Shown: piece after piece, positions 1-64,000 of the stretch
Numbering within the stretch: the first letter of the stretch is position 1
How the letters are laid out: the number at the start of each line of letters is the position of its first letter
Assembly: GCA_949292875.1 (NCBI GenBank)
Contig: CASFBJ010000020.1
Span: 11,744 to 75,743 of the forward strand
From: an uncultured Christensenella sp.
Lineage (GTDB): Bacteria; Bacillota; Clostridia; Christensenellales; UBA1242
Length of the DNA: 64,000 nt
Direction: 5' to 3'
Made by a program: the position numbers and the translations under genes
The notes under the pieces: model-generated
The model's database searches: none
Told to the model about the DNA's origin: nothing
The model's input: the letters and a program-made list of their open reading frames with translations, nothing else

Positions 1-1222
1 AAAATGTTTGTATACCATTTTCAAAAGTTACTTCTAATGCACGATGTATAGTACTTGCTTGTTCTCCAGTGCTTTCACTTAGTCTTTTTGCAGCTCTACC
101 CGTAGGTGCGAGTAATTTTACTTTGTATTTTAGATTAGATAAGAGTTGCAAAATACATTTTATAATAGTAGTTTTTCCTGTGCCTGGTCCACCAGTAATT
201 ATGCTTATACCACTATTTATAGCAAGCTCTACAGCTTTGCGCTGGTCCTCATGTAAAGTAATATTGTTCATTTGTTCAAAAAGGTCTATTTCATCATCTA
301 GACATACTCTTTCTCTGGAGAAAGTTTGTTCAATATTGCATATGGATTTAGCAATATTTCTTTCCATGTAATAATATTTTGCAAGCATTACAACTTCTTG
401 TTCATCTTGCTCAAAAATCCTTACTATATTATCCATTTGTAACATTTGAAGGTTTGCATTTAGTTTGTTATAATATTCTTCAAAGTCTATATCAAGTAGG
501 CGAGATACTTGATTTAAATAAGCATTTTTTGGTGAGTATGTGTTTCCGTCTTTATCTACAATTTGTTTCAATGTGTGGATAAGTCCTGCTCGTATTCTAA
601 AATCGCTATCTATATCTATACCTATATTTTTCGCTATTTTATCTGCAGTAAGAAATCCTATTCCATCTACATCTTCTATAAGTTTGTAAGGATTTTTTGA
701 AACAATATCTATAGTTTTATTTTTATACATGGAATAAATCTTCATACCCATATTTATGGTTATGTCATAATTTTGTAAAAAGATTATAGCGTTTTGCATA
801 TCTTTTATTTTGCTGTAAGCCTCAAAAATTTCAAGTGCTTTTTTTTGAGAAATTCCTGGGACTTTTGTTAGTTTTGTATAATTAAATTCTATTATTTCTA
901 ATGTATCTTCTCCAAATGTTTGAACTATTTTTTGTGCGGTTATTGGTCCAACACCTTTTATTAATCCACTACTAAGATATCTTTCTATTCCTTGCAAAGA
1001 ATTTTGTTTTAAAATCTCTACCTTTTCGCACACAAATTGCTTTCCGTATCTTTTGTTGGTTTGATAATCTCCTGTAAGCCTTACTCTTTCTCCTTCTGCA
1101 ATCATAGGAAAACGGCCGACTGCCATTATTGGTAAGTCGTTTGTATCAAAAAGCCCAACTACGGTATATCCATTTTCTTCATTTCTAAAAACTATAGTGT
1201 CTATTGTTCCTACTATTTCCAT
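1..1222 (-). CDS. recD2: RecD2-like ATP-dependent DNA helicase; N-terminal part only, as the gene continues past the left edge
   Basis: The reverse frame is open from the window edge to the ATG at 1222-1220. The translation starts MEIVGTIDTIVFRNEENGYTVVGLF, includes an HhH-like GVGPITAQKIV, and has Walker A ITGGPGTGKTT encoded around 171-200. It is absent from the ORF track because the window truncates it. Confidence 0.85.
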   Translation of the reverse strand, partial: MEIVGTIDTIVFRNEENGYTVVGLFDTNDLPIMAVGRFPMIAEGERVRLTGDYQTNKRYGKQFVCEKVEILKQNSLQGIERYLSSGLIKGVGPITAQKIVQTFGEDTLEIIEFNYTKLTKVPGISQKKALEIFEAYSKIKDMQNAIIFLQNYDITINMGMKIYSMYKNKTIDIVSKNPYKLIEDVDGIGFLTADKIAKNIGIDIDSDFRIRAGLIHTLKQIVDKDGNTYSPKNAYLNQVSRLLDIDFEEYYNKLNANLQMLQMDNIVRIFEQDEQEVVMLAKYYYMERNIAKSICNIEQTFSRERVCLDDEIDLFEQMNNITLHEDQRKAVELAINSGISIITGGPGTGKTTIIKCILQLLSNLKYKVKLLAPTGRAAKRLSESTGEQASTIHRALEVTFENGIQTF

Positions 1223-1288
1223 ATGAAAATGATAACATTTTAATTAATAAAAAGCAAATGAATGAGATAGAATAGAAATGTTTTTTCG

Positions 1289-1317
1289 TTGACAAAAAGC
1301 TGTATATGTTTTATAAT
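1289..1317 (+). promoter_or_regulatory. SigA-type promoter of serS
   Basis: TTGACA (1289-1294), a 17-nt spacer, then TATAAT (1312-1317), about 25 nt upstream of the serS RBS AAGGAG. Confidence 0.65.
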
Positions 1318-1341
1318 ATTTTAAAGTAAAAGGAGATAACA

Positions 1342-2643
1342 ATGTTAGATGTTAAAAAAATGCTTGCAAATTTGCAAGATTACAAGACAAGATTGAAAAA
1401 TAAAAAATTTGATTTAGATGAAAAGTATTTTTTGCAGTTGACAAGCGAAATAGATAAGACTAAAAAACTTTGTGAGAAATTGCAAGCTGAAAGAAACGCT
1501 GGTTCTGCAAATATTGGAAAGCTTATGAGAAGTGGTGCTAGTCAAGAAGAAGTACAAACTCTAAAAGATAAAATGACAGAACTTAGTGATGAAGTTAAGA
1601 AACAAGAAAATATTGTTAAGGCTAAAGAAGAAGAACTTAAGAACTATATGATGTATATGCCAAACATATATGATGACACTACGCCTCTTGGAAAAGATGA
1701 TAATGACAATGTTGTCGTGTCATATTATGGCGAAAAGCCTAAGTTTGATTTTACACCTAAAGAACATTATGAACTTGGGGAAAAAATGGGAATACTAGAC
1801 TTTGAAAGGGGAGCAAAACTTTCAGGTGCTAGGTTTACAGTAATGAGTGGAGCGGCTACGCTTTTAGAAATGGCTATAAAAAATTTTTTACTTGAAACAG
1901 CAATGGAAAATGGTTTTACACCTGTGAGTGTTCCTTATATGGTTAATAGAAACATAGCAGAGGGTACAGGACAGTTACCTAAGTTTGAAGAAGATATGTT
2001 TAAAACTATAAATGAAGGTAAAGAATTGTTTTTAATTCCAACTGCAGAAGTGCCTGTTACAAATCTTTTTAATGGAGAAATCTTGAAGGAAGAAGATTTG
2101 CCTATTAATTATTGTTCTCTTACTCCATGCTACAGAGTAGAAGTAGGTAGTGCAGGTAGAGATGTAAAGGGTATCTTTAGACAACATCAATTTGAAAAAG
2201 TTGAAATGGTAAAGTTTTGTGCAAGTGATAAATCTTGGGAAGAATTTGAAAAACTTACAGCAAGTGCAAGGAGAGTACTAGACAAATTAGGTTTGCATTA
2301 TAGAGAAGTAACATTATGTACGGGAGATTTGGGTTTTGGTGCTTGTCATTGCCACGATATGGAAGTATGGCTTCCTGGTCAAAATAAATACAGAGAAATA
2401 TCTAGTTGCAGTAATTATTGGGATTTTCAAGCAAGAAGGGCAAATATAAGATATACAAATGCGAAAACTAAAAAGAACGAATTTGTGCATACTTTAAATG
2501 GCTCTGCTATGCCTGTTGGAAGAACTATGATTGCAATAATGGAAAATTATCAACAAAAAGATGGAAGTATTTTAATACCAGAAGCACTTAAAAAGTGGTT
2601 GCCATATAATAAAATAGATGCTCAAGGAAAACTTGTAAAATAG
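1342..2643 (+). CDS. serS: seryl-tRNA synthetase
   Basis: 433 aa with an N-terminal coiled-coil arm. Class II core motifs include FLIPTAEVPVTN, FRQHQFEKVE and TLNGSAMPVGRTMIAIMENYQ. RBS AAGGAG. Confidence 0.95.
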   Translation: MLDVKKMLANLQDYKTRLKNKKFDLDEKYFLQLTSEIDKTKKLCEKLQAERNAGSANIGKLMRSGASQEEVQTLKDKMTELSDEVKKQENIVKAKEEELKNYMMYMPNIYDDTTPLGKDDNDNVVVSYYGEKPKFDFTPKEHYELGEKMGILDFERGAKLSGARFTVMSGAATLLEMAIKNFLLETAMENGFTPVSVPYMVNRNIAEGTGQLPKFEEDMFKTINEGKELFLIPTAEVPVTNLFNGEILKEEDLPINYCSLTPCYRVEVGSAGRDVKGIFRQHQFEKVEMVKFCASDKSWEEFEKLTASARRVLDKLGLHYREVTLCTGDLGFGACHCHDMEVWLPGQNKYREISSCSNYWDFQARRANIRYTNAKTKKNEFVHTLNGSAMPVGRTMIAIMENYQQKDGSILIPEALKKWLPYNKIDAQGKLVK

Positions 2644-2674
2644 ACATTTTTTAAATCTTTTTTGGGAGATTTTT

Positions 2675-3067
2675 ATGGGTGTTATTAGATATGGTTTTGT
2701 TCAAAATAAAGTTTTGAATGTAGATTTTTGGCAAGGCATAGAGTATGAAGCTTTAGATGAAGTTAAAAAGATTTTAAAATTTAACTCAGTAGAAGATTTT
2801 AAATATTATTTTAATTATGTCCTTAACTCTAAGCCTTATATTGCTAAGAAAGTATTTTTGATATTTGATGCTTATTATATGAAAAAAGGTTTACTAAAAG
2901 ATGGATATTATATAAAATTTTTTAGAACTAATAGATATAATATAATAAGAAAAAGTTTAAAAAGATACGAAAAAAACAAAAAGCAAAACTTAATAAAATA
3001 TAAAATTTTGCAAAATAAAAAGACTAAAATGAATAAAATTCATAGATATAAAGAAGAGCAAAAATAA
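2675..3067 (+). CDS. hypothetical basic protein
   Basis: 130-aa ORF with RBS GGGAGA and a Lys-rich C-terminus. No motif recognised. Confidence 0.5.
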   Translation: MGVIRYGFVQNKVLNVDFWQGIEYEALDEVKKILKFNSVEDFKYYFNYVLNSKPYIAKKVFLIFDAYYMKKGLLKDGYYIKFFRTNRYNIIRKSLKRYEKNKKQNLIKYKILQNKKTKMNKIHRYKEEQK

Positions 3068-3068
3068 A

Positions 3069-3096
3069 AACAAGGGAATGGTGTTCCCTTGTTTTT
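3069..3096. terminator. bidirectional intrinsic terminator
   Basis: AACAAGGGAA (3069-3078) pairs with TTCCCTTGTT (3084-3093). It is flanked by an A-run and a T-run and lies between convergent genes. Confidence 0.7.
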
Positions 3097-3102
3097 ACTT
3101 TA

Positions 3103-4518
3103 TTATGTAGTTTGCTCATTTTTATCAGTTTCGGTATCTAATGCTTCTGTAATTTTTATATCATCTATTTTATTTTCATTATTATTAGTTGTTATGCTCG
3201 TATTATTGCTATCATTAGAGATTTGTTCTTTATTATCTTCTACTTTTTCTGTTTCATTATTTTTTGAATTAGTTTCTACTACTTTTGGTTTACTTTTAAC
3301 CAATACAAAATCAATGATTAGTGCAATAACAAATAATGCACAAGTTACATAAAGTACAGTATTGAAACCTAATCCAGCATTTATTATGCCTGCAGACATT
3401 TGATTTCCAGAAAGTCCGGCAAATGCCCATGCAGATAGTGCTATACCATGAATTTGGCTAATATTTTTCATACCAAAATTATCGGAAAGTAGAGTAGGAA
3501 GATTACTAAAACCGCCACCATATCCTGCATTTATTACACATACCATAGCGATAACTAATATGGCTAGAACAATGTTTGTAGAACTTGTAGCGTTTGTTAC
3601 TGCTACAATAAATGTAAATGCTATAGATAATATAAATATAATTTTGTATATTGTGTTTCTATTTTTTAGGTAATCGCCCCAAGTAGAGAATGCTATTCTT
3701 CCTCCAGCATTAAATGCAGCAGATAGTGAACTAAGTACGCTTGCTATTCCAACTAAGCCTACTGCTGTAAATAGTGCTTTTTCTTGTGCAATAATTGCTA
3801 GTCCGCAAGTAATATTTATGTAGAAAATTATCCATATACCTAAAAATACAGGATTTTTAAATATTGAAAATTTTGCAAAGAAATCTTTTACTGGATGCTT
3901 GGATTTAGGTTTTATTTCTTCTACCCAGTCATCTGGTTTCTTTATAAGTAAATAACCTATAAACATTAGGACGAAATAAACTGCTGCCAATATAAAGAAC
4001 ATCATATATATACCGCTTTCACCGAAAGCATCTATTAGTGCTTGCATCAAAGGAGAACCTATAATTTTAGCCGCTCCAAATCCGGCAACTGCAAGACCTG
4101 TCGCAAGACCTTTATGGTTTTTGAACCAAAGCATAAGAGTTTTTACGGGAGATAAGTATCCGATTCCAAGACCTATACCCATTATTACACCATAACTAAT
4201 TAATATTCCTGCAAAAAACTTAAGATATATAAAAAGCCCTGTTCCTGCCATACCTAATGCAAAAAGAATAGCTGATAGTAGAGAAGAATGCTTTACATTT
4301 CTTTCAACGAAATTTCCAGCAAATGCTGCACTCATTCCTAAAAAGAATATTGCTAGACTAAATGCCCATTCAACACCAGAAATGCTATATCCTATATAAT
4401 TTGCTATATCCATTTTAAAAGTTGACCAGCAGTAAACTGTACCTATACTGCAGTGTATGAGCAATGCGGGTATTGCCGCTCTTAACCATTTATTGTTAAG
4501 CTTACTTTTAGTTTGCAT
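3103..4518 (-). CDS. MFS transporter (oxalate/formate antiporter-like) with a low-complexity acidic/Asn-rich C-terminal tail
   Basis: 471 aa with about 12 hydrophobic helices and an OFA-like N-terminus (WLRAAIPALLIHCSIGTVYCWSTF). The last ~70 aa are a N/T/E/K-rich tail. Confidence 0.8.
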   Translation of the reverse strand: MQTKSKLNNKWLRAAIPALLIHCSIGTVYCWSTFKMDIANYIGYSISGVEWAFSLAIFFLGMSAAFAGNFVERNVKHSSLLSAILFALGMAGTGLFIYLKFFAGILISYGVIMGIGLGIGYLSPVKTLMLWFKNHKGLATGLAVAGFGAAKIIGSPLMQALIDAFGESGIYMMFFILAAVYFVLMFIGYLLIKKPDDWVEEIKPKSKHPVKDFFAKFSIFKNPVFLGIWIIFYINITCGLAIIAQEKALFTAVGLVGIASVLSSLSAAFNAGGRIAFSTWGDYLKNRNTIYKIIFILSIAFTFIVAVTNATSSTNIVLAILVIAMVCVINAGYGGGFSNLPTLLSDNFGMKNISQIHGIALSAWAFAGLSGNQMSAGIINAGLGFNTVLYVTCALFVIALIIDFVLVKSKPKVVETNSKNNETEKVEDNKEQISNDSNNTSITTNNNENKIDDIKITEALDTETDKNEQTT

Positions 4519-4690
4519 AACTACTCCTTAAGTTAAAATTGAAGTTTGTACAAATGCACACACAAAAAAGATTATAGCACTTAAATGTATGAAGCACAAC
4601 ATTTATTTGTAAAATTTGTAAATTTGTTTAAAAAATTTTTTGAATAATTTTTTTTCCATAGTGCAAACTATATTTAGGAGGTAAAAAAGT

Positions 4691-4846
4691 ATGGAAAAAT
4701 GGAAACCAGGCGAGCAAGTACCAAAAACTGGTAATTATGCTTGTTATGACAAAAATGGTAGATGCGGTGGCTCTACTTATCTTGAACAAGGTAAAAGATT
4801 TCCAGCAACTCAACATTCTGGAAGTTACTATGTACAAGAAGACTAA
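4691..4846 (+). CDS. YjzC-like small protein (51 aa)
   Basis: ATG at 4691 is preceded by AGGAGG (4676-4681). Translation: MEKWKPGEQVPKTGNYACYDKNGRCGGSTYLEQGKRFPATQHSGSYYVQED. It falls below the ORF-track size cut-off. The listed minus ORF 4628-4837 is its shadow. Confidence 0.7.
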   Translation: MEKWKPGEQVPKTGNYACYDKNGRCGGSTYLEQGKRFPATQHSGSYYVQED

Positions 4847-4867
4847 ATAATCAAAAGATATGTAAAG

Positions 4868-4950
4868 AAAAAAGAACTTATCAACATGAAGTAACTACTT
4901 AAGTTTTATAACTTTTGAATTACTTAACAATAATGATAAGTTCTTTTTTT
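4868..4950. terminator. long imperfect hairpin, terminator-like, between convergent genes
   Basis: AAAAAAGAACTTATCA (4868-4883) pairs with TGATAAGTTCTTTTTT (4934-4949) around a ~50-nt interior that is partly self-complementary. Confidence 0.5.
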
Positions 4951-4958
4951 ATTATTTA

Positions 4959-6251
4959 TTATTTGGTTTTTTTAAAAAGTTCTATAAGTTCTTCTTTTGT
5001 AGGTATATCTTTTTCATCTACTTTTCCTACAATGCAAAGGTTTGTATTGCCTGTAAATAACATTTTCTCTTTTATATCTTTATTAAATTCGTTGTACTCT
5101 AAAGAGTCTATTATTTGACCAAACTCTTTTTGACTTAAAAATATTTCATTAAACAAATAGTCGCTTAAATAAGCTTTTGCTTCATTTGGTGATTCTATCC
5201 ATTTATCTTGACCATATTTTATGTTTTGTATAATGTCATCAAATTTTTCTCTAGGTAATCCGTTTTCGTACAAATTGTGTAATACATTTGAATAACAATG
5301 TATACATTCTTTTATGTTTTTAGAATATGTTTCAAAGAAAAAGTTTTTTATGTTTACATCTCTAATTCTGCTATTGTTTACATAAAACGAATAGACCAAT
5401 CCTTTTTCTTCTCTTAAATTATTCCATAACTCACCATGAAAAGAGTTTAGATATGTATTTAAAATTCTATTATACAGCACTTCTTTGAGGTTGTATTTGT
5501 CTACATTAAAATTATAACCTAGTATAACATTACATCTTTCCACATCTTTGTTTATAATCTTTATATCAGATAGTCCAGATGGTGTTAAAGAAATTTCATT
5601 TATTTTGTTTTCAGGTATTGATGGTATACTTGAAAAATATTTTTTAACTAGTTTCTTAACTTGTCTTAAAGGTACATTTCCAGCAAAAGAAATAATAAAA
5701 TTTTCTTTACAAAGTAGTCTTTTATATCTCTTATCTATATCATTATTTGTATAACTTAACACATTTTCTCGTTTTCCTAAAACTGTGTTTTTTGCAAAAG
5801 GATAATCTAAAAACATTGTTAAAATATTATCATAAGCAACGCTTTCATTTTCTCCTTCATATCGTACTATTTCTTGCTCTATAACCTTACTCTCTGTTTT
5901 TACTTTTTCTTCATTAAAAACACTATTTAAAACAATATCAGAAAAAATTTCAAAACCTTTTTCTAAAAGTTTTGTTGAAGCAGAGCAGTATAAACTCATT
6001 TTTTCAAAAGATGTAAAAGCGTTATAGTTTGGAAAATACTTTTGAATTTCTTGAGCCATTTCTTCAGCATTTTTGTTTTTTGTTTGTTTGCCAAGCATAT
6101 GTTCTAAAAAATGTGTTATTCCACAATTTTCATCATTTTCACTTATTGCTCCTGTAGTAAAACATGGTAACATACAAAAAGCATTATTTGTCGTTATTTT
6201 TTTATAAATAAGTTTAATTCCATCAATGTCATATAATTTTGCTTTTTTCAT
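4959..6251 (-). CDS. M16 family (insulinase/pitrilysin-like) zinc peptidase
   Basis: 430 aa with the inverted zinc motif HxxEH (GITHFLEHMLG) near the N-terminus. Confidence 0.85.
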   Translation of the reverse strand: MKKAKLYDIDGIKLIYKKITTNNAFCMLPCFTTGAISENDENCGITHFLEHMLGKQTKNKNAEEMAQEIQKYFPNYNAFTSFEKMSLYCSASTKLLEKGFEIFSDIVLNSVFNEEKVKTESKVIEQEIVRYEGENESVAYDNILTMFLDYPFAKNTVLGKRENVLSYTNNDIDKRYKRLLCKENFIISFAGNVPLRQVKKLVKKYFSSIPSIPENKINEISLTPSGLSDIKIINKDVERCNVILGYNFNVDKYNLKEVLYNRILNTYLNSFHGELWNNLREEKGLVYSFYVNNSRIRDVNIKNFFFETYSKNIKECIHCYSNVLHNLYENGLPREKFDDIIQNIKYGQDKWIESPNEAKAYLSDYLFNEIFLSQKEFGQIIDSLEYNEFNKDIKEKMLFTGNTNLCIVGKVDEKDIPTKEELIELFKKTK

Positions 6252-6262
6252 AAATTTTCCTT

Positions 6263-7429
6263 TTATTTTGTATTATCATTCAAATTTTTATTTTCTATCT
6301 GCTTCCCTTTGTATCCGCATAGTATTAGTATACCAAAAATGCCCATTCCAAAAATTATTAATTTATTATTTAAAAAACTAAAATCCATTTCCATATAACT
6401 ATTTAGCATAGTGTTTTGAAAATTGTCTTTTGTTACAGTATAAAAAATAAGATTTGCTACATTATTTAATTTGTCATTATAATTTGGATAGTAGTGAAGT
6501 AGAGTAGAAAGGTTATCATCTTTTGTATGAGAGATATTTTCATATTTTTCGCTTTCTTTATAACCTGCATTAATGCTATTTAAGTTTCCGCTAAAAAATG
6601 AAATGGTTTTTATTCCTTCTCTTATAAAAGCAGTGTTATCACTTTGAAGTCCAATATGAGTGTATGCACTTCCTTCAAAAGATGATAATATATTTAGTTT
6701 TGAATAATAAGGCATACTAGAAATATTGTATCTGTCAAAGTTAAAAATTTTAGTAAAACTATTTGCACTATCTCCTGCGTAGTAATAAGTATATTCGCCA
6801 CAACCAATGTTGTCAAGATTAATTGCAAGTAATATATCTTTTTTTGACTCAGTAGTATAGGAGTTGATAAATGTTTCGCTACCACTTAGACCTATTTCTT
6901 CGGCTCCGTAAAAGATATATATTATATTAAATGGCAAATTAGTCTCATTGAATTGTTTTATTAGCGACATAAGGCAAACAACACCTGTTGCGTTGTCAAG
7001 AGCTCCAATACTATAAGTTTGATATCCGTTTAAGAAATAAGAATTGTCATAGTGTGCTCCAATTATTATACAATCATTTGTTTCTATACTTGCTTTTTTA
7101 ACGCCTATTACATTTTGACTCTCTTTATCTATGCCTAAGCGAAATTTGTCAATATAACTATTCATTTCACCATAAAAACTTAAATCAAAACTTTTCATAT
7201 AATCACTTAAATACACGCTTGTACGACTTTCGCCATTACTACCAGCAGATTTATCTATGTCAGTTTTGGAAAGATATATACTTAGTGCGTCGGGTTTGAC
7301 AATTATGTCGTTTGATTCAGACATAGAGTCTGCATAAACATAAAAATTTGAAAAAGTGCCATATATAATAAATGTTATAAGGAGAAAGCAAATAACACTA
7401 ATTATACTTACTAATGCTGATTTTTTCAT
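6263..7429 (-). CDS. M28 family membrane-anchored aminopeptidase
   Basis: 388 aa with an N-terminal TM and a C-terminal TM. M28 metal-ligand motifs: GAHYDN, GALDNATGV, GAEEIGLSGS and NLDNIG. Confidence 0.8.
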   Translation of the reverse strand: MKKSALVSIISVICFLLITFIIYGTFSNFYVYADSMSESNDIIVKPDALSIYLSKTDIDKSAGSNGESRTSVYLSDYMKSFDLSFYGEMNSYIDKFRLGIDKESQNVIGVKKASIETNDCIIIGAHYDNSYFLNGYQTYSIGALDNATGVVCLMSLIKQFNETNLPFNIIYIFYGAEEIGLSGSETFINSYTTESKKDILLAINLDNIGCGEYTYYYAGDSANSFTKIFNFDRYNISSMPYYSKLNILSSFEGSAYTHIGLQSDNTAFIREGIKTISFFSGNLNSINAGYKESEKYENISHTKDDNLSTLLHYYPNYNDKLNNVANLIFYTVTKDNFQNTMLNSYMEMDFSFLNNKLIIFGMGIFGILILCGYKGKQIENKNLNDNTK

Positions 7430-7497
7430 AATTACTCCTGTCTTATTTTAAAAAATATTCTAAATTTGAAATTAAAATTTAACATTGTTGTTTAAAA

Positions 7498-8004
7498 TTA
7501 CAATATTAACCATATTACTAATATAATACTAACAATGCTAATATTGTAGATTTTTACAAAATTAAGATACTTTATTTTGTCTTTTGTTATTTCGTTATAC
7601 ATATTGTATTCTAAAGATATATTCATACCTGCACATATAAAAAAACTAAGTAGTCCAAGGATTAGGTAAAGATATGGAGATATGAGCATGCTTACAAAGT
7701 GAGTAATGGCTAGAGTTAAAATTTCAATAGCGAAAACTAGATTGAATATAACGAAATATTGTGGAATATTTATAGGTGCTGTTACTAGTTTCAAAGGTAA
7801 TAGTATTAAACTTTCAACTACAATAAAAACACCTAATCCTATACCAAATATAGCTAAAATTGTTAAACCTACGCTATGGATTTGAAGGAAGTTTATGTAT
7901 ACAAAAGTAAGACATGAACAAGCTATGTACAAAAATATAGGAAATAATATTTTAGTAACATTTGTAGGTAAAATTGTCTTTAATTTTTCAACTAATTTCA
8001 ACAT
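7498..8004 (-). CDS. hypothetical polytopic membrane protein
   Basis: 168 aa with 4-5 hydrophobic helices. No motif recognised. Confidence 0.5.
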   Translation of the reverse strand: MLKLVEKLKTILPTNVTKILFPIFLYIACSCLTFVYINFLQIHSVGLTILAIFGIGLGVFIVVESLILLPLKLVTAPINIPQYFVIFNLVFAIEILTLAITHFVSMLISPYLYLILGLLSFFICAGMNISLEYNMYNEITKDKIKYLNFVKIYNISIVSIILVIWLIL

Positions 8005-8021
8005 TTTTGTTTGACATTCTC

Positions 8022-8978
8022 CTATGATAAAGTATAGAATAAAAATAGATACAATTCTTGCTCTAGATTTGCAAATGTAGTTTTTGTTTGAGTATCTATT
8101 TTTTCCAGCATTGCAAGACTTTGCATAATTTTATTTGCTCCAATTGCTTTAGCTTGCTGTTTTGCTATAGAGATGGAATAAGGTTTTACTCCTAAAATAT
8201 CTGCAATTTGTTCATTTGTAGCATTTTTGCTCGCCATAGATAAAAATAGTCGTCTAAAGTAATTGTATAAATAAGATATTACACCTTTTGCATTGTCTGC
8301 ATTGATTAATGACTTAAGTAATTTTGTGGCGGTTGTAGCATCTTTTTTAGCAATGGCATCGGATAATTGAAATATGCTATATTCTATATTTGTTTTACTT
8401 GAAATTTTATCTATATGTTCAATAGTTATAATTTTTTCGTTTGATGTGAGTGCTATAAGTTTGTTTAGTTCACTATAAGCAGAAGTTATAGAACCTTGTA
8501 CATTTTCTATGAGTTTATTAAGAGCTTGAGTTTGTATTTGAAAACCTTTTTTGTTTAAGTCAGCTACTATTTTACTTGAAAGCATATTTGTAGGTATGCT
8601 ATCGCAATTGACACATACTATTTTTTTACTTTCTACTAATTTTGTAGATGTAAATACAAGGCAAGTAGATGTATTTGCATTTTCAAGATATTCTTCAATT
8701 TGTTTTATGCTAGAATTATTTTTGTCATCAAAAGAATAATCTTTTACAATTACAAGGCGCATATTTGAGCAAAAAGGTAATGTTTGACAGAGTACAAATA
8801 TTTCATCTAAAGGAGTTGTGTCATCAATGTAGGAAATGTTCATTTCAGGTAAAGTTACATTACATGCTTGAAGAAGGTTATTTAAAGCATTTTCAATTAG
8901 ATATAATTCTTTTCCGCATATTATGTAAACAGGCTCTATTTTATTATGTAATGACTTTTTAAATTCTACAAATTGCAT
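8022..8978 (-). CDS. holA: DNA polymerase III delta subunit
   Basis: 318 aa. The N-terminus PVYIICGKELYLIE and the overall layout are typical of HolA. Confidence 0.75.
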   Translation of the reverse strand: MQFVEFKKSLHNKIEPVYIICGKELYLIENALNNLLQACNVTLPEMNISYIDDTTPLDEIFVLCQTLPFCSNMRLVIVKDYSFDDKNNSSIKQIEEYLENANTSTCLVFTSTKLVESKKIVCVNCDSIPTNMLSSKIVADLNKKGFQIQTQALNKLIENVQGSITSAYSELNKLIALTSNEKIITIEHIDKISSKTNIEYSIFQLSDAIAKKDATTATKLLKSLINADNAKGVISYLYNYFRRLFLSMASKNATNEQIADILGVKPYSISIAKQQAKAIGANKIMQSLAMLEKIDTQTKTTFANLEQELYLFLFYTLS

Positions 8979-9072
8979 ATTTCACTCCTTTTAGAGTTAG
9001 TATAGCATTATTTTTAATTTATGTAAAGAAAATGTTTGTATGTAATAATGAAAAAATTTTTGAGAGGTGCTT

Positions 9073-9873
9073 ATGAAAGCTGTTATAGTTGCGGCAGGTT
9101 ATGGTACAAGATTTTTACCTATAACAAAAAGTTTGCCAAAAGAAATGATGCCACTTTATGATACTCCTATTTTAGAATATATAGTGAAAGAACTAAGTGA
9201 TGCAGGTGTTGAAGAAATACTCATTGTTATTTCAAAATGCAAAAAAATGATAAAACAATATTTTACAAGAAATATTCATTTGGAAAAGTTTTTGATTGAA
9301 AGAAATAAGATGGACTTAATGGAACAAGTTACTAAGCAACAAAATTATGCAAAGATTTCTTTTGCTTATCAAAAAAAGATTGCTGGTTTTCAAGATGCTA
9401 TTAATTGTGCAAAAAAATTTGTTGGTAAAGATAATTTCATATTATGTACGGGTGATGATGTTTTTGTAAATGAAAATGGAGATAACTGTGCTTTACAAAT
9501 GATAAAAGAATATAACAAAACAAAAACTCCATTAATTATTACAAAAACAGTAGATGAAAGCGAATTGGATAAGTATGGAGTTATTAAGTATGCTAAAAAT
9601 GGAGAAAATAATATAGAAAGCATAGTAGAAAAACCTAAGACTGATTTTCCAAGTAATGATATAGTTGTAGGAAGATATTTTTTACCTGCTAAAATATTTG
9701 AATATATAAAACAAAATAATACGGCAAGAATAAATGGAGAACTAAATTTTACAGAATGCTTAAATATGCTTGCTAAGAATGAAGGATTAAACGCTGTTAG
9801 ATTACAAGGTACAAGTTTTGACACTGGTGATAAAAAAGGATATGCAAAGGCATTTGCTTATTTTACTAAATAG
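9073..9873 (+). CDS. galU: UTP--glucose-1-phosphate uridylyltransferase
   Basis: MKAVIVAAGYGTRFLPITKSLPKEMMPLYDTPIL is the GalU signature. I prefer the ATG at 9073 (RBS GAGAGGTG just upstream) over the GTG at 9067. Confidence 0.9.
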   Translation: MKAVIVAAGYGTRFLPITKSLPKEMMPLYDTPILEYIVKELSDAGVEEILIVISKCKKMIKQYFTRNIHLEKFLIERNKMDLMEQVTKQQNYAKISFAYQKKIAGFQDAINCAKKFVGKDNFILCTGDDVFVNENGDNCALQMIKEYNKTKTPLIITKTVDESELDKYGVIKYAKNGENNIESIVEKPKTDFPSNDIVVGRYFLPAKIFEYIKQNNTARINGELNFTECLNMLAKNEGLNAVRLQGTSFDTGDKKGYAKAFAYFTK

Positions 9874-9894
9874 TAGATTAATAGGTAGGGAATA

Positions 9895-11934
9895 ATGAAA
9901 AAAAGAAAAAAAATAAGAGAGAAAGATAGATTAAGAGAAAAGAAAAGTAAAGGTTCATTTTCTAAAGGCTTTTTTGGAAAATTTAAGAGTAAAAATGAAA
10001 AATATCTTTCCGATGGCAAGGTTTATAAAGGTAAGATGAGTGTACATGCGAAAGGTTTTGGTTTTTGCGTGCTTGATGATTTAGAAATGGAAGATGTTTT
10101 TATTGCTCCTTCAAATATAAACGGCGCTTTTAATGGTGATGAAGTTGAAATAGTTATATATAAAACAAGTAAGCTTAAAAGTAGAGAAGGCAAAGTAGTT
10201 CGTATATTAAATAGAGCAGTAAGGTTAGTTGTAGGAAATTTTGTTGCTTTAAATGATGGTAGTGGATATGTAGAACCTGATATGAAAAATGTAAATAAAG
10301 ATATTTACATTTCAAGCGAACATGCTATGAATGCAAAAAATGGGGAAAAAGTTGTAGCAAAACTCATAGATTATGGAAGTGAAACTAGTGAGCCAAAAGG
10401 TGAAATTGTTGAAATAATAGGAGATATGAGCAGAAAAGGCGATGATATTATTGCTATTATTAGAAACTATGAATTGTATGAAGAATTTCCTATAGAAGTA
10501 AATGAAGCAACAAAAAAAATTCCGCAAGAGGTTAGTGAGCAAGATATAAAAGGAAGAAAAGATTTAAGAAATGTACTTATGTGCACTATTGATGGCGAAG
10601 ATGCTAGAGATTTTGATGATGCTGTATCTATAAGTAGAACTAAAGATGGCGGATACGAATTAGGCGTTCATATAGCAGATGTTGGGCATTATGTAAAACA
10701 AGGTAGTGTTATAGATAAAGAAGCGTATAATAGAGGCACAAGTGTGTATTTCCCAGATATGGTGCTACCTATGCTACCTAGAGAGCTTAGTAATGGTATC
10801 TGTTCATTAAATCCAGAAGTAGATAGACTTGCTTTGTCTGTCATTGCTACACTAGATAAAAATGGCGATGTTATAAAACACGAGATATGTGAAAGTGTTA
10901 TAAATAGTAATGAAAGAATGACATATACAGATGTTTATGCGATTTTACAAGGAAATGAAGATGTTAAAAAGAAATATGCAAATCTTGTTGAAAGTTTTTT
11001 GATAATGGACGAGTTGGATACTATACTAGAGCAAAAAAGAAAGAGTAGAGGCGCTTTAGATTTTGACTTGCCAGAAACTTATGTTAAGGTTGATGAACAA
11101 GGCAAGACTATTGATATTGCTATGAGGGAAAGAAATAAAGCACATAGAATAATAGAGTCTTTCATGATTCTTGCAAACGAAATAGTTGCAAAAGAATATA
11201 ATGAACTAGCTATTCCGTTTGTATACAGAGTGCATGAAAAACCTACCTTAGAAAAAATGAATGATTTTTTTACTTTTATTTCTTCATTTGGTATAAATGC
11301 AAAAAATGTAGATTTATCAAATGTTAAGCCTAAAGATTTGCAATTTGTAATAGAAGAGTCTAAACAAACTCCTTACAATAAAACTATAAATGAAGTTATG
11401 CTAAGAAGTTTGCAAAAAGCAAAATATTTCCAAAAATGCTTAGGGCATTTTGGTCTTGCAAGTAAGTTTTATTGCCATTTTACATCACCTATTAGGCGTT
11501 ATCCAGATTTGACTATACATCGTATCATAAAAGCTCATTTGCATAATGAATTAAATGAACAAAAACTCTATGAACTTGAAGAATTTGTACTTGATGCAAG
11601 TGAAAGAAGCAGTGAAAGAGAAAAACTTGCAGAGAAAGCAGAGCGTGAAGTTGTTGCATATAAGAAGTGTGAATATATGCAAAAGTTTATTGGTGAAGAA
11701 TTTCAAGGCTATGTTTCAGGCGTAAGTGCTAATGGTGTATTTGTTGCATTGCCAAATACTGTGGAAGGTTTTATAAGCATAGCTAATTTGCCTGATGATG
11801 TATACAATGTAGATGAAAAAATGTTTTGTTTGCAAGGTAGCCATTTTAGGTTTGTGATTGGTCAAGAGATAAAAGTAAGACTTATTAATGTAAATCTTGC
11901 AGATAGGCATATAGACTTTGAATTTGTGGCATAA
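9895..11934 (+). CDS. rnr: ribonuclease R
   Basis: 679 aa with cold-shock/OB domains, the RNB catalytic motif CTIDGEDARDFDDAVS and a C-terminal S1 domain. Confidence 0.92.
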   Translation: MKKRKKIREKDRLREKKSKGSFSKGFFGKFKSKNEKYLSDGKVYKGKMSVHAKGFGFCVLDDLEMEDVFIAPSNINGAFNGDEVEIVIYKTSKLKSREGKVVRILNRAVRLVVGNFVALNDGSGYVEPDMKNVNKDIYISSEHAMNAKNGEKVVAKLIDYGSETSEPKGEIVEIIGDMSRKGDDIIAIIRNYELYEEFPIEVNEATKKIPQEVSEQDIKGRKDLRNVLMCTIDGEDARDFDDAVSISRTKDGGYELGVHIADVGHYVKQGSVIDKEAYNRGTSVYFPDMVLPMLPRELSNGICSLNPEVDRLALSVIATLDKNGDVIKHEICESVINSNERMTYTDVYAILQGNEDVKKKYANLVESFLIMDELDTILEQKRKSRGALDFDLPETYVKVDEQGKTIDIAMRERNKAHRIIESFMILANEIVAKEYNELAIPFVYRVHEKPTLEKMNDFFTFISSFGINAKNVDLSNVKPKDLQFVIEESKQTPYNKTINEVMLRSLQKAKYFQKCLGHFGLASKFYCHFTSPIRRYPDLTIHRIIKAHLHNELNEQKLYELEEFVLDASERSSEREKLAEKAEREVVAYKKCEYMQKFIGEEFQGYVSGVSANGVFVALPNTVEGFISIANLPDDVYNVDEKMFCLQGSHFRFVIGQEIKVRLINVNLADRHIDFEFVA

Positions 11935-12015
11935 ATAATACTTTAATTTTAAAAATATAGCATAAATTAAAATTAAATATATTGCAAAATATTCAAAATT
12001 AAATGTAAAAGTCTA

Positions 12016-12044
12016 TTGATTTTATATAAAAAATATGGTATAGT
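12016..12044 (+). promoter_or_regulatory. SigA-type extended -10 promoter abutting the smpB start codon
   Basis: TTGATT (12016-12021), a 17-nt spacer, then TGgTATAGT (-10 at 12039-12044). The smpB ATG starts at 12051, 7 nt after the -10, and there is no Shine-Dalgarno sequence. Confidence 0.5.
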
Positions 12045-12050
12045 CTTAAT

Positions 12051-12506
12051 ATGAAAATAGTAAATACAAATAAAAAAGCAAAATTTTTATATTTTCTAGG
12101 AGATACTTTTGAAGCTGGTATAGAGTTAAAAGGTAGTGAAGTAAAAAGCATTAGAGATGGTGGAATTTCGCTAGACCAAAGTTATATTACTGTAGATGAT
12201 AGTCAACAAGTATATATTTTAAATTGTTTTATAAAGTCATACAAAAATACAGGTTCTTTTGTAGAAGACGAAAGAAGAAAAAGAAAACTTTTACTTAATA
12301 AGACAGAGATAAGAAAGATATATAAGCATATAAAAATTAAGGGAGGGACAGTAGTTCCAACAAAAGTTTACTTTAATGATAAGGGTTTGGTTAAGGTAGA
12401 AATATCACTTGCTAAAGGTAAAAAACTATACGATAAAAATCAGGCTTCAAAAGAAGCTAGCATGGATAGAGAAATGAAAATGTTTCAAAAAGGTATAGAA
12501 TATTAA
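12051..12506 (+). CDS. smpB: SsrA-binding protein SmpB
   Basis: 151 aa. Motifs NKKAKFLY, ELKGSEVKS, RKRKLLLNK and GKKLYDK. It lies directly upstream of the tmRNA. Confidence 0.93.
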   Translation: MKIVNTNKKAKFLYFLGDTFEAGIELKGSEVKSIRDGGISLDQSYITVDDSQQVYILNCFIKSYKNTGSFVEDERRKRKLLLNKTEIRKIYKHIKIKGGTVVPTKVYFNDKGLVKVEISLAKGKKLYDKNQASKEASMDREMKMFQKGIEY

Positions 12507-12520
12507 CTATACCTATTCAT

Positions 12521-12891
12521 GGGGGCGATAATGGTTTCGACGGAGAAGATTAAGGGTGTAGATTGCATGCAGGCAGGGTCGACTGCCTCGAAAGACGACA
12601 AAAAAATAAACGCAGAAAATAACACAAACTACTCTTTCGGTAGTGCTGTTAGATTAGCTGCCTAATTTTCGGTAGCGAGTTTAGTAAAATTTTGTCTTAT
12701 TGGTTTTGCTAGGCTTTAATTAAATAAGGCGTTGTAAAAAAATGTTGCAGTTTTTTACAACTACAAGCAACTAAAGTATTTTTTTCTTTGTTTATGGAGA
12801 GAAAAGTAACAAAAATGAAACATAAACTAAGCATGTAGTAATCGCATTTTTACTTTTTCGGACGCGGGTTCAACTCCCGCCGTCTCCACCA
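12521..12891 (+). ncRNA. ssrA: tmRNA (SsrA), 371 nt, CCA encoded
   Basis: The 5' GGGGGCG pairs with 3' CGTCTCC-ACCA, including a G3:U pair. There is a T-arm GGGTTCAACTCCC. The internal tag reading frame ends ...AENNTNYSFGSAVRLAA-TAA, with the stop at 12663-12665. Confidence 0.93.
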
Positions 12892-12900
12892 TTTTTTTAA

Positions 12901-12990
12901 GGAGAGATGTCAGAGTGGTCTAATGTGCACGCTTGGAAAGCGTGTGTACTGTAAAAGGTACCGCAGGTTCAAATCCTGTTCTCTCCGCCA
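12901..12990 (+). tRNA. tRNA-Ser (GGA), class II long variable arm, CCA encoded
   Basis: Acceptor GGAGAGA/TCTCTCC. Anticodon stem CACGC/GCGTG with loop TTGGAAA. Long variable arm, and T-loop GGTTCAAATCC. Confidence 0.9.
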
Positions 12991-13082
12991 CAATTTTGCT
13001 CATCCGTACACAAGAGTATGGAGGGGCATTTTTTACAGCTTTTAAATCATTAGTATTAATAAAGATTTATTTGGAGGTTAGA

Positions 13083-13214
13083 ATGGAAGCATTAGATTTT
13101 AGGGATGACATTCAAAAATACAAGAATTTTGGAAATCTTACTCAACCATTTTTGACTAGAGAATTTATTTATAATAAAGTTATGATTGATGTAAATAATA
13201 AACATGAGGATTAA
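13083..13214 (+). CDS. small ORF (43 aa) overlapping the start of the next gene; it may be the detached N-terminus of that gene
   Basis: ATG at 13083 with RBS GGAGGT 4 nt upstream. The upstream extension in the ORF track (12933-) runs through tRNA-Ser and is not credible. Confidence 0.35.
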   Translation: MEALDFRDDIQKYKNFGNLTQPFLTREFIYNKVMIDVNNKHED

Positions 13215-13707
13215 GAATAGTATTTATTTTTTATTAAGTTTATGTTATTGGATTCATTATAATGTTAAGGACTCAAAAGAAAAAGCTGTACAAGATTTAA
13301 AATTTGTAAGAAGTTCGAAAGAGATTTGGGAAAGCAAAAAAGCAAGTGGGTGTACTGATTTTGCGATTTTATATGCAACTTTTGCTAGAACTTTAGGAAT
13401 TCCTACAACTATTTTATATACAGCGGAATACGAATGGGTAAAAAGATTAAAAAATGGGGAAGATACCGCTGAACATTTTGAACATAGTTTTTGTGAATCA
13501 TATTTTTGTGGAAAATGGGTTTTGGTAGATCCGACTTGTAGTTTTATTACAGAAAACTATAATCCTAATAGATTAGAGCTAACTTATAAAGTCGGAGATA
13601 AAAATGTTTTTATTCCTTATTATCGCGGAATTGATTTAGAAAAAAATCAAAATGTAAAAATCCATAATAAGAAGATGGATGAATTGTGTAGATTGTTAGA
13701 GATATAA
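13204..13707 (+). CDS. transglutaminase-like cysteine peptidase-fold protein
   Basis: Cys-His-Asp core pattern: SGCTDFAILYATFARTLGIPT ... HSFCESYFCGKWVLVDPT. There is no obvious RBS, and it overlaps the preceding ORF by 11 nt. Confidence 0.7.
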   Translation: MRIKNSIYFLLSLCYWIHYNVKDSKEKAVQDLKFVRSSKEIWESKKASGCTDFAILYATFARTLGIPTTILYTAEYEWVKRLKNGEDTAEHFEHSFCESYFCGKWVLVDPTCSFITENYNPNRLELTYKVGDKNVFIPYYRGIDLEKNQNVKIHNKKMDELCRLLEI

Positions 13708-14191
13708 ATTATCATTGTAACTCTATACTCTTATTTTATTTGTAATTAGGCATTGTGTAAAAATGCAACGCTATATAAAATTGTGATTATAAAATTATAA
13801 TGAATTTATATTGTCGCAGAACATTTGCTAAAGGTATGGTTGCTATTACAAAAGTGCTTTATGAATTAAATAAAACTAATGATAATTAATTTAAGAGATA
13901 TAACGATAAGATTTTTTAAAAAAGATTAAGAAAGGCAAGCAAAATTCATAAATAATACAAAAATGTTTTGAAAGCATTAAAGACAAATTTAATTTATTTT
14001 TTAGAAAATTATTAACAAAAAGTTCTGTTATTTTTGGTTTTTATATTGACTTTTTTGTAGTTTTACGTTACTCTTATTATAAATATTAATATATTATAAA
14101 AATAAGAAATAATAAAATTTTATGTGCGATAAATATTGTTCTTATTCTTAATATTAATAGGTTTATAAATAATTTACTTTAGGAGAATTTT

Positions 14192-15355
14192 ATGGGATTA
14201 CTTTCAAGAACAACAAAAGGACAAAAGAACAAAAAAGAACGAGATTTTCCAGAAAAAGCTAAATGTTATATTACTGAAAAAGGTCCTTTTGATGGTGAAT
14301 TTTTTATTAATTATAAAAAATATTGTGGTTATTATGGAACGGATGTGATAGAGCACAATAGAGACTTAACTAATCGAATTTGCGATTATCTTATTGATAA
14401 TCCAGATGTCGACCCTAAAATCTTTGGTGTGTATATTGTTAATTATGGTAGTGCTTTTGATAACTATAATTTTGCCAAAAATGTTAAAGGGGTAAATATA
14501 CTTGATCATCAACAGGCGATAGAAGAATGTGAAGCAAATGATTACAATTACAATAAATATGAAATGATTTATAAATTTGCAAGAGATATTCCTGGTGCTG
14601 ATATAGAAAGTTTAGCAAAAAGCTTTCCAAAACTTTCTGATTTTGAAGGACCAATAAGAGATGTTCCCATTGCTTTACAAATAGCTTATCCAAGGTCTTC
14701 TGTTTTAAAATATCAATATTTATTTGCAAGAGATATTCCTGGAATTTATAATGAAACTTTTCAAAATAATATTGTATTATATGGTGATGAATGTTTAAAT
14801 TATAAATTTGCAAAAGATGTAAAAGGGGCAGATGTTACCGCTCTTGCTCGCCGAATTTATAATAATGGAAATAAGGAACTACTTTATAAATATGCAAGAG
14901 ATGTTCCTGGTGTTGATGTAAAAGCATATGGCGAATATTTTTTAAATAACAAGGACACAGAATACAATATTTTATTTGCAAAAGATGTAAAGGGTGCTGA
15001 CATAAATGCACACGCAAATGTAATTATTGAAAACACTGAATTATTAAACAAAAAAGATGGAGTTCCTAACATAAACCCAATCGTAACATTTGCTACAGAA
15101 GTTAAAGGTGCAAATGTTGAAATGCTTCAAGATGCTGTAAATAATATTTATAAAAAATATTATCCAACAGAACAAGTTCCAGATTTGGAAACAATTTGTG
15201 AAGAATATAAAAAAGAACAAGTCAATCATGTTCAAAACAATATAAATACTGATGTTAAAGAAACAACAGAACAACGAAAAAGTATTATCACTGGAATTAA
15301 AAAATGCATTAGGAAAACTAAAGAAAAAGACAATGAATTAACATTAACAAAATAA
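14192..15355 (+). CDS. tandem-repeat protein of unknown family (about seven repeats with core Y-x-F-A-[KR]-D-[VI]-x-G-[AV]-[DN]-[VI])
   Basis: 387 aa, RBS AGGAG. Repeat cores are NFAKNVKGVNI, KFARDIPGADI, LFARDIPGIY, KFAKDVKGADV, KYARDVPGVDV, LFAKDVKGADI and TFATEVKGANV. Confidence 0.7.
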   Translation: MGLLSRTTKGQKNKKERDFPEKAKCYITEKGPFDGEFFINYKKYCGYYGTDVIEHNRDLTNRICDYLIDNPDVDPKIFGVYIVNYGSAFDNYNFAKNVKGVNILDHQQAIEECEANDYNYNKYEMIYKFARDIPGADIESLAKSFPKLSDFEGPIRDVPIALQIAYPRSSVLKYQYLFARDIPGIYNETFQNNIVLYGDECLNYKFAKDVKGADVTALARRIYNNGNKELLYKYARDVPGVDVKAYGEYFLNNKDTEYNILFAKDVKGADINAHANVIIENTELLNKKDGVPNINPIVTFATEVKGANVEMLQDAVNNIYKKYYPTEQVPDLETICEEYKKEQVNHVQNNINTDVKETTEQRKSIITGIKKCIRKTKEKDNELTLTK

Positions 15356-15397
15356 TTAAACAAATTTTATGTGGGATAAAGATTTTTCTTAACAGCA

Positions 15398-15550
15398 AAT
15401 TGGCTAATTAGATTTGCCATTATCTTATTGATAACCTAGATGTGAAGCTTAGAAAACTTGATAAGTATGTGATTAGTTATTTTAGCCCGCTAGCAATAGT
15501 CCGTATACGAAACACTTTTTCTCCGCCATATATTTTTAATGTAAAATAAA
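15398..15550 (+). pseudogene. decayed fragment paralogous to the 5' part of the 14192-15355 repeat-protein gene
   Basis: 15401-15480 aligns by eye with 14378-14455. LAN*ICHYLIDNLDVKLRKLDKYVISYFSP matches LTNRICDYLIDNPDVDPKIFGVYIVNYGSA. The fragment has an in-frame TAG and no start codon. Confidence 0.6.
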
Positions 15551-15623
15551 GCTCATATAGTATAAAAATGTAAGATATTATGTTGAATTACCTTTATTAA
15601 TAGTGCTATGCATAGGAGGGGAT

Positions 15624-16220
15624 ATGTTTTATGTTATTTCACAAGTATTAATTTTTTGTGCGTTAGTTATTGATTTAGTTGGTAAATGTCTTAAAAGTAA
15701 AAAACAAATATTAACTTGTTCTATTATAGCGGCAATGTTTTATGTGAGTTCATATCTCTTTCTTTTTACATGGTTAGGTGCTATTGCAAATGCTCTTAAT
15801 TTTATTAGACTGTTATGGTACATATTGTTAGATAATAAACAAAGTCCTTATCGGTATTATCTTATACCTATGATTGTTACTATTGTACTATTTACAGTTA
15901 GTTTAGTTATTTTTTGGAAAGGGCCAACAGATTTATTAGTGTTATATATCACAATTATTTATTCGGTAGGTTATTCATTTAAGAATGATTTGATTACTAG
16001 AATAACAATAATATTAGCAAGTGTCGGTTGGTTTATATTTGACTTTACGCTTCATGCTTATGTAAATATGTTTTGTGATGTTACCGGACTGGTTATAGCG
16101 TTTATTGGTATAATTGTATACAATATACTTCCATATAGGAAAAACAAAAAGCAAAGAGAACTTCAAGATGATAAATTGAACATTAAAAATTCACATTTTG
16201 AAAATGCCTTAGATAATTAA
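15624..16220 (+). CDS. YgjV-like inner membrane protein
   Basis: ATG at 15624 with RBS AGGAGG (15614-15619). It has about 5-6 TM helices. The pattern ANALNFIRLLWY resembles YgjV-family proteins, recalled from memory. Confidence 0.5.
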   Translation: MFYVISQVLIFCALVIDLVGKCLKSKKQILTCSIIAAMFYVSSYLFLFTWLGAIANALNFIRLLWYILLDNKQSPYRYYLIPMIVTIVLFTVSLVIFWKGPTDLLVLYITIIYSVGYSFKNDLITRITIILASVGWFIFDFTLHAYVNMFCDVTGLVIAFIGIIVYNILPYRKNKKQRELQDDKLNIKNSHFENALDN

Positions 16221-16350
16221 TTTATTAGATAAATATAATATAAAAATAGGGTAATAGTATGAGTCCTATTTTTTATTTATATTTTTCATTATTGACATTT
16301 ACTATGATATATGATATTGTTAAAGTAATAATATAAAAGGAGTTTTTTCA

Positions 16351-16923
16351 ATGGAACAAGTAAATGATAAAGTTATGTATAGTGTAAATGTTTTAGCAAA
16401 TCATAAAACATTAATTAAACAAAGAAAAAAAATTTATGCTATGAATTTTGTGTTGTTGATGATTTGTACGGTTATAATTGGAATTATTGATTTTATTTTG
16501 TTAAATTCTCAAAATTCTTCTGCATATTTTGGTTTAATTTTTGTAATTCTAAGTTTTTTATGTGCAATGTATTTTTTGTATATGTTTTTTCATCCTAAAA
16601 ATAAAGTTGAGGATGCGATAATTGAGTATAAATTTTATGAAAATCATTTTAGTATAAAATATTTGGCAAATATTAAGAAAATGCAATATAGAGAAGTAGA
16701 TTTTATGTATTTTCCTGTTAAAAATTATCAATATCTTAACTACATTAAAGAAGATAAGGAAAATTATTATATAAAATTATTTGAGACAAGAGTTTTTTTT
16801 GTATTTTTAACAGGTGGGACATGTATTATACCTAAAGATGTTTTTCATAATGAAGATGAAATGAAAAGTTTTTCAGACTTTTTAGAGAATAGACTTGGTA
16901 GAAAATATAAAAATAAAGAATAA
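16351..16923 (+). CDS. hypothetical membrane protein (YcxB-like architecture: two TM helices plus a C-terminal soluble domain)
   Basis: 190 aa with RBS AAGGAG. A candidate promoter is TTGACA (16292-16297), 17 nt, then TATTGT. Confidence 0.45.
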   Translation: MEQVNDKVMYSVNVLANHKTLIKQRKKIYAMNFVLLMICTVIIGIIDFILLNSQNSSAYFGLIFVILSFLCAMYFLYMFFHPKNKVEDAIIEYKFYENHFSIKYLANIKKMQYREVDFMYFPVKNYQYLNYIKEDKENYYIKLFETRVFFVFLTGGTCIIPKDVFHNEDEMKSFSDFLENRLGRKYKNKE

Positions 16924-16956
16924 TGCATTAGATATGCTATTATCTTTAATTCAAAA

Positions 16957-17013
16957 TAAAACATTTTAAAGTATTACATATAAAACATTTTAAAGTATTA
17001 CATATAAAACATA
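16957..17013. repeat. 24-nt tandem direct repeat, about 2.4 copies
   Basis: TAAAACATTTTAAAGTATTACATA occurs at 16957-16980 and identically at 16981-17004, followed by a partial third copy TAAAACATA. Confidence 0.9.
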
Positions 17014-17076
17014 TTTTAAAAGGTTTATAAAATAAAATTATATCGCACTTGTATATTTTATCTTGAAACTTATATC

Positions 17077-17113
17077 AAAAAGGAACATTACCATTTTAGT
17101 AAAGTTCCTTTTT
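17077..17113. terminator. bidirectional hairpin terminator
   Basis: AAAAAGGAAC (17077-17086) pairs with GTTCCTTTTT (17104-17113). It lies between the convergent genes 16351-16923 (+) and 17168-18409 (-). Confidence 0.55.
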
Positions 17114-17167
17114 AGTTTATTATGTTGCTAGTTTAAAAAGGTTTAACTTAGTTTAATTGTGAATTAT

Positions 17168-18409
17168 TTACTTGTTTTTTTCTGCTTTATATTGCTCTAT
17201 TTCAGAATATGTATCTAATAAACTAAATCTTTTATTAGAATTTGATTTGTATACTGAGTATATATGTTTTAACTTTTCAAGTGCTAAGTTTTGCATTTCT
17301 TTATCAAAGAAAGATAAAACATTTTTATTTGTTATTATAGATTTTATTAAGAAATCACTATTATTTTTTAAAGTAGAAGATGCGTATTTTATATTTTCAC
17401 CACTTTTATCTATTTGCAAAACTTCCAACATAAAGTCGGGATTGTTTTTTAGTTCATAATCAATAAAATCTAGTATATCACAATTTTGTTTTAGTAATGA
17501 AAGGGTAAAATCTTTGTCTTGTTTTAAATCTTTACTTGCAAAGAAGAAAGCGCCATTATTATCTTTTGTTGCTAAGGATACAATATTTTTATCACTCTTT
17601 AATTTGTCGCTTGCATACTTTAGAAAAAGTCCATTATTTTTTATCATATCTATCATAAAACTATCACTTTCCCTTTGTTCTCGTGGGATATTGTATAGAC
17701 TAAAATTATTACCTATTTTCATACTTGTCAAAACATCAAAATCACTTTTTATAGTTTTATCTATATATAGCAAGGCATCTGCATTTTGCTTAACTGCTTT
17801 TATTGCTAATTCTTTATCTTTCTGTAGTTCCTTACTTGCGTATTGGATGTATACACCATTAATTTCAACTAATTTACTCATAAAAGATTTGCTTGCACAA
17901 ATATATTCGGCAATGTATGGTATAAACCACTTATGTTCTTTTGCTATTTCAAGAATTAGGTTTTGGTTGTTTATAAGTTTGGTAATTAATGTATTATCTT
18001 TGAACACATCTTTAACTGCGTATAGGGCAGAATAAGGATTAGATTTTATTGCGGTATATACAACATCTACATCTTTTTGCAAATCTTCGCTTGCGTATTT
18101 TAAGGCTATACCATCTATAGTAACTATTTTTAATACAAAATCTTTATCATTTTTAAGCCTTTTGCTAGCGAAACTTAAGTAGTGTACATTTTGAGATTGT
18201 GTAATAGTTAAATATATAATGTCTTCATCATCTTTAAGTTCATCTGAAAGATAACAAATAACATTTGGATTTTGCTTTATTAGATTACTTGCTAAATCTT
18301 TATCTGTTTTCCATTTTTCAGTACATGATTGTATTAGAGTAGGATTTTCTTGTGCTAGTTGAGAGTACATAAACTTTTTTTTATCTAAATTTTGTTGAAC
18401 TAATTTCAT
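17168..18409 (-). CDS. DUF4116-type repeat protein
   Basis: 413 aa with about 8 repeats of roughly 35-45 aa. An example is DKDFVLKIVTIDGIALKYASEDLQKDVDVVYTAIKSNP; others read L.YAS..LK.DK. This matches my recollection of DUF4116. Confidence 0.7.
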   Translation of the reverse strand: MKLVQQNLDKKKFMYSQLAQENPTLIQSCTEKWKTDKDLASNLIKQNPNVICYLSDELKDDEDIIYLTITQSQNVHYLSFASKRLKNDKDFVLKIVTIDGIALKYASEDLQKDVDVVYTAIKSNPYSALYAVKDVFKDNTLITKLINNQNLILEIAKEHKWFIPYIAEYICASKSFMSKLVEINGVYIQYASKELQKDKELAIKAVKQNADALLYIDKTIKSDFDVLTSMKIGNNFSLYNIPREQRESDSFMIDMIKNNGLFLKYASDKLKSDKNIVSLATKDNNGAFFFASKDLKQDKDFTLSLLKQNCDILDFIDYELKNNPDFMLEVLQIDKSGENIKYASSTLKNNSDFLIKSIITNKNVLSFFDKEMQNLALEKLKHIYSVYKSNSNKRFSLLDTYSEIEQYKAEKNK

Positions 18410-18577
18410 GATAAACTCCTTTGATTTTTACATAATTATAGTATACTCTTAAAACACTAAAAAGTCAATATGGATAATTTATCAATATAAAAAGTTAGAA
18501 AATGAAATTGTTTATCATGTTGACATGTTTATATAAATGTGATAACATGAAAAGAGAAAAAAGTGGAGAGAAAAAAT

Positions 18578-19267
18578 ATGGAAATAATACTTGCAAAAAG
18601 AAAAGATTTGAAAAATAGATTTATTGAATTAAAAAAAGAAAGCAAAAAAGATAAAGAGTCTAAAATAAACTTTAATAAATCAAGAGAAAGTAGTGTAGCA
18701 ATAATAAAAAATAGTAAAAAACTTTATAAAAAATCATCTATAAAAACGGTTTTGAAGTTAGCAACTTTGTCTACTAGTATTGCAATGATTTTTGTGTTTT
18801 TACATAATATGGATATACCAAGCATTATTGATCAGATACAATCAAACGCAGAAGCTAAAGTTTTATCTACAGAAAATTTGTCAATAGTGAAAGATAAAGC
18901 TGTACAAACTTTAAAAAATTTAACAAATAATGAACTTTTCAAAGACTTATTTATATCTACATTAAGTCTTGGAATTGCATCAAAAATAATATCTATATAC
19001 AAAAAATCACAGAAAAAGCAAGATATTAAAAAGGTTCAATGTGCTATTTTAGAGAATGAATTAGAAAAAGATGAAATAAATAAGTTGGAAAAACTTGCTA
19101 AGAAAAAAGGAGCAAGTATAGGTCTTGCACCTGAGGTGTATGTTGCGAAAAATATGTGCAGAAATGGTAGACTAAGTAATGCTAAGGAATCTTTTCAAGA
19201 AGATATATATGATGAAGATGATTCAAATATTGTAAAAGAAAATGTAGAGCAAGAGATGAGTATGTAG
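18578..19267 (+). CDS. hypothetical two-TM, Lys-rich membrane protein (first of an architectural pair)
   Basis: ATG at 18578 with RBS GGAGAG. A candidate promoter is TTGACA, 17 nt, then TAACAT at about 18520-18548. The layout is K-rich N-terminus, TM, ~50-aa loop, TM, K-rich coiled tail. Confidence 0.55.
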   Translation: MEIILAKRKDLKNRFIELKKESKKDKESKINFNKSRESSVAIIKNSKKLYKKSSIKTVLKLATLSTSIAMIFVFLHNMDIPSIIDQIQSNAEAKVLSTENLSIVKDKAVQTLKNLTNNELFKDLFISTLSLGIASKIISIYKKSQKKQDIKKVQCAILENELEKDEINKLEKLAKKKGASIGLAPEVYVAKNMCRNGRLSNAKESFQEDIYDEDDSNIVKENVEQEMSM

Positions 19268-19275
19268 GGGGTAAT

Positions 19276-19854
19276 ATGTTTTTAAAAAAAGAGAAAAAAA
19301 GAAATGAAAATCAAAATGAGTATATTGTTGTTGAAGAATACACAAACTTTGAAGACTATAAAACATCACATATAAGCAAAGATTATAAAGCTTTAAAAAA
19401 TAATGCCAAAAGTGGTGAAAAAGAAAATGAGCAGTTTGTAAAAGCTGAAAGAGTAGCAAAATTGTATGTAAAACACGATAAAAAATTGAGAAAATGTAAA
19501 ATCAAGACATTGGGTAAAATTATAGCTTCTGTGGGTGTAATAGTTACAATCGCTGGTGTGGTTATAAGTTCTAAAAACGAAATAATGAATTATTTATTTG
19601 ATCCTAATTACTCATTAGGAGATATAAAAGCTTATGCAAATTTTTTTGGTGAAAAATTGAAGCAAGCACCTTACGCTAAAGAAGGATTAAGTGCATTCGT
19701 TGCTGGACTTGGTGTAATGGCTTTGGGAACTGGATTAAGGGAGAGGAAAAAGAACATAGAAAAGAAAAGGGCAGTTCTTGAGCTGATAGAGACTAAAGCT
19801 ATAGATGAAGAAAAACCATATAAGTATTTGGTAGAACATGAAAAGTTGAAATAA
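19276..19854 (+). CDS. hypothetical two-TM, Lys-rich membrane protein (second of the pair)
   Basis: 192 aa, starting 8 nt after the previous stop. It has the same K-rich/TM/loop/TM/K-rich layout. Confidence 0.55.
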   Translation: MFLKKEKKRNENQNEYIVVEEYTNFEDYKTSHISKDYKALKNNAKSGEKENEQFVKAERVAKLYVKHDKKLRKCKIKTLGKIIASVGVIVTIAGVVISSKNEIMNYLFDPNYSLGDIKAYANFFGEKLKQAPYAKEGLSAFVAGLGVMALGTGLRERKKNIEKKRAVLELIETKAIDEEKPYKYLVEHEKLK

Positions 19855-19860
19855 GTACAT

Positions 19861-19920
19861 AAAAAGAACTTGAAAATGGAATGGAACTTTTAAAAGCATT
19901 TCATAACAAGTTCTTTTTTT
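19861..19920. terminator. long hairpin terminator
   Basis: AAAAAGAACTTG (19861-19872) pairs with CAAGTTCTTTTT (19907-19918) and is followed by a T-run. Confidence 0.5.
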
Positions 19921-19974
19921 TCGTTTGTCATACATTTAGTAATAATATAATTTTAATGTGTATACTTATAAGGG

Positions 19975-20880
19975 TTACAATTCATAAAAATCTTTTCCTT
20001 TGCTCGCTTTTTGTGAAGACTTTCTTTTAGGATTTGGTTTAAGTTCTATTATATTGTGTTTTGTTATTGTACTTTGTTCTGCACTTTGTTTTGAATTAGA
20101 GTAAGATAACTTTTTATTACGAGCTAAACTCGCCGTTCTTACAGGTTTAAATAGTGCAATAATTAGTAGTAAGACAGGAATGGATATGCAAAGAATTATT
20201 GCTAATTGAGATGATGATGGAGGTGTAAAACCTAAACCGCCATCTTCTTTTTTTGTTGTAGACCAGTCATGCGCATCTATTGGGTTTGCGTCTAAACTAA
20301 GTCTATATATTTCTTTCATTTGGTCTGTTAGTCCTGCGTACACATATCCTTTAAGTGTACTATTGTTTTTTGTATAACTACAAAAATACCATATATCTCC
20401 TCTTTTTGAAACTACTTCTTCGCCTTGAATTTCTCCATAATATATGAAGTTGGTTTCATATAAGTCTAGTTCACAAAGCAGGGAATTTATTCCGTTTGAG
20501 CGTGAAGGCTCACTTCTTAGTTCTGCACTTTGACTTGCTAATATTCTAAAATTTATATTAGTTAAAAAAGGGACTGGTGGTGCATTTTGAACGCATTGTA
20601 TGTCGGCGGACTTTACATAACCTATTTGCTCTAAATATTTTGCCTTATAAAAGCCTTGTTCGTTTTCTTGTTGTAATAATTCTACATAGTATGTTGCAGG
20701 TATTTCAAAAATGGGTTTTCCATTTGGAGAATAGTACAGAAATACTCCTTCTTTTTGTATTTGAGCAAACTTATCCATTGAAGATTCTTCTGCATACAAG
20801 TTTGAAATGCTACTTTTGTAAGGAAAAATAAATATTAAACTAAAAGCAATAAAATACATTAGAATAAAATATTTTTTCAT
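19975..20880 (-). CDS. secreted/anchored protein with SH3b-like domains and a C-terminal TM plus basic tail
   Basis: 301 aa: a signal peptide, two ~70-aa beta-rich segments that look SH3b-like, a TM (LAIILCISIPVLLLIIALF) and a K/S-rich tail. Confidence 0.5.
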   Translation of the reverse strand: MKKYFILMYFIAFSLIFIFPYKSSISNLYAEESSMDKFAQIQKEGVFLYYSPNGKPIFEIPATYYVELLQQENEQGFYKAKYLEQIGYVKSADIQCVQNAPPVPFLTNINFRILASQSAELRSEPSRSNGINSLLCELDLYETNFIYYGEIQGEEVVSKRGDIWYFCSYTKNNSTLKGYVYAGLTDQMKEIYRLSLDANPIDAHDWSTTKKEDGGLGFTPPSSSQLAIILCISIPVLLLIIALFKPVRTASLARNKKLSYSNSKQSAEQSTITKHNIIELKPNPKRKSSQKASKGKDFYEL

Positions 20881-20975
20881 GCTTTTAATTTAGCACAGTT
20901 AAGATTTTTGTGGTTGTAAAAAATGTTTCAATATTATAAAGAATAAAGTAATTATACATAAAAATAGGAGCTATT

Positions 20976-22427
20976 ATGCAAAAAAATGTAAAACTAGAAA
21001 GCGTAATATTAAAGCAAAAAATTAATTTGGCAAAAAAAATAAAATTGCATTTAGATAATTGTAAACCAAATGAAAAGTTGCAAAGATACAATAATGGTAA
21101 AGTGAAGCATGAAAAACAATTAGCTTTCCATAAGTGTATGAAAAGGAATAGGTGGGTTTTTGGTGGTAATAGAAGCGGAAAGACTGAATGTGGAGCGGTG
21201 GAAGCAGTGTGGCTAGCAAGAGGAATACATCCTTATAAAAAAAATAAAAAAGATATTCAGGGTTGGATTGTGTCGTTGACAACACAAGTACAAAGAGATG
21301 TAGCGCAATCAAAGTTTTTAAGTTATTTGAATAAGGCTTGGATAGATGATGTAGTTATGCAAACGGGTAAAAAAGTTTGTCCTGAAAATGGTGTTATAGA
21401 TTATATTGCTATAAAAAATGTTTTTGGTGGTATAAGTAAGATAGGATTCAAAAGTTGTGACCAGGGTAGAGAGAAGTTTCAGGGTGCTAGTCTTGATTTT
21501 GTTTGGTTTGATGAAGAACCGCCAAAAGATATATATGATGAATGTAAAATGAGAGTGCTAGATAAGAAAGGTGAGATTTTTGGGACAATGACTCCACTGA
21601 AAGGTTTAACATGGGTATATGATACTATATATTTGAATAATAATGCAGATAGCGAAGTTTGGTATGAATTTATGGAGTGGAGTGATAATCCTTACTTAGA
21701 TAAGGAAGAAGTAGAGCATTTAACTAAATCTATGAGTGAAGAAGAGCTTGAGAGCAGGAGATATGGACATTTTGTAGGTGGCGGTGGATTAGTTTATTCA
21801 AATTTTGACGAAGCAATACATGTTATAGAACCTTTTGATATACCATATGATTGGTATGACAATATAAGCATTGACCCTGGATTAAAAAATCCGTTAAGTT
21901 GTCATTTTTATGCTTGTGATTATGATGGAAATATATATGTTATAGCAGAACATTATGCGAAAGAAATGGAAATAAAAGACCATGCAAAAGCAATACTAGA
22001 AATAGCAGATAATTTGCATTGGCATAGGACATATAATGGCAAACTGTCGGCACTTATAGATAGCGCCGCTAATCAAAGAACGCTTGCAAGCGTAAAAAGT
22101 GTAAGCGAACTTTTTTATGATTTTGGCATTTCTGTAAATCCTAATGTAAATAAAGACCTTTTTTCAGGAATAAATAGAGTTAGATACTATTTAAAAGATG
22201 CTAATGGTAAAGCAAAGCTTTTTATATTTAAAAACTGTGTAAACCTAATAAGAGAAATAAAAGCTTACACTTGGGGAGATGGAGATGTACCTGTGAAAAA
22301 AGATGACCATGCTTTAGATGAACTCAGATATTACATTATGAGTAGACCAGAGAATATAGCAAAACCTCAAGAAAAAACAATAGTACAAAAAGATAAAGAA
22401 AAATTATGGAGAAAAAAGTATAAATAA
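20976..22427 (+). CDS. phage terminase large subunit (solitary)
   Basis: 483 aa, RBS AGGAG (20966-20970). Walker A is GGNRSGKT, Walker B is LDFVWFDEE, the coupling motif is GTMTPL, and the C-terminal nuclease motif is KKDDHALDELRYY. There are no adjacent phage genes. Confidence 0.85.
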   Translation: MQKNVKLESVILKQKINLAKKIKLHLDNCKPNEKLQRYNNGKVKHEKQLAFHKCMKRNRWVFGGNRSGKTECGAVEAVWLARGIHPYKKNKKDIQGWIVSLTTQVQRDVAQSKFLSYLNKAWIDDVVMQTGKKVCPENGVIDYIAIKNVFGGISKIGFKSCDQGREKFQGASLDFVWFDEEPPKDIYDECKMRVLDKKGEIFGTMTPLKGLTWVYDTIYLNNNADSEVWYEFMEWSDNPYLDKEEVEHLTKSMSEEELESRRYGHFVGGGGLVYSNFDEAIHVIEPFDIPYDWYDNISIDPGLKNPLSCHFYACDYDGNIYVIAEHYAKEMEIKDHAKAILEIADNLHWHRTYNGKLSALIDSAANQRTLASVKSVSELFYDFGISVNPNVNKDLFSGINRVRYYLKDANGKAKLFIFKNCVNLIREIKAYTWGDGDVPVKKDDHALDELRYYIMSRPENIAKPQEKTIVQKDKEKLWRKKYK

Positions 22428-22430
22428 AAA

Positions 22431-22450
22431 AAGACATAGTAGTATGTCTT
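22431..22450. terminator. bidirectional hairpin terminator after TerL
   Basis: AAGACATA (22431-22438), loop GTAG, then TATGTCTT (22443-22450). An A-run lies upstream and T-rich sequence downstream. Confidence 0.6.
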
Positions 22451-22454
22451 TAAT

Positions 22455-22793
22455 TTAAAAATATATAAGTGCGTTATAACTATTTCCAAAAAAAGTATCT
22501 ATTATTGATTGGAAAACAGGTTCAAAGAAAACTATGATTATGAATATTGCTATGAGAATGTAGTAAGGAATGCGAATAAAGAACGGCAATTTTAAAGCGC
22601 ATTTTACTGATACTAATATAATTAATACAATTCCAGCGTATTTTGATATGAGCAACATAATATTTATAAATTGTTCATTAGTTGTTATAACAAAAATGTT
22701 GTTAATAGCGAGTATAATCATACTTAACATTGCAGTTAAAGCAAAAACATTTGCAATTATATTAACTATTTTACTTAGTAAACTTTTTATCAT
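22455..22793 (-). CDS. hypothetical small membrane protein
   Basis: 112 aa with 3 hydrophobic helices. Confidence 0.45.
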   Translation of the reverse strand: MIKSLLSKIVNIIANVFALTAMLSMIILAINNIFVITTNEQFINIMLLISKYAGIVLIILVSVKCALKLPFFIRIPYYILIAIFIIIVFFEPVFQSIIDTFFGNSYNALIYF

Positions 22794-22805
22794 GTATTTT
22801 CTCCT

Positions 22806-23969
22806 TTATGTTTCGTTAAGATTTAAAACTACATCTTTTTTATAACTTTGAAACTTTGTCAAAATCACATTTTGTAAAGTTTGAATATCTACTTCACAAT
22901 CAAGTGGAAGTATTATGTCACAATCAATTACAATAAACATAGGTTTTTCTACGACACTAATATGATCTATCTCTATATCTTCGTCAATTTCTTTTAATAT
23001 ATTGTTTATCTTATTTTTAAATAGCACCGTTGCTTTATTGTTTCTATCTATAGCGTCTACATGTAGGGTTATATCAATATTATATTCTTTCTCTATGTCT
23101 TCTTCTAATTGATTAACTAGTTCGTTACATTTTATTAAAGGTATATTGCCATCGACTCCAATATGTGCATTTACATATGTAGTTCCTGCACCATATTTGT
23201 GAAATTGAACATTGTGTACATCTAATACAAAGTCTTTTTTATATAGATATTGTTTTATTCTTTCTATTTCACTATCTGTTCCTCCAGTGCCGATTAGAGA
23301 AGATGAGTAATCTCTAATCATTTGTATTCCAGAATAAATAATAAGTAAACAAACTAGACAACCAAAAATACCATCAAGTATTGCTATGCTTTCGCCCCAA
23401 ATAAGTAGGCATATAGCAAAACAAAAGATTATAAATGCGGATATGGTATCATTTCTAGTGTCTTTGCAGGCGGTAGTAAGTACAGGACTTTGTGTGTCTT
23501 TGGCAAATGATTTAAAAAGTCCAAAAAGAAATAGTTTAAATATAATGGAAGAGGATAATATAATTATGCTTACAATGCCTATATGCATTACACTAGGATT
23601 TATGATTTTATCTATACTTGATATTAGCATAATTACGCCTAATATTACTATTATAACAGCCATTATTAGACTTGTAATATATTCAAATCTAGCATATCCG
23701 TAAGGGTGTCTTTCATCTGCAGGTTTACTAGAAATCTTAAATCCCATTATAATAAGTATACTACTTAAAAAATCTGTTAGGTTATTTATTGCGTCAGAAA
23801 TAATAGTTATACTTAGTGTCAATATTCCAATAACTATTTTTAAAGCAAATAAGATAAGGTTTGTAATTAATCCTATAATTCCTGCAACTATTCCATAACT
23901 TGTTCTAGTTTCTTGACTTTGCTTATCAGTATAATTTTTAACAAAAGTTTTCTTAATAAAATTGTACAT
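22806..23969 (-). CDS. cation diffusion facilitator (CDF) family transporter
   Basis: 387 aa with 6 TM helices, the motif HPYGYARFE, and a C-terminal cytoplasmic domain. Confidence 0.85.
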   Translation of the reverse strand: MYNFIKKTFVKNYTDKQSQETRTSYGIVAGIIGLITNLILFALKIVIGILTLSITIISDAINNLTDFLSSILIIMGFKISSKPADERHPYGYARFEYITSLIMAVIIVILGVIMLISSIDKIINPSVMHIGIVSIIILSSSIIFKLFLFGLFKSFAKDTQSPVLTTACKDTRNDTISAFIIFCFAICLLIWGESIAILDGIFGCLVCLLIIYSGIQMIRDYSSSLIGTGGTDSEIERIKQYLYKKDFVLDVHNVQFHKYGAGTTYVNAHIGVDGNIPLIKCNELVNQLEEDIEKEYNIDITLHVDAIDRNNKATVLFKNKINNILKEIDEDIEIDHISVVEKPMFIVIDCDIILPLDCEVDIQTLQNVILTKFQSYKKDVVLNLNET

Positions 23970-24064
23970 TGCATATCCTCTTAATAGTATACATAACTAT
24001 ATCAAATATAAAAAAGAAAATCAATATATATAACTAATTTTATACTTTTTTCATATATAGTTAT

Positions 24065-25432
24065 ATGGAAAATAGTAAGAAAATAAATTTTAGTAAATTA
24101 AATTCTATTCATTTCGTTGGAATAGGTGGAATAAGTATGAGTGCTTTAGCTTCATACTGTTTGGATAAAAATAAGATAGTAACAGGTTCAGACTTACATA
24201 ATTCTAAGAAAATTAAAGAACTAATTTCAAAAGGTGCGAAGATTTGCATAGGTCATAGTAGAGGTAATGTTCCTTACTGTGATTTGCTAGTTTATACAGG
24301 TGCTATAAAGTTGTCTAATCCTGAAATTGCTCAAGCAAGATTAAAGGGTATAAAATGCATGGAAAGAAGCGAGTTTTTGGGAGTTGTTAGCAAGGGTTAC
24401 AATAAAACTGTTGCAGTTGCTGGGACTCACGGAAAAACTACAACCACTGCATTGCTTGCAAAAATACTTATAGATGCTAAAGTTAAACCTACCGTTTTTG
24501 TTGGTGGTAATGTCAAGTTTTTAGATGATAATTATTTTTTGGGTGACAAGTTAATGCTTACTGAAGCTTGTGAATATAGGGCGAGTTTTCTATATACAAA
24601 AAATTATGTTGGCATTATTTTAAATATAGAAAAGGAACATTTAGATTTTTATCATTCACTAGAAAATGAAATTTTGGCTTTTAAAAAATTTGCAGGTAAT
24701 AGTGAAAACTTAGTTTGTGATTATGCTTTATTAGAGGTATTTCAAGATAGAAAAAATGTATACACGGTAAGCATTATTGATGAAAGGGCATACATTTTTG
24801 CAAAAAATATAATATCACTTAAGACAGGAGGGTACATATTTGATTGTTATAAAAATGGAGAAAAATTTTTAAGGATAACCACAACTTTAATTGGCTATCA
24901 CAATATTTACAATATCTTAGTAGCAATTTGCACAGCAGATATATTAGGTGTAGATAAAAAAATAATGTCAAAATCTATTTTTGAGTTTTCGGGCGTTGAA
25001 AGAAGAATGGAAAATATAGGCAAACTTCAAAATGCAAGTGTATATCTAGACTATGCTCATCATCCTACAGAGATTAGTGCCGTGCTTAAATCTTGTGTGG
25101 AGTTTCATTGCGGGAAATCACTAATAATTTTTCAACCTCATACTTATTCAAGGACTGCAACTTTATTTAAAGAGTTTGTCTCACTATTTATAAATGAGAA
25201 AAGAGATGTTGTTTTACTACCAACATATCCAGCGAGAGAAAAAAAGAGTGATGGCATAAGTTCGTTAGAGTTATACAAAGAGATAAGAAAGCAAAAAGAA
25301 AATGTATATTATAAAACTAAAAAACAACTTTATAGTTTTTTAAAAAATGAATGTAATGAGTACAAATACATATTTTTTATAGGGGCAGGAGATATAGATA
25401 AAGTGGCGTTAAAAAGTGTTAAACAAGTATAA
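24065..25432 (+). CDS. murC: UDP-N-acetylmuramate--L-alanine ligase
   Basis: 455 aa with HFVGIGGISMSALA and the Mur ligase P-loop GTHGKTTTT. Confidence 0.92.
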   Translation: MENSKKINFSKLNSIHFVGIGGISMSALASYCLDKNKIVTGSDLHNSKKIKELISKGAKICIGHSRGNVPYCDLLVYTGAIKLSNPEIAQARLKGIKCMERSEFLGVVSKGYNKTVAVAGTHGKTTTTALLAKILIDAKVKPTVFVGGNVKFLDDNYFLGDKLMLTEACEYRASFLYTKNYVGIILNIEKEHLDFYHSLENEILAFKKFAGNSENLVCDYALLEVFQDRKNVYTVSIIDERAYIFAKNIISLKTGGYIFDCYKNGEKFLRITTTLIGYHNIYNILVAICTADILGVDKKIMSKSIFEFSGVERRMENIGKLQNASVYLDYAHHPTEISAVLKSCVEFHCGKSLIIFQPHTYSRTATLFKEFVSLFINEKRDVVLLPTYPAREKKSDGISSLELYKEIRKQKENVYYKTKKQLYSFLKNECNEYKYIFFIGAGDIDKVALKSVKQV

Positions 25433-25515
25433 AATCATTGTTTTACCTATTATTCAAGTGTTTAATTTTAAAAAATTCATAAAAATTAAAATAAGACACA
25501 ACTAAAATATCAGTA

Positions 25516-25544
25516 TTGCATACTTTAAAATTTTGTGTTATAAT
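25516..25544 (+). promoter_or_regulatory. SigA-type extended -10 promoter
   Basis: TTGCAT (25516-25521), a 17-nt spacer, then TGtTATAAT (-10 at 25539-25544). Confidence 0.6.
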
Positions 25545-25577
25545 ATATAATCAAGTGGATTTTTGCGGAGAGAACAT

Positions 25578-26489
25578 ATGAACAAAAAGAATATGAAAGA
25601 TTGCTTAGATAAAGTGAAAAGATTTTATAATCTAGATTGTATTAAAGATGGAATAGAAGATTTTTTAGAAAACTATGATAAACCTTTTTTGCAGAAAGCA
25701 TTAACAAATATTGCATATAATTTTGAAGATAAAATTTTTACTTATGAAAATGAAAGATATGTCTATGATATAGAATTTGAACCAGAGAAATTTTATATTC
25801 ATTTCACAAAAAAAGATAAAAAATATTGTGAACATAAAAATGAATTAATATGTAATTTTTCTTTCTTTGTAGTACAGTACGAGTATGTGCTTAATATTTT
25901 TGAAAAAAACAATAGACTAAATTTTGCATCATTTATTGCGTCTCCTTACATATATATAAACCAGTGTTCGCATGAAAATAATGTTAAAAATCTTGTTAGT
26001 CAAAGTGGTGAAACAGATATTATGCAATGTAACTTTGATTTTAAAATGAAAAGAATGGAAGCTTTTTATTCTTCTAGCAATTTGGTTAATATTTCTAAGC
26101 ATGATGTGTATATCGGTAAAGCTGGTAAATGTATAGAACCTATTTTACATGGAAACTCTGTTATATATTCAAATAGTGAATTTTACGAATTAAATACAGA
26201 AACAAATCAACCAGAAAGTAGAGATAGGATAGTATCTTTATTTGCAGATTTTCCTTTTGCACGCATTGAATTGTTAAAGGAAAAAACTTCTACTAAATTA
26301 ATTAAAGATTTTTATCAAGAGGTTGTTTTATACAATTTAGATGGCGATTCAAAGTTTATCAAATATTATGGAGATATTACTAAAAAGAAAAATGAAATGC
26401 GCTTTATTCAAAATAAATGTAAAAATTTAAAATATAGTATTAATTTTGATAAAATCAAAGATAGTGAAATATATAAAGCCCAAATGTAA
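25578..26489 (+). CDS. hypothetical protein
   Basis: I prefer the ATG at 25578 (RBS GGAGAG). About 303 aa, soluble, no motif recognised. Confidence 0.55.
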   Translation: MNKKNMKDCLDKVKRFYNLDCIKDGIEDFLENYDKPFLQKALTNIAYNFEDKIFTYENERYVYDIEFEPEKFYIHFTKKDKKYCEHKNELICNFSFFVVQYEYVLNIFEKNNRLNFASFIASPYIYINQCSHENNVKNLVSQSGETDIMQCNFDFKMKRMEAFYSSSNLVNISKHDVYIGKAGKCIEPILHGNSVIYSNSEFYELNTETNQPESRDRIVSLFADFPFARIELLKEKTSTKLIKDFYQEVVLYNLDGDSKFIKYYGDITKKKNEMRFIQNKCKNLKYSINFDKIKDSEIYKAQM

Positions 26490-26686
26490 AATTTTGGACT
26501 TTTTTTATTATTGTGACTTTTTGCAAATAACAATGATTTGTTTGACAATGATAATAAAAAATATTAAAATTACACATATTAATGTTATATTATATATAAT
26601 TTAACCGTATTAGTTAAAAATTTGACAGTTAAGTATCGGGTCCTAAATTTTATATAGTAGTAAAATGTCTGTAAAAAGGAGGGTAT

Positions 26687-29600
26687 ATGTTGCAAATTAA
26701 ATCAAACAAACATTTTAATCGCAAGATTTACATATTTGGTATAATTTGTGCTGTATGCCTCATTTTTTTAGGTTCAATAATCACTACTTTAGCGTTGTTT
26801 TCTTCAAGTAAAAAAGACTATATAGATATAAACTTTAATGATGAAAATGTAAAAATAGATGCAATTCTTAATCCTGATAGTACAGATGGATATGCTGATG
26901 TAACTTTATTAAAATTTTTTAAACCTTCTGTTGAAGTGCCTTATGTAGATTTGTTACAATCAGCGCAAATTACGCTTTCACAATCTTCAAGGTCTGCTTT
27001 AAATGCTCGTTTTAGAATAGGGTTTGAATATTATGATGCTCAAAATATAAATAATGAAAAACTACAAACTATTATTAGTTATTTGAACAATAGTGTAGAT
27101 TTTTCAAGTGTTGTTTCAACTAATCCTTATATTGGTTGTTCATGGGTTTTTAATGTTAGTTCTGGATATTATGAACTAAAAAGTGGAGATTCCTTAGCTG
27201 TATTAGATAGCTCTGCAAAAGAAATAACTATTTCTATGGTTGATAGTAGGGTAGTTTTTAGCGGAATAGAAAATCTGAATATTGATAAAAATTTGTTTAC
27301 AGGAGAGGATAAGAATATTTTTGAAAAAATTTCTCTTGCTGTGCAGTTTGAAATTGTAGATTCAGGTTCTAACTTTTCTATTAATGCGCCAACTTATTCA
27401 TATGGGAAAGTTGCTATATTTGATACAAATGGTGGAGATAAGATTGAGGCAAAACTTTTAACAGGTGATAATGTTGTCTTACCTAATGCAACTAAAGGTG
27501 GTCAAACATTTGATGGTTGGTATGGTGAGGCTGCATACAACACTCTTATAGGCCAAGCTGGACAAACTGTTGCGCAAACTGAAAAAAACAAAACATATTA
27601 TGCTAGTTTTTCTCCAACAAAATATGTTGTTACTTTAGATCCTAATGGCGGTATACTATATGGTTCAACTTCGTTACATATACTAAACAATGTACTCTTT
27701 GGAGAAGATTTTCTATCTTCGCCAGCTATAACATACAAGACAGGATATGAATTTTTAGGATATTTTGATGAAAATAACTTATGCTATATAAACGAAAAAG
27801 GCGAAGCTATAAGAAAATGGGATAAAACAGAGAGTGCTACACTAACGGCAAAATATTCTAATCCTTTAGTTTACAATATTGTCTACACAAATATAGAACC
27901 AGAAGCGTATTTTGGAGATGAAACCGTTTATGATTATACATTTGGTGATGTAAAAGTTGTGCCTAATCCTATAAAAGGCGGATACGATTTTGATGGTTGG
28001 TTAGTAAATGGGAATAGTAACCCTGTTAAAGATTTTACAATTAATGCAACAACAAGTGGTACTATATACCTAGAAGCAAAATTTACGCCAATCAATTATA
28101 CTGCGACTTTGACTTATGGTGGTACAACTTCTAATTTAACTTATAATATAGAAAGTGGCTTAACATTGCCTACTGTTTCCGCTTCATATGCAGGTTTTCA
28201 AGTACAATCAAAAGTAGGTAATTGGGAGCAAGGTGAAAGATATGCGGTAGGTAGTATAGTAACTCAAAGATTTGGAAATGTAACCCTTGTTGCAGTGAAT
28301 GCAATTGAAGGTATAATCTTTGATGGAAATACGAAAGATGATTTTTATGTAGAACCTATAGGTTTAGGCATTGATACAGATGCAACTGTTATTTTACCTA
28401 ATGCGTATAGAGATGGATATATTTTCCAGGGTTGGTACTTTGATTCTGCTTGCACACAGGTGTGTGAAAGAGTTTATAAAGTAGATTTAAGTGACTTTGA
28501 TGAAGAATACAAACTATATGCAAAATGGACTGCTGGAGAAGCAAAATATACAGTAACATTGCATAATGATAACGGTTTAGACCAAACTATAGAATTCACT
28601 CAAAATTCTGAAAAAAAAGGTACATTTAATATACCATCTACAATAGTACCTCCAGTAAAAAATGGTTATGTTTTTGCAGGATATTATACTAAAGAAAACA
28701 GTGAAGGATTTAAGTTTTATAACAATGCAGGGGCTTCTTTAATCGCAGAGTTTACAAACGCCTATACTACATCTTATGAGTATACCTACGATTTGTATGC
28801 TAGTTGGGTCCAAAATCTATACAGTATTACGTTTGATACTAATGGTGGAACTGCAGTTTCTACAATATACTATACTTCAAATACAGAAAGTGTAAATTAT
28901 CCTACAACAGCAAAATATGGATATACATTTAAAGGTTGGGAAATAGTTAGTCAAGATGGTAATTGGTCTACAACAACTATAGGTGTACAAGATGTAATTA
29001 ATACTTTAAACTTGTATGGCAATGTTGCGCTTAAGGCGATATTTGAACCAATTGTTTATAATGCTACATTCTATTATCTTGCATTAGATGATACAACAAA
29101 GCAATTTACAACTTTAACGCAAGCCGTTACATATACATTAGATGATACAGTCTTGACATTACCTTCAAATTCGTTAACAGGTCACTTATTTAAGGGCTGG
29201 GAAGTTACTTCTGGTATGGGTTCATGGAAACTAGGGCAATTATATGATGCAAGCACAACAACAATAAACTTAAACTCTAGTTACTATGGAGATGTAAACT
29301 TTACAGCAAGGTATGATGTTACAACTTATACTATAAATTTTGAATATCTACTTAATGGTGTAGTGCAAACAGGTGAAGAGTATGTACAAGCAACAAAACC
29401 TATATACTTTACATATCAAAACACATCTGTGACATTAAGAAATTTGTTAGATAATATTGGTTACGAGTTTAATGCTTGGAAACCAAAGGCAAATGCGGGT
29501 GCTTGGCAAACTACTGAATCATTTATGTCTGGCGAAGTTGTGTCAATTACAGCGGATAGATTGTATAATGTAACATTAGTTTCTGATATTACTAAATTTT

Positions 29601-32509
29601 TTGATAGCGGTGATGGCAGCACATCTAATCCATTTATAATAAAGACTTCTGACCAATTGCATAATTTAAGTACTGTAATAAATTCTCCTACACTTTATCA
29701 AAAATATAGTTCATTATCATACGAACTAGGTGGAGATATTATGATTGTAGGTGATACGAAAACATCTGTAAGTATTGATGGTACAAACCATAATGGTATA
29801 TTTGTTTCTATAGGTACTACAAGTTATCCATTTAAAGGAATATTTGATGGTAAGGGATATACTATTTCTAATCTAATTACGGCAACAAGTCAAAAAAGGA
29901 GCAGTGGGCTTTTTGGTCTTACAGATGGCGCAACTATTAGAAATGTAAATCTTGAAGGTGCTAAGATTTATTCAAGTAACTCTGGTGCAGGGGCAATTGT
30001 TGCTTATGCTATTAATAGAACCTTAATCGAAAATTGTCATAATAATTCAACGACGGGAACTATTTTAAGTATTGCTAATAATGTTGGTGGAATAGTAGGT
30101 GAAATGTATAATTCAACAATAAAAAATAGTTCTAATAAGTCTTCTGTAAGTGGTTATAATCAATTAGGCGGAGTAGTTGGCGGTGTCTATGAAAATTCGG
30201 TTGTGTACAATGTTGCAAATTATGGTAGCATTTATGCAAATAAGATTGGTAGCAATGCATATGATGTAGGAGGAGTTATCGGTAAGATTGGAGGGTCCGC
30301 TTCTACTCAAACTACATGGGGTTCTTGTATTGCTATTAATCTATATAATGCAGGCGCTATTACTACTAAACAAGGTTCAAATTATTCATCTGCTGTAGGT
30401 ACAATTGTTGGTTATAAAGGATATGCTTCGTATGTTTTTAATGCGTATTCTGATGGTGTTCTCACATATTATGGTACAAATACTGGTCCAGGTGGTGGCA
30501 TAGGTTCTGGTCGTTATAATGAACAAAATGATACAACTCAGTCAGCAAATGGTTTAAGGAATATATATTACAAAGAAAATACATATATAAGAACAGATGG
30601 AACAACAAATACTTATGTAAATGACTCTAATGTAGATGGATACAACTTAAGTGAAAATGCAATAATAGGAAATGGTGTAAATATCATTACAGATTATGCA
30701 ATATATGGTACAAAAGCATTTGCTTCGCTTGCAACACTATTTAATGCGTGGATATATGATTTAGTAAATATGTCTGGCCTTATGCCACCAAGGCATTATA
30801 CTATGGGTAGTGATAGTTATGTAGATTACGACTCATTATATGAGTATATACAAGTTTTAGGGTTTAGTAATGATGACTTAAATTATTGGATAAAATCTAC
30901 AACGCCTACCAAAACTGCATACATAACTCAACCAAAAGATGGCTTAACTTCTATATATTTTAAAATAGTAGATTTGAATGGCGGTAGTTTAAATGGTACA
31001 TATTCTAGAGTTTATGGCAAAGTTGTGAAATCTGATGGAACTCTTTTATATGAAGATTCTGAAATTATTTATAAAAAAGATTTTACAAGAAGTGGCTACA
31101 GATTTGTTGGTTTAAATACTCAACCTGATGGTAAAGGAACTTTTATAAATCCTCAAACAAATACCAATGGCGAATATTATAATATTACAGTTGGAGATGT
31201 GGTTGGTGTTGAGAAATATTATGCTGTATGGGAAAGACTTTTTGCAGAAGGTGAAGGTACTAAAGAAAAGCCTTACATGATTTCAAATGGTCAACATTTA
31301 GTGAATTTGGCACAACTTGTAAAATCTAATGCAGATAATGGTGCATATGCAACTGCTTATTATCACCAATCTTCAGAAATTCATTTGGAAGATTTTGAAG
31401 GCTTTGCTCCAATAGGAACCAGTACATATCCTTTTAAAGGTTATTATTACGGATATAACAAGATTATATATAATGACAAAATTGATTTGGCAAGTACGGA
31501 TAATGTTGGCTTATTTGGTTATACAAGTGGCGCTACACTTATGTCCATAAAGGTGTATTTCTCAAATGGTATAAAAGGTAAAAATAATGTTGGTGGTATA
31601 GTAGGCTATGCTAAAGACACTATAATTATTGATTGTGAAAATCAATCTACAAATATGACAGGAACAAATTATGTAGGTGGGATAGCGGGCTACTTGATTA
31701 AGTCTAGTGGAACATCTATGATTATAAATTCTAGGTCATCTGCTAATGTTACAGGAACTAATAATGTTGGCGGTTTAGTTGGCCGTGCAGATAATAGTAT
31801 AATTGAAAATAATGTTTTACATAGTACAAGGACAATAAAAGGCACAACAAATGTTGGTGGAGTATGTGGATATATGGTGTCTACAAAAATATTGAATATA
31901 GTTGTTCATCATATTGTATCATGTACAAATACTGCAGTCTCTGGTAAGTTAGTTGGTGTAATCGGAGGTACTGCCAGTGCAAGCACACTATCTTACTGTT
32001 ATTATAATAGTGCTGTAAATACACAGTTGCAGAATGTGGGAACGGGTACAGGATTTACTTCAAGCATTGTAGTAGGGTACGCACCGTCTTCACCATATAA
32101 ATTGAGTAGTAGTCAAACAATAGGAGGGTATACGGCTCAAACCGTGTATCAGGCAATGCATTTATATATAGAACATATTACTCATGCAAGTGCTTCAACT
32201 TATATACTTGGCTATTGGACTAATAGTTCGGGAGGCATTACTCCTTATCCAAATACTTATACATCTTATATGGTGGTGGTTACATTTTGTACAAATGCAG
32301 ATGTTAATTGGTCTGTATTCCCAGTACAAAGTGGATACAGAAATTTTGAACTTGAAGCACCAACAAAACCAACTAGAACAGGTTATACTTTCCTCGGTTG
32401 GTATGATGCGAGTGGTAATCAAATAATAAATGCATCAAATGAAATAGTAGGGGGAACTTATTTAGTTTCAAAAAATATGATTTTGTATGCAAAGTGGCAA
32501 TCTGCGTAA
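26687..32509 (+). CDS. giant cell-surface protein: N-terminal signal anchor, many Listeria-Bacteroides (Flg_new/InlB B-repeat) domains and two blocks of GLUG-type repeats
   Basis: 1940 aa, RBS AGGAGGG. Repeated G[YH]xFxGW[YE] motifs include GQTFDGWYG, GYEFLGYFD, GYDFDGWLV, GYIFQGWYF, GYVFAGYYT, GYTFKGWEI, GHLFKGWEV, GYEFNAWKP, GYRFVGLN and GYTFLGWYD. Runs of NVGGIVG, QLGGVVGG, YVGGIAG, NVGGLVG and NVGGVCG form the GLUG-like blocks. No LPXTG motif was seen. Confidence 0.85.
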   Translation: MLQIKSNKHFNRKIYIFGIICAVCLIFLGSIITTLALFSSSKKDYIDINFNDENVKIDAILNPDSTDGYADVTLLKFFKPSVEVPYVDLLQSAQITLSQSSRSALNARFRIGFEYYDAQNINNEKLQTIISYLNNSVDFSSVVSTNPYIGCSWVFNVSSGYYELKSGDSLAVLDSSAKEITISMVDSRVVFSGIENLNIDKNLFTGEDKNIFEKISLAVQFEIVDSGSNFSINAPTYSYGKVAIFDTNGGDKIEAKLLTGDNVVLPNATKGGQTFDGWYGEAAYNTLIGQAGQTVAQTEKNKTYYASFSPTKYVVTLDPNGGILYGSTSLHILNNVLFGEDFLSSPAITYKTGYEFLGYFDENNLCYINEKGEAIRKWDKTESATLTAKYSNPLVYNIVYTNIEPEAYFGDETVYDYTFGDVKVVPNPIKGGYDFDGWLVNGNSNPVKDFTINATTSGTIYLEAKFTPINYTATLTYGGTTSNLTYNIESGLTLPTVSASYAGFQVQSKVGNWEQGERYAVGSIVTQRFGNVTLVAVNAIEGIIFDGNTKDDFYVEPIGLGIDTDATVILPNAYRDGYIFQGWYFDSACTQVCERVYKVDLSDFDEEYKLYAKWTAGEAKYTVTLHNDNGLDQTIEFTQNSEKKGTFNIPSTIVPPVKNGYVFAGYYTKENSEGFKFYNNAGASLIAEFTNAYTTSYEYTYDLYASWVQNLYSITFDTNGGTAVSTIYYTSNTESVNYPTTAKYGYTFKGWEIVSQDGNWSTTTIGVQDVINTLNLYGNVALKAIFEPIVYNATFYYLALDDTTKQFTTLTQAVTYTLDDTVLTLPSNSLTGHLFKGWEVTSGMGSWKLGQLYDASTTTINLNSSYYGDVNFTARYDVTTYTINFEYLLNGVVQTGEEYVQATKPIYFTYQNTSVTLRNLLDNIGYEFNAWKPKANAGAWQTTESFMSGEVVSITADRLYNVTLVSDITKFFDSGDGSTSNPFIIKTSDQLHNLSTVINSPTLYQKYSSLSYELGGDIMIVGDTKTSVSIDGTNHNGIFVSIGTTSYPFKGIFDGKGYTISNLITATSQKRSSGLFGLTDGATIRNVNLEGAKIYSSNSGAGAIVAYAINRTLIENCHNNSTTGTILSIANNVGGIVGEMYNSTIKNSSNKSSVSGYNQLGGVVGGVYENSVVYNVANYGSIYANKIGSNAYDVGGVIGKIGGSASTQTTWGSCIAINLYNAGAITTKQGSNYSSAVGTIVGYKGYASYVFNAYSDGVLTYYGTNTGPGGGIGSGRYNEQNDTTQSANGLRNIYYKENTYIRTDGTTNTYVNDSNVDGYNLSENAIIGNGVNIITDYAIYGTKAFASLATLFNAWIYDLVNMSGLMPPRHYTMGSDSYVDYDSLYEYIQVLGFSNDDLNYWIKSTTPTKTAYITQPKDGLTSIYFKIVDLNGGSLNGTYSRVYGKVVKSDGTLLYEDSEIIYKKDFTRSGYRFVGLNTQPDGKGTFINPQTNTNGEYYNITVGDVVGVEKYYAVWERLFAEGEGTKEKPYMISNGQHLVNLAQLVKSNADNGAYATAYYHQSSEIHLEDFEGFAPIGTSTYPFKGYYYGYNKIIYNDKIDLASTDNVGLFGYTSGATLMSIKVYFSNGIKGKNNVGGIVGYAKDTIIIDCENQSTNMTGTNYVGGIAGYLIKSSGTSMIINSRSSANVTGTNNVGGLVGRADNSIIENNVLHSTRTIKGTTNVGGVCGYMVSTKILNIVVHHIVSCTNTAVSGKLVGVIGGTASASTLSYCYYNSAVNTQLQNVGTGTGFTSSIVVGYAPSSPYKLSSSQTIGGYTAQTVYQAMHLYIEHITHASASTYILGYWTNSSGGITPYPNTYTSYMVVVTFCTNADVNWSVFPVQSGYRNFELEAPTKPTRTGYTFLGWYDASGNQIINASNEIVGGTYLVSKNMILYAKWQSA

Positions 32510-32531
32510 ATTAATAATATAATTTAAAAAT

Positions 32532-32599
32532 AAAAGAACTCTATCTTATGAAGTGCAACTAAAGTAGTGTACTTTATAAATAAGATATAGTTCTTTTTT
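32532..32599 (+). terminator. long hairpin terminator after the giant gene
   Basis: AAAAGAACTCTATCTTAT (32532-32549) pairs with ATAAGATATAGTTCTTTT (32580-32597) with one mismatch, then a T-run. Confidence 0.55.
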
Positions 32600-32710
32600 A
32601 TATGCTTAGATAAGATAAAAAATAAATATATAATGTTATTTTAAAAAATTAGACTTGTCTATAAAAAATATATTTTTATTTTGATTAATATTATAAGTCA
32701 AATATAAACA

Positions 32711-32732
32711 AAAAAAGACCTAATGGTCTTTT
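32711..32732 (-). terminator. terminator of tRNA-Asn
   Basis: AAGACC, loop TAAT, GGTCTT hairpin (32715-32730), with a T-run on the minus strand immediately 3' of the tRNA. Confidence 0.6.
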
Positions 32733-32808
32733 TGGCTCCTCAAGTAGGACTTGAACCTACGACCTATCGGTTAACAGCCGAGCGCTCTACCGACTGAGCT
32801 ATTGAGGA
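32733..32808 (-). tRNA. tRNA-Asn (GTT), CCA encoded
   Basis: Reverse complement: TCCTCAA-TA-GCTC-AGTCGGTA-GAGC-G-CTCGG-CTGTTAA-CCGAT-AGGTC-GTAGG-TTCAAGT-CCTAC-TTGAGGA-G-CCA. Confidence 0.9.
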
Positions 32809-32839
32809 ATAGTGTAACTTTTTTGAGATTACAATATAG

Positions 32840-32868
32840 AGTATATACAATTTATTTCCATTTGTCAA
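32840..32868 (-). promoter_or_regulatory. SigA-type promoter of tRNA-Asn
   Basis: On the minus strand: TTGACA (32868-32863), a 17-nt spacer, then TATACT (32845-32840), about 30 nt upstream of the tRNA. Confidence 0.55.
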
Positions 32869-32989
32869 TGTTTTTTTGAAAAAAATTATAAATATATTTT
32901 ATAAATTATATAAAATTTGTATATCATTCTTTTTTGTTTGTTATATTTTTTTTATTGTGATATATTTTTTATGTTAAGGAGTATGAGTA

Positions 32990-34213
32990 GTGTTTGAAAG
33001 TTATGAGCAAAAACAGGAATTTTATGGTAAGATTTTTAATATAGTTCATATTGTACTAATTTGTTTTTTTAGTGTATTTGCTGTTTTTATATTTGCCTAT
33101 AATATTTTAATTCTTGTATCTCATTTATCTGGAGAAGGAGAAAAGACGCAAGATTTTAATTTTATTGATGGTAACTATCTTGTTGAAGTATCTTCTAATG
33201 CTTGGAATGCTTATTATAGTCAATTTTCACTTTTATTTGTTGAAGAAAAAGAAATAAATTATGAAAATGTAATTAAGCATGATGGTAAAAGCGAATATGA
33301 GCATGTATATCTTTTTAGAAATGTTTACGAAGATGGTGGAGTAACTTATTCAGTAGGTGCGGTAATTAGTACTACAAAAGAGGCTTGTGTAGTATATGGA
33401 GATAAGCATGTAAAATATGAAGATATAATTGGAGAAGTAAGATTTTCTATACCTGTAGTTGCTATATTTGGAGACGCATTTTTCATGTTTATCTATTTAT
33501 TTCTTTTGATTAGTTATCTTGCTTTTTTGTATATATTTTCAACAACACAAATGGGTTACGATATATTATTTACAAAACATTTGAAAAAAGAATTGAAAAA
33601 GAATAATTCTTTTGGCATAAGTGATGAAAAAAATAGAGTTGAAGAAGTTGTAGTAAAAATGGAAACAAGTGAAGAAATAGTTCAAAATGCACTAAACTAT
33701 ATAATTAGTGATTTTGATAATAAAAATATAGATAATATTATAGATGTACAAACTATAAAAAATGCATTATTAGTTTTAGGCGAATGTGACTTTAGTTCAA
33801 AAGAAAAAGTTTTTGTTTATTTGGCAAGTATAAATCTTTTAAATGCCTATACTAAAAAACCTTATGCTTTTGAAAGTTTAAAGAAAAAATACTTTTTCAA
33901 AAAATATGTAAATGTATTAGTTGATTTTATTGTGAAAAATCCTAATAACGATGTAAAAGCATATTCAGGTGAAGGAGTTGTTATTATAGAATGTATGGGT
34001 ATGCAATTTAGTTTCCATGGAGTAAAACTAACACAAGATTTATGGAATAAAGAGTGGTCTCAAATAAAGTTGCAACCATATGCAGATTATATATTTCATT
34101 TGTTTTATGATAAAGAATTTGCTGGTAATGATTTCAGTAAAGCAAAAAGTAATAGTTCAATAATGAAATATATAAAAAGCATAGAAAAAAGTCTTAAAAA
34201 CAAAAAAGAGTAA
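32990..34213 (+). CDS. hypothetical membrane protein
   Basis: 407 aa with a GTG start 8 nt after AAGGAG. It has an N-terminal TM, a central TM pair and a C-terminal soluble domain of about 200 aa. No motif recognised. Confidence 0.55.
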   Translation: MFESYEQKQEFYGKIFNIVHIVLICFFSVFAVFIFAYNILILVSHLSGEGEKTQDFNFIDGNYLVEVSSNAWNAYYSQFSLLFVEEKEINYENVIKHDGKSEYEHVYLFRNVYEDGGVTYSVGAVISTTKEACVVYGDKHVKYEDIIGEVRFSIPVVAIFGDAFFMFIYLFLLISYLAFLYIFSTTQMGYDILFTKHLKKELKKNNSFGISDEKNRVEEVVVKMETSEEIVQNALNYIISDFDNKNIDNIIDVQTIKNALLVLGECDFSSKEKVFVYLASINLLNAYTKKPYAFESLKKKYFFKKYVNVLVDFIVKNPNNDVKAYSGEGVVIIECMGMQFSFHGVKLTQDLWNKEWSQIKLQPYADYIFHLFYDKEFAGNDFSKAKSNSSIMKYIKSIEKSLKNKKE

Positions 34214-34324
34214 ACACATACTTGCATTTACTCTTGTGTGTCATAGAGATTTGACTAAAATCTTCTATAACAATATTATAATATGAAAAAAAATAAAAAT
34301 TATACTAAAATAAAAAGGTAAAAA

Positions 34325-35002
34325 ATGGAAAAAATATTATTTATAGATGACGAGCAAGAAATATTAGATTTGTTAAAAGATTATTTTAAAAACTTATATG
34401 AAGTTTATACTGCAACTACTTTTAATGATGCAATTAATTTAATAGACAGCACGGACTTTGATTGTGTAGTATCTGATGTTAATCTTATTGAGGCAGAAGG
34501 TTTTGAAATAGTTTCATATATTAAGCAAAAAAATAAAAATTTACCAGTTTTATTACTTTCTGGTCTAACTCAAGAAGAAATGATATTAAAGGGTTTTGAT
34601 GTTGGTGCAGATGATTATATTCGTAAACCTTTTAGTTGTGCGGAGCTAAATGCTAGAATAAGTACTAGATTAAATAAAAATAAAAAGAAAAAATACGCTT
34701 TTGGCGATTTAGAAATAGATGAAAGTGCTATGCAAGTCAGGTATAAACAAAATATAATACCTCTTACAAGTATGGAATTTGATATACTGCTTTTACTAGT
34801 AAAAAATGAAGGAATTACATATAATAAAGAAGAGATATATAACGAAATTTGGAAACAAGAACCTTTAGATCAAATGCATACAGTTCATGTGCATATGTTT
34901 ACACTAAGGAAAAAGTTGCAAGATTTCACAGGAATAGAGTATATTAAAACTATATGGAAAAAAGGTTATATGTTTTGTTGGGAAAAAGAAAAAAAGGAGT
35001 AG
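34325..35002 (+). CDS. OmpR-family response regulator (no adjacent kinase)
   Basis: 225 aa. The receiver domain has DDE..., phospho-acceptor region DCVVSDVNL, and KPF. The winged-helix C-terminus has TLRKKL and KGYMF. Confidence 0.9.
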   Translation: MEKILFIDDEQEILDLLKDYFKNLYEVYTATTFNDAINLIDSTDFDCVVSDVNLIEAEGFEIVSYIKQKNKNLPVLLLSGLTQEEMILKGFDVGADDYIRKPFSCAELNARISTRLNKNKKKKYAFGDLEIDESAMQVRYKQNIIPLTSMEFDILLLLVKNEGITYNKEEIYNEIWKQEPLDQMHTVHVHMFTLRKKLQDFTGIEYIKTIWKKGYMFCWEKEKKE

Positions 35003-35005
35003 TGT

Positions 35006-35461
35006 ATGAGTAGGGAAGTAGTGAATAATTTATCTATAAAGTATGATGGTGATGCATTAAAGGTTGATGGTGAAAATGGCGAAGTTATAATGATAAATGA
35101 AGTTAATTTTGTAAAAGAAGAAATAGATAATAAGTATGTTTCAAAAGTTAATTTTGATATAACATTTCATAGTCAAAATGAAGAGTATAAAACTTTTGTA
35201 AGTTTTGAATTACAAAGATTTAAAGAATGGCTTTTTAAGTTTTTTTCTATTAGTTGTAAAGGAATGTACAAAGAGAATAGTGTTAATTTTGACGATAAGC
35301 ATTATATTAAAGCAAAACTTTTAGAAAATGAATTAGTTGAAATAAATGTTTGTGCAAGAGATATACAAACTAGTAAAGATTTTGTCTTTATTATGAATAC
35401 AACGACAAGTGAAATAAAAGACCTACATGAAATGTTAAAAAGAATATCTAATATGGTTTAA
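35006..35461 (+). CDS. hypothetical protein, probably translationally coupled to the response regulator
   Basis: 151 aa, starting 3 nt after the response regulator stop (RBS AAGGAG lies inside the regulator's 3' end). No motif recognised. Confidence 0.5.
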   Translation: MSREVVNNLSIKYDGDALKVDGENGEVIMINEVNFVKEEIDNKYVSKVNFDITFHSQNEEYKTFVSFELQRFKEWLFKFFSISCKGMYKENSVNFDDKHYIKAKLLENELVEINVCARDIQTSKDFVFIMNTTTSEIKDLHEMLKRISNMV

Positions 35462-35489
35462 AAAAAGGCAGATGTAATTCTGCCTTTTT
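35461..35489. terminator. bidirectional intrinsic terminator
   Basis: A-run, GGCAGA (35467-35472), loop TGTAAT, TCTGCC (35479-35484), then a T-run. It lies between convergent genes. Confidence 0.7.
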
Positions 35490-35494
35490 GTATG

Positions 35495-35851
35495 CTACTT
35501 AACTTCTTGCGTATTGCCAGCTTTAGTTTTAGTAGCTTTACCTGTTCTACTTCTTAAGTAATAAAGTTTAGCTCTACGCACTTTACCTACACGAACAAGT
35601 TCTATACTGCTTATTCTAGGTGAATGGATAGGGAATGTTCTTTCTACGCCTATACCAGCTGAAATTCTACGAACTTTAACTGTTTCTCTAATGCCTTTGT
35701 TTTTCTTAGCGATAACAGTACCTTCATAAGCTTGTATTCTTTCTTTTCCACCTTCTATAACCTTGTAATTTACCTTTATGGTATCTCCAATGTTGAAGTT
35801 AGGGATATCAGTTCTTAAGCCTTCTTTATCAAGTTGCTCTATAATTGACAT
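35495..35851 (-). CDS. rplS: 50S ribosomal protein L19
   Basis: 118 aa. Sequence includes [38 protein letters not shown] and RRAKLYYLR. Confidence 0.95.
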
Positions 35852-35935
35852 CTTAGACTCTTACCTCCTTAAAGTATTCAACCAAAATGTTCATATTTAA
35901 TGAAAAAAAATAGCGGAACATCCGAAGTCGCTGTA

Positions 35936-35964
35936 ATTATATCATAAGAAAATTTCAAATGCAA
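35936..35964 (-). promoter_or_regulatory. SigA-type extended -10 promoter of rplS
   Basis: On the minus strand: TTGCAT (35964-35959), a 17-nt spacer, then TGaTATAAT (-10 at 35941-35936). Confidence 0.6.
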
Positions 35965-36103
35965 TAGATTTTTGTATTTTTTATAGATAAAAGTTTACAA
36001 ATTGAAGTATAATAATATAGATTTTTTTCATTTTTTATGTATTTAATTGTTTTTTAAAATATATTTTTGTATATTATTTTATATATATCTTTAGAGGTGT
36101 AAA

Positions 36104-37309
36104 ATGTATTTTTGTAGTAATTGTAAAAAGAAATGTGAAAATAGTATTTGTAATAGTTGTGGTAAAAACTTAGGAAGAGAAGATGAAATTATTTTTTGTT
36201 CGCAATGTAATAAAATGTACTATAAACCGAATTATGATTTTAATTGTACAAGATGCGGAACTAAAGTAATTGTTAATCCTGAAATCAAAGCAGAGTTATT
36301 TACTCAAAACACAAATCAAAATATGCAGAGTTCAGTACAAAATATCCAAAATAATAACAATAGTAATAGTAATGGTAATTTTGGAATATTGGGAGAGTTT
36401 CCAAAAAAACAAAGTATTGAACAAAATGTTTTAGTTAGTAATGAAAATGAGAATAATAAATTACAATATAATTCTCAAAATGATACTCAAAGTGGGCTTC
36501 AATATAATAATGTGCAAAACAATAATCTAAACAATGTACAATTATCACAAAGTGCTACTCAAAATGATCTAGTACAAAATTCCTATAATAATAGTCAAAT
36601 TTCGCAAAATAGTAACTTAAATCCTATACAAAATAACAACAATTTATCTCAAAATGGGGAAAATAATTCACAAGATTTAGCATCGCTTTTTTCACAAAAT
36701 CAAATACAAGATGATAGTCAAACTAAAATAAATTTTGATGACTTAAGAAATCAAGAAGTTTTACAAACGGAAGATACTAAATCACAAGATGTTGTAGTTG
36801 AGTCTGATGGTAAAAAATATGACGAAAATGGTTTTGAAATAGTAGAAGTAGACAAGCAAAAGAAAAAATCAAAGTCAAAGAAAGAAAAAATTAAAAAAGA
36901 AAGTTCTGGAGAAACTACTGTAAAGGCAAAGAGTGGTATTGGTTTAAAAATATTTGCTTTGATAGAATTTTTGATTATATTAGGGTGTCTAACTGTTATC
37001 ACTATATATCTTGTATTGCCTTATACACAAGATACTTTTAAGCGTGCTTGGTTTAATTACATTGATTCCTATAATTCTATAGCAATAGTTGAAGGAGAAA
37101 AGACATTAGATAAAGCTGAAATAGATTTTATAAAAAGTAACGATGACGAGACAATGTATATATATAAAGAAAAAGGAAAATCAAACTATATAGTTTTTGA
37201 AGTTGAAAAGAATTTTTCAATAGGTAGTTTTATAGATTTTTCAAATGCTCAAGTAGTTGCACTTTTCAATTCTTCAATTGAAGCAGAAGAATATATGAAT
37301 GCAAAATAG
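36104..37309 (+). CDS. double zinc-ribbon protein with a long Q/N-rich low-complexity region, a TM helix and a C-terminal extracytoplasmic domain
   Basis: 401 aa with four CxxC pairs in the first 52 aa. Residues ~65-200 are dominated by Q/N/S. A K-rich segment follows, then the TM IFALIEFLIILGCLTVITIYLVL. Confidence 0.6.
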   Translation: MYFCSNCKKKCENSICNSCGKNLGREDEIIFCSQCNKMYYKPNYDFNCTRCGTKVIVNPEIKAELFTQNTNQNMQSSVQNIQNNNNSNSNGNFGILGEFPKKQSIEQNVLVSNENENNKLQYNSQNDTQSGLQYNNVQNNNLNNVQLSQSATQNDLVQNSYNNSQISQNSNLNPIQNNNNLSQNGENNSQDLASLFSQNQIQDDSQTKINFDDLRNQEVLQTEDTKSQDVVVESDGKKYDENGFEIVEVDKQKKKSKSKKEKIKKESSGETTVKAKSGIGLKIFALIEFLIILGCLTVITIYLVLPYTQDTFKRAWFNYIDSYNSIAIVEGEKTLDKAEIDFIKSNDDETMYIYKEKGKSNYIVFEVEKNFSIGSFIDFSNAQVVALFNSSIEAEEYMNAK

Positions 37310-37318
37310 TTATAATGT

Positions 37319-37351
37319 AAGGATACTTCGGTGTCCTTATTTTTTTATTTT
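37319..37351 (+). terminator. intrinsic terminator with a UUCG tetraloop
   Basis: AAGGATAC, loop TTCG, GTGTCCTT (37319-37338), followed by ATTTTTTTATTTT. Confidence 0.75.
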
Positions 37352-37453
37352 AAAACACTGTTTTAATAAGTATTTAGGCATTTAGAAAAAATAAAAAATT
37401 AAATAATATTAAATAAATTAAAGAATATGTAAAAATTTATTATAAATTATACA

Positions 37454-37482
37454 TTGACATTACTTGTAAAGTACATTATAAT
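37454..37482 (+). promoter_or_regulatory. consensus SigA-type promoter
   Basis: TTGACA (37454-37459), a 17-nt spacer, then TATAAT (37477-37482). Confidence 0.65.
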
Positions 37483-37511
37483 AATAGAAGTAATGAGTGT
37501 AGAGGTGTAAA

Positions 37512-37808
37512 ATGAAAAATATAATTAAGCAAAAAATGTACAGCGATAAAAATAAAGAAAAATTAATACAAAGAAAAACTGTGTTAGAGGAAAAGCTTGA
37601 AGATTATAAGTATTTGCTATATTTTTATGAAATGGATATCCGCCAATTATATCAATGCGAGCCTTTTACTAACATAAAAAAGCGTGATAAATATGATAAA
37701 TGTGTTAAAAAAACTAAACAAAAGATAGAGAAAATAGATTTGGCTTTACAAGAAATGGACCAAGTACAAGGTAAAGAAAAAGAAGAAATTCAAGAAAGAG
37801 AAATGTAA
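37512..37808 (+). CDS. hypothetical coiled-coil protein
   Basis: 98 aa, charged and helical, with RBS AGAGGTG. Confidence 0.45.
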   Translation: MKNIIKQKMYSDKNKEKLIQRKTVLEEKLEDYKYLLYFYEMDIRQLYQCEPFTNIKKRDKYDKCVKKTKQKIEKIDLALQEMDQVQGKEKEEIQEREM

Positions 37809-38001
37809 AATATATTTATATAGTAAAAAAATTTTATAAAAAATATTACTATGAAGATTGTTCCTAAATGTGAAATAAAAAGGAATAATTTTATAGTAAT
37901 ATTTTTATTTCTTAATAATTTTTTCTTTTTTAAAATTTTATTATATAAACATTTGCAAATTTGTATAGATTAGCATAAATTTGTTTGATTGATATACTAA
38001 T

Positions 38002-38388
38002 TTAAAATATGTTGCTTATATCAAACCTTATAATTTGTTCTAAGTTTTCTAAATCTTCTTGAAGTAATAACATATGTACATATGCTTCGCTATTGTTATC
38101 TATATCTACATAACTTATTGCTTGATTAAGTTCTTTACCTATTTCTAATAAATCTTTATGGTTGTAGATTAAGCATAATTTTTTTTGTTGTGATTTCCAG
38201 TTTTCATATGTTTGATTCAAGTTTTCTAGAATAAGATTTTTCTCATTTTTTTCTTCAATGTTTTTTATTATTTCTTTACTGCTTTCGCTAATGTCTGCAA
38301 AAGTATTTGATGTGTATACAATTTCAAATGTGCTTAATGCAAGTGTAAAAAAAGCGAATATACTAATAATAATTATTTTTGCTTTCAT
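38002..38388 (-). CDS. DUF4363-like protein
   Basis: 128 aa with a signal/TM N-terminus followed by a helical domain. The size and its pairing with a DUF421 gene match a gene pair known in Clostridia. Confidence 0.55.
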   Translation of the reverse strand: MKAKIIIISIFAFFTLALSTFEIVYTSNTFADISESSKEIIKNIEEKNEKNLILENLNQTYENWKSQQKKLCLIYNHKDLLEIGKELNQAISYVDIDNNSEAYVHMLLLQEDLENLEQIIRFDISNIF

Positions 38389-38398
38389 TTTTCCTCCT

Positions 38399-39121
38399 TT
38401 ATATCGGTCTTTGTTCGCCGTTGCCTAATCTATGTTGTAATATTTGTTTGTCTTTCTGCTTTGTTTGAAAATATATTTTTCCATCTTTGCTGTACTGTAA
38501 AACTATTACATCTTTTAGTTTAGTTTCTTGTTCTTGCAAAAAATCAATTATTTCTTTTTCTTCAATATTAAAGACTTTAAGATTTTCAGTAGAAATCTTG
38601 CCGTCGCTTATAAGAATATAAGGTAATAGGGCTTCTTTTTTATTAATATTTAAATCTGACCTTGTTAAAGCTGTTTCATTACTAACTGGAATTATGCTTA
38701 TGTTCCCATTTGTTTCCATAATTGCGTAAAGCACATTATCTAGAGAAAGGTATCCAGCACATCTGCAAGCTTCCATTAAATCTGCTATAGTCATATTTAA
38801 GTTTTTTATATTTTCTTCAAGTATACCTTCTGGACCTATAAGTATTACTGCGTGACCATTTACGAAATTTCTTACTTTTAGGCTTTTGCAAGCAAAAAGA
38901 GTGATTATAAAATGCATAATTGTAAGTACGAATAAAGGTAATATGCCGTTTAATAAAGGTATAGTTAAGTCAGACATTGGTATAGTTGCTAAATCTGCAA
39001 TTATAAGCGTTATAACAACATCTAAAGGTTGCATTTGGGCAATTTGCCTTTTGCCCATGACTCTTATTACCAATAATACAATTACATATATTATTATGCT
39101 TCTTAAAACTATTATCGTCAT
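38399..39121 (-). CDS. DUF421 (YetF-like) membrane protein
   Basis: 240 aa. The N-terminus IIIYVIVLLVIRVMGKRQIAQMQPLDVVITLIIADL is typical of the YetF/DUF421 family. Confidence 0.75.
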   Translation of the reverse strand: MTIIVLRSIIIYVIVLLVIRVMGKRQIAQMQPLDVVITLIIADLATIPMSDLTIPLLNGILPLFVLTIMHFIITLFACKSLKVRNFVNGHAVILIGPEGILEENIKNLNMTIADLMEACRCAGYLSLDNVLYAIMETNGNISIIPVSNETALTRSDLNINKKEALLPYILISDGKISTENLKVFNIEEKEIIDFLQEQETKLKDVIVLQYSKDGKIYFQTKQKDKQILQHRLGNGEQRPI

Positions 39122-39150
39122 AGTTTTATTATGTATATTTTAATTTAAGT

Positions 39151-40662
39151 TTATGTACGAGATTTTCTTTTTTTTAAAAATTTAACTACAAAAACTTTTA
39201 TGTTGTATAAACCTAAATGTTGACTAATAAGAGTGAAACTTATACAACTAATGCAACCAGATATAACTAAAGCAAAGAATAAAGGCAAGAAAGATATTAA
39301 AAGTTGATATATATTATAGATTATTAGTGCTGTGCCTATGCTAAGTAGAAAAAGTGATAATAATGGTTTAAGTGTTTTTTTATCAACAAAATTGTTTTTT
39401 ATCATTAAACGGATATTTAGCAAGGTTGTAATCATTACTTGTACGAAAACTGCGTATATGATCGCATCTATGCCTACAAATTGTGGAGCTATAAATAAAG
39501 TTATGAGCATAAGTACACTTGCACTTAAAAAATAAACAAATGTATGCTTTTCAAATCCAAGAGAGTTAAGCATTGTGCTACTTAGGTTGTTAAATGCTAA
39601 TGGAACAATAAGTATACTTGCTTTAGCAAGAAATTGTCCTGCAAGAGCGCTGTCAAATAAAAATATACATATTGGCTCACCTAAAGCGCTAAATATAGGT
39701 ATAAATAGACATGCTATGAAACTAGTGAATGCAAAAGAATTATTTATTTGAGATTTAATGCTGTCAAATTCTTTTTTTGCAAGCGATGTCGATAGCGAGG
39801 GTATAAGTGCTATAGATAATGAGTCTATTAGAGTTGTTGGGAGAAAAAGTAACGGATAAGCCATGCCTATAGCCATACCAAAAAGCGACAACGCTTGTTC
39901 ATTAGTGTATCCAGCGTTTACAAGTCCTATAGGAATGATTATTGAGATAAGTGGCATAAGTAAACTGGAGATAAAGCGTAGCGCTGTTATAGGTGTGCTT
40001 GAAGCAAAAACTTCTTTAAAATGACCTTTTGGCTTGACAAATTTGCCACCTTTTTTCTTATAAACAAAAACAATGCACAAACATGAAGTGAATATAGCAA
40101 TAGTTAAAGACCAACTTGCAGATAATGCACCTTCAAGTGTTGAGTATGCAAAACTAAGTGCTATAACGCAAGCAATTATTCTTACATATTGTTCAATTAG
40201 TTCAATGATACATACTGACAAATAATCATTTTCGCCCCAAAGATAGCCTCTAATAACGCCATGAACTGCTGAAAAAACAACTGCGGGTAACATTGTTAAA
40301 AGTATTAGCATACAACTCTGTTCAGTAAAAAGCATGGCAAAAAGTTTGTTTCCTATAAGAATAACAAGACATAGAAAAGTTGCAGATAAGCCTGCAATAA
40401 GTAGTGCAGTAGTAGTCATAGCGTATTTACTAGATTCCAAATTTAAAGCCTTATATTTTGCAGATAATCTACTAACTGTAAGCGGAATACCGCTACAACA
40501 TAATGTAATAAGTACTATAAACATAGAGAATGCGATTTGATACATTCCTAAGGCTTCAGCACCTATTTCTCTACTCATCCATATCCTAAAAATAAAACCT
40601 GATACTCTTGTAATTATTGTAAAAAGAGTAATGATTGCAACTGTTTTAAGTATGTTTTTCAT
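39151..40662 (-). CDS. MOP-superfamily flippase (SpoVB/MurJ-like polysaccharide biosynthesis protein)
   Basis: 503 aa with about 14 TM helices. The N-terminus TRVSGFIFRIWMSREIGAEALGMYQIAF is SpoVB-like. Confidence 0.8.
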   Translation of the reverse strand: MKNILKTVAIITLFTIITRVSGFIFRIWMSREIGAEALGMYQIAFSMFIVLITLCCSGIPLTVSRLSAKYKALNLESSKYAMTTTALLIAGLSATFLCLVILIGNKLFAMLFTEQSCMLILLTMLPAVVFSAVHGVIRGYLWGENDYLSVCIIELIEQYVRIIACVIALSFAYSTLEGALSASWSLTIAIFTSCLCIVFVYKKKGGKFVKPKGHFKEVFASSTPITALRFISSLLMPLISIIIPIGLVNAGYTNEQALSLFGMAIGMAYPLLFLPTTLIDSLSIALIPSLSTSLAKKEFDSIKSQINNSFAFTSFIACLFIPIFSALGEPICIFLFDSALAGQFLAKASILIVPLAFNNLSSTMLNSLGFEKHTFVYFLSASVLMLITLFIAPQFVGIDAIIYAVFVQVMITTLLNIRLMIKNNFVDKKTLKPLLSLFLLSIGTALIIYNIYQLLISFLPLFFALVISGCISCISFTLISQHLGLYNIKVFVVKFLKKRKSRT

Positions 40663-40793
40663 GTTATATAATTATGTCTAAATTTTTAATTCAAGACTAA
40701 TTTTTTTAATTTTCAAAAAAAGTTGTCCTACCTTTTGTAAGTTTTTGTTTTTTATATGCTAGTATTTTGGCGAATGTGGTAAAGGAGGAGTTT

Positions 40794-41057
40794 ATGGACG
40801 AGCAAGAAGATTTAAAGTCTTTACTACTTAAAAAAGCGAACGGATATGATGTGGAAGAGGTAGTTGAAGAGTATAGTGATGTTGATGGTGAGCTCGTACT
40901 AGTTAAAAAAAAGATAACTCACAAACACATTCCTCCAGATACTGCACTTTTAAAACTCCTTGTTGAAAGTAAAGATGAAGAAAATGAAGATTTAAGTAAT
41001 TACACTGAAGAAGAATTAAAACAAATGCTTAAAGATTTGGTAAAAGATGAGAATTAG
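40794..41057 (+). CDS. terminase small subunit-like protein (C-terminal core only; no N-terminal HTH)
   Basis: ATG at 40794 with RBS AGGAGG (40783-40788). GYDVEEVVEEY...KKKITHKHIPPDTALLKLL resembles the GYEYEE...K.hPPD..A..f.LKN core of Firmicutes phage small terminases, as I recall it. Its position immediately 5' of the portal supports the call. Confidence 0.5.
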   Translation: MDEQEDLKSLLLKKANGYDVEEVVEEYSDVDGELVLVKKKITHKHIPPDTALLKLLVESKDEENEDLSNYTEEELKQMLKDLVKDEN

Positions 41058-41065
41058 CGGAGGTA

Positions 41066-42925
41066 ATGATGAAAAAAAACGAAGTAAAAGAAGATAAGGC
41101 AGAACTTATAAAATCTATCAAAGAAGATTTGTATAGAAGACAATTAGATAGAAAAAAATTAGAGATGCAATGGAAATTGAACTTAAATTTTTTATCAGGT
41201 AATCAATATTCTACTTTAAATGGTAATGATGAAATTATAGATTCAATAAAAAGATACGATTGGGAAGAAAAAAAGGTCTACAATCACTTGAGCGGTTTAC
41301 TTGAGGTTAGACAAAGTAAATTGTGTGCAAATAAGCCAACAATTACAGTAATACCAGCAAGTAGCGATAGCAAAGATATGGCAACTGCTAGAACTTGCCA
41401 ATCTATTTGCCAGTCTTTATGGCATAAAAACAGGCTGTCCGAACTTATAGCAAAAGCTATAAGCTGGAGTGAGTCTTGCGGTACTGTTTTTTATAAAGTT
41501 ACATGGAATAGCGAACTTGGAGATGTTTTATTAAATGAAAATGGAAAAGAGATTTATAGTGGAGATGTAAAAATAGATGTTGTATCTCCATTTGAAATTT
41601 TTCCGCAAAATATTGCTTATGAAAACTTAGAAGATAATGAAAGTATAATTCATGCAAGAGCTTTTACTGTAACTAAAATAAAAGATATGTATGGCATAGA
41701 TGTAAAGGGTGAAAAAATAGATTCATTTGGAATTATGCGAGATGATTTGCAAGATATTATATCTCCGTATAAAGCAAATGCGGGCAAAATTCAAGAGGAA
41801 GAATATGCTTTAGTTATAGAAAAATATATTTTACCAACAAGGGAAATGCCTAATGGTAGACTTATCATAATTTGTGGTGAACATGTTTGTTATGATGGGG
41901 AATTGCCTTATATAAATGTTACACATAAAAAAAGGGGATATCCATTTATCAGGCAAGTTGCTTATCCTTTAGCAGGTTGTTTCTTTGGCATAAGTGTAGT
42001 TGAAAGAGCTATACCATTACAAAAAGACTACAATGCTTTAAAAAATAGGAAAATGGAATTTTTAAATAGGTTATGTATGGGTGTACTTCTTGCTGAAGAT
42101 GGTGCTGTAGATATAGACAATATAGAAGAAGAAGGGCTAGAACCTGGAAAAGTTATAGTCTATAGGCAAGGAGCCAATCCGCCTATGTTTATGCCGACAA
42201 ATAATATACCTGTAGATTTTGACTCTGAAGAAGCAAGAATAATAAATGAATTTAGTGCAATTACAGGTGTAAATGATTTGGTTAGACAAGGTAACGTAAA
42301 TGTTAGTAATATTAGCGGTACTGCATTACAAATACTTCTAGAACAAGAAACTGCAAGACTTAGTGTGAGTGCAGATAGTATAGGTCATGCTGTTTGCGAA
42401 ATAGCGACGCAAGTTTTAAGATTATATAAACAGTTTGCTACTTTTCCTAGAATTTTAAAATTGGTAGGAGAGAAAGGAAGTATAGATGCTATTTGCTTTA
42501 GTTCAAGAGATATAACTACAGATGATGTTGTTATAGATAATCAATCAGAAACAATTACTACAAAAGCACAACAAAGAAGTTTAATATTTGAGATTTTATC
42601 TTCTGGTGTACTACAAAATGAAGAAGGAAAACTAAGCAATACAACAAGACAGAAGATTATAGATATGCTAGGACTAGGCATATATGATATGGGTAATGAC
42701 ATTACATCATTGCAATTAAAATATGCTCAAAAAGAAAATATAGACTTTACTAATGGTAAAACAGATGTGTTTGTTCAAGAAATAGATGACCATGATATGC
42801 ACATAAAAGAACATTCCTGCTTGTTACTTGGTGCTGAAGGCGATAGATTAAGAAAAAATGGCATGTATGAAAAAGTTATGGAACATATTAGAGAACATAA
42901 AAAATTTAAATCATTAACAAATTAA
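41066..42925 (+). CDS. phage portal protein
   Basis: 619 aa, RBS GGAGG. The N-terminal portal-like pattern is QWKLNLNFLSGNQY...NKPTITVIPASSDSKDMATA...GTVFYKVTWN. Size and position upstream of the scaffold and capsid genes fit. Confidence 0.75.
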   Translation: MMKKNEVKEDKAELIKSIKEDLYRRQLDRKKLEMQWKLNLNFLSGNQYSTLNGNDEIIDSIKRYDWEEKKVYNHLSGLLEVRQSKLCANKPTITVIPASSDSKDMATARTCQSICQSLWHKNRLSELIAKAISWSESCGTVFYKVTWNSELGDVLLNENGKEIYSGDVKIDVVSPFEIFPQNIAYENLEDNESIIHARAFTVTKIKDMYGIDVKGEKIDSFGIMRDDLQDIISPYKANAGKIQEEEYALVIEKYILPTREMPNGRLIIICGEHVCYDGELPYINVTHKKRGYPFIRQVAYPLAGCFFGISVVERAIPLQKDYNALKNRKMEFLNRLCMGVLLAEDGAVDIDNIEEEGLEPGKVIVYRQGANPPMFMPTNNIPVDFDSEEARIINEFSAITGVNDLVRQGNVNVSNISGTALQILLEQETARLSVSADSIGHAVCEIATQVLRLYKQFATFPRILKLVGEKGSIDAICFSSRDITTDDVVIDNQSETITTKAQQRSLIFEILSSGVLQNEEGKLSNTTRQKIIDMLGLGIYDMGNDITSLQLKYAQKENIDFTNGKTDVFVQEIDDHDMHIKEHSCLLLGAEGDRLRKNGMYEKVMEHIREHKKFKSLTN

Positions 42926-42936
42926 AAGGAGATTAT

Positions 42937-43647
42937 ATGGAAATATTAGAACAACCTAAAGATGTACAAGAAGATGTATCTATAGAGAAAGAAGATTTGT
43001 CTTATGATAAATCTGCTGAAGATGATAAGAGCGCTCAACTAGAAAATGAAAGAAAAGATATAGATGAAAGTACTTCAAATATGGGCTCTAATTTGCTTGG
43101 CAAGTTTAAAGATGTAGATGAGTTGACTAAGGCTTATAACAGTTTGCAAGCTGAGTTTACTAGGAAATGTCAAAAACTTAAATTGTTAGAAAAAAAACAA
43201 GAACAAGAATCTTCCGAGGCACAAAATAAAACAACATATGACACAAAGGATAGTAATGTGCCTATCTATCTGCAAGAAGATTATAGAGAAAAAGTTACAG
43301 AGTTTATAACAAATAATCCATATGCTAAGCAATATGCAAAAGATATAAGTAAAGAAATAATGCAAGATTCATCTCTAACATTGCAGGGTGCTTATAATAA
43401 AGTGCTTGCAAAAAAGTATAGAGAACCTAAGGAACTTTTGCAAGATAAAAACTTCATTGAAGATTATATACTTAATGATGAGAACCTAAAAAAAGAGTTA
43501 GTAAAAAAATATGTAGAAGAAGTCAAAGAATCAAAAGTACCTTATCTTATTTCAGGTAATACTGGTATAAGTGCTGGTACAAAGGATATTGAAATCTCAA
43601 ATCTTGAGGAAGCGAATAAACTAGCTTTAAAACTTTTTAGGGGATAG
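42937..43647 (+). CDS. putative scaffolding protein
   Basis: 236 aa, acidic and predicted helical/coiled. It sits between the portal and capsid genes. RBS AAGGAG. Confidence 0.5.
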   Translation: MEILEQPKDVQEDVSIEKEDLSYDKSAEDDKSAQLENERKDIDESTSNMGSNLLGKFKDVDELTKAYNSLQAEFTRKCQKLKLLEKKQEQESSEAQNKTTYDTKDSNVPIYLQEDYREKVTEFITNNPYAKQYAKDISKEIMQDSSLTLQGAYNKVLAKKYREPKELLQDKNFIEDYILNDENLKKELVKKYVEEVKESKVPYLISGNTGISAGTKDIEISNLEEANKLALKLFRG

Positions 43648-43734
43648 TAATTTTAAAATGATTATAAAAATTAAAATTAAATGAAAAATTTAAAGAACAA
43701 AACGATATTTAATATAAAAAAGGAGTGTTTTTTA

Positions 43735-44904
43735 ATGGTAACTTTAGAAACTGCGGAAAATGCGTTAAAGACTATATACTTAGGTGTAGTTTCAAATCAA
43801 TTAAATATAGGAGTAAACCCTTTGCTTGCAAGAATAGAACAAACTACAAGCGATGTATGGGGTAATGAAATAAGAAAGTTGGCTCCTTATGGATTAAATG
43901 GTGGAGTTGGTGCTGGTACTGAGATAGGCCCATTGCCAAGTGCTTTTCAAAATCAATATGTTAAGTTTGTATCTGAACTTAAAAACCTATATGGTACAAT
44001 AAATATATCTGATAAAGCAATCCGTTCATCTAGTCATAGTGCTGGTGCATTTGTAAATTTGTTAAACGCTGAAATGGAAGGACTTATTAAGGCTAGCCAA
44101 TTTAACTTTGGAAGAATGTTATATGGTGATGGTTCTGGTTTATTAGGAACAGTGTCAGCATTTAGTGATAGTAAAATAACATTAGATTCAGTTAAGAATT
44201 TTATGGAAGGAATGGTTATAGATATAATTAATGCTGATGATGTTAAAGTAAGTAAAGCTAGAGTAGTATATGTAGATAGGGTAAATAAGCAAGTTACTTT
44301 GTCAAATGTGTCTGAATATACATATGCTGAAGGTGATAAGGCATATGTACAAGGTAGTAAGGATAATGAAATCACAGGACTTGGAAGTATATTCTCTGAC
44401 TCTGCAACGCTTTATGGTGTAAATAAAACTCAATATCCATGGATGAATTCTTATAAAAAAGATTCTGTAGGAAATATTAGTGATTCAGTTATTCAAACTG
44501 CAATAGATTTTATGGATGAAACAAGTGGTAGTATTGTAGACTTTATTGCTTGTAGTAGTGATGTAAAAAGAGCTTATCAAGAATATCTAGGTGAATATAG
44601 AAGAAATATAGATGTTATGGAGCTAAATGGTGGTTTCAAGGCATTAACTTATAATGGTATACCTGTAGTTAGTGATAGGTTTATCAATGATGGAACAATG
44701 TACCTTTTAAATACTAAAGAGTTTGCATTACATCAATTATGTGATTGGAAGTGGCTTGAAGGTGAGAGTGGAAAGATTATAAAACAAGATGCTAATTCTC
44801 CGACATACACTGCTACATTAGTTAAGTATGCAGATTTAATCTGTAATAAACCTAATGGACAAGCTAGACTATCTGGCATAACAGGAAAGGGTTTAGGCGC
44901 TTAA
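43735..44904 (+). CDS. phage major capsid protein
   Basis: I prefer the ATG at 43735 (RBS AGGAG at 43721-43725), giving about 389 aa. The size, the position, and a C-terminal pattern typical of tailed-phage capsid proteins (PTYTATLVKYADLICNKPNGQARL) support the call. A strong hairpin lies immediately downstream. Confidence 0.7.
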   Translation: MVTLETAENALKTIYLGVVSNQLNIGVNPLLARIEQTTSDVWGNEIRKLAPYGLNGGVGAGTEIGPLPSAFQNQYVKFVSELKNLYGTINISDKAIRSSSHSAGAFVNLLNAEMEGLIKASQFNFGRMLYGDGSGLLGTVSAFSDSKITLDSVKNFMEGMVIDIINADDVKVSKARVVYVDRVNKQVTLSNVSEYTYAEGDKAYVQGSKDNEITGLGSIFSDSATLYGVNKTQYPWMNSYKKDSVGNISDSVIQTAIDFMDETSGSIVDFIACSSDVKRAYQEYLGEYRRNIDVMELNGGFKALTYNGIPVVSDRFINDGTMYLLNTKEFALHQLCDWKWLEGESGKIIKQDANSPTYTATLVKYADLICNKPNGQARLSGITGKGLGA

Positions 44905-44925
44905 TTATAATATAAAGAAAATAAA

Positions 44926-44964
44926 ATGTGTATGTTTTCTTATTTTAGAAACATACACATTTTT
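44926..44964 (+). terminator. strong hairpin (terminator or attenuator) immediately after the capsid gene
   Basis: ATGTGTATGTTTTCT pairs with AGAAACATACACAT (~14 bp, one bulge), then TTTT. This is the placement commonly seen after highly expressed phage capsid genes. Confidence 0.6.
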
Positions 44965-44983
44965 AAAATTAAAGGAAAAATAT

Positions 44984-45313
44984 ATGCTTAAAATAATAGA
45001 AAATGATGTGTTTAATATATCTAATAGGGTAAAAAATATAGATAAAAATTATTTGATATTTTATAATACTATAAAAAGAAGATTTGAAATTCATTATAAA
45101 AAAGGTTTAGTTACTTGTTTGGAAGTTGTTGTTCGTTATCCTACCTTAGATTATAGGGTTATAGTTGATTTACAAAAAAATAGAAGTTTTAGAATTGAAA
45201 AAATTATGCAAGAGATTGAAATGCATAATAAAAAAATTCAAGAAAGTGAAAATGAAAATATAAAAAATGATTTAATTTCAAAAGTAAAAGTCATGATGCT
45301 AAAGGGGGTATAG
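44984..45313 (+). CDS. hypothetical phage-module protein
   Basis: 109 aa, RBS AAAGGA. No motif recognised. Confidence 0.45.
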   Translation: MLKIIENDVFNISNRVKNIDKNYLIFYNTIKRRFEIHYKKGLVTCLEVVVRYPTLDYRVIVDLQKNRSFRIEKIMQEIEMHNKKIQESENENIKNDLISKVKVMMLKGV

Positions 45314-45317
45314 AGTT

Positions 45318-45872
45318 GTGAATGTAAATAAAATATTGCAAATTTCATTAAAGTATCTTAATAAGGAACATTTAATTAAAGAATTAGAAAGTGAAAATGT
45401 TAATGACAATGCTGAATTGATTCAATTATTAGATGTTCTTAACGCTGTTGTAAAAAAAGTGGCAACAGAGTACATTTATTGCATTGCAGAAAAAGAGATA
45501 TATGTAGATTATACTGGTAAATATAGTTTAACTTCTTTACCTAAAAAATTTTATGCTGTAAGGAAGCTTAAAAATCATTTAGGTTTAAAATCAAAATATA
45601 GAGAAGAAGATGGATACTTACTATTAAAACCTGGCAAGTATGATTTAACTTATATATATACTCCACAGGAAGTAAATTTTCAAGATGAAATAACAAGTTT
45701 TCCATCTGTTTTAGTTGATGAAGCTTTAGCTTTAGGTGTAGTTGCAGAATATTTTTTGAAATATGGCTTTTTTGAAGAGTATGAAATATACGAATACAAA
45801 TTTCAAGATAAGATGAAAAAATGTGCTCAAAGATATGACGAAGTTAAGTGGAAGGATAAAATATGGGTATAG
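45318..45872 (+). CDS. putative head-completion/adaptor protein (assigned by position only)
   Basis: 184 aa, GTG start after AAGGGGG. Its size and position correspond to P22 gp4-type adaptors. No sequence-level proof. Confidence 0.35.
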   Translation: MNVNKILQISLKYLNKEHLIKELESENVNDNAELIQLLDVLNAVVKKVATEYIYCIAEKEIYVDYTGKYSLTSLPKKFYAVRKLKNHLGLKSKYREEDGYLLLKPGKYDLTYIYTPQEVNFQDEITSFPSVLVDEALALGVVAEYFLKYGFFEEYEIYEYKFQDKMKKCAQRYDEVKWKDKIWV

Positions 45873-47383
45873 CAAAAAATCAATATAAAAAATTAGGGGT
45901 AAATAGAAATTCGTATTCATTTGATTTTAATTACTTTCTAAATGGAATGAACTCTAGTATAGATGAAAGTATACAATCTGTATCTAATGCTTATTCTATT
46001 AAAAATTTTACAGTAAAAAAAGGTGTACTATCTACAGGACTAGGTTTAAGAATACTTACTTTTCCTAGTGATATGGAAGATGGCGCTGAAACACCTTATG
46101 AGCATACATATACAGGACAAGCATTAAGTGTTTATTCTTTTCCTTATTATGATGTACTTGCTAAAAAAGATAGAGATATGCTTTTCATATATACTTCAGA
46201 CCATTTGCTATACTACATGAAATATTCATCACCATATAGACCATTTTTTAAGTATAGTTGTCCCGAGTTTACTTCAATTCCTGATTATCTATATTATATA
46301 ATGCCTGACGGAAAAGAGTCCGGATTATTTTGTTCTGAGAATGAGCCTTTAACACTATTAAACTTTTTTGTCAATTATAAAGTTGTGGAAAATGCTCCAT
46401 CTATAACAAATTTGTGCGTGCATTATGATAGAGTGTTTGCTGTTACTCGTATAGGTAGAAGCAAAGTTTGGTTTAGTGATGAAATGGACCCTACAAATTG
46501 GAATATATCCAGTACTGAAGGCGGTTATATAGGTATGAATGATTCTTTAGGAGATTGTAAAAAAGTTTTGTCTTTCAATAACTATGTTTTTGTTTTTAGA
46601 GAATATGGAATAACAAGAATAACTGCTTACGCTTCTCAAGAAAGTTTTAGTATGCAAAATGTATACGCTTCATCAAATTATATATATACAAATACAGCTT
46701 GTATTTGTGGCGATGTAATTTGCTTTTTAGCAACTGATGGATTATATATGTTTGATGGAGTTAATGCTAAGAAAGTAAATGCAGGATTTGAAAAAATATA
46801 TGAAGGGATAAATCAAGACAAAGCAAAAGGCGTTTTTTATAAAAATAGCTATTATTTGATGATGAATACAAACTTAGCACCTATAAACGAATTGCAAAAT
46901 GTAAAAAATACGCTTTTACGATATGATTGTGAAGATGGTTTATACGATATTTTAACAAATGTAGAACTTATGGATATAGAAAAGATGACAAGTTCTGGTA
47001 TAGAACGATTGGTAAGTATAGATATACAATCTCATGAGGGAGAAGAAGGATTTGAAACAAGACTAAGTCAAATAAATTATTTTGGAGATGTGTATGGCAA
47101 AAGTACTGAGAAAGAATGGATTAGTCCCTATACAGATTTGGGTAAGCCTGATTACACTAAAAATATATATGCCATAGCATTGCAAACAACTTATGATTGT
47201 GATGTTGAAATAATTACAGACAAAATGAGTCAAATAGTTCATTTTAAAGGTAGCGATAAAGCTCAAAGAAAGCCCGTATTTGTAAGTGGAGTAATGATTA
47301 AAATTAAAATTTCTACACAAGAAAACGAGGCAATGATATCTCATCCTATCTTGTATTACAGGTTAGGAAAAGCAAATGCTTAA
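45863..47383 (+). CDS. putative tail-hub/stabilisation protein (assigned by position only)
   Basis: 506 aa, overlapping the previous ORF by 10 nt. Its size and position correspond to P22 gp10-type proteins. Appears beta-rich. Confidence 0.35.
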   Translation: MGIAKNQYKKLGVNRNSYSFDFNYFLNGMNSSIDESIQSVSNAYSIKNFTVKKGVLSTGLGLRILTFPSDMEDGAETPYEHTYTGQALSVYSFPYYDVLAKKDRDMLFIYTSDHLLYYMKYSSPYRPFFKYSCPEFTSIPDYLYYIMPDGKESGLFCSENEPLTLLNFFVNYKVVENAPSITNLCVHYDRVFAVTRIGRSKVWFSDEMDPTNWNISSTEGGYIGMNDSLGDCKKVLSFNNYVFVFREYGITRITAYASQESFSMQNVYASSNYIYTNTACICGDVICFLATDGLYMFDGVNAKKVNAGFEKIYEGINQDKAKGVFYKNSYYLMMNTNLAPINELQNVKNTLLRYDCEDGLYDILTNVELMDIEKMTSSGIERLVSIDIQSHEGEEGFETRLSQINYFGDVYGKSTEKEWISPYTDLGKPDYTKNIYAIALQTTYDCDVEIITDKMSQIVHFKGSDKAQRKPVFVSGVMIKIKISTQENEAMISHPILYYRLGKANA

Positions 47384-47450
47384 TGAAAAATTTGCACAAG
47401 AATTGAATATGATTTTGCGTGCTAATTACATAAAAAAAGGAGGGCATATA

Positions 47451-48386
47451 ATGGCTAAATTATTTGCTGATAATTCAAAAATAATAGATGAAGTAAAAAA
47501 ACAAAAACAAGATGTGATAGATAAGATTAAAGGAATAGATTCTACATTAAACCTTAATCCTATACCAGAAAAACCAGAATATGTTAGTGATGTTACATAT
47601 CTTGATGAGAAGAAATATGATGAACAAGATATAAAAGATAAAGCGGAAAATAGTTTAAGTTCATACAAAAACCAAAATGAGTTTAACATAGAAAAAAATT
47701 ATCAAAATGAAAAAACAAAAAATGAACAAAATATAGAAGATACTTTAAAAGAATTAGCTTCTGGAGAAAAGGATATAAAAGATTTGGCAAACAAAGCAAA
47801 AGAAGAAGCTAAAGAAAACTCTGTATCTAGAGGTTTGGGAAATAGTAGCATATACTCAACAAAAATAGATGATATAGAAAATGAAAAAACTATAGCCTTA
47901 AGTGAAATAAAAAGTCAAGCAGAGTCAAAAGTTAATGATTTAAAAAGAAAAAGTGCAGACTTAGAAAGACAGAGGGATACTGCACTTGCAAACTTTGAAA
48001 TTGAATATGCTGTTAAGTTGCAAAAAGAAATAGATTCTTTGACAAATGATATAACAGACTATAATAATAAAATTGTTGAATATAACAACAAACTTAAGGA
48101 AAATGAAGCTAAGAAAAAAGCTGAGTTTGACGAAAAGTATAAAAAAGAAGTTGAAAGAGTAGAGGAAAGAAATCAAGAAATTTTAAAGTTTTTAGATAAG
48201 TACGGCTACGGAGCATTAAATGCACAAATAAATAAGCAAAAAGTAGATATTGTTAATGAATATTTAAATACTTTAGATAAACAAACTGCGTTACTTGTCC
48301 TTATGGAAGATGAAAGTTTTAAAAATCTTATTGGAGAAGCGGAGTTTAATAAAATACTCACTCAGGTTAAAGAGAGAAAATATTAA
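47451..48386 (+). CDS. coiled-coil structural protein (possible needle/plug analogue)
   Basis: I prefer the ATG at 47451 (RBS AGGAGGG at 47438-47444), giving about 311 aa. It is highly charged and looks heptad-like (KE-rich) throughout. Confidence 0.4.
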   Translation: MAKLFADNSKIIDEVKKQKQDVIDKIKGIDSTLNLNPIPEKPEYVSDVTYLDEKKYDEQDIKDKAENSLSSYKNQNEFNIEKNYQNEKTKNEQNIEDTLKELASGEKDIKDLANKAKEEAKENSVSRGLGNSSIYSTKIDDIENEKTIALSEIKSQAESKVNDLKRKSADLERQRDTALANFEIEYAVKLQKEIDSLTNDITDYNNKIVEYNNKLKENEAKKKAEFDEKYKKEVERVEERNQEILKFLDKYGYGALNAQINKQKVDIVNEYLNTLDKQTALLVLMEDESFKNLIGEAEFNKILTQVKERKY

Positions 48387-48595
48387 TGTGGGAAGAAGTA
48401 TTAAGAGTTGCAATATCTAACGGAATATGGGCAGTTCTTTTTGTTGCTTTGCTTATTTATCAATTAAGAGATAGCTCTGCAAGAGAAGAAAAGTATCAAA
48501 AAACTATTGAAATTCTAACAGAAAAGTATGCGGTAATAGAAGATATAAAAGAAGATATACAAGATATAAAATTATCTTTGAATGGTAAGGAATAA
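48386..48595 (+). CDS. BhlA/UviB-family holin-like peptide
   Basis: 69 aa; its ATG overlaps the previous TAA (TAATG). GIWAVLFVALLIYQLRDSSAREEKYQKTIEILTEKY closely parallels the UviB/BhlA pattern (G.FA.LF..LL.Y......RE.KY...I..L), as I recall those sequences. Confidence 0.7.
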   Translation: MWEEVLRVAISNGIWAVLFVALLIYQLRDSSAREEKYQKTIEILTEKYAVIEDIKEDIQDIKLSLNGKE

Positions 48596-48919
48596 ATGAA
48601 AATTTTTTCAAATTACAAATTTTATTTAATTATCGCATACACAATAACTCTTATAGTATACAATGTTTGTCAAAGTTGTGGAATTATAGTTAGTGAAAGT
48701 TTTATTTTAAATATAATGTCTTACATACTAAGCATGCTAATAGCTTACAATGTTATAACAATAAATTCCAATAAGTCTGCCGATGAAATAAAGCAAGATT
48801 TAGAAGATATTTCAAATACTATAAATAGTGAAACGAATGAAGAAAATGTGCAAGATGAAAATAACGATGAAACACAAGAAACTAATCTTTGTAATGAAAC
48901 AAATGTAGACAAAAATTAA
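48596..48919 (+). CDS. small two-TM membrane protein with an acidic tail (possible second holin-like component)
   Basis: 107 aa, starting 1 nt after the previous stop. It has two hydrophobic helices and a D/E/N-rich C-terminus. Confidence 0.4.
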   Translation: MKIFSNYKFYLIIAYTITLIVYNVCQSCGIIVSESFILNIMSYILSMLIAYNVITINSNKSADEIKQDLEDISNTINSETNEENVQDENNDETQETNLCNETNVDKN

Positions 48920-48975
48920 TATATAAAATGAAATAAGCAAGTGAACTATGTGTTTTTAAAGCATATATGAAAATT

Positions 48976-49003
48976 AAAAAGGAACAATTGTTCCTTTTTT
49001 TTT
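48976..49003 (+). terminator. intrinsic terminator closing the phage-like module
   Basis: AAAAA-GGAAC, loop AATT, GTTCC, then TTTTTTTTT. Confidence 0.75.
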
Positions 49004-49085
49004 AATATATAAATCTATTTATTTATATTTTGCGTAAAAACAAGTATTTTTTATACAATTTTTTACAAAAATATAATTAAAGATA

Positions 49086-49114
49086 TTGCAATATTTTATT
49101 TTTATTGGTATAGT
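49086..49114 (+). promoter_or_regulatory. SigA-type extended -10 promoter of the Rho-like gene
   Basis: TTGCAA (49086-49091), a 17-nt spacer, then TGgTATAGT (-10 at 49109-49114). Confidence 0.6.
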
Positions 49115-49160
49115 AAAAGGCAGTAAATCATTATAGCCATTTTACTAAGGAGGAAAATAT

Positions 49161-50507
49161 ATGGAAGATGTAATTTTACCTAATTTAGAAGAATTAAGCA
49201 TTTATCAATTAAGAGCACTAGGAAGACAAGTAGGTGTTTGCTTACCTACAACATTAAAAAAACAAGATTTAATAAATAAAATTAGAGCTATAATGAGTGG
49301 AGCAGAAATGCCCTATGTTAAAACAACAAATAAGGGACGACCAGCAAAAGATGTAATAGATATAGACTTTATGAAAGCAACAGAAGAAGCATTTATGGGA
49401 TTAGATTCTAGTTATAAAACATCTTTGCCAGATTTGGCGTCTTACGAAACTTTGAAACCTAAAGATTATGCTAATTATGAAGAAAGCGTAGAAATGGGTT
49501 TAATTGAGATAAGTAGAGAGGGAAGTGGCTACTTGATGACTGTACCACAAACCATGAACGAGCCTATATATGTAAAGAGAACAACCGTTAGTGAGTTGAA
49601 TTTAAAGTCTGGAGATTTTTTAAGAGCTACTGTTATACAAGATGAGAAAAAAAATGTAGCATTTGTAAAAGATGTTATATCTATAAACGGACAAAAAAGC
49701 AAAAGCAGTTTACAAAATTATTCATTTGAAAGTGAAGAATCTTTATTAGAAAAAACACAAATAGTTAATGACGATACAAATGACAATTTCAAAAAACTAA
49801 AAAATATAGTTAAAACTTATTTGGGAGATAGGGTACTTTTGTATACTCCGGAAAAAAAGAGTGTACCCTATGTTATGTACGACACTATATCTATTCTTAG
49901 TAAAAATAATGCAATTACAGACATTGTATATTTGGGATTAAATGTAAATGCTGAGCTTGCTACTATGTTGCAAAGTTTTGAAAAAGTAACTCTAATTGCT
50001 TCAAAATTTGGAGATGCTCAAAACTATCAAAAAAAATTAGTTGAATTGGCTTTTAAACATGTGAATAATATTTCAAATATTCAAAGCAAAAATGTTGTCT
50101 TTGTTGTTCAAAATTTAAGTGAAGTTATCTCATTGTTTACAGACGAGAAAAAGACATACTTTAGTGACTATTGTAAGAAGTTTTTTTCAAAAGCAAAGCA
50201 AACAAGAAATGGCTCACTTACTATAGCCTATAATATAGTAGGAGATGAGGTTTTGCTTGATGAATACGAAACAAATGAAAATGTATTGTTAAAGTATTTG
50301 CCATATAAATGCTTGACAAATTGCTTTATAAAGTATAACCTTATAGAAAGTCATAGAACAGAATTCTTTTTGACTTATGCGAAAGACGATTTTAAAGAAA
50401 AGATTTTATCTTATCTAGAAAATGGGGATTATTGTTTAAAACATATTGAACTTGAAAAACTTATTAAGACACAATCATTAGATGTAGATGTATCTACGCT
50501 AATCTAG
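49161..50507 (+). CDS. Rho-like protein with degenerate ATPase motifs (probable pseudo-ATPase)
   Basis: 448 aa, RBS AAGGAGG. The Rho_N/SAP-like segment is LEELSIYQLRALGRQVGV...KKQDLINKIRAI. The Rho RNA-binding-domain-like segment is GLIEISREGSGYLMT...IYVKRTTVSELNLKSGDFLRATV. The C-terminal domain aligns with the Rho RecA core, but Walker A reads LGDRVLLYTPEKKSV (E. coli GQRGLIVAPPKAGKT) and Walker B reads NVVFVVQNLSE (E. coli DVIILLDSITR). Confidence 0.7.
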   Translation: MEDVILPNLEELSIYQLRALGRQVGVCLPTTLKKQDLINKIRAIMSGAEMPYVKTTNKGRPAKDVIDIDFMKATEEAFMGLDSSYKTSLPDLASYETLKPKDYANYEESVEMGLIEISREGSGYLMTVPQTMNEPIYVKRTTVSELNLKSGDFLRATVIQDEKKNVAFVKDVISINGQKSKSSLQNYSFESEESLLEKTQIVNDDTNDNFKKLKNIVKTYLGDRVLLYTPEKKSVPYVMYDTISILSKNNAITDIVYLGLNVNAELATMLQSFEKVTLIASKFGDAQNYQKKLVELAFKHVNNISNIQSKNVVFVVQNLSEVISLFTDEKKTYFSDYCKKFFSKAKQTRNGSLTIAYNIVGDEVLLDEYETNENVLLKYLPYKCLTNCFIKYNLIESHRTEFFLTYAKDDFKEKILSYLENGDYCLKHIELEKLIKTQSLDVDVSTLI

Positions 50508-50526
50508 GTTTAGGAGGTATATTTTT

Positions 50527-50733
50527 ATGTTGTTTGAGATGCAAGTTGAAGCAATGACCAAAAAAGTAGGAAATTCTTATGTTTTATCTAATCTATTGGG
50601 CAAAAGAGCAAAACAAATAGCTCAAAATCCGCCACAAGAAGTTATAGATGAAAAAAAGATACCTATTGAAATAGCAGCAAGTGAGATTTTAAAAGGTGAA
50701 ATAGTTGCTCAACAAACAAATCCAAATGCTTAA
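50527..50733 (+). CDS. rpoZ: DNA-directed RNA polymerase omega subunit
   Basis: 68 aa, RBS AGGAGG. NSYVLSNLLGKRAKQI...PIEIAASEILKGEI is omega-like. Confidence 0.75.
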   Translation: MLFEMQVEAMTKKVGNSYVLSNLLGKRAKQIAQNPPQEVIDEKKIPIEIAASEILKGEIVAQQTNPNA

Positions 50734-50803
50734 TTGCAAATTTAGTGCTTAGGCACTTTTTTTAAAATTAGATTAAAATTAAAATATATTTTAAATAAAA
50801 TAA

Positions 50804-50832
50804 TTGACAAACGATTATCTGTGTGATATACT
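50804..50832 (+). promoter_or_regulatory. SigA-type extended -10 promoter of the rpmG-secE-nusG operon
   Basis: TTGACA (50804-50809), a 17-nt spacer, then TGaTATACT (-10 at 50827-50832). Confidence 0.6.
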
Positions 50833-50881
50833 ACACTAGCACGATGAAAATCGTGTAATTTTTTGGTGTGAGGGAAAAAAG

Positions 50882-51031
50882 GTGAGAACTAAAATAACAT
50901 TACAATGTACTGAGTGTAAAGAAAATAATTACGACTCAATGAAAGAAAAGAAAAATAATCCTGAAAGATTAGAACTAAAGAAGTTTTGCCCTAAATGTAG
51001 AAAACATACATTGCATAAAGAAACAAAATAA
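50882..51031 (+). CDS. rpmG: 50S ribosomal protein L33
   Basis: GTG at 50882. Translation: [49 protein letters not shown] (49 aa, four Cys zinc ribbon). It falls below the ORF-track cut-off. Confidence 0.9.
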
Positions 51032-51053
51032 TTTCAATTGAGGAGTATAGACT

Positions 51054-51494
51054 ATGTCAAAATCAAATAAGAAAAAAAGTCACAAAACTTCTAACATAAC
51101 TAAAAAAGTAGAAAATGCTCAAAATCTTGATAATGTTCAAGATATAGAAAATGTAGAAAATGAGCAAGTTGAAGTTAAAGAAGTTAACGCAGAAGTTAAT
51201 GTTCAAGAAACTGAAACTGCTTCTAAGTCAAACAAAAAATCTGAGCAAAATAAGTTAGATAAAAACAACAAAAAAAATAAAGCAAATAAAAACAAAAAGG
51301 CTAAAGAAGGAAAGAAAACTTTTAGTCAAAAATGTAAAGCGCTAATGTCTGAACTTAAAAAAGTTACTTGGCCATCTTTTAAGGAGGCTTGTAAACAAAC
51401 AGGCGTAGTTTTAGCTTTAGTTGTTATTTTTGGTGTTGTTTTGTTAGGAATAAATCTGCTTTTAGGTTGGTTATTCGGTCTTATTGTCATGTAA
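51054..51494 (+). CDS. secE: preprotein translocase subunit SecE with a long Lys/Asn/Glu-rich N-terminal extension
   Basis: 146 aa. The C-terminal ~60 aa (ELKKVTWPSFKEACKQTGVVLALVVIFGVVLLGINLLLGW) is a canonical single-TM SecE. The first ~85 aa are low-complexity. Confidence 0.85.
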   Translation: MSKSNKKKSHKTSNITKKVENAQNLDNVQDIENVENEQVEVKEVNAEVNVQETETASKSNKKSEQNKLDKNNKKNKANKNKKAKEGKKTFSQKCKALMSELKKVTWPSFKEACKQTGVVLALVVIFGVVLLGINLLLGWLFGLIVM

Positions 51495-51545
51495 TAAATT
51501 AAAAAACTTATAATTTTAAATTAAGGAGAATAACATAGATAAGTT

Positions 51546-52070
51546 ATGGAAGTAATGGAAACAGAAGCAAAATGGTATGTTTTGCACACTTTTACTAATT
51601 ATGAAAATATAGCAAAAGAAAACTTAAAGTTGGTTATAGAAAACTTTAATCTTCATGATAGAATTTTTGACATAGTTATACCTATGCAAGATGTTATAGA
51701 AGAAAAAAAAGGTAAAAAAGTTATAGTTCAAAAGAAAATATTACCTTCTTACATTTTTATAAAAATGATTTACGGAGATGATATTTGGCACGCTATAACT
51801 AGAACTCGTGGTGTCACTGGTTTTGCTGGACCTAAGGGAAGACCACTCCCTCTTAGCGAAGATGAAATCAGACAAATGCATCTAGAAGATATAAAATGTG
51901 CTGATGTAAAAGTTGGCGACGCTATTGAAATTACAAATGGGCAACTTAGTGGTTGCACAGGTACTATTTTAAGTGTAAATGAAGAAAATGAAACTTGTAA
52001 GGTTCAAGTAGAAGCTTTTGGTAGAGACACTGAAGTAGAACTCACCTTTACAGACTTCAAAAAGTTATAA
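51546..52070 (+). CDS. nusG: transcription termination/antitermination factor NusG
   Basis: 174 aa with an NGN domain (KWYVLHTFTNYENIAKENL) and a KOW motif (GDAIEITNGQLSGCTGTI). Confidence 0.92.
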   Translation: MEVMETEAKWYVLHTFTNYENIAKENLKLVIENFNLHDRIFDIVIPMQDVIEEKKGKKVIVQKKILPSYIFIKMIYGDDIWHAITRTRGVTGFAGPKGRPLPLSEDEIRQMHLEDIKCADVKVGDAIEITNGQLSGCTGTILSVNEENETCKVQVEAFGRDTEVELTFTDFKKL

Positions 52071-52170
52071 AATTTTGGTTTAATCGCAAGTTTTTGCGTT
52101 TAAATAGTGGGAGACAAAAGTAAATCTTTTCATGCTTTGTCGCTTGACCACTTTATAAGGAGTGTCGTAT

Positions 52171-52599
52171 ATGGCAAAAAAAGAAATAACTGCAGTTGTA
52201 AAATTGCAATTGCCTGCAGGTAAGGCAACATCTGGTCCTCCAGTTGGTTCAACATTGGGTCCTCATGGAATCAATATTGGTGGATTTGTTAAAGAATTCA
52301 ACGAAAAAACTGCTTCTCAAGAAGGTTTAGTTATACCAGCAGTTATAACTATTTATAAGGACCGTTCTTTTGACTTTGTTCTTAAGACTCCACCTGTAGC
52401 AGTTTTAATCAAGAAAGAACTAGGATTAGCTTCCGCTTCTCCTAAACCAAACACACAAAAAGTCGGAAAACTTACTAAAGCTCAAGTTCAAAAAATAGCA
52501 GAATTAAAGATGCCAGACTTAAATGCTGTAACTCTTGAAGCTGCAATGAGTATGGTAAAAGGCTCTGCTCGTTCTATGGGCATAGAAGTAGAAGACTAG
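52171..52599 (+). CDS. rplK: 50S ribosomal protein L11
   Basis: ATG at 52171 (RBS AAGGAG). Translation begins [36 protein letters not shown]. Confidence 0.95.
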
Positions 52600-52609
52600 G
52601 AGGTGCGAT

Positions 52610-53293
52610 ATGGGAAAGAGATATGAAGAAGCTAAAAAGATTTTAGAGAAAGGCAAAGTTTACGATGTCGCAGAAGCTGTTCAACTAGTTATAGATACTG
52701 CAAAAGCTAAGTTTGATGAATCTGTTGAATTACATGTAAGACTTGGTGTTGATGGTAGACAAGCAGACCAACAAGTAAGAGGAACTGTTGTTCTTCCTCA
52801 TGGTACAGGAAAGAAAGTTAAAGTATTAGTATTAGCTAAGGGTGATAAGGCTGATGAGGCTGAAAAAGCTGGTGCTGATTATGTAGGCGCTGAAGACATG
52901 ATTTCAAAAATACTTGCAGGATTTACAGATTTTGATGTTTGTATTACAACTGCAGACCCTGAAATGATGAAGTTAGTTGGTAGAGTAGCTAAGGTTTTAG
53001 GTCCTAAAGGACTTATGCCAAGCCCTAAGAGTGGAACAGTTACTAATGATGTAGCTAAAGCTATAACTGATGCTAAAGCTGGTAAAGTAGAATATAGATT
53101 AGATAAAACTAATATTATTCATGTAAGCATTGGAAAAGTAAGTTTCGGTGCTGAAAAACTTAAAGAAAACTTGGATACAATTATGTATGCAATTATCAAA
53201 GCTAAACCAGTTGCAGCTAAAGGAACATACCTAAAGAGCGTTACTTTAAGTTCAACTATGGGACCTGGAATTAAAGTAAATTATGCAAATTAG
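52610..53293 (+). CDS. rplA: 50S ribosomal protein L1
   Basis: 227 aa with [34 protein letters not shown]. Confidence 0.95.
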
Positions 53294-53300
53294 TAAAAAA

Positions 53301-53324
53301 AACTCCGTTAAGGAGTTTTTTTTT
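53301..53324. terminator. bidirectional intrinsic terminator after rplA
   Basis: A-run, AACTCC, loop GTTAA, GGAGTT, then a T-run. The convergent kinase gene ends at 53348. Confidence 0.75.
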
Positions 53325-53347
53325 AATTAATATATCAAAAGATTAAA

Positions 53348-55366
53348 TCAATTACTTAATGGAAGTGTAATAATAAAGGTTGTACCTACTTCATATCTTG
53401 ATTGAACTGAGATGTCTCCACCACATTCATCTACTACTAACTTTGTATAATACATACCAAGACCATCACTTGAAAATGCTGTAGAGTTTTTATGTTCTCT
53501 ATATGTAAAAAACTTATCAAAAACATGCTCTTGCACTTCTTGTGTCATGCCTTGTCCGTCATCTTGTATTTCAATTATCGCTTGTTTTGAATTAGATTTT
53601 AATGTTATAACAATATGACCGCCTTCGCTAGTAAAACTAAGTGCATTAAACAATATATTTTCTATTGCTCTTTCAAACTTATGAGGAGTAATAGTTGCAA
53701 ATAGCTTATTTTTATTTGAAATTTTTTGTTTAAAATGTATGCCTTCTGCTTCTGCTTCTGGTAAAAATTGCTCATATATGTTTTTCAAAAAAGCATTTAG
53801 TTCTACTTTTTCAAAATTATCTTTCATTAAATCTAGGTTATTAAAGTTTTGAACAATGGTTAGATTTTCAGTTAGATTGTTTATTTTATCATCCATTACT
53901 TCATAAATTTTTTCTCTTTCTTTCTGTGTCAACTCCTCAGATTGAAGTTTATTTATGAAAAGTTTTAGTGAAGAAATAGGGGACTTTAAGTCATGTGCAA
54001 CGCTAGAAACAAAATCTCTTCTTTCACTTATAAGATTTCTCATTTTATCTGTTCTTATTGCGACTTCCATAACTAGATTAGTATTTAATTTCTTGTTTTC
54101 GGTTTCTGTTTTAATAGTGTATTTTAAAGTTAAAATCAAGAAAAGTATAATGCTGATAAAAGTTCCTGTTTCATTAGGGTATAAGAAGTAGTAAGGGTCA
54201 TAATACGATGCTACAAATATGTCAAAAATTATTCCTGTTGAGTATATTATACTAGCAACTAAAATAATCATCATTTTATCTTCTCTGATGACATTTATAA
54301 CGGCTAAAATTAAAAGGTAAATAGCTGTTAAAAATCTTACTATTATTGAAAAGATTTGGAAGAAATTATTAATTTCTGGAGTAAGATTTAAAAAACTTAA
54401 GAAAACTATAGTTGTTATGCTTGCTATTATTAATATAGTATTTATAGCTTTTACTTGTACATTTTTTTTCATTAAATGTGTGCTTATAAGCAACATAAAT
54501 ATGCTTATAGCAACCATGCCTATATTTTCTAACGCATACATTAAGCCTATTACATGACTGCCCATCATATGGAAGATAGGGTAGAATATGTACATTGCAA
54601 AAGATAAACTTAATAAACTAGCCCATAAATATGTTTTATCTTTTTTAAATATATATGTAAAAAGGCAAGATAACCCAACTAATATTGCGACGGAAAAAAT
54701 TAGACTATATATTACATTAATTGTAGACATATAAGTTAGCATTGTAGGTACGCCAGAGATTATAGGTGGATAGTATATTCCTCCATAATAATGTGAAAAA
54801 TTTGCTACTTGAATGACTATGTCAGTGCTGTGTTTAAAAGTTATAGTTATGTTTTGATTTTGTATGTATGGACTATATTCTTCCTTGTTTTCACTTACTG
54901 TTCCCATTTCTTGTAAAAGAACTCCATCGGCAAATATTTTACAAGAACTTAAAACTTCAGGCAAATATAATTGTATAGATATGTACTCATCTTCAGTATA
55001 ACTATATATAGTTGCTCTATATGTTCCTACATTTTTGTGTACATCATTTGTATCAAAATTTGAATAATCTCCTATTGTAATAAGTTTCGGCTTATGTACA
55101 CTATCATCCATATCTTTAGGGTCTATTAAACCATCGTAATAATTCCAGTTTAGTACAGGAATTAAAGTATCTAAAGAATTTTTGGAAAGTAGTGTTAATT
55201 TATTATCTTGATAAAAAACTTGCCCATTGTCTTCTGATATGCTATACTTATTATCGGCAAGCATAGTTAAAAGAAATACGCATGTTGTAAGTATTATTAT
55301 AAGAAATATTAAAACTATATTTATTATAGTGTTTTGTTTACTTTTTTTAGATTTAGGAGATTTCAT
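53348..55366 (-). CDS. sensor histidine kinase with a 7TMR-DISM-like N-terminal sensor (no adjacent response regulator)
   Basis: 672 aa. The layout is an N-terminal TM, an extracytoplasmic domain of ~170 aa, about 7 TM helices, a coiled coil, the H-box SHDLKSPISS, and an HATPase domain with N and G boxes (NALSF, DDGQGM, GLGMYY). Confidence 0.85.
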   Translation of the reverse strand: MKSPKSKKSKQNTIINIVLIFLIIILTTCVFLLTMLADNKYSISEDNGQVFYQDNKLTLLSKNSLDTLIPVLNWNYYDGLIDPKDMDDSVHKPKLITIGDYSNFDTNDVHKNVGTYRATIYSYTEDEYISIQLYLPEVLSSCKIFADGVLLQEMGTVSENKEEYSPYIQNQNITITFKHSTDIVIQVANFSHYYGGIYYPPIISGVPTMLTYMSTINVIYSLIFSVAILVGLSCLFTYIFKKDKTYLWASLLSLSFAMYIFYPIFHMMGSHVIGLMYALENIGMVAISIFMLLISTHLMKKNVQVKAINTILIIASITTIVFLSFLNLTPEINNFFQIFSIIVRFLTAIYLLILAVINVIREDKMMIILVASIIYSTGIIFDIFVASYYDPYYFLYPNETGTFISIILFLILTLKYTIKTETENKKLNTNLVMEVAIRTDKMRNLISERRDFVSSVAHDLKSPISSLKLFINKLQSEELTQKEREKIYEVMDDKINNLTENLTIVQNFNNLDLMKDNFEKVELNAFLKNIYEQFLPEAEAEGIHFKQKISNKNKLFATITPHKFERAIENILFNALSFTSEGGHIVITLKSNSKQAIIEIQDDGQGMTQEVQEHVFDKFFTYREHKNSTAFSSDGLGMYYTKLVVDECGGDISVQSRYEVGTTFIITLPLSN

Positions 55367-55693
55367 ATGTTTAACCTTTTTAAAAAACCTATACTTTTAT
55401 TCTTGTCTATCAGTTTAGCATCTTTTATAGTTTTTTGCAACATTCTAACAGTTTCTTTGATAAACTGCCCTTTACTTACTTCTACAAGCGGTGAAAATAT
55501 TGCTCAGACTTTAGGAGATAGAGGAGGCTCACATATGCCAGATATAGGCATTCACTTAACATTGGAACCTTTATCTATAATAATCATTAGTGCGATTGCA
55601 TTTTTATCTATTGTTGCTATTTGTGTTTTAGTTCATATAAAGCATAAAAATAGTAAGGATAAAGACAATAATAGTGTCAATATAGAAGAATAG
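55367..55693 (+). CDS. hypothetical small membrane protein
   Basis: ATG at 55367 (RBS AGGAG at 55355-55359), about 108 aa with two hydrophobic helices. Its start codon directly abuts the divergent kinase start codon (55366). Confidence 0.4.
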   Translation: MFNLFKKPILLFLSISLASFIVFCNILTVSLINCPLLTSTSGENIAQTLGDRGGSHMPDIGIHLTLEPLSIIIISAIAFLSIVAICVLVHIKHKNSKDKDNNSVNIEE

Positions 55694-55727
55694 TAATTTT
55701 ATTTTAAATAGTTTAAAGTTAAAAAAA

Positions 55728-55758
55728 AACTTTTATGATTTCTCATAAAAGTTTTTTT
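55728..55758. terminator. bidirectional intrinsic terminator
   Basis: A-run, AACTTTTATGA, loop TTTC, TCATAAAAGTT, then a T-run. It lies between convergent genes. Confidence 0.7.
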
Positions 55759-55776
55759 TGATTATAACATTTTCAA

Positions 55777-56127
55777 CTAATTAGCACCATTATTTGCATC
55801 TTGAGCAAGACCAAATATAGTTGTTACATTTGCAGCTAATACATAAATTATAACAAGTAATACAACTACAACAGCTATACCAATTAAGAAATTCATTATT
55901 CTTTTCTTTGCTTCATCTCTCTTTTCAGGGCTTTCTGCTCTTGCCATATTTACACCTAAAATGATGGCATATATTGCACCTACTGCAAGCAAAACAATAA
56001 TGATAGGAATCATTGCAGTTTCAATAAAATCTAAAATAGGTCCTAAAAATTCATAACCTGTACCTTCTAAACCTTCACTAAAAGCAAGTACATTTCCTAA
56101 TCCAAAAATACTATTCAAAAAACTCAT
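55777..56127 (-). CDS. small two-TM protein with a VirB2/TrbC pilin-like layout
   Basis: ATG at 56127 (RBS GGAGGAAA on the minus strand at 56131-56138), 116 aa. The layout is TM1 IPIIIVLLAVGAIYAIILGV, a charged loop ARAESPEKRDEAKKR, then TM2 FLIGIAVVVVLLVIIYVL. The longer ORF-track version lacks an RBS. Confidence 0.45.
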   Translation of the reverse strand: MSFLNSIFGLGNVLAFSEGLEGTGYEFLGPILDFIETAMIPIIIVLLAVGAIYAIILGVNMARAESPEKRDEAKKRIMNFLIGIAVVVVLLVIIYVLAANVTTIFGLAQDANNGAN

Positions 56128-56370
56128 ATATTTCCTCCAGATAGAAACTAAAATAAGCTTTATATCGCTTAAATATATCAAAATATAACACAATATATTT
56201 TGTCTTGCAACTTTTTATTAAAGATTTTAAAAAAATCTATATTTTTATTTTGTGCATTAAAATTTTATATATTCTATAAATAATAAAAAATAGAGAAAAC
56301 GATTAATTTTTGAACTTTAATACTTTAAAAGCATTAATTTTTTAAAAAATAAAGAAGCAAATTTGCTTCT

Positions 56371-57580
<1,210 letters not shown>

Positions 57581-57708
57581 TAAAAATAAACCCTTAACAA
57601 TATCATACTATTGCAAAAAAGCGTAAAATGTTACAAAAAGGGAGTAAAAAAAGCATTTATTTTTTTGCTATATTTTATTATTTCCGTTTAACTAATATAG
57701 GAGATAAT

Positions 57709-58746
57709 ATGAAAAATAGTATAATTGTTACAGGTGGTGGTACGGCAGGGCACATTATGCCTATTATAGCTATGTTGCCAGAACTGAGAAAAGAATTTTC
57801 AAGCATAGTATATGTAGGTAGTAAAAATGGTATGGAAAAGCAACTTATTAGTAACTATTCTTATGTAAAATATTGTCCAATAACTACTGTTAAGTTTGAT
57901 AGGGTAAAATTATGGAAAAATATTGCTATACCATTTTTGCTTTTTAAGGGAATGATTGAATGTAAAAAAATACTAAAAAAATATAAACCAAATTGTATAT
58001 TTTCTAAGGGCGGATATGTCTCATTACCTGTAGTTTTAGCATCAAAAAAAGTTCCAATAATTGCCCATGAAAGTGATACTACTTTAGGGCTTGCGAATAA
58101 AATAATTTATAGGAAATGCAAAGTTATGTGTACAAATTTTGAGCAGACAGCAAAAACTTTGAAAAAAGGCATTTGTACAGGTATACCTATAAGAAATTTT
58201 GCAGATAAGTCACAAAAAAATATTTATAATCTATATCCTAATCTTCCTACTATTCTTATCATTGGAGGAAGTTTAGGTTCTAAAACTATAAATGAAACTG
58301 TTCAAACAATAGTAGAGAAGTTGTGTAAAAGTGTTAATGTTATACACATAGTGGGCAAAAATAACAAAGTAGACAAGCATTTTCCTTATAACTATAATCA
58401 ATACGAATATGTTGAAGATATGGGCTATATATTTTCTATAGTTTCTATAGCTGTATCTCGTGCAGGTGCAAATACTATAGCAGAGTTATTATCTGAAAAT
58501 ATACCTATGTTGCTTATACCGCTTTCTAAGCAAGCATCTAGAGGAGACCAAATAGAGAATGCAAAATATTATAAGCAAAAAGGCTTTGCTCATGTTTTAT
58601 ATAGTGAACATCTTACTCCTCAAAATCTTTATAACGAAATTATGTTTCTTATTCAAGAAAAGGATAAAATAAAAATAATGCAACATGTAGAGCAAGTGGA
58701 CTCAACAGGTAAAGTATTAGAACAAATAATGAAGTACTCTAAATAG
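57709..58746 (+). CDS. murG: undecaprenyldiphospho-muramoylpentapeptide beta-N-acetylglucosaminyltransferase
   Basis: ATG at 57709 (RBS TAGGAG). MKNSIIVTGGGTAGHIMP is the MurG N-terminal signature. About 345 aa. Confidence 0.9.
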   Translation: MKNSIIVTGGGTAGHIMPIIAMLPELRKEFSSIVYVGSKNGMEKQLISNYSYVKYCPITTVKFDRVKLWKNIAIPFLLFKGMIECKKILKKYKPNCIFSKGGYVSLPVVLASKKVPIIAHESDTTLGLANKIIYRKCKVMCTNFEQTAKTLKKGICTGIPIRNFADKSQKNIYNLYPNLPTILIIGGSLGSKTINETVQTIVEKLCKSVNVIHIVGKNNKVDKHFPYNYNQYEYVEDMGYIFSIVSIAVSRAGANTIAELLSENIPMLLIPLSKQASRGDQIENAKYYKQKGFAHVLYSEHLTPQNLYNEIMFLIQEKDKIKIMQHVEQVDSTGKVLEQIMKYSK

Positions 58747-58758
58747 AGTACTTTTTTT
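58732..58758 (+). terminator. intrinsic terminator overlapping the murG stop codon
   Basis: AAGTACTCT, loop AAAT, AGAGTACTT (58732-58753), then TTTTTTT. Confidence 0.65.
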
Positions 58759-58818
58759 GTATTTTTGTTGTAGAATTTTGAGTAGTGTGTTATATTAAAG
58801 AAAATTATAGGAGAAAAT

Positions 58819-61800
58819 ATGCGCGCAAAAATTATACACAATCCTTGTTTGTATACGGCTACAGAGGGTGTACTTGAGGAAGTGAAAAAAAATATAAATA
58901 GTTATAATAAACACATCATAATAACGCCTGAAAGATATACTTTAATTACTGAAAAAATGTTATTAAAAGTACTTAATAAAAAATGTACTTTTAATTGCGA
59001 AGTTATATCTATAAATAGACTTTGTAACAGAGTTTTTGGTATAGGTGAAGTTTTAGATATGCAAGGCGGAACGCTTTTAATTCAAAAACTCTTGCAAGGC
59101 AGTAAAAAGGAATTAAAATTTTTTAAGTCCATGCATACAAAATTAGGATTTGCAGAAAATCTATATCAAACAATTATGCAATTTAAGTCTAGCGGGATAA
59201 AGCCTGAAGATGTAGCAGAAATACAAGAAAAAGGTCTTTTGAAAGATAAACTTTGCGATATACAGTTATTGTATAAAAAATATGAAAATTATATTGAATT
59301 AGGCTACACAGATGGTATATACAAAATGGAGCAGTTAAGACAGCAAATAAAAACTAATTCATTTTTTAATAGTACTGCTTTTTACTTCGTTTTTTTTGAG
59401 TCTTTTACTTATCAAGAACTTAAACTAGTCAGTGATTTAATAGAAAATAATAATTTTTGCGTCGTTGGTTGTAGATACGCAAAAGGATACTCTAACGATC
59501 ATATTTTTACGAACTCCATATATAATCAAATGCAATCAATATTTTTTGAAAAGGGAATAGAAGATGAAGAGGAATATGATTTTGTTTTACCTACAATTTT
59601 TGAAAGCATAAAGAAAAAACTTTTTTCATATTCAAAAAACTATGAGAAGTTAACAACTAATAATTTAAGAATATTTTCTGCACAAGATGAAACACAAGAA
59701 GTTAAACATCTCTTAAAGAATATATATTATTTAATTCATAAATTAGGTTATAGATACAAAGACATAAATGTTGCAGTTTCAAACTTAGAAAAGTACAAGC
59801 CTATTATAGAAAGAGAATTAGCAAACTTTGATTTTAGTTTTTATTTTGATTATAGTACAAATTTGTTACAAACTCAATTAGGCGCATTTATTTCTAGTTG
59901 TCTAGAAGCATACTATTATGATTTTATGCCAAATGATTTATATTCATTATTAAATAATTATTATTTTGGATTAACAGAAACTGAAAAAGATTATGTTAGC
60001 ATTTTATTGACCAAATATCCTTATCAAGGTATAAAATGGTTAGCAAATACAAATATTTTCAATAAAGATGAAGAATTACAATCTTTTAGTGAAGTATATG
60101 AGATAAAACATGATGAATTTGTACAAAAAGTATATAAAGATTTAAACTATATAGTTAGTGCTTTATCAAAATGTAATAATGCAATAGATTTTGTATATAG
60201 TTTAAAAGAATTATTCGTATATTTTAATGTAGAAGAAAAAACAACACAATTAATTGATTTAAGAAAAGATGATATTCAAGAACAAAAAATTATTAGCCAA
60301 ATAATACCTAAAATAAATAAAATATTTGAACAAATAATTACACTAGATATAGATACAGATTATAATGCTCTAAGTTTTGCTAAACTAATTCAAACTGGTT
60401 TAAATGCAACTAAAATTAACCCAATACCATTAAGTGTAGATAGCATTTACTTTGGAGATGTAAATGTTTCAACATTTGAAAGAAAAAAAGTTTTGATAAT
60501 ATTAGGTGCAAATTATGGACTTATGCCAAGCATAAAAGATGATGTAGGCCTTATTGCAGATAGGGAGATAGAAAAACTTTCAAGTAGATATATGTTAGAA
60601 CCTAAAGTAAGCGATATAAATATGAGAAGTAGACTAAAAGCCTATGAATTGTGTATATTACCTACAGAAATGCTGTATATATATTATCCACAAAGTAATG
60701 ATAATGGTGATACACTTAAACCAAGTAGCATAGTAACAAGTTTGCAAAAAATATTTTATCTAAACGATAATGTTGCACTATGTCCACAAGAATGTGAATT
60801 GGCTTTAATAAATTTGGAGATGCAAGACAAAGAACAAATGTTACTTTGGGCAGGAAATACAAAATCTGCTATACTACAAGTCATGTCTCATTTATATCAA
60901 GCAAAAGATATTAAAGTTTCATCATTATATGAATCTTTGAAAAATGATACAAAATTAAAAGATTTAATAAGCTTAAGTAAAACAACTTTTCAAAAACCTA
61001 GTATAACTAATCTTTCAGATTACTGTTTTAATGAATTAGATGATAAGAAAAAAACTAGTTATACACAAATATCCGAATATTTGTCTTGTCCTTATATGCA
61101 TTTTTTAAAAAGAGCAATAAAACTTTCAAGCATTAAGCCTGTGTCAATTAATCAGTTAGATGTAGGAGAGATTTTGCACTATTTTGCTCAACTTTTTATA
61201 GAAAAAGTAAAAGAAAAAGGTACTTATTTTTCTAATATGGAATTAAACGATATAAAGGAAAATGTAAAAAATGTAGTTGTATCAAAATATGAAACTAAAT
61301 TTAGTGCAGAATTAAATGATATCATATCTAAAGCACTTCTTAAAGAAGGCGATAGATTAATGAATTTATTAAATGAAAATCTTAAATATACACATTTTGC
61401 ACCATATAAATGTGAACAAAGTTTTAGTGATTTTGAGATAGATACTGCAAACAACAAATATATGTTAGTAGGTAAGATAGATAGAATAGATAAGCACGAC
61501 AATAATTTTCTTGTTTTAGATTACAAGACAGGCGATGCTAAAATAGATGCAAAGGATATATACTATGGAAACAAACTTCAACTATTTGTATATGAAAACG
61601 CTTTGAAAAATAAATATAAAAATAATGAAGTTGTTGGTGTAGGATATTTTCCTATAAAAGACAAATATAGAAATGTAGAAAAAGAAGATAAAACAGACTT
61701 CAAGATTGATGGCTATTTTATTGGCAAAGAAAGTGTAATTTGCAATTTAGATACAAATTTACTTGAAGTAGAAAATGCAAAAGACAAAAAAATTTCACAG

Positions 61801-62121
61801 ATATACAATTTTTATAAAGAAATAAAAAGTGATGGCAGTATAAACTACGGAACAAAAGCTTTAATAAAAGAAGATTTTGACACGCTTAGTTTGTACGCAA
61901 AAGAGGTTATAAAACAAGTTTTATGTGAGATAGAGCAAGGGTACATAGAAGCAAAGCCTAAAAGTGAAGGTCAAAGAAGTGCTTGCGATTATTGTGAGTT
62001 CGCTAGCATATGTAACAAAGAGTTTAATACTTTTTTTAGAGAGTATAGTTCAAAAAATATAGAAAAAATTAAGGAGGCACTAAGTGGCATTTCCAACGAA
62101 GAAACAACAAGAAATACTTGA
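58819..62121 (+). CDS. addB: helicase-exonuclease AddAB subunit AddB (RexB-like; N-terminal P-loop absent)
   Basis: 1100 aa. The C-terminal PD-(D/E)xK nuclease has an Fe-S cysteine cluster (C...CDYCEFASIC). No GxxxxGK[ST] motif occurs at the N-terminus. It ends at TGA and overlaps addA by 38 nt. Confidence 0.85.
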   Translation: MRAKIIHNPCLYTATEGVLEEVKKNINSYNKHIIITPERYTLITEKMLLKVLNKKCTFNCEVISINRLCNRVFGIGEVLDMQGGTLLIQKLLQGSKKELKFFKSMHTKLGFAENLYQTIMQFKSSGIKPEDVAEIQEKGLLKDKLCDIQLLYKKYENYIELGYTDGIYKMEQLRQQIKTNSFFNSTAFYFVFFESFTYQELKLVSDLIENNNFCVVGCRYAKGYSNDHIFTNSIYNQMQSIFFEKGIEDEEEYDFVLPTIFESIKKKLFSYSKNYEKLTTNNLRIFSAQDETQEVKHLLKNIYYLIHKLGYRYKDINVAVSNLEKYKPIIERELANFDFSFYFDYSTNLLQTQLGAFISSCLEAYYYDFMPNDLYSLLNNYYFGLTETEKDYVSILLTKYPYQGIKWLANTNIFNKDEELQSFSEVYEIKHDEFVQKVYKDLNYIVSALSKCNNAIDFVYSLKELFVYFNVEEKTTQLIDLRKDDIQEQKIISQIIPKINKIFEQIITLDIDTDYNALSFAKLIQTGLNATKINPIPLSVDSIYFGDVNVSTFERKKVLIILGANYGLMPSIKDDVGLIADREIEKLSSRYMLEPKVSDINMRSRLKAYELCILPTEMLYIYYPQSNDNGDTLKPSSIVTSLQKIFYLNDNVALCPQECELALINLEMQDKEQMLLWAGNTKSAILQVMSHLYQAKDIKVSSLYESLKNDTKLKDLISLSKTTFQKPSITNLSDYCFNELDDKKKTSYTQISEYLSCPYMHFLKRAIKLSSIKPVSINQLDVGEILHYFAQLFIEKVKEKGTYFSNMELNDIKENVKNVVVSKYETKFSAELNDIISKALLKEGDRLMNLLNENLKYTHFAPYKCEQSFSDFEIDTANNKYMLVGKIDRIDKHDNNFLVLDYKTGDAKIDAKDIYYGNKLQLFVYENALKNKYKNNEVVGVGYFPIKDKYRNVEKEDKTDFKIDGYFIGKESVICNLDTNLLEVENAKDKKISQIYNFYKEIKSDGSINYGTKALIKEDFDTLSLYAKEVIKQVLCEIEQGYIEAKPKSEGQRSACDYCEFASICNKEFNTFFREYSSKNIEKIKEALSGISNEETTRNT

Positions 62122-64000
62122 TATTTTAGATAAAAATATTGTTGTATCCGCTTCTGCAGGTAGTGGAAAGACTTCCATTATGATTGAAAGAATTGCAAAC
62201 TTTATTTCAAATTTTCAAGTTCCTATAAAAGAAATGCTAGTAGTAACTTTTACAAACTCTGCTGCAGCGGAAATGAAAGAAAGGTTAGTAAATAAGTTAG
62301 CGCAAAAGATAGAAGAAGAAAAAGATTATAGTAAAAAAGCTTTTCTTATCTCTCAAGCAGAAGATATAGATAGTGCAAATATATGTACTATAGACAAATT
62401 TTGTATAAGTATATTGCAAAAATATTATTATCTATTAGGATTAGACGGCAACTTTAATATTATTGAAGATATTGAGAATGAGAAACTTAAAAATAGAGCT
62501 TTTGATAATGCAATTAAAAAATTAAGAAAAGAAAAGCCTATTTTAATAGATGAGTTATGTGATGCTTTTTTGGAGCATAGGCAAACAACAAAATTGAAAG
62601 AATTAGCAGATAAGATACTATTTTATTTAAGTGTGCAAGAAGATAGAGTAGAATATTTGCAAAAAACATTATATTGCTTATATACATTACCTATAGAAAA
62701 CAATAGTATATATGCAAATGCTATTACAAAGGTGGCGGATGTAGTAGAGAATAATTCATACACTTTTGAAAGATATATAGATTTAAACATAGAGCATGAA
62801 AAGACCGCAAATTTACTTCAACTTTATAAAAAGTTTTTTAATGATTTTAAAAATGCAAAACTTAATGAAAAACATGCAATAATTAGTTCATTTGCAGTTA
62901 TAAAATTAGGCAATAAAAAAGCAGAAAATCCTGATGAGATAAAGCAAAGTATATATGAAATTGAAACTGCTTTAAATGAATATAAAGATATATTTAATCC
63001 TCAGTTTACATTGAAAGAGTTAGAAGAGCAACTTAAAAATAGCAAAATTTTGATTGAAAAATTGATGCAGTTTGTATCTTTGTATGAAAAAAATTTGTTA
63101 GATTATAAGAAAGAGAATAATTCATTTACTTTTGCAGATATTGAATATTTTGCATATGAAATACTTAAAAAAGATGAAGTAAAAAATACTTTGACAGATG
63201 AAATAAGTCTAATATTTGTAGATGAGTATCAAGATGTAAATAAATTGCAAGAACATTTGATAAGTCAAATTGCAAAAAAGAATAATTTATTTTTAGTTGG
63301 AGATATAAAACAATCTATATATGGTTTTAGATTAAGCGACCCTAGATTTTTTGAACAAAAACTTATTGAATATGCTTCAAAAGAAAATATATATAGTGAA
63401 CAAAAAAATTTGAATGAAAATTTTAGAAGTGATAAAGATATTTTAGATTTTGTCAATCTCATATTTAAAAAATGTATGACCGCAGAAAAAAGTGGAGTAG
63501 ATTATGCAAATACTAGTTTGTTAGTAGGTAGTACTAAGTTTGAAAATAATTATCATTATCCAAAGATTTGTGTAGATATAGGACAAGAGAGTGAAGAAGA
63601 TGACAATACGCTTACTGAAGTGTATAGCGTAAAAAATCACGATACTAGTAAAAAGCAAAAGAAAAATATAGAACTAGAAGCGGAAATAATTGTTCAAAAT
63701 GTACTTAATTATGCAAAAACTAAAATTCAAAATAAAGATGGAGTATACGAGCAGGTAGAATTTAAAGACATAGCAATACTTTTCAGGAGTAAAAAAGCAC
63801 TATATAGAAGAGTAGGAGAACTGCTTAAAGAAAACAATATACCAGTTAATATGTCTTTCAAAGATGATATATATAATAGCGTTGAAACAAGGTTTTTATG
63901 TAATTTTTTGTTTGTTATTCAAAACTTGTATGACGATATTGCTTTTGCGAGCATTTTATCTTTTCCTTGTATGCAGATAAGTGATATAGATTTGCTAAAA
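62084..64000 (+). CDS. addA: helicase-exonuclease AddAB subunit AddA (5' part; continues past the right edge)
   Basis: GTG at 62084 follows AAGGAGG (62071-62077). The translation starts MAFPTKKQQEILDILDKNIVVSASAGSGKTS (UvrD-type Walker A) and includes VDEYQDVN (Walker B). The frame is open to the window end. Confidence 0.88.
   Translation, partial: MAFPTKKQQEILDILDKNIVVSASAGSGKTSIMIERIANFISNFQVPIKEMLVVTFTNSAAAEMKERLVNKLAQKIEEEKDYSKKAFLISQAEDIDSANICTIDKFCISILQKYYYLLGLDGNFNIIEDIENEKLKNRAFDNAIKKLRKEKPILIDELCDAFLEHRQTTKLKELADKILFYLSVQEDRVEYLQKTLYCLYTLPIENNSIYANAITKVADVVENNSYTFERYIDLNIEHEKTANLLQLYKKFFNDFKNAKLNEKHAIISSFAVIKLGNKKAENPDEIKQSIYEIETALNEYKDIFNPQFTLKELEEQLKNSKILIEKLMQFVSLYEKNLLDYKKENNSFTFADIEYFAYEILKKDEVKNTLTDEISLIFVDEYQDVNKLQEHLISQIAKKNNLFLVGDIKQSIYGFRLSDPRFFEQKLIEYASKENIYSEQKNLNENFRSDKDILDFVNLIFKKCMTAEKSGVDYANTSLLVGSTKFENNYHYPKICVDIGQESEEDDNTLTEVYSVKNHDTSKKQKKNIELEAEIIVQNVLNYAKTKIQNKDGVYEQVEFKDIAILFRSKKALYRRVGELLKENNIPVNMSFKDDIYNSVETRFLCNFLFVIQNLYDDIAFASILSFPCMQISDIDLLK

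Follow-up and report, generated by a model that had tools for sequence, protein, structure and literature searches.

A large terminase gene detached from a podovirus-type head and tail module in Christensenellales: a probable GTA-like system at two loci

Genes and signals at the two loci

The window, which is the whole stretch of 64,000 nucleotides analysed here, contains an intact gene for a 483-aa large terminase subunit (TerL) at 20976..22427 on the plus strand, and this gene is detached from the remaining element. The product matched Pfam Terminase_6N (6.9e-15, residues 63-280) and the PHROG family phrog_2, terminase large subunit (1.2e-34), residues 251-468 matched the C-terminal TerL families phrog_5653, phrog_10250 and phrog_6672, and PF17289 was found on TerL homologues. 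The ATPase motifs were located at residue 63 (Walker A, GGNRSGKT), residue 173 (Walker B, LDFVWFDEE) and residue 203 (coupling motif, GTMTPL), and the nuclease acidic motif DDHALDELRYY at residue 443. Judged from these matches, the ORF, with its N-terminal ATPase and C-terminal RNase-H-like nuclease domain, is a large terminase of the Terminase_6 / T4-type fold. An RBS (TAGGAG) lies 7 nt 5' of the TerL ATG. On one side the neighbour is up301 (19975..20880, minus strand), which encodes a 301-aa secreted or membrane-anchored SH3-like protein, and on the other side follow a 112-aa membrane protein and a CDF transporter, both on the minus strand, and then murC. These results bear out a preliminary description of this DNA, which had listed a 483-aa TerL with the four motifs, an RBS of its own and no phage gene on either side. 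In 36 loci, every split-lineage genome among them, the up301 cluster was found directly 5' of TerL in the opposite orientation. A Pfam search of the window up301 gave no match, the orthologue in the related locus L002 had a faint match to SH3_3, and it is uncertain whether up301 is part of the element.

Between the convergent TerL and 112-aa genes there is a 9-bp hairpin (22430..22451), likely a bidirectional terminator, with a dG of -9.0 kcal/mol on the plus strand and -8.2 on the minus strand (z -5.8 and -5.4). Its tail is U7 on the minus strand and UUAAUUU on the plus strand. Since the clean U-run belongs to the minus strand, the hairpin would serve the convergent 112-aa gene at least as well as TerL; the hairpin of the preliminary description is present.

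The second locus (40794-48919) is separated from TerL by ~18 kb, and all of its genes and signals lie, like TerL, on the plus strand. Its first gene, g96 (40794..41057), encodes an 87-aa acidic protein and sits between TerL and portal in at least 58 related loci. The start is most likely the ATG at 40794, which is preceded by the RBS AAGGAGG, and a start at the TTG at 40767 is unlikely. The g96 product had no Pfam, PHROG or NCBIfam match, and a fold search of the PDB with its AF2 model (pLDDT 72; a helix, a long beta-hairpin and two helices, with no HTH predicted) gave nothing significant. Weak BFVD matches to TerS-annotated proteins were obtained (best 3.7e-4, 35% identity over 68 columns), and we tentatively take g96 for a TerS-like protein or fragment that, as modelled, has no recognisable DNA-binding domain. 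It is followed by the gene for a 619-aa portal protein (41066..42925; P22_portal 1.1e-16, SU10_portal 1.3e-07, phrog_156 3.1e-34), which is 68% identical to its orthologue in L087, a genome of the split lineage. The 236-aa product of the next gene (42937..43647) had no Pfam, PHROG or NCBIfam match; this gene is kept between the portal and capsid genes in 57 loci, and by its position it is a candidate scaffolding protein gene. The major capsid protein (43681..44904, 407 aa) is of podovirus type (phrog_14242 3.5e-56; NCBIfam NF033394 capsid_maj_Podo 2.3e-80, 270 bits), with a weak match to SU10_MCP and 82% identity to the L087 orthologue.

Downstream of the capsid gene, a conserved 109-aa protein (44984..45313) had no family match, and its orthologues occupy the corresponding place in L087, L088, L090, L084, L085 and L002. 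The gene at 45318..45872 encodes a 184-aa protein that is, by position and size, a candidate head-to-tail adaptor; it is conserved just 5' of the nozzle gene in 52 loci, and a profile search of PDB sequences gave chance-level matches only. The 506-aa tail nozzle (tail hub) protein, g506 (45863..47383), was assigned by structure search, because the profile search of PDB sequences again gave chance-level matches only and was uninformative. Its AF2 model (pLDDT 87.6, pTM 0.88) matched the podovirus nozzles of Pa223 (4.9e-22, TM 0.70), VP1, GP4, SU10 and PhiM1 in a Foldseek search of the PDB, and also the P22 tail complex and T7 gp12. A 336-aa DUF7934 protein (47376..48386; PF25588 7.1e-30), the gene for which is conserved in 34 loci as the distal member of the structural set, gave coiled-coil-type chance matches only in the profile search of PDB sequences and may be a tail needle or fibre. 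The last two genes encode a 69-aa BhlA-family holin (48386..48595; PF10960 8.4e-20), annotated as Holin_BhlA on the orthologues in L002, L087, L088 and L090, and a 107-aa membrane protein (48596..48919), possibly a second holin or lysis partner, which lies 3' of the holin also in L087, L088 and L090 and the L002 counterpart of which is annotated Phage_holin_1. The holin ORF had been absent from the preliminary list of this region. An intrinsic terminator (48976..48999; 10-bp stem and then a T-run, dG -10.4 to -11.8 kcal/mol, z -3.6) ends the module.

Upstream of g96, a candidate new promoter region of the detached module lies at 40723..40765, with TTGTCC (40723-40728) and the extended -10-like element TGCTAGTAT (40757-40765). 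The TTGTCC and TGnTA(G/T)(T/G)(A/C)T-like elements recur 5' of g96 in four split-lineage genomes (the window, L087, L088 and L090), which suggests that the module may be expressed from there. No motif common to the upstream regions of TerL and g96 (eight sequences) scored above shuffled controls, and a generic sigma-70 scan was uninformative, the window DNA being AT-rich. The module contains no TerL, and neither TerL nor any of the module genes has a paralogue elsewhere in the window, in which no endolysin, receptor-binding protein or tailspike was recognised either. The GC content is ~30-31% at both loci and inside the range of the window, and composition gave no support for a recent acquisition.

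Gene order in relatives and the split

A TerL relative is encoded by 315 species-representative genomes, and the neighbourhoods of the best 80 were compared. Downstream sequence was present in 76 of these 80 loci, and all 76, mostly from Christensenellales, carry g96, portal and capsid orthologues right after a TerL orthologue of 62-69% identity, with the module orthologues within 1.4 kb; in L002 TerL is likewise directly joined to them. The ancestral layout is a block of ~10 kb with TerL, a small TerS-like protein, portal, scaffold, capsid, adaptor, nozzle, DUF7934 protein and holin(s). The preliminary description had placed the missing TerL between TerS and portal, where the gap is 8 nt, and this premise was wrong, because the order is TerL-g96-portal in 76 of 76 related loci, so that the break point is the 131-nt spacer at 40663-40793. 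The flanks of the element in relatives are housekeeping genes (gyrB/gyrA, ssb, ispG, rimP, alr, dut, trmB and similar). Neither the compared loci nor the +/-10 kb around the element in L002, L084 and L085 contained an integrase or any gene for replication or lysogeny. A sigma-70 region-4-like gene (c9) lies beside the element in 36 relatives and also in L084/L085; near TerL it was absent in the window, L001 and L083, which rules it out as a dedicated regulator here. A small Zn-ribbon ORF (c20) has been lost from the split lineage.

TerL, portal and capsid also share one nearest sequenced phage, Microbacterium phage Shocker (24-28% identity). The searches turned up no complete phage that is close, and IMG/VR contained only six short fragments with close TerLs. 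The common ancestry of TerL and portal, which the preliminary description had proposed to check, was thus found and extended to the capsid, and their joint distribution was found in the adjacency in relatives. The same description had offered an alternative, in which an unrelated prophage would have left TerL as its last relic at the end of an accessory island that begins at ssrA/tRNA-Ser, an integration hotspot. The tmRNA and tRNA-Ser genes do lie 8 kb upstream, and the genes between them and TerL vary among relatives; however, only the genes from ssrA to up301 do so, the up301(-)/TerL pair being ancestral and present also where no ssrA is nearby. With orthologous TerL and module physically joined in every informative genome, one phage lineage nearest to all three proteins and no integrase, the relic explanation is refuted, and we give it practically no credence.

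In the window, the interval between the two halves contains murC, rplS and tRNA-Asn, with genes on both strands, and a giant surface protein; the preliminary description was right that indispensable genes separate the loci. The assembly behind the window is of metagenome type and low in GC, and binning errors exist in this data space, as the implausible species label of the related locus L025 shows, which would leave room for an artefact of assembly or binning. However, both junctions (up301-TerL-112aa-CDF-murC and YetF-SpoVB-like-g96-portal) were found again in four further samples of the species to which the window belongs, which are independent in sample and assembler. In other species, individual contigs as long as 329 kb and 197 kb show the same architecture; on the former (GCA_964309875.1) TerL and g96 share a strand, and the 20.5-kb interval between them is syntenic. 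Besides GCA_964309875.1, the split layout occurs in ERZ27271109/SRR17704066, L089 and L090, and it is common to at least three to four other species. Misassembly, which had been raised as a concern, is thereby excluded, and an artefact has next to no probability.

Compared with the gene order in relatives, the 18-kb separation is a derived rearrangement. In the sister genomes L084 and L085 one gene of 760-783 aa is inserted at the same TerL|g96 junction, and this is an intermediate state. The relative orientation of TerL and the module is unchanged, so a single inversion was rejected as the origin of the split, and an insertion or at least two rearrangements would be needed.

Inheritance and selection

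Pairwise identities of TerL and portal were correlated with r = 0.82, and those of TerL with flanking host genes with r = 0.95 (ssb), 0.88 (a deacetylase gene) and 0.90 (c7), all uncorrected for shared ancestry. These values point to vertical inheritance of the element across the host clade, an approximate result obtained from identity correlations. The mean pairwise identity was 0.72 for TerL vs 0.69 for SSB.

Of the 184 family columns with a conservation of 97% or more, the solitary TerL retains 177. Compared with the contiguous set it has a mean identity of 0.637, and the sister lineage one of 0.647-0.650. The dN/dS of TerL was 0.08, that of portal 0.09 and that of capsid 0.05, vs 0.27 for murC, calculated for the pair L001-L083 and, for the module genes, also L087-L088, and these ratios are approximate because dS is saturated (1.2-3). 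Within the split lineage the three genes ranged from ~0.05 to 0.13 (capsid 0.05-0.10). The ratios indicate that both halves have been under strong purifying selection since the break, which fits a GTA-like particle kept by the host and not a dead prophage. TerL is cut off by essential host genes and yet more constrained than murC, so maintenance as a selfish phage is hard to invoke.

Decay would explain some of what is seen: if the two loci were remnants of a cryptic prophage with no current function, the split would be a step of erosion and the halves would no longer cooperate. The integrase, replication and lysogeny genes are absent, an endolysin and a receptor-binding protein went unrecognised in the window, and the split lineage has lost c20 and the neighbouring sigma-like gene. 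Against this, no fewer than five split-lineage genomes, with MurC proteins only 44-48% identical to that of the window, have kept all ten genes intact, the dN/dS values are below that of murC, TerL is conserved like SSB, and TerL relatives occur in 315 species representatives with a gene order that is constant across the 76 informative loci of the best 80. We consider such a remnant improbable. A functional prophage was rejected, because no integrase/recombinase, tRNA/tmRNA attachment, repressor or replication module was found in the window or in relatives and murC, rplS and tRNA-Asn interrupt the element. A capsid-forming PICI or satellite was rejected as well, with no integrase, AlpA-like regulator or primase-replicase beside TerL or the module in the window, L002, L084 and L085.

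A GTA-like reading and the known systems

The preliminary description had suggested one packaging machine at two loci, in a dispersed GTA-like layout, and this is supported by the adjacency in relatives, the recurrent split, the co-variation, the shared phage and the selection on both halves. TerL and the module are two halves of one phage-derived element, and we regard it as likely that this element is a domesticated podovirus-type system, GTA-like and with its terminase acting in trans. As in a GTA, the genes are phage-derived and include none for replication, integration or lysogeny, and the approximate tests above suggest vertical inheritance and purifying selection across the host clade. 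With no genes for integration, replication or lysogeny and with essential genes interrupting the element, the element could not spread as a virus, and selection at the level of the host must maintain it. Self-transfer is implausible too, since the coding loci in this lineage stretch over ~28 kb with essential genes among them.

The split arose when the junction of TerL and the small gene opened in an ancestor of the window's clade, which has left ~18-20 kb of ordinary chromosome between the two. In the proposed mechanism, the module would build portal-bearing procapsids with a short podovirus tail. TerL would still come from its old promoter at a distance of 18 kb, presumably co-expressed with the module, and would pump DNA into the procapsids in trans. 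The holin(s) would free the particles through lysis, and the most likely product would be a GTA-like particle with short pieces of host DNA.

A domesticated element could also serve another purpose, such as a particle for killing or competition, a release of extracellular DNA or of biofilm material, or another PBSX-like capsid function. The module includes holin genes, the window yielded no recognisable receptor-binding protein, sequence conservation fits a killing particle or DNA release equally, and the GTA-like element of Faecalibacterium prausnitzii (FpGTA) might likewise behave like PBSX rather than transduce (PMC12946183). However, a conserved terminase with intact catalytic motifs and a portal argue that selection acts on DNA packaging, the genes include one for a nozzle-type tail through which DNA would be ejected, and GTA-like packaging of short host fragments (~4-7 kb) has been observed in Christensenellaceae, in the genera HGM11616 and QANA01, with the genes unnamed (PMC12946183). 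We therefore see such another use as unlikely, though it deserves more weight than a decaying remnant.

For the GTA-like reading, FpGTA is, by analogy, the closest described counterpart; it is a podovirus-like operon of 10 ORFs, with a distance of 125 kb between its loci FpGTA I and FpGTA II (PMC12946183, Nat Commun 2026). In both elements the host is a Gram-positive gut anaerobe, and a structural operon of ~10 kb and ~10 ORFs encodes TerL, portal, capsid, short-tail proteins and a protein at the scaffold position. Both also have a small TerS-like protein in which no DNA-binding domain is obvious, encode holins for lysis, are spread over several loci and lack genes for replication or lysogeny. 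They differ in capsid, labelled 'N4-gp56 family' by NCBI in FpGTA and capsid_maj_Podo in the window, with no N4-gp56 match, as far as labels can be compared. They also differ in order, which is TerS, TerL, portal, Prp-like, capsid in FpGTA and TerL, small protein, portal, 236-aa protein, capsid here. The second locus of FpGTA holds tail and lysis genes, whereas the detached gene in the window is the terminase. Membership of the FpGTA family was thus rejected on capsid label and gene order, both taken from annotation, and by these labels the element is probably not an FpGTA orthologue, its capsid family being different. Cluster look-ups for the 50%-representative matches returned no Faecalibacterium names. 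With about equal belief and doubt, we suggest that the gene set is an undescribed order-wide GTA of Christensenellales, domesticated independently of FpGTA and the source of the 4-7 kb packaging in Christensenellaceae, and that the window's clade is a natural experiment in which the terminase was cut off and yet long kept as a trans-acting host gene.

Christensenellales are a heritable, health-associated gut lineage, and to our knowledge very few GTA-like elements have been described outside Alphaproteobacteria. FpGTA, published in 2026, is the first from a human-gut commensal (PMC12946183). The present element, found in hundreds of Christensenellales species, is a concrete candidate for the packaging in Christensenellaceae, and its split arrangement itself argues for host-level selection. 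For annotation, the lesson is that a 'solitary terminase' and a 'TerL-less head module' in the same genome may form one system.

The GTA of Rhodobacter capsulatus (RcGTA) has a TerS without a DNA-binding domain, is released by lysis and has essential parts at several loci that act in trans (PMC12946183). In R. capsulatus and related alphaproteobacteria such GTAs are, like the element, domesticated clusters of phage structural genes that have passed by vertical descent through a clade of order rank. The particle of RcGTA resembles a siphovirus, having a long tail and an HK97-type head; the terminase gene has remained in the main cluster, and the dispersed loci encode fibres, lysis proteins and regulators. 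No sequence relationship between the two was seen; the nearest phage matches of the element are the TerL and capsid of podoviruses or actinophages, at 24-30% identity.

With podoviruses of the P22, SU10 and T7 types the element shares P22_portal, SU10_portal and the nozzle fold, which includes P22 gp10 and T7 gp12. The tail genes of P22 are ordered gp4-gp10-gp26, and the element's order of adaptor-size gene, nozzle and coiled-coil protein mirrors this. Unlike these podoviruses, the element has no replication, early or lysogeny genes and no recognised tailspike, is at most 30% identical to sequenced phages, and is fixed in host chromosomes. Phage Shocker and the Arthrobacter phage Jasmine-like actinophages, the nearest sequenced (TerL 28%, portal 24%, capsid 28%), are complete 45-kb genomes of Actinobacteria phages, and their relationship to the element is very distant. 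Their local gene order is that of the element, with TerL, two small ORFs, portal, a small ORF, a 297-aa protein and capsid.

Gene content of the terminase locus and the module

The large terminase (TerL, 483 aa, 20976-22427, plus strand) matched Pfam Terminase_6N (6.9e-15) and PHROG phrog_2 (1.2e-34), and its C-terminal nuclease half was covered by separate PHROG families. The four motifs quoted in the preliminary description were located at residues 63, 173, 203 and 443, and the ribosome-binding site was confirmed as TAGGAG ahead of the ATG. The terminator hairpin attributed to TerL was also present after the stop codon (22430-22451, 9 bp, dG -9 kcal/mol, z -5.8), but since its clean U-run is that of the minus strand, it probably ends both convergent genes, TerL and that for a 112-aa membrane protein. 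The latter is followed by a CDF transporter gene and murC, and on the other side of TerL lies up301, a 301-aa SH3-like membrane protein gene on the opposite strand. The region from smpB/tmRNA/tRNA-Ser to up301-TerL (12521-19854) is a variable island without integrase, and its content is wholly different among related genomes: transglutaminase-like, YgjV, YcxB and DUF4116 proteins in the window, and MazE, an ABC transporter, an aldo-keto reductase and a Na/Ca exchanger in the related loci L001 and L083.

All genes of the module (40794-48919) are on the plus strand. The first, g96, encodes an 87-aa acidic protein, and its start was set at ATG 40794, preceded by AAGGAGG, instead of TTG 40767. Next come a P22/SU10-type portal gene and, at the place of a scaffold gene, the gene of a 236-aa protein. 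The major capsid protein encoded after it is of podovirus type (phrog_14242, 3.5e-56; NCBIfam capsid_maj_Podo, 2.3e-80). Then follow proteins of 109, 184 and 506 aa, a coiled-coil DUF7934 protein, a BhlA-family holin (48386-48595, 8.4e-20) and a 107-aa membrane protein, and a strong terminator (48976-48999) closes the module. As modelled by AlphaFold (pLDDT 87.6), the 506-aa protein matched podovirus tail nozzle proteins, best Pa223 (E 4.9e-22, TM 0.70), and further VP1, GP4, SU10, PhiM1, P22 and T7. By gene content and this nozzle-type model, the module encodes a head, a short tail and lysis functions. It contains no terminase, and no TerL-like or module-gene-like sequences were found elsewhere in the window. 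The g96 protein weakly matched several viral proteins that carry the annotation small terminase subunit (TerS; best E 3.7e-4, 35% identity over 68 columns), and its model (pLDDT 72) had no recognisable DNA-binding domain and matched nothing in the PDB; tentatively, it may be a TerS without HTH. Neither an endolysin nor a receptor-binding protein was found within the window, and their genes may lie elsewhere in the genome, as in FpGTA, the GTA-like (gene transfer agent) operon of Faecalibacterium.

The window has a G+C of about 28% and the appearance of a Clostridia-type chromosome. A local G+C peak (0.37) is caused by the gene of a 394-aa collagen triple-helix repeat protein (56371-57555, minus strand), which adjoins a MurG-like GT28 glycosyltransferase gene; the product may be a protein of the spore or cell surface similar to BclA, or else a fibre.

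Neighbourhoods in related genomes

Relatives of TerL number in the thousands, and the best 120 were all 67-76% identical and on long Clostridia MAG contigs. A one-genome-per-species scan gave 315 genomes with a TerL relative; the best 80 of these, almost all Christensenellaceae or other Christensenellales, were used for neighbourhood analysis, in which the window proteins were searched against the loci and all locus ORFs were clustered. In 76 of the 76 loci with downstream sequence, TerL was followed by orthologues of g96, portal, 236-aa protein, capsid protein, 184-aa protein, nozzle and usually DUF7934 protein; in the other 4 of 80, TerL was at the contig edge. This adjacency puts the ancestral TerL directly upstream of g96, so the module has indeed lost an adjacent terminase; the 8-nt gap between TerS and portal, previously taken as its empty slot, presupposed a wrong gene order. 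The alternative that TerL is the relic of an unrelated prophage was refuted by the same 76 loci, and the comparison supported the GTA-like reading of one machine at two loci. The preliminary observation was essentially right. No integrase, repressor or replication genes were present in any of the related loci. The element was flanked by housekeeping genes (gyrB/gyrA, ssb, ispG, DnaQ-like exonuclease, rimP, alr, dut, trmB), and a small number of flank layouts recurred.

A sigma-70 region-4 type protein of 150-190 aa was encoded two genes upstream of TerL in 36 relatives, in the order c9 (its ORF cluster), up301 (minus strand), TerL (c9 in L003-L082, e.g. L032 816-1322; L084 5995-6585; L085 8489-9058). 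Genomes of the split clade, which have TerL apart from the module (window, L001, L083), lacked it near TerL. In most lineages, this protein may act as a dedicated regulator of the element.

Part of the family has a 60-72-aa ORF with CxxC...CxxC spacing (Zn-ribbon-like) between g96 and portal (cluster c20 in L021, L024, L025, L027, L032, L049, L051, L055 and L079; also L084 11921-12139 and L085 14323-14541), which is absent from the window, where this gap is 8 nt. The nozzle-DUF7934 interval is in some lineages a variable slot with one or two unrelated genes of 280-390 aa (clusters c35, c76, c83; L002 18177-19346), also absent from the window; a receptor-binding protein would be expected in such a place. 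L025 (CAVJMJ010000005.1), a 93-kb contig with the full Christensenellales-type element and typical flanks, was deposited as Parasutterella excrementihominis, probably a binning or labelling error.

Origin of the split

TerL and the module are 18.4 kb apart in the window. As already described, the interval uses both strands and carries murC and rplS; it also holds a 1940-aa surface protein, tRNA-Asn, a response regulator and YetF/SpoVB-like genes. Misassembly was excluded, since both junctions were recovered in four other samples of the same species. In GCA_964309875.1 (TerL 74% identical), TerL and g96 were on one 329-kb contig and the same strand, 20.5 kb apart, with a syntenic interval (111-aa protein (-), murC, giant Flg_new protein, rplS (-), 400-aa protein, DUF4363 (-), YetF (-), SpoVB-like gene (-)) and the downstream flank of the window (Rho-like protein, rpoZ, secE). 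ERZ27271109/SRR17704066 repeated the architecture, as did L089 for its TerL half (76% identity) and L090 for its module half. These assemblies indicate that the split is real, old and common to several genomes.

In two sister genomes (L084 and L085, TerL 71-73%), TerL and g96 were separated by a single additional gene (760-783 aa) with weak similarity (27-28%) to the 1940-aa surface protein. Evidently, the TerL/g96 junction was opened first by a single insertion and widened later. A single inversion would not explain the split, because TerL and module keep their relative orientation. In L021/L024/L025/L080/L081, where the element is contiguous, rplS is a plus-strand gene a few kb ahead of TerL; in the window it is inverted between TerL and module (35495-35851, minus strand), which hints that successive local inversions may have helped to make the split. 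The detached module is preceded by a TTGTCC motif and by TGnTAGTAT, an extended -10-like element; both are kept in four split genomes and could be the module's new promoter. No motif common to the TerL and g96 upstream regions was found.

The 1940-aa protein (26687-32509, plus strand) has Listeria-Bacteroides repeats and a GLUG motif, with orthologues up to about 3500 aa. Just after the module, a 448-aa protein gene (49161-50507, plus strand) adjoins rpoZ, with weak matches to Rho_N and Rho RNA-binding domains and none to an ATPase domain. It is kept in split-lineage genomes, and in L003, L015 and L016 (other Christensenellales) it precedes gyrB-gyrA-TerL by a few kb. It may be a Rho, divergent or truncated, that recurs near the element.

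Selection, ancestry and comparison with FpGTA

Within the split clade, TerL was 73-76%, portal 67-72% and capsid 81-83% identical to the window's, and MurC only 43-48%, meaning that the hosts are far apart. In the closest pair, dN/dS was lower for TerL (0.08), portal (0.09) and capsid (0.05) than for murC (0.27), with dS about 1 or above, so the ratios are rough. The window TerL retained 177 of 184 strongly kept columns (at least 97% conserved among 75 module-linked TerLs), and sister-lineage TerLs had a similar number of changes (5-7). Mean identity to TerLs of the contiguous set was nearly equal (0.637 for the window vs 0.647-0.650 for the sister lineage), giving no sign of relaxed constraint. 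These values indicate that both halves of the element are still under selection. As an argument that a terminase is maintained at the level of the host, the split is unusually clean. Pairwise identities of TerL across loci correlated with those of portal (r = 0.82) and of the flanking ssb (0.95), deacetylase gene (0.88) and c7 (0.90), and TerL was conserved at the level of SSB, which points to vertical inheritance along with the host.

Among 50,697 phage records, the best identity was about 30% for TerL and 28% for the capsid protein. All three proteins matched one phage, Microbacterium phage Shocker (TerL 28%, portal 24%, capsid 28%), whose order resembles that of the element (TerL, two small ORFs, portal, small ORF, scaffold-size ORF, capsid). 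In IMG/VR, a close TerL was present only on six short fragments and in no complete virus. TerL and portal/capsid thus come from one phage lineage, without known free-living close relative, which answers the ancestry test proposed in the preliminary description.

The gene set (terminase, TerS-like protein, portal, scaffold, capsid, adaptor-size protein, nozzle, DUF7934, holin(s)) covers most needs of a minimal short-tailed DNA-filled particle. Being without replication or integration genes, fixed order-wide, co-diverging with hosts and, in one clade, cut by essential genes, the element fits a domesticated, GTA-like system by genomic definition. FpGTA is the published parallel, a 10.5-kb, ten-ORF, podovirus-like operon with 40 nm particles carrying 8.4-8.9 kb host DNA and a second locus of tail and lysis genes 125 kb away (PMC12946183). 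Since the capsids differ in family name ('N4-gp56 family' at NCBI for FpGTA, capsid_maj_Podo here) and the gene order around TerL also differs, the element is probably not an FpGTA orthologue. GTA-like packaging with peaks at about 4-7 kb was reported for two Christensenellaceae genera, with the genes not identified (PMC12946183), and the element would be a natural candidate for them.

Follow-up and report, generated by a model that had tools for sequence, protein, structure and literature searches.

A split gene cluster of podoviral origin in Christensenellales-type Clostridia, probably part of a gene transfer agent (GTA)-like particle system

In this study, we revisited a stretch of 64 000 nucleotides (the window) from an uncultured Christensenella sp., in which a preliminary description had placed a phage head and tail-hub module between core genes. 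The ten co-directional ORFs of this module lie where they had been described (Table 1), and the sizes given for their products are right, including 389 aa for the major capsid protein (MCP) and, most likely, 311 aa for the coiled-coil protein; the claimed spacing of 0–12 nt does not hold throughout, as the MCP gene is separated from its two neighbours by about 87 nt and 79 nt. The flanks are also as described, with a Polysacc_synt/MurJ-like flippase at one end and, at the other, a Rho_N/Rho_RNA_bind protein together with rpoZ-rpmG-secE-nusG, and no integrase, att-like repeat or shift in composition was detected around the block. Neither the window nor about 20 kb of additional flanking DNA yielded a receptor-binding protein, tail fibre or endolysin, and no ejection proteins were identified in the window. 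The conclusion that every non-structural phage function is missing is nevertheless wrong, because an intact large terminase (TerL) is encoded in the same window and two holins are encoded in the block itself.

Table 1. Features of the two loci in the window (. marks a feature of both strands)
Feature	Coordinates	Strand	Basis or remark
Membrane protein, 301 aa	19975..20880	-	Conserved TerL neighbour, divergent from TerL
TerL, 483 aa, intact	20976..22427	+	18.3 kb upstream of the portal cluster
Structural and lysis operon, portal to holins	40794-48919	+	Ten co-directional ORFs in 40767-48919
TerS-like small acidic protein, 87 aa	40794..41057	+	ATG 40794; ORF opens at TTG 40767
Portal, 618-619 aa, P22/SU10 type	41066..42925	+	P22_portal, SU10_portal, phrog_156
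Scaffold-like acidic protein, 236 aa	42937..43647	+	Position and composition only
MCP, 389 aa, podovirus-type HK97 fold	43735..44904	+	NF033394, phrog_14242
Stem-loop just 3' of the MCP stop codon	about 44924..44962	+	dG -17.1 kcal/mol, z -3.5
Conserved 109-aa protein, candidate head-completion or neck protein	44984..45313	+	Position
Conserved 184-aa protein, candidate portal-nozzle adaptor (gp4 / tubular protein A position)	45318..45872	+	
Tail nozzle / hub protein, 506 aa, beta-propeller type	45863..47383	+	AlphaFold2 and Foldseek
DUF7934 coiled-coil protein, 311 aa	47451..48386	+	Pfam PF25588, 7e-30
BhlA/UviB-type holin, 69 aa	48386..48595	+	Pfam Holin_BhlA, 8e-20
Second holin-like membrane protein, 107 aa	48596..48919	+	Phage_holin_1-related
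Bidirectional intrinsic terminator ending the operon	48976..48999	.	10-bp stem AAAAAGGAAC/GTTCCTTTTT, then T-run

The ATG of the first gene has the ribosome-binding site AAGGAGG upstream of it, and its product belongs to a family with a conserved motif that is found in 83 loci. It had been called TerS-like; the window protein on its own gives a weak match (E 0.004), but 23 of 25 family members match the TerS profile phrog_309 (best 1.2e-8) and six of 25 the TerS profile phrog_23444. Only the C-terminal part is covered, at profile positions of about 199–241 of 319, the product being a truncated TerS-like protein without an N-terminal DNA-binding domain. Portal and capsid are what they had been taken for. 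The portal matches Pfam P22_portal (1e-16), SU10_portal (1e-7) and phrog_156 (3e-34), has more than 1400 homologs and, in a profile comparison with solved structures, is best matched by the portal of phage GP4 (8jov, 1.5e-8). The MCP matches NCBIfam NF033394 capsid_maj_Podo (2e-80) and phrog_14242 (3.5e-56) and starts at ATG 43735, since every homolog aligns from residue 19 of the longer ORF; the nearest MCPs of GenBank phages are 26–28% identical and come from 45-kb actinobacterial phages. The scaffold-like protein, whose family is present in 79 of the 83 loci, gave no family match in profile searches; its gene lies between those for portal and MCP in all loci. The hairpin reported after the capsid gene was recovered, and an equivalent of different sequence (z<-3) follows the MCP gene in 46 of 62 loci. 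The hairpin probably acts as an attenuator or partial terminator by which the stoichiometry of head and neck proteins is set.

It is their position that suggests roles for the 109-aa, 184-aa and DUF7934 proteins. The 109-aa family occurs in 69 loci, always between the MCP gene and the 184-aa gene, and the protein had no match in profile or PDB searches. The 184-aa family occurs in 67 loci, with 97% of its members within 15% of the median length, and its gene is directly upstream of the nozzle gene, which it overlaps by 10 nt; PHROG and PDB searches gave no match, and hhalign aligns the protein weakly, over its full length, with a 'tail tube protein' of phage Shocker (E 0.03). The AlphaFold2 model of the nozzle protein (pLDDT 87.6, pTM 0.88) matched in a Foldseek search of the PDB the tail complexes of Pa223 (E 5e-22, TM 0.70), VP1, GP4 and SU10, T7 gp12, and also the 470-aa chain 9jg6_a of the P22 tail complex (E 6e-13), which we take to be gp10; there is a weak profile match to phrog_3287, a virion structural protein. 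The DUF7934 family is found in 47 loci. In the window its ORF opens at 47376, the ATG at 47451 being the most likely start, which gives the same length as in locus L001. The AlphaFold2 model of this protein (pLDDT 87) has long helices at 95–151 and 158–297 and no specific structural match in Foldseek, and the protein could serve as plug, fibre or internal protein. Its proposed identity with the gp26 needle finds no support in either the model or the search. The P22-type analogy drawn earlier extends to the portal and the gp10-like hub or nozzle, plausibly to a gp4-like adaptor, but not to gp26.

The BhlA/UviB-type holin, recognized as such before, belongs to a family kept in 56 loci. The small membrane protein noted after it falls into one family with a Phage_holin_1-annotated gene in loci L002 and L085 and matches the holin profile phrog_297 (1e-3), and the closing terminator is also in place. 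Taken as a whole, the preliminary description was correct in its ORFs, portal, capsid, holins, flanks and terminator, in error on the absence of non-structural functions and the gap sizes, and not supported on gp26.

The TerL protein matches Pfam Terminase_6N (7e-15), phrog_2 (1e-34), phrogs of the nuclease half and, in the PDB, the TerL 5oe8 (9e-8), and it has Walker A (GGNRSGKT) and Walker B (FVWFDEE) motifs as well as the Asp motifs of the nuclease. It is the slowest-evolving component of the system (dN/dS 0.02–0.06 in close pairs) and evolves more slowly than the host flanks. Its divergent neighbour is a membrane protein with, as read from the sequence, an N-terminal signal/TM segment, SH3b-like repeats, a second TM segment and a basic tail, in this order; homologs lie divergent from TerL in 44–58 loci, those in L085 and L086 with a faint Pfam SH3_3 match, and stay with TerL where the system is split. 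The protein may act in cell-wall binding, regulation or lysis assistance. Because TerL lies 18 kb upstream of the block, shares 68% identity with the TerL encoded immediately before the portal gene in L002 and has the same divergent neighbour, the system occupies two loci in this genome, one (19975-22427) with TerL and its SH3b-like neighbour and the other with the portal-to-holin operon. The 8.2-kb block is thus only part of a split system, the ancestral contiguous form of which is about 11–15 kb.

The cluster is present in at least 553 confirmed stretches of a one-genome-per-species collection, on contigs of up to 836 kb with the record titles Christensenella sp. UBA*, Christensenellales or Clostridia. 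Gene order, which like the family counts was assessed over 83 loci, is conserved across them, as are ORF lengths, and in the window all ten ORFs and TerL are intact and of family-typical length. The comparison with relatives had been named beforehand as a possible refutation; those with 63–68% portal identity have the module, likewise intact, at this spoVB-like/rho-like junction, and no prophage was found at the site. In about 24 loci, contiguous full versions are flanked by gyrA-deacetylase-SSB on one side and RNase J on the other, and the same chromosomal slots are used across lineages with portals less than 50% identical. Distances between portals and between flanking host genes, which are physically linked to the cluster, are correlated (Mantel r = 0.90, p<=5e-4). 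Selection, the second check, is purifying, with dN/dS far below 1 (0.02–0.15 for TerL, portal, MCP, nozzle and DUF7934 protein at unsaturated dS, with 0.02–0.04 for the portal; 0.10–0.37 for the scaffold-like protein). Both checks thus speak for domestication. None of the annotated contexts has an integrase, att repeats, or replication or helper-interference genes. No close free-phage relative was found in IMG/VR or among GenBank phages; the IMG/VR matches belong to this same chromosomal cluster, beyond which the closest portal has 23% identity. A phage-type DUF1492/sigma-70-region-4 activator adjoins TerL in many relatives, and full-length versions carry conserved large proteins that are candidate fibres. 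No such activator was found within about 84 kb in this genome, and the 590–920-aa, 273-aa and 316-aa proteins of full-length versions are also absent; therefore, the system could be reduced or wired differently in this lineage.

A short-tailed-phage gene set has thus been anciently captured, and is still well preserved, in hundreds of uncultured gut Clostridia species. We consider it likely that the block is the structural and lysis operon of a GTA-like particle system that derives from a podovirus, is fixed in the chromosome of Christensenellales-type Clostridia and is inherited vertically. This system most likely forms small particles into which DNA of the cell itself is packaged. Of the three candidates put forward earlier, a domesticated GTA-like system is strongly favoured, and a satellite and a truncated prophage are disfavoured. 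From particle production and non-specific packaging, including the size of the DNA fragments, to lysis and any delivery of DNA to recipients, we infer the following course of events. A trigger signal would cause both loci to be transcribed, and portal, scaffold and MCP would build a procapsid, with the hairpin after the MCP gene lowering read-through so that head proteins exceed neck and tail proteins. TerL, aided by the TerS remnant without its DNA-binding domain, would then package host DNA by a headful mechanism with low sequence specificity. The 109-aa, 184-aa, nozzle and DUF7934 coiled-coil proteins would form a very short tail that closes the portal vertex, and the two holins would lyse the producer cell and release the particles.

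The strong purifying selection shows that the system has a function but is silent on which, and domesticated particles could also serve in PBSX-like killing or competition, in programmed lysis or eDNA release or as carriers of other capsid cargo, DNA packaging being incidental. The authors of the FpGTA study leave a PBSX-like non-transferring role open for their system (PMC12946183), the BhlA/UviB-type holin family is tied to bacteriocin release by the annotation of phrog_2429, and proteins for receptor binding or ejection, or fibres, were not identified in the window. We nevertheless regard such a role as rather unlikely: the slow evolution of TerL with both its ATPase and its nuclease motifs intact argues for selection on DNA packaging as such, a podovirus nozzle lacks contractile machinery for killing, and the extra large proteins of relatives could be fibres. 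A capsid-forming satellite or helper-dependent element that makes its own heads and nozzle and relies on a co-resident phage for fibres, lysis enzymes or regulators would account for the compact head-and-neck set with no fibres or endolysin nearby, and the criteria for GTA candidates and satellites do overlap (bioRxiv 10.64898/2026.07.08.737213). This explanation appears very improbable given the lack of mobility, replication and helper-interference genes in annotated contexts, the shared chromosomal slots of lineages with strongly diverged portals and the co-divergence with host flanks; moreover, two loci 18 kb apart are incompatible with excision and packaging as one unit. The reading of the block as a functionless prophage remnant, recently truncated or in decay, as its size, too small for an autonomous tailed phage, and the missing accessory genes might suggest, is effectively refuted by its intact genes, the low dN/dS, the retention of the cluster in several hundred species genomes and at the same junction in relatives, and a site free of prophage in every one of these.

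Among known systems, PBSX of Bacillus subtilis is likewise a domesticated phage-like element of a Gram-positive chromosome with packaging of host DNA fragments and lytic release, both of which are predicted for the present system. PBSX is a contractile-tailed, myovirus-like element of ~28 kb that kills but does not transfer, and it has neither gene order nor tail type in common with the present system. Podoviruses of the P22/SU10/GP4/Pa223 type share the portal type and the nozzle fold, and Microbacterium phage Shocker shows the same order of TerL, two small ORFs, portal, scaffold, MCP and tail proteins of 214 and 514 aa. Real podoviruses, however, have 40–45 kb with genes for replication, tailspike or fibre, ejection and endolysin, and neither the gp26-like needle nor the gp9-like tailspike of P22-type phages is present here.

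RcGTA of Alphaproteobacteria and the present system both derive from an anciently domesticated tailed phage, are vertically inherited across an order-level clade under purifying selection and are dispersed over more than one locus without integration and replication genes; in both, the DNA-binding specificity of TerS has been lost and particles are released by holin-dependent lysis, which for the present system is a prediction. RcGTA is siphovirus-like, with a long tail, about 15–17 head-tail genes and the host regulators CtrA and GafA. The system described here, in contrast, is podovirus-like, belongs to Bacillota and has no proteins homologous to those of RcGTA beyond generic folds.

It is only recently that an analogous system has been shown, in Faecalibacterium prausnitzii, where particles with roughly 8.5 kb of host DNA have been proven (FpGTA; PMC12946183, Nat Commun 2026), whereas particles of the present system are predicted. 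Both are chromosomal, non-replicating, podovirus-like, multi-locus systems of about ten ORFs, each near-ubiquitous in a gut Clostridia clade, the likeness being one of architecture. They have in common TerL, a TerS without DNA-binding domain, portal, a scaffold-position protein, MCP, small ORFs, a tail nozzle and a coiled-coil protein, the DUF7934 protein being at the position of the abundant 'TolA-like' virion protein of FpGTA. The host order differs, the TerS-like gene lies downstream of TerL here and upstream in FpGTA, and the FpGTA MCP is annotated as N4-gp56 family, whereas ours matches capsid_maj_Podo and not TIGR04387. Unlike in FpGTA, the holins are part of the main operon, TerL in the family comes with a DUF1492/sigma-r4 activator and an SH3b membrane protein, and no second operon for fibre, receptor-binding protein or endolysin was found. 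In the same study, Christensenellaceae MAGs are reported to show GTA-type packaging of 4.1 and 6.3 kb, to which no locus was assigned (PMC12946183), and the cluster described here is therefore the obvious candidate for its source.

A block of ten co-directional ORFs in the window had been described as a phage head and tail-hub module from which every non-structural phage function was missing. The first part of this description stands, as all ten ORFs are real, and the second does not, as a gene for the large terminase subunit (TerL) is encoded in the same window (see table). The 619-aa protein is, as proposed, a portal of the P22/SU10 type (Pfam PF16510, 1e-16; PF23899, 1e-7; phrog_156, 3e-34), the capsid gene encodes a major capsid protein (MCP) matching NCBIfam NF033394 'capsid_maj_Podo' (2e-80) and phrog_14242 (3.5e-56), and the 69-aa ORF encodes a holin of the BhlA family (Pfam, 8e-20). 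The 336-aa ORF was found by Pfam search to be a DUF7934 protein (7e-30), and the last ORF belongs to a family shared with the Phage_holin_1-annotated gene of relatives. Since all MCP homologs align from residue 19 of the longer ORF, its start was placed at the ATG listed in the table, where two further, probable starts are also given. The flanks were likewise as described, with a Polysacc_synt/MurJ-like flippase, YetF and DUF4363 on one side and a Rho_N/Rho_RNA_bind protein followed by rpoZ, rpmG, secE and nusG on the other. The closing terminator is real, the block (about 0.25-0.31 GC) shows no shift in composition against the remaining window, a search for att-like repeats around the block found none, and no integrase was detected anywhere in the window by domain annotation. 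The Rho-like protein next to the block has weak Rho_N and Rho_RNA_bind matches and no recognisable ATPase domain, and may have the N-terminal domain of Rho but not its motor; its position is kept in the relatives' loci L001 (453 aa) and L084 (436 aa), to which it is only about 35% identical.

Coordinates of features in the window and in three full-length clusters of relatives
Locus	Feature	Coordinates	Strand	Remarks
Window	tmRNA	12521-12990		followed immediately by tRNA-Ser
Window	Region downstream of tmRNA/tRNA-Ser	12933-16923		
Window	ORF without family match	14192-15355		387 aa
Window	Lysine-rich predicted membrane/coiled-coil protein	18563-19267	+	
Window	Lysine-rich predicted membrane/coiled-coil protein	19276-19854	+	192 aa
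Window	SH3b-like repeat membrane protein	19975-20880	-	divergent from TerL
Window	TerL	20976-22427		
Window	Surface protein	26687-32509	+	between TerL locus and portal operon
Window	Promoter-like block	40700-40766		TTTTTGTC(C/A)-N24-(T/G)AT(A/G)TG-N-TAnnAT; upstream of the relocated operon
Window	Block of ten ORFs	40767-48919		
Window	First small gene, probable start	40794		ATG, AAGGAGG site ahead
Window	MCP, start	43735		ATG, 389 aa
Window	DUF7934 gene, probable start	47451		311 aa, as in relatives
Window	Closing terminator	48976-48999		
Window	Rho-like protein	49161-50507	+	448 aa, upstream of rpoZ
L002	Activator	6644-7216		
L085	Activator	6661-7254		
L086	Activator	6580-7161		
L085	Large conserved flanking ORF	3851-6352	-	
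L085	Large conserved flanking ORF	16223-17365		
L085	Large conserved flanking ORF	19145-19966		
L085	Large conserved flanking ORF	19979-20929		

TerL was found by tblastn of the window with the proteins of a related locus, whose own TerL gene lies directly upstream of the portal gene; the two TerL proteins share 68% identity. That of the window has a Terminase_6N ATPase domain and PHROG matches in its nuclease half, matches solved TerL structures and retains the Walker A, Walker B and nuclease aspartate motifs. The gene divergent from it is homologous to TerL's divergent neighbour in relatives and encodes a membrane protein with SH3b-like repeats, which may serve in cell-wall binding, in regulation or as a lysis aid. 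Homologs of this protein occur in 44-58 loci, always divergently paired with TerL, and in split systems they move with TerL and not with the portal operon. The TerL locus is separated from the portal operon by 18 kb of ordinary genes, among them those for a cation efflux pump, a Mur ligase, a 1940-aa surface protein, tRNA-Asn, a response regulator and L19; with TerL and its divergent neighbour at this distant site, the system is therefore split in the window.

Some further features of this region may be recorded here. The surface protein contains Listeria-Bacteroides (Flg_new) repeats and a GLUG motif, and its counterpart in L001, upstream of L19, has 3545 aa. The two lysine-rich proteins occupy the position of the relatives' activator, a phage-type DUF1492/sigma-70-region-4 activator-like gene adjoining TerL; they have no Pfam or PHROG match and no similarity to the activator. 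A tmRNA is a classic integration hotspot, and downstream of the one in the window and its adjoining tRNA-Ser are a transglutaminase-like protein and several ORFs without family match, but no detectable integrase (12521-12990 and 12933-16923).

The model of the 506-aa protein, based on a 21-sequence alignment (pLDDT 87.6, pTM 0.88), is all-beta and of propeller type, and its best Foldseek matches are podovirus tail nozzle or hub proteins, with Pa223 first (E 5e-22, TM 0.70) and VP1, GP4, SU10, PhiM1 and T7 gp12 among the others. It also matches, less well than Pa223, VP1 and GP4, the P22 tail complex chain 9jg6_a (470 aa, E 6e-13), which we take to be gp10, and this fold match, together with the PF16510 match of the portal, agrees with the earlier proposal of a P22-like portal and a gp10-like hub. 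The DUF7934 protein was modelled as a long hairpin of helices, one of them about 140 residues long; as the fold search returned generic coiled coils only and no specific PDB relative, the suggestion that this protein is a gp26-type needle is left unsupported. No tailspike (gp9-like) ORF is present. The assignment of the first gene as similar to the small terminase subunit (TerS) holds, as 23 of 25 family members match phrog_309, a TerS family (best 1.2e-8). Only the C-terminal part of phrog_309 (positions about 199-241 of 319) is covered, and no N-terminal DNA-binding domain was found in the family. Matches of the TerS-like protein to designed repeat proteins were rejected as compositional, and the TerS-like, 109-aa and 184-aa profiles gave nothing meaningful against PDB sequences. 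The 184-aa protein is encoded at the position expected of an adaptor and may be the gp4-like adaptor of the P22 analogy; its family has no PDB or PHROG match, and in hhalign it aligned over its full length but weakly (E 0.03) with a protein of Microbacterium phage Shocker annotated as 'tail tube protein'. The other hhalign comparisons of the small-protein families with their positional counterparts in Shocker gave weak or no signal, and the 109-aa family is conserved and has no detectable relatives.

More than 1400 homologs of the portal were detected. All of the 120 best ones have lengths of 615-645 aa and identities of 44-71%, and many are on contigs of 100-900 kb. In a one-genome-per-species scan at least 553 stretches were confirmed; titles among those listed include 'Christensenella sp. 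UBA...', 'Christensenellales bacterium', 'Candidatus Caccovivens' and 'Clostridia bacterium', and the listed carriers come from the guts of humans, ruminants, chickens and mice. In a set of 83 loci the conserved order is activator (where present), SH3b protein (minus strand), TerL, TerS-like, an optional ORF of about 72 aa, portal, scaffold, MCP, ORFs of about 110 and 188 aa, nozzle, an optional extra ORF, DUF7934, BhlA holin, second holin and optional ORFs of 273 and 316 aa. TerL is contiguous in about half of these loci; elsewhere it lies about 5 kb off or, as in the lineage of the window, at a distance of more than 10 kb. The contiguous, ancestral form is TerL, TerS-like, portal, scaffold, MCP, 122, 188, nozzle, (extra ORF), DUF7934. 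Three relatives (L001, L006 and L084, with portals 63-68% identical) carry the portal-to-holin block at exactly the junction seen in the window, between flippase/YetF/DUF4363 and Rho-like/rpoZ/secE/nusG. Lineages with portals 46-47% identical to that of the window have the full contiguous cluster between gyrA-deacetylase-SSB and RNase J, a slot common to about 24 loci. Genes for integration, excision, replication or lysogeny were found neither in the window (Pfam, PHROG, NCBIfam) nor in the Pfam-annotated contexts of six relatives.

We show here that the cluster diverges together with its hosts. Among the 19-20 loci sharing the gyrA/SSB slot, pairwise distances of the portal follow those of the adjacent host genes (Mantel Spearman r 0.90, permutation p <= 5e-4); the same test gave r 0.82 for TerL and 0.54 for the MCP, and TerL diverges more slowly than the host flanks (mean amino-acid distance 0.32 versus 0.38). 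Purifying selection was evident in closely related family pairs with unsaturated dS (0.1-0.9), in which dN/dS was 0.02-0.15 over TerL, portal, MCP, nozzle and DUF7934 (first three 0.02-0.06, nozzle 0.06-0.14, DUF7934 about 0.13), and the scaffold gave 0.10-0.37; for the window against its closest relatives the ratio is unreliable because dS is saturated at 1.2-2. Between 96 and 99% of the portal, MCP, nozzle and 184-aa homologs are within 15% of the median length, and the genes of the window are typical in length, with all ORFs intact. The hairpin noted earlier behind the capsid gene is also real, and a strong hairpin (z < -3) immediately follows the MCP stop in 46 of 62 loci, its position kept and its sequence not, which fits a selected attenuator.

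A domesticated system resembling a gene transfer agent (GTA) had been the first candidate explanation, and the fixed loci, the co-divergence and the purifying selection support it. Judged from the sequence evidence, the cluster is best described as a vertically inherited, selection-maintained, podovirus-derived particle system, that is, a GTA-like element. Two hallmarks of a GTA were found: head, tail and packaging genes of phage origin reside in the chromosome with none for integration, excision, replication or lysogeny beside them, and there is vertical inheritance with purifying selection across the host clade. A GTA also packages essentially random host DNA, in pieces too small for the whole gene set; the pointers to this are indirect, namely the lack of a DNA-binding domain in TerS and the packaging of 4.1 and 6.3 kb reported for Christensenellaceae MAGs (PMC12946183). 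In the window the system consists of two loci, the TerL locus and the structural-plus-holin operon, from which particles would be made; TerL and the DNA-binding-deficient TerS remnant would package host DNA non-specifically, by headful, the holins would release the particles, and the packaged DNA would be delivered to other cells.

DNA delivery is the weakest link of the GTA reading. Neither a fibre, receptor-binding protein (RBP) or ejection protein nor an endolysin was found in the window and about 20 kb of additional flanks taken from other same-species assemblies, and HMM searches over the same range detected neither the activator nor the 590-920-aa, 273-aa and 316-aa accessory proteins conserved in relatives. 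With delivery and lysis-enzyme genes and these accessory genes lacking locally, a PBSX-like or other non-transfer role is possible. Families of large ORFs flanking the full-length clusters (590-920, about 316-380, 273 and 316 aa) have members in 19-25 loci; they gave no Pfam or PHROG match, are candidate fibres, RBPs or lysis enzymes, and do not occur in the window. The activator adjoins TerL in most full-length clusters, including L002, L085, L086 and about 40 other loci. A search of the AT-rich intergenic DNA ahead of TerL and ahead of the portal operon gave no universal motif; the window shares with L001 and L084 only a lineage-specific promoter-like block that precedes the TerS-like gene.

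Two other readings were rejected. A capsid-forming phage satellite (cf-PICI-like) is unlikely, as integrase, att site, replication/primase and helper-interaction genes are absent from all annotated contexts and the system co-diverges with its host and is split 18 kb apart. A decaying or recently degraded prophage is also unlikely, given that no integrase/att, repressor or replication module was found, that no ORF is broken, and that relatives at 63-68% identity carry the cluster at the same site.

Of the 63 loci that a profile scan found in IMG/VR, every one of sufficient length for a judgement is this chromosomal cluster, in some cases flanked by gyrA/SSB/RNase J; beyond these, the nearest IMG/VR portal is 23% identical. 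A search of GenBank phages with the MCP gave no more than 13 records, most of them actinobacterial phages of 45 kb, with identities of 25-28%. One of these phages, Shocker, has the gene order of the cluster, with terminase, two small ORFs, portal, a scaffold-position ORF and MCP, and farther downstream two proteins of 214 aa ('tail tube') and 514 aa. On the basis of these remote matches and the Shocker-like order, the cluster is a podovirus head-neck-nozzle module in trimmed form, to which no phage in IMG/VR or GenBank is closely related. About 60 'viral' contigs of IMG/VR (L087-L147) are fragments of the chromosomal cluster, some with gyrA, SSB or RNase J flanks, so that virus-prediction pipelines do label this host system as viral.

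GTAs are well characterised almost only in Alphaproteobacteria, and to our knowledge the Faecalibacterium GTA (FpGTA), of 2026, is the first from the gut and the first that is podovirus-like. GTA-type packaging has also been reported in Christensenellaceae MAGs (HGM11616 sp900761075, 4.1 kb; QANA01 sp019420265, 6.3 kb), with no genes named (PMC12946183). Our cluster is the obvious candidate for this packaging activity, which has been seen but not assigned to genes. Borkfalkiaceae, Pumilibacteraceae and CAG-917 are Christensenellales families in GTDB. All three are reported as prominent contributors to the DNA of virus-like particles (VLPs) in mouse (2026 preprint). A bolder proposal, which we regard as possible if somewhat doubtful, is that the cluster is an order-wide, ancient Christensenellales GTA, derived from a single podovirus domestication in the ancestor of the clade, kept in a fixed slot for as long as RcGTA in Alphaproteobacteria, independent of or distantly related to FpGTA, and the machinery behind both the GTA-type packaging of 4-6 kb and the excess of Christensenellales DNA in VLP fractions from human and mouse guts. 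The literature search found no paper describing the present cluster, and what is new here is its breadth, its anciently fixed loci and the split in the lineage of the window. It provides a concrete candidate locus, with portal, MCP, TerL, nozzle and DUF7934 as markers, in several hundred uncultured gut Clostridia species. If the cluster is active, GTA-like elements would be a common and ancient feature of abundant gut Bacillota, much of the 'bacterial contamination' of gut viromes would be explained, and virus-prediction tools would be making a systematic error in calling a host system viral, as with the 60-odd IMG/VR fragments.

FpGTA (proteins RCH50844-RCH50852) is encoded by a 10.5-kb operon of ten ORFs comprising a TerS without DNA-binding domain, TerL, portal, scaffold-position protein, MCP, small ORFs, tail nozzle and an abundant 'TolA-like' virion protein, with a second operon (fibre/RBP/lysis) 125 kb away, and its capsids of about 40 nm carry 8.4-8.9 kb of host DNA (PMC12946183, Nat Commun 2026). 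Homologs of FpGTA were sought in that study only in Faecalibacterium, Gemmiger and Subdoligranulum (PMC12946183), and Faecalibacterium was absent among the named matches of our portal, MCP representative and DUF7934 homolog searches. The position of the TerS-like gene in our cluster differs from that in FpGTA, the holins of the window are in the main operon whereas the FpGTA holin is in the separate second operon, and this second fibre/RBP/endolysin operon has no counterpart in the window and about 20 kb of extra flanks. The FpGTA-type architecture, taken from its description, is otherwise present in the cluster, with terminase, portal, scaffold, MCP, a nozzle confirmed by fold and a coiled-coil protein. 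FpGTA, a podovirus-like GTA of gut Clostridia, is an already published close functional analogue of the system proposed here.

Follow-up and report, generated by a model that had tools for sequence, protein, structure and literature searches.

A full-length Rho homologue lacking the ATPase motifs is encoded upstream of rpoZ in an uncultured Christensenella sp.

A 448-aa protein encoded directly upstream of rpoZ in an uncultured Christensenella sp. is, by its sequence and modelled structure, a full-length Rho homologue with a predicted Rho fold, and it lacks the catalytic residues of the Rho motor. We analyzed the gene in a 64,000-nt stretch of genomic DNA (hereafter the window) and followed its relatives through metagenomic data. 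We consider it rather probable that the rho gene of this lineage lost its termination function and that the protein has been retained by selection for a second, ATP-independent activity.

Rho homology and loss of the motor residues

Similarity to Rho was evaluated using profile, sequence and structure searches. The NCBIfam profile TIGR00767 matched aa 8–318 (profile positions 5–263 of 415; E = 2.8e-13), with a score of 49.5 bits that lies below the curated Rho threshold of 509. Pfam Rho_N matched aa 9–41 (23.6 bits against a cut-off of 24.9) and Rho_RNA_bind matched aa 113–179, slightly under its gathering score (E-values in Table 1). The Pfam scan of the 448-aa protein gave no match to the ATPase family PF00006, and its precomputed Pfam annotation consists of PF07497 only. 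A phmmer search against PDB sequences returned Thermotoga maritima Rho (3l0o) as the top match (E = 1.9e-7, aa 113–394). The AlphaFold model reached a pLDDT of 82 and a pTM of 0.74, and a control model, built from an alignment without any canonical Rho, reached 80 and 0.72. With either model, Rho accounted for all 50 PDB matches listed by Foldseek (E down to 9e-23, TM up to 0.71). These results agree with the initial annotation, which had described the protein as Rho-like along its entire length, with a Rho_N-type helix pair. Its by-eye motif alignments were reproduced by HMMER and MAFFT, which paired GLIEISREGSGYLMT with IYVK, FFSKAKQTRNGSLTIAYNIV with FFGAARN..GGSLTI, and DEVLLDEYETNENV with DEVIYEEFKGTGNM.

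The P-loop had been reported as destroyed, with no GxxxxGK[ST] motif, and this was confirmed: TPEKKSVP is aligned at its position, and an intact but shifted P-loop is absent as the dipeptide GK occurs nowhere in the 448-aa protein. Replacement of the Walker B Asp was likewise recovered by HMMER and MAFFT, which set VVFVVQNLS against VVILLDSIT. The catalytic Glu and the Arg valve are also gone (DERPEE is replaced by LNVNAE), a loss that the initial annotation had not recorded, as with the loop deletions and primary-RNA-site changes below. In the alignments, the Q-loop, expected directly after Walker B, is deleted, as is the R-loop (DTGSKMD) between the retained motifs KKFFSKAKQTRNGSLTIAYNIV and GDEVLLDEYETNENVLLKY, so that both loops of the secondary RNA site in the central channel are missing. 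R399 lies one position off the aligned arginine finger, where the register is ambiguous because of an adjacent 2-residue gap.

At the primary RNA site, only two of the six residues persist, those corresponding to E. coli F64 (a Tyr here) and Y80; different residues stand at the positions of F62, R66, E108, and Y110. The pocket positions are unconserved across the family, in which the OB domain shows 23% pairwise identity. RNA binding had been proposed to persist; the predicted OB fold is indeed kept, but the replaced pocket residues and the low identity of the domain weaken this proposal. With the P-loop, catalytic Glu, Arg valve, and Walker B Asp all missing, the description of the protein as ATPase-dead is well founded. 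Given the additional loss of the channel loops and most RNA-pocket residues, we conclude from the sequence that the protein cannot act as an ATP-driven RNA translocase.

Table 1. Features of the Rho-like locus, in window positions (aa, residues of the 448-aa protein)
Feature	Position	Strand	Basis
Palindromic terminator-like hairpin, T/A runs on both sides, 10-pair stem	48976..48999	.	Terminator scan, both strands
Sigma-A-type promoter-like site, TTGCAA, 17-nt spacer, TATAGT	49086..49114	+	Promoter scan; flagged for TG before second hexamer
Ribosome-binding site AAGGAGG, 7 nt ahead of ATG	49147..49153	+	Sequence
CDS of the 448-aa, predicted ATPase-dead Rho homologue	49161..50507	+	ATG 49161, stop 50507; domain and profile matches, predicted structure
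Helix bundle (Rho_N, helix-extended-helix), aa 12–41, LSIYQLRALGRQVGVCLPTTLKKQDLINKI	49194..49283	+	Pfam E = 5e-5; model helices 14–24, 34–45
Basic motif PYVKTTNKGRPAK, aa 51–63	49311..49349	+	Family alignments
Variable, predicted-disordered linker, aa 65–105	49353..49475	+	pLDDT <50 at aa 63–92 and 98–100; 12% pairwise identity
OB-fold domain, aa 106–180, predicted fold kept	49476..49700	+	Rho_RNA_bind E = 1.2e-5; strands 107–175 in model
Former Walker A, TPEKKSVP, aa 229–236, replacing PPKxGKT	49845..49868	+	Alignments
Former catalytic-Glu/Arg-valve segment, LNVNAELA, aa 260–267, replacing IDERPEEV	49938..49961	+	Alignments
Former Walker B, VVFVVQNLS, aa 312–320, replacing VVILLDSIT	50094..50120	+	Alignments
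Retained RecA-core structural motifs KKFFSKAKQTRNGSLTIAYNIV and GDEVLLDEYETNENVLLKY	50175..50297	+	Alignments
IESHRTE, aa 395–401, R399 nearly invariant, beside Rho arginine-finger position	50343..50363	+	Alignments
rpoZ, RNA polymerase omega, 68 aa	50527..50733	+	Pfam RNA_pol_Rpb6 5.3e-8, 33 bits against cut-off 26
Terminator-like hairpin AGTGCTTAGGCACT then T7, predicted end of the Rho-like–rpoZ operon	50744..50757	+	Terminator scan, sequence
Separate nusG unit (context)	50804..52070	+	Domain matches, promoter scan
Promoter TTGACA-17-TATACT of rpmG-secE-nusG unit	50804-50832	+	Promoter scan
rpmG	50882-51031	+	Sequence analysis
secE	51054-51494	+	Domain/profile matches
nusG	51546-52070	+	Domain/profile matches

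The rpoZ operon and its surroundings

The rpoZ gene starts 19 nt past the stop codon of the Rho-like gene and has its own ribosome-binding site, which argues for co-transcription; the two genes thus form a predicted two-gene operon with a putative housekeeping-type promoter. By eye, similar −35/TGnTATAAT-type sites were seen 25–50 nt 5′ of the start of rho or the Rho-like gene in nearly all related loci. The Rho-like–rpoZ pairing occurs in five lineages (the window, L001, L003, L010, and L011). A literature search for a Rho–omega contact that might explain the linkage yielded nothing usable. Downstream of rpoZ, the gene order is rpmG, secE, nusG, rplK, rplA, and the reported adjacency to rpoZ and the nusG operon is therefore correct. 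The nusG operon is a separate unit that follows a terminator and has its own promoter; the operon tie is with rpoZ only.

Six intrinsic terminators were found near the Rho-like gene against 0.6 expected, and no enrichment was seen in positions 1–20000 of the window (5 against 5.1 expected). An unusual reliance of the genome on intrinsic termination is not claimed.

A phage-like portal-capsid-holin module immediately precedes the gene in the window and in L001, so the gene might be cargo of that module, such as a phage anti-Rho device. However, the gene is separated from the module by its own promoter and by the hairpin at 48976–48999, which would end the module and insulate the Rho-like gene. 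Most members of the family reside in plain chromosomal contexts without phage genes, the protein has no PHROG match, and the patterns used found no relatives in 2.9 million viral contigs. This reading is scarcely credible and was rejected on the basis of the chromosomal contexts and the lack of viral-contig relatives.

Family, selection, and chromosomal origin

When 1.84 billion representatives were searched exhaustively with the family profile, 1643 matched at E ≤ 1e-3 and 438 of these at E ≤ 1e-10; such a search was needed, as a word-indexed search with the family profile returned chiefly canonical Rho and few family members. The best 150 of the 1643 matches, together with canonical Rho P0004 and P0005, were classified by their motifs: 4 were canonical, 13 had kept the P-loop only, 63 had lost the P-loop, 62 had lost all motifs, and 10 were fragments. 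Comparable motif losses extend over at least 138 clusters of proteins at 50% identity, with intact ORFs of 340–490 aa. The family is documented entirely from MAGs and metagenome contigs, and the carriers so far are uncultured, AT-rich gut or rumen Clostridia labelled "Clostridia bacterium" or "Christensenella sp." A GTDB scan with close-clade patterns matched 85 stretches, none of which was confirmed. The proteins form a graded series, from canonical Rho through forms that keep the P-loop but have lost the catalytic Glu, Arg finger, and RNA loops, to forms that have lost everything. The GC content of the loci is 40–51% for canonical, 30–47% for intermediate, and 25–35% for dead forms.

Several observations bear on whether the gene is a decaying pseudogene or functionless relic. 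Loss of all catalytic motifs would fit such a relic, as would divergence far above that of the neighbours (45% identity where nusG shows 83%). However, dN/dS was 0.086 between L013 and L019 (0.03–0.13 in every region) and about 0.25 between L010 and L011, with dS near saturation in fully degenerate pairs. The degenerate motifs are nearly unchanged in relatives with 45% identity (EKKSVP or EKSSVP; VVQNL or LVQNL); in more distant members the motif positions vary and the P-loop is still lost, and invariant residues persist among members only 20–25% identical. The intact ORFs in so many clusters, the promoter, ribosome-binding site, and rpoZ operon, and the confident predicted fold further argue against a relic. 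We regard that reading as extremely improbable and as refuted by the evidence for selection and conservation; the substitution patterns indicate that the dead-Rho family is under purifying selection.

Constraint peaks in the N-terminal 64 residues, which comprise the helix bundle and the KGRP motif (50–53% identity). The bundle itself lies within the best-conserved stretch of the family, with 50% mean pairwise identity against 23–25% elsewhere, and the OB and RecA-like domains both fall in this lower range. In alignments, the N-terminus matches that of canonical clostridial Rho. G59, R60, P61, and K63 (local sequence NKGRPAK) are invariant across the family, and related forms occur in the canonical Rho of the clade (SKKGRPALR in P0155 and SKRGAPPK in P0004). 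We take the basic motif, with its GRP core and basic flanks, to resemble an AT-hook, which binds the minor groove of AT-rich DNA. Comparison of the N-terminal 69 aa with PDB sequences returned nothing informative.

The canonical Rho P0155 (AAPKTGKT, DERPEE, LLDSITR, SGTRRE) is encoded in the gene order veg-sipL-spoIIR-sleB-ypeB-rho, and canonical, half-decayed, and fully decayed forms share this slot across about 15 related loci. Degenerate forms occupy it at L003–L009 and L012–L024; the slot is not universal, since L028 and L029 lie in other contexts. In the window, the phage-like module stands in place of ypeB, and the tie to the slot runs via L010 and L006, both of which have tmk/holB-PSP1-MTase-rsmI upstream. 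In a crude neighbour-joining tree, a method prone to long-branch attraction, all degenerate forms clustered together inside the clostridial canonical Rho, with P-loop-keeping forms basal to P-loop-less ones. As all three forms occur in one slot, the simplest reading would be in-place decay of the lineage's own, orthologous rho, and the term "paralogue" used in the initial annotation was not upheld.

We nevertheless weighed a true paralogue beside a canonical Rho encoded elsewhere, which would act as a modulator, for instance by joining hexamers of that Rho as a poisonous or regulatory subunit, or by serving as a decoy for RNA, NusG, or RNA polymerase. The antagonist or modulator role raised in the initial annotation would likewise presuppose a canonical Rho encoded by the same genome. 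Canonical Rho with the clade-typical N-terminus is also found outside the ypeB slot in related organisms (L018, L025, and L030), which makes an old duplication conceivable, and the fold-building residues of the RecA-like core are retained. Moreover, Bacilli without rho lose much of their sense-strand purine bias (PMC13323073), which links this bias to active Rho, and at the dead-Rho loci the bias is not relaxed (0.54–0.58; 0.577 for the + strand genes of the window). Its persistence could mean that a pyrimidine-sensing terminator still operates, or it may have other causes in this group; strong purine bias in dead-Rho genomes offers a direct test case for the "Rho avoidance" explanation. On the other hand, canonical Rho occupies the same slot as the degenerate forms, the graded series from canonical to dead runs at that one slot, and the fast divergence from which nusG is spared ill suits an interface matching a conserved partner. 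Among the 14 GTDB genomes that carry a degenerate copy, a search with the shared N-terminal pattern gave no second locus in any, a weak result because P0155-type N-termini would escape the pattern. One canonical relative, P0157, traces to the assembly CASFVW01, outside the carrier set, and thus says nothing about co-occurrence. Overall, we judge a true paralogue unlikely.

The gene follows spoIIR-sleB-ypeB in most lineages, with veg-sipL-spoIIR-sleB-ypeB directly 5′ in the approximately 15 loci, which might point to a sporulation-linked factor. We hold this to be improbable. Canonical rho sits in the same place, and the linkage to sporulation genes is therefore older than the degeneration; terminator hairpins and a sigma-A-type promoter separate ypeB from the gene, and the gene is kept without those neighbours in the window, L001, L010, L011, L028, and L029. 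A sporulation-specific promoter was rejected, as the upstream regions carry sigma-A-type extended −10 promoters.

Possible role and comparison with known systems

In the preferred reading, loss of termination with retention for a second activity, termination would have been abandoned where genomes are C-poor and AT-rich, with the protein kept for an activity that needs no ATP; its retention by selection despite the loss of the motor makes a new ATP-free job probable. Most likely, the N-terminal module (helix bundle and KGRP motif) would bind nucleic acid or RNA polymerase, and the inert OB and RecA-like body would serve as a folded, probably oligomeric scaffold. An RNA-polymerase-associated role is favoured, given the omega operon in the most degenerate lineages; alternatively, the protein may bind AT-rich DNA in the style of a nucleoid protein. 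We therefore infer an ATP-independent role associated with nucleic acid or RNA polymerase. As a more tentative extension, which we find possible but doubtful, a whole AT-rich clostridial clade may have turned its only rho into a motor-less protein, with an N-terminal function on a ring-like scaffold that became wired to RNA polymerase through the omega operon in the most derived lineages.

If true, this would be the first example in nature of a Rho that persists without enzymatic activity, as a transcription or nucleoid factor, and it would supply a natural separation-of-function allele for Rho roles apart from translocation. The ATPase domain of Rho is considered one of the best-conserved components of the transcription apparatus in bacteria. 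A large motor-less family under purifying selection suggests that the Rho scaffold is useful beyond ATP-driven translocation, and the graded series could order the steps of motor loss. Because intermediate members match PF00006 plus PF07497 or PF07498, Pfam-based surveys would miscall them "functional Rho", and the fully degenerate forms would be called "Rho absent"; both errors skew estimates of clostridial Rho-dependent termination, purine bias, and rut-site distribution. Consistent with the initial view that no family of this kind had been described, we found no curated model or paper on a dead-Rho family.

Canonical Rho (TIGR00767; Escherichia coli 1pv4/3ice, T. maritima 3l0o) is among the closest known systems. 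The architecture of N-terminal helix bundle, OB, and RecA-type domains is the same, as is the predicted fold, and canonical Rho is the best PDB match; the slot is common to a relative's rho, and the N-terminal signature is common to clostridial P0155 and P0004. Unlike canonical Rho, the dead form lacks the P-loop, catalytic Glu, Arg valve, Walker B Asp, Q-loop, and R-loop, it differs at four of the six primary RNA-site positions, has a short 5′ leader, and far outpaces its neighbours in rate of evolution. The NF041509 model paralog_Rho2 (Rho, short form) shows weak similarity over the OB and RecA domains (E = 6.7e-5), but the score is 22.3 bits against a cut-off of 628, and this short form has no counterpart of the N-terminal domain, where dead Rho is best conserved. 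The AT-hook-like oligomeric nucleoid proteins Lsr2 and H-NS have no sequence or fold relationship to dead Rho; they may offer a functional analogy, in that a basic GRP-type motif is combined with a possibly oligomerising domain in very AT-rich genomes.

Cyanobacterial DUF4912 Rho_N-only proteins and plant RHON1 have also been described (PMC13613805). Moreira et al. 2024 (PMC11347177) report functional Rho as free of large insertions or deletions and use "Rho-like" for proteins in which HMMs detect only the Rho N-terminal and/or RNA-binding domain. Dead Rho may fit this operational definition, having Rho_N and Rho_RNA_bind signals without a Rho ATPase signal; with Pfam models rather than the HMMs of that paper, both domains fall just below their cut-offs and PF00006 is unmatched. 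By the scheme as given there, intermediate family members would be scored as "functional Rho" via PF00006. Unlike that "Rho-like" class, which largely concerns short or single-domain proteins, dead Rho is full length, retains a recognisable though inert RecA-type domain, and lies at the rho locus.

Rho homology and loss of the motor

The Rho-like gene of the window is a real open reading frame encoding a 448-aa protein, and the full-length homology to Rho claimed in the initial annotation was borne out: similarity is significant and spans the entire protein. Pfam matches to Rho_N (aa 9-41, E=5e-5) and Rho_RNA_bind (aa 113-179, E=1.2e-5) lay just under the gathering score, and NCBIfam TIGR00767 matched aa 8-318 (E=2.8e-13; 49.5 bits against a cut-off of 509). 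Among PDB sequences, the top phmmer match was T. maritima Rho (E=1.9e-7, aa 113-394), with entries for E. coli Rho ranking next. An AlphaFold2 model (pLDDT 82.3, pTM 0.74) and a control model from an alignment without canonical Rho (pLDDT 80.0, pTM 0.72) showed identical secondary structure, and for both, all 50 of the PDB matches listed by Foldseek were Rho (best E 2.5e-20 and 9e-23; TM up to 0.71).

Alignment programs reproduced the earlier by-eye alignments and the destruction of Walker A and Walker B: the P-loop PPKxGKT is replaced by TPEKKSVP, and VVILLDSIT by VVFVVQNLS. The dipeptide GK is absent from the whole protein, so there is no intact but shifted P-loop. Beyond the losses first listed, neither the catalytic Glu nor the Arg valve survives (DERPEE to LNVNAE), and the Q-loop and R-loop, which make up the secondary RNA site of Rho's central channel, are deleted. 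Because all of these elements are lost, the protein, to judge from its sequence, cannot be an ATP-driven RNA translocase. Residues building the RecA-type fold are kept (GDR before the former P-loop, SxFGD, NV, KxxF, SLT and N374). The OB domain keeps counterparts of only two of the RNA-site residues of E. coli Rho, F64 and Y80; those of F62, R66, E108 and Y110 are replaced, which makes the suggested retention of RNA binding doubtful.

A family under selection

Ahead of canonical Rho, a word-indexed search returned no more than three close relatives (99%, 44% and 45% identity). Searching 1.84 billion representative proteins exhaustively with a profile yielded 1643 at E<=1e-3, of which 438 reached E<=1e-10; the protein is a member of a family, not a one-off. 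The best 150 of the 1643 matches, together with the canonical Rho proteins P0004 and P0005, were aligned to a canonical Rho profile: 4 representatives were canonical, 13 kept the P-loop with other catalytic residues lost, 63 had lost the P-loop but still had the Walker B Asp or a Glu, 62 had lost everything, and 10 were fragments. At NCBI, members always come from Clostridia MAGs and are named "hypothetical protein" or "Rho termination factor N-terminal domain-containing protein". GTDB species genomes, when scanned, yielded 15 loci, every one in uncultured Clostridia of rumen or gut origin; several of these are labelled Christensenella sp.

We rejected a pseudogene reading because dN/dS is low and residues are invariant across divergent members. 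Two P-loop-less members that are 87% identical (L013 and L019) gave a dN/dS of 0.086, with 0.03-0.13 in all four regions, the dead RecA-type domain included; the fully degenerate pair L010 and L011, whose dS approaches saturation, gave about 0.25. Fifteen residues stay unchanged in all of 19 members that share only 20-45% identity.

Mean pairwise identity among 19 fully degenerate members was 50% in the helix bundle (aa 1-46) and 53% in the PYVKxTKKGRPxK motif (aa 47-64), which we take to resemble an AT-hook, compared with 12% in the linker, 23% in the OB domain, 25% in the RecA-type domain and 23% in the C-terminal helices. G59, R60, P61 and K63 are invariant in the family. Canonical Rho of the same clade bears related forms (SKKGRPALR in P0155, SKRGAPPK in P0004), so the KGRP signature is inherited, not new. 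We infer that the retained function would run through this N-terminal module, the rest of the protein serving as a folded scaffold.

Probable descent at the veg-ypeB slot

The genes veg, sipL, spoIIR, sleB and ypeB precede the gene at related loci L003-L005, L006-L008, L009 and L012-L024. Exactly this position is occupied, on a 499-kb contig (L026), by canonical P0155 (AAPKTGKT, LLIDERPEEV, LLDSITR, SGTRRE). Intermediates at the slot (L014, L021, L023, L024) retain GxKGSGKT and a DD Walker B, carry DKRPE (catalytic Glu to Lys) and lack the Arg finger, Q-loop and R-loop; their near kin (L012, L013, L016, L017, L019, L020, L022) have also lost the P-loop lysine, and L003, L006 and L009 are fully degenerate. 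The intermediates may bind nucleotide without hydrolysing it; since they match PF00006, domain-based surveys would count them as functional Rho. In the window's clade (window, L001, L010, L011) the upstream side has changed, and the clade is tied to the slot by holB-PSP1-MTase-rsmI, shared between L010 (tmk-holB-PSP1-MTase-rsmI-Rho-like) and L006 (holB-PSP1-MTase-rsmI-spoIIR-sleB-ypeB-Rho-like). Locus GC drops from 40-51% (canonical) through 30-47% (intermediate) to 25-35% (dead), which fits the known lack of Rho in certain AT-rich genomes (cited in PMC11347177).

In a crude neighbour-joining tree, in which long-branch attraction is possible, degenerate forms are a single group nested among clostridial canonical Rho. 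The initial interpretation is partly supported: "ATPase-dead Rho-like" appears right, the motor motifs being replaced or deleted, whereas "paralogue" is probably wrong, given this nesting and the slot shared by canonical, intermediate and dead forms. The best explanation is a rho orthologue that would have been converted to an ATP-independent role centred on the N-terminal module.

The chief alternative is a regulatory paralogue coexisting with a canonical Rho. Some family members lie outside the slot (L028, L029), and canonical Rho with the clade-typical N-terminus occurs at other loci (L018, L025, L030). Sense-strand purine is 57.7% in plus-strand and 53.4% in minus-strand genes of the window, and 54-58% across all dead-Rho loci, not below canonical loci. 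It is 53-54% in B. subtilis, and much weaker bias in Bacilli without rho has been attributed to relief from Rho (PMC13323073). The persistence of the bias could mean that these organisms still have an active pyrimidine-sensing terminator, in which case the paralogue would gain support, or that purine bias has other causes here. The strong bias of the window, where sense-strand C is only about 10-12% (all genes, e.g. 41066-52070), stands out alongside a dead Rho, given the recent proposal that Rho maintains it.

Transcription units, neighbours and known systems

The neighbours are rpoZ and the nusG operon, as first described. The Rho-like gene and rpoZ are predicted to form a two-gene operon, because a hairpin and then a near-consensus promoter follow rpoZ; the nusG operon is a separate unit. 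In five lineages (window, L001, L003, L010, L011), all fully degenerate, rpoZ lies directly 3' of the gene; it directly follows no intermediate or canonical form. At most loci, as read by eye, ypeB is followed by a terminator and the start is preceded, at a distance of 25-50 nt, by a -35/TGnTATAAT-type promoter, an arrangement that argues against co-transcription with the spore genes. Degenerate genes have leaders of 25-50 nt (cf. window 49086-49161), compared with long leaders in two canonical genes, whose promoter-like sites (by eye) lie 140-190 nt upstream of rho. Short leaders might reflect loss of Rho autoregulation, with two canonical examples only.

Coordinates of features in the window and at related loci
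Feature	Locus	Position	Strand	Remark
smpB, tmRNA (tag AENNTNYSFGSAVRLAA), tRNA-Ser(GGA)	window	12051-12990		tandem
Eight-DUF4116-repeat protein	window	17168-18409	-	within 10 kb past tRNA-Ser(GGA)
Terminase large subunit (Terminase_6N, phrog_2)	window	20976-22427		lone, full-length
1940-aa protein	window	26687-32509		C-terminal Listeria-Bacteroides repeat domains
Phage-like head and lysis module	window	40700-48919
Portal	window	41066-42925		module
236-aa ORF	window			module
Major head protein	window	43681-44904		module
184-aa ORF	window			module
506-aa virion-like protein; DUF7934; BhlA holin; 107-aa holin-like ORF	window			module
Palindromic terminator-like hairpin	window	48976-48999		closes upstream module
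Sigma-A-type site TTGCAA-17-TATAGT	window	49086-49114		scan flag: TG before second hexamer
AAGGAGG	window			7 nt ahead of ATG of Rho-like gene
Rho-like gene	window	49161-50507	+
rpoZ (Pfam Rpb6, above cut-off)	window			starts 19 nt past Rho-like stop; own RBS
Hairpin + T7	window	50744-50757		after rpoZ
Near-consensus promoter	window	50804		ahead of rpmG, secE, nusG, rplK, rplA
T4SS-pilin-like ORF	window	55777-56193	-
Collagen-triple-helix-repeat protein	window	56371-57555	-
Phage-like head and lysis module	L001	1617-9758
Giant ORF	L006	11195-18940	-
Giant ORF	L009	2305-9840	-
Giant ORF	L028	9452-17416	-
Upstream region with promoter-like site, canonical rho	L026	~9740-10000
Upstream region with promoter-like site, canonical rho	L025	~3980-4240
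Intermediate Rho-like gene	L014	~9965-11245
Intermediate Rho-like gene	L021	~4485-5891
Intermediate Rho-like gene	L023	~7578-8990
Intermediate Rho-like gene	L024	~3929-5317

Directly downstream of the Rho-like gene, and convergent with it, three separate lineages carry a giant ORF (2500-2800 aa) without Pfam matches. The window's phage-like module, in which no terminase, integrase or recognisable tail genes were found, sits in the same chromosomal slot of a different species (L001); the next relative (L010) lacks it. Identities between window and L001 (portal 71%, capsid 80%, holin 74%) are near those of flanking core genes (nusG 83%, L11 85%), which suggests long vertical inheritance or domestication, not a recent prophage. 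The terminase gene, 19 kb from the portal gene, is surrounded by unannotated ORFs, a cation-efflux gene and murC; near it we detected neither an integrase nor any further phage gene. The 10 kb beyond the smpB-tmRNA-tRNA-Ser(GGA) group hold chiefly unannotated ORFs. The collagen-repeat gene (coding GC about 47% against a 28% background) and the adjoining pilin-like ORF may have been acquired horizontally, and the 1940-aa protein is probably a surface protein.

The initial annotation knew of no family of this kind, and no account of a full-length Rho orthologue without its motor turned up in our literature search. In functional Rho the ATPase domain is highly conserved, without large indels, and the 'Rho-like' sequences of the same study are described in its supplement only (Moreira et al., PMC11347177). 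Rho-negative Clostridia have been mentioned, as have the Rho_N-only cyanobacterial family DUF4912 and plant RHON1 (PMC13613805).
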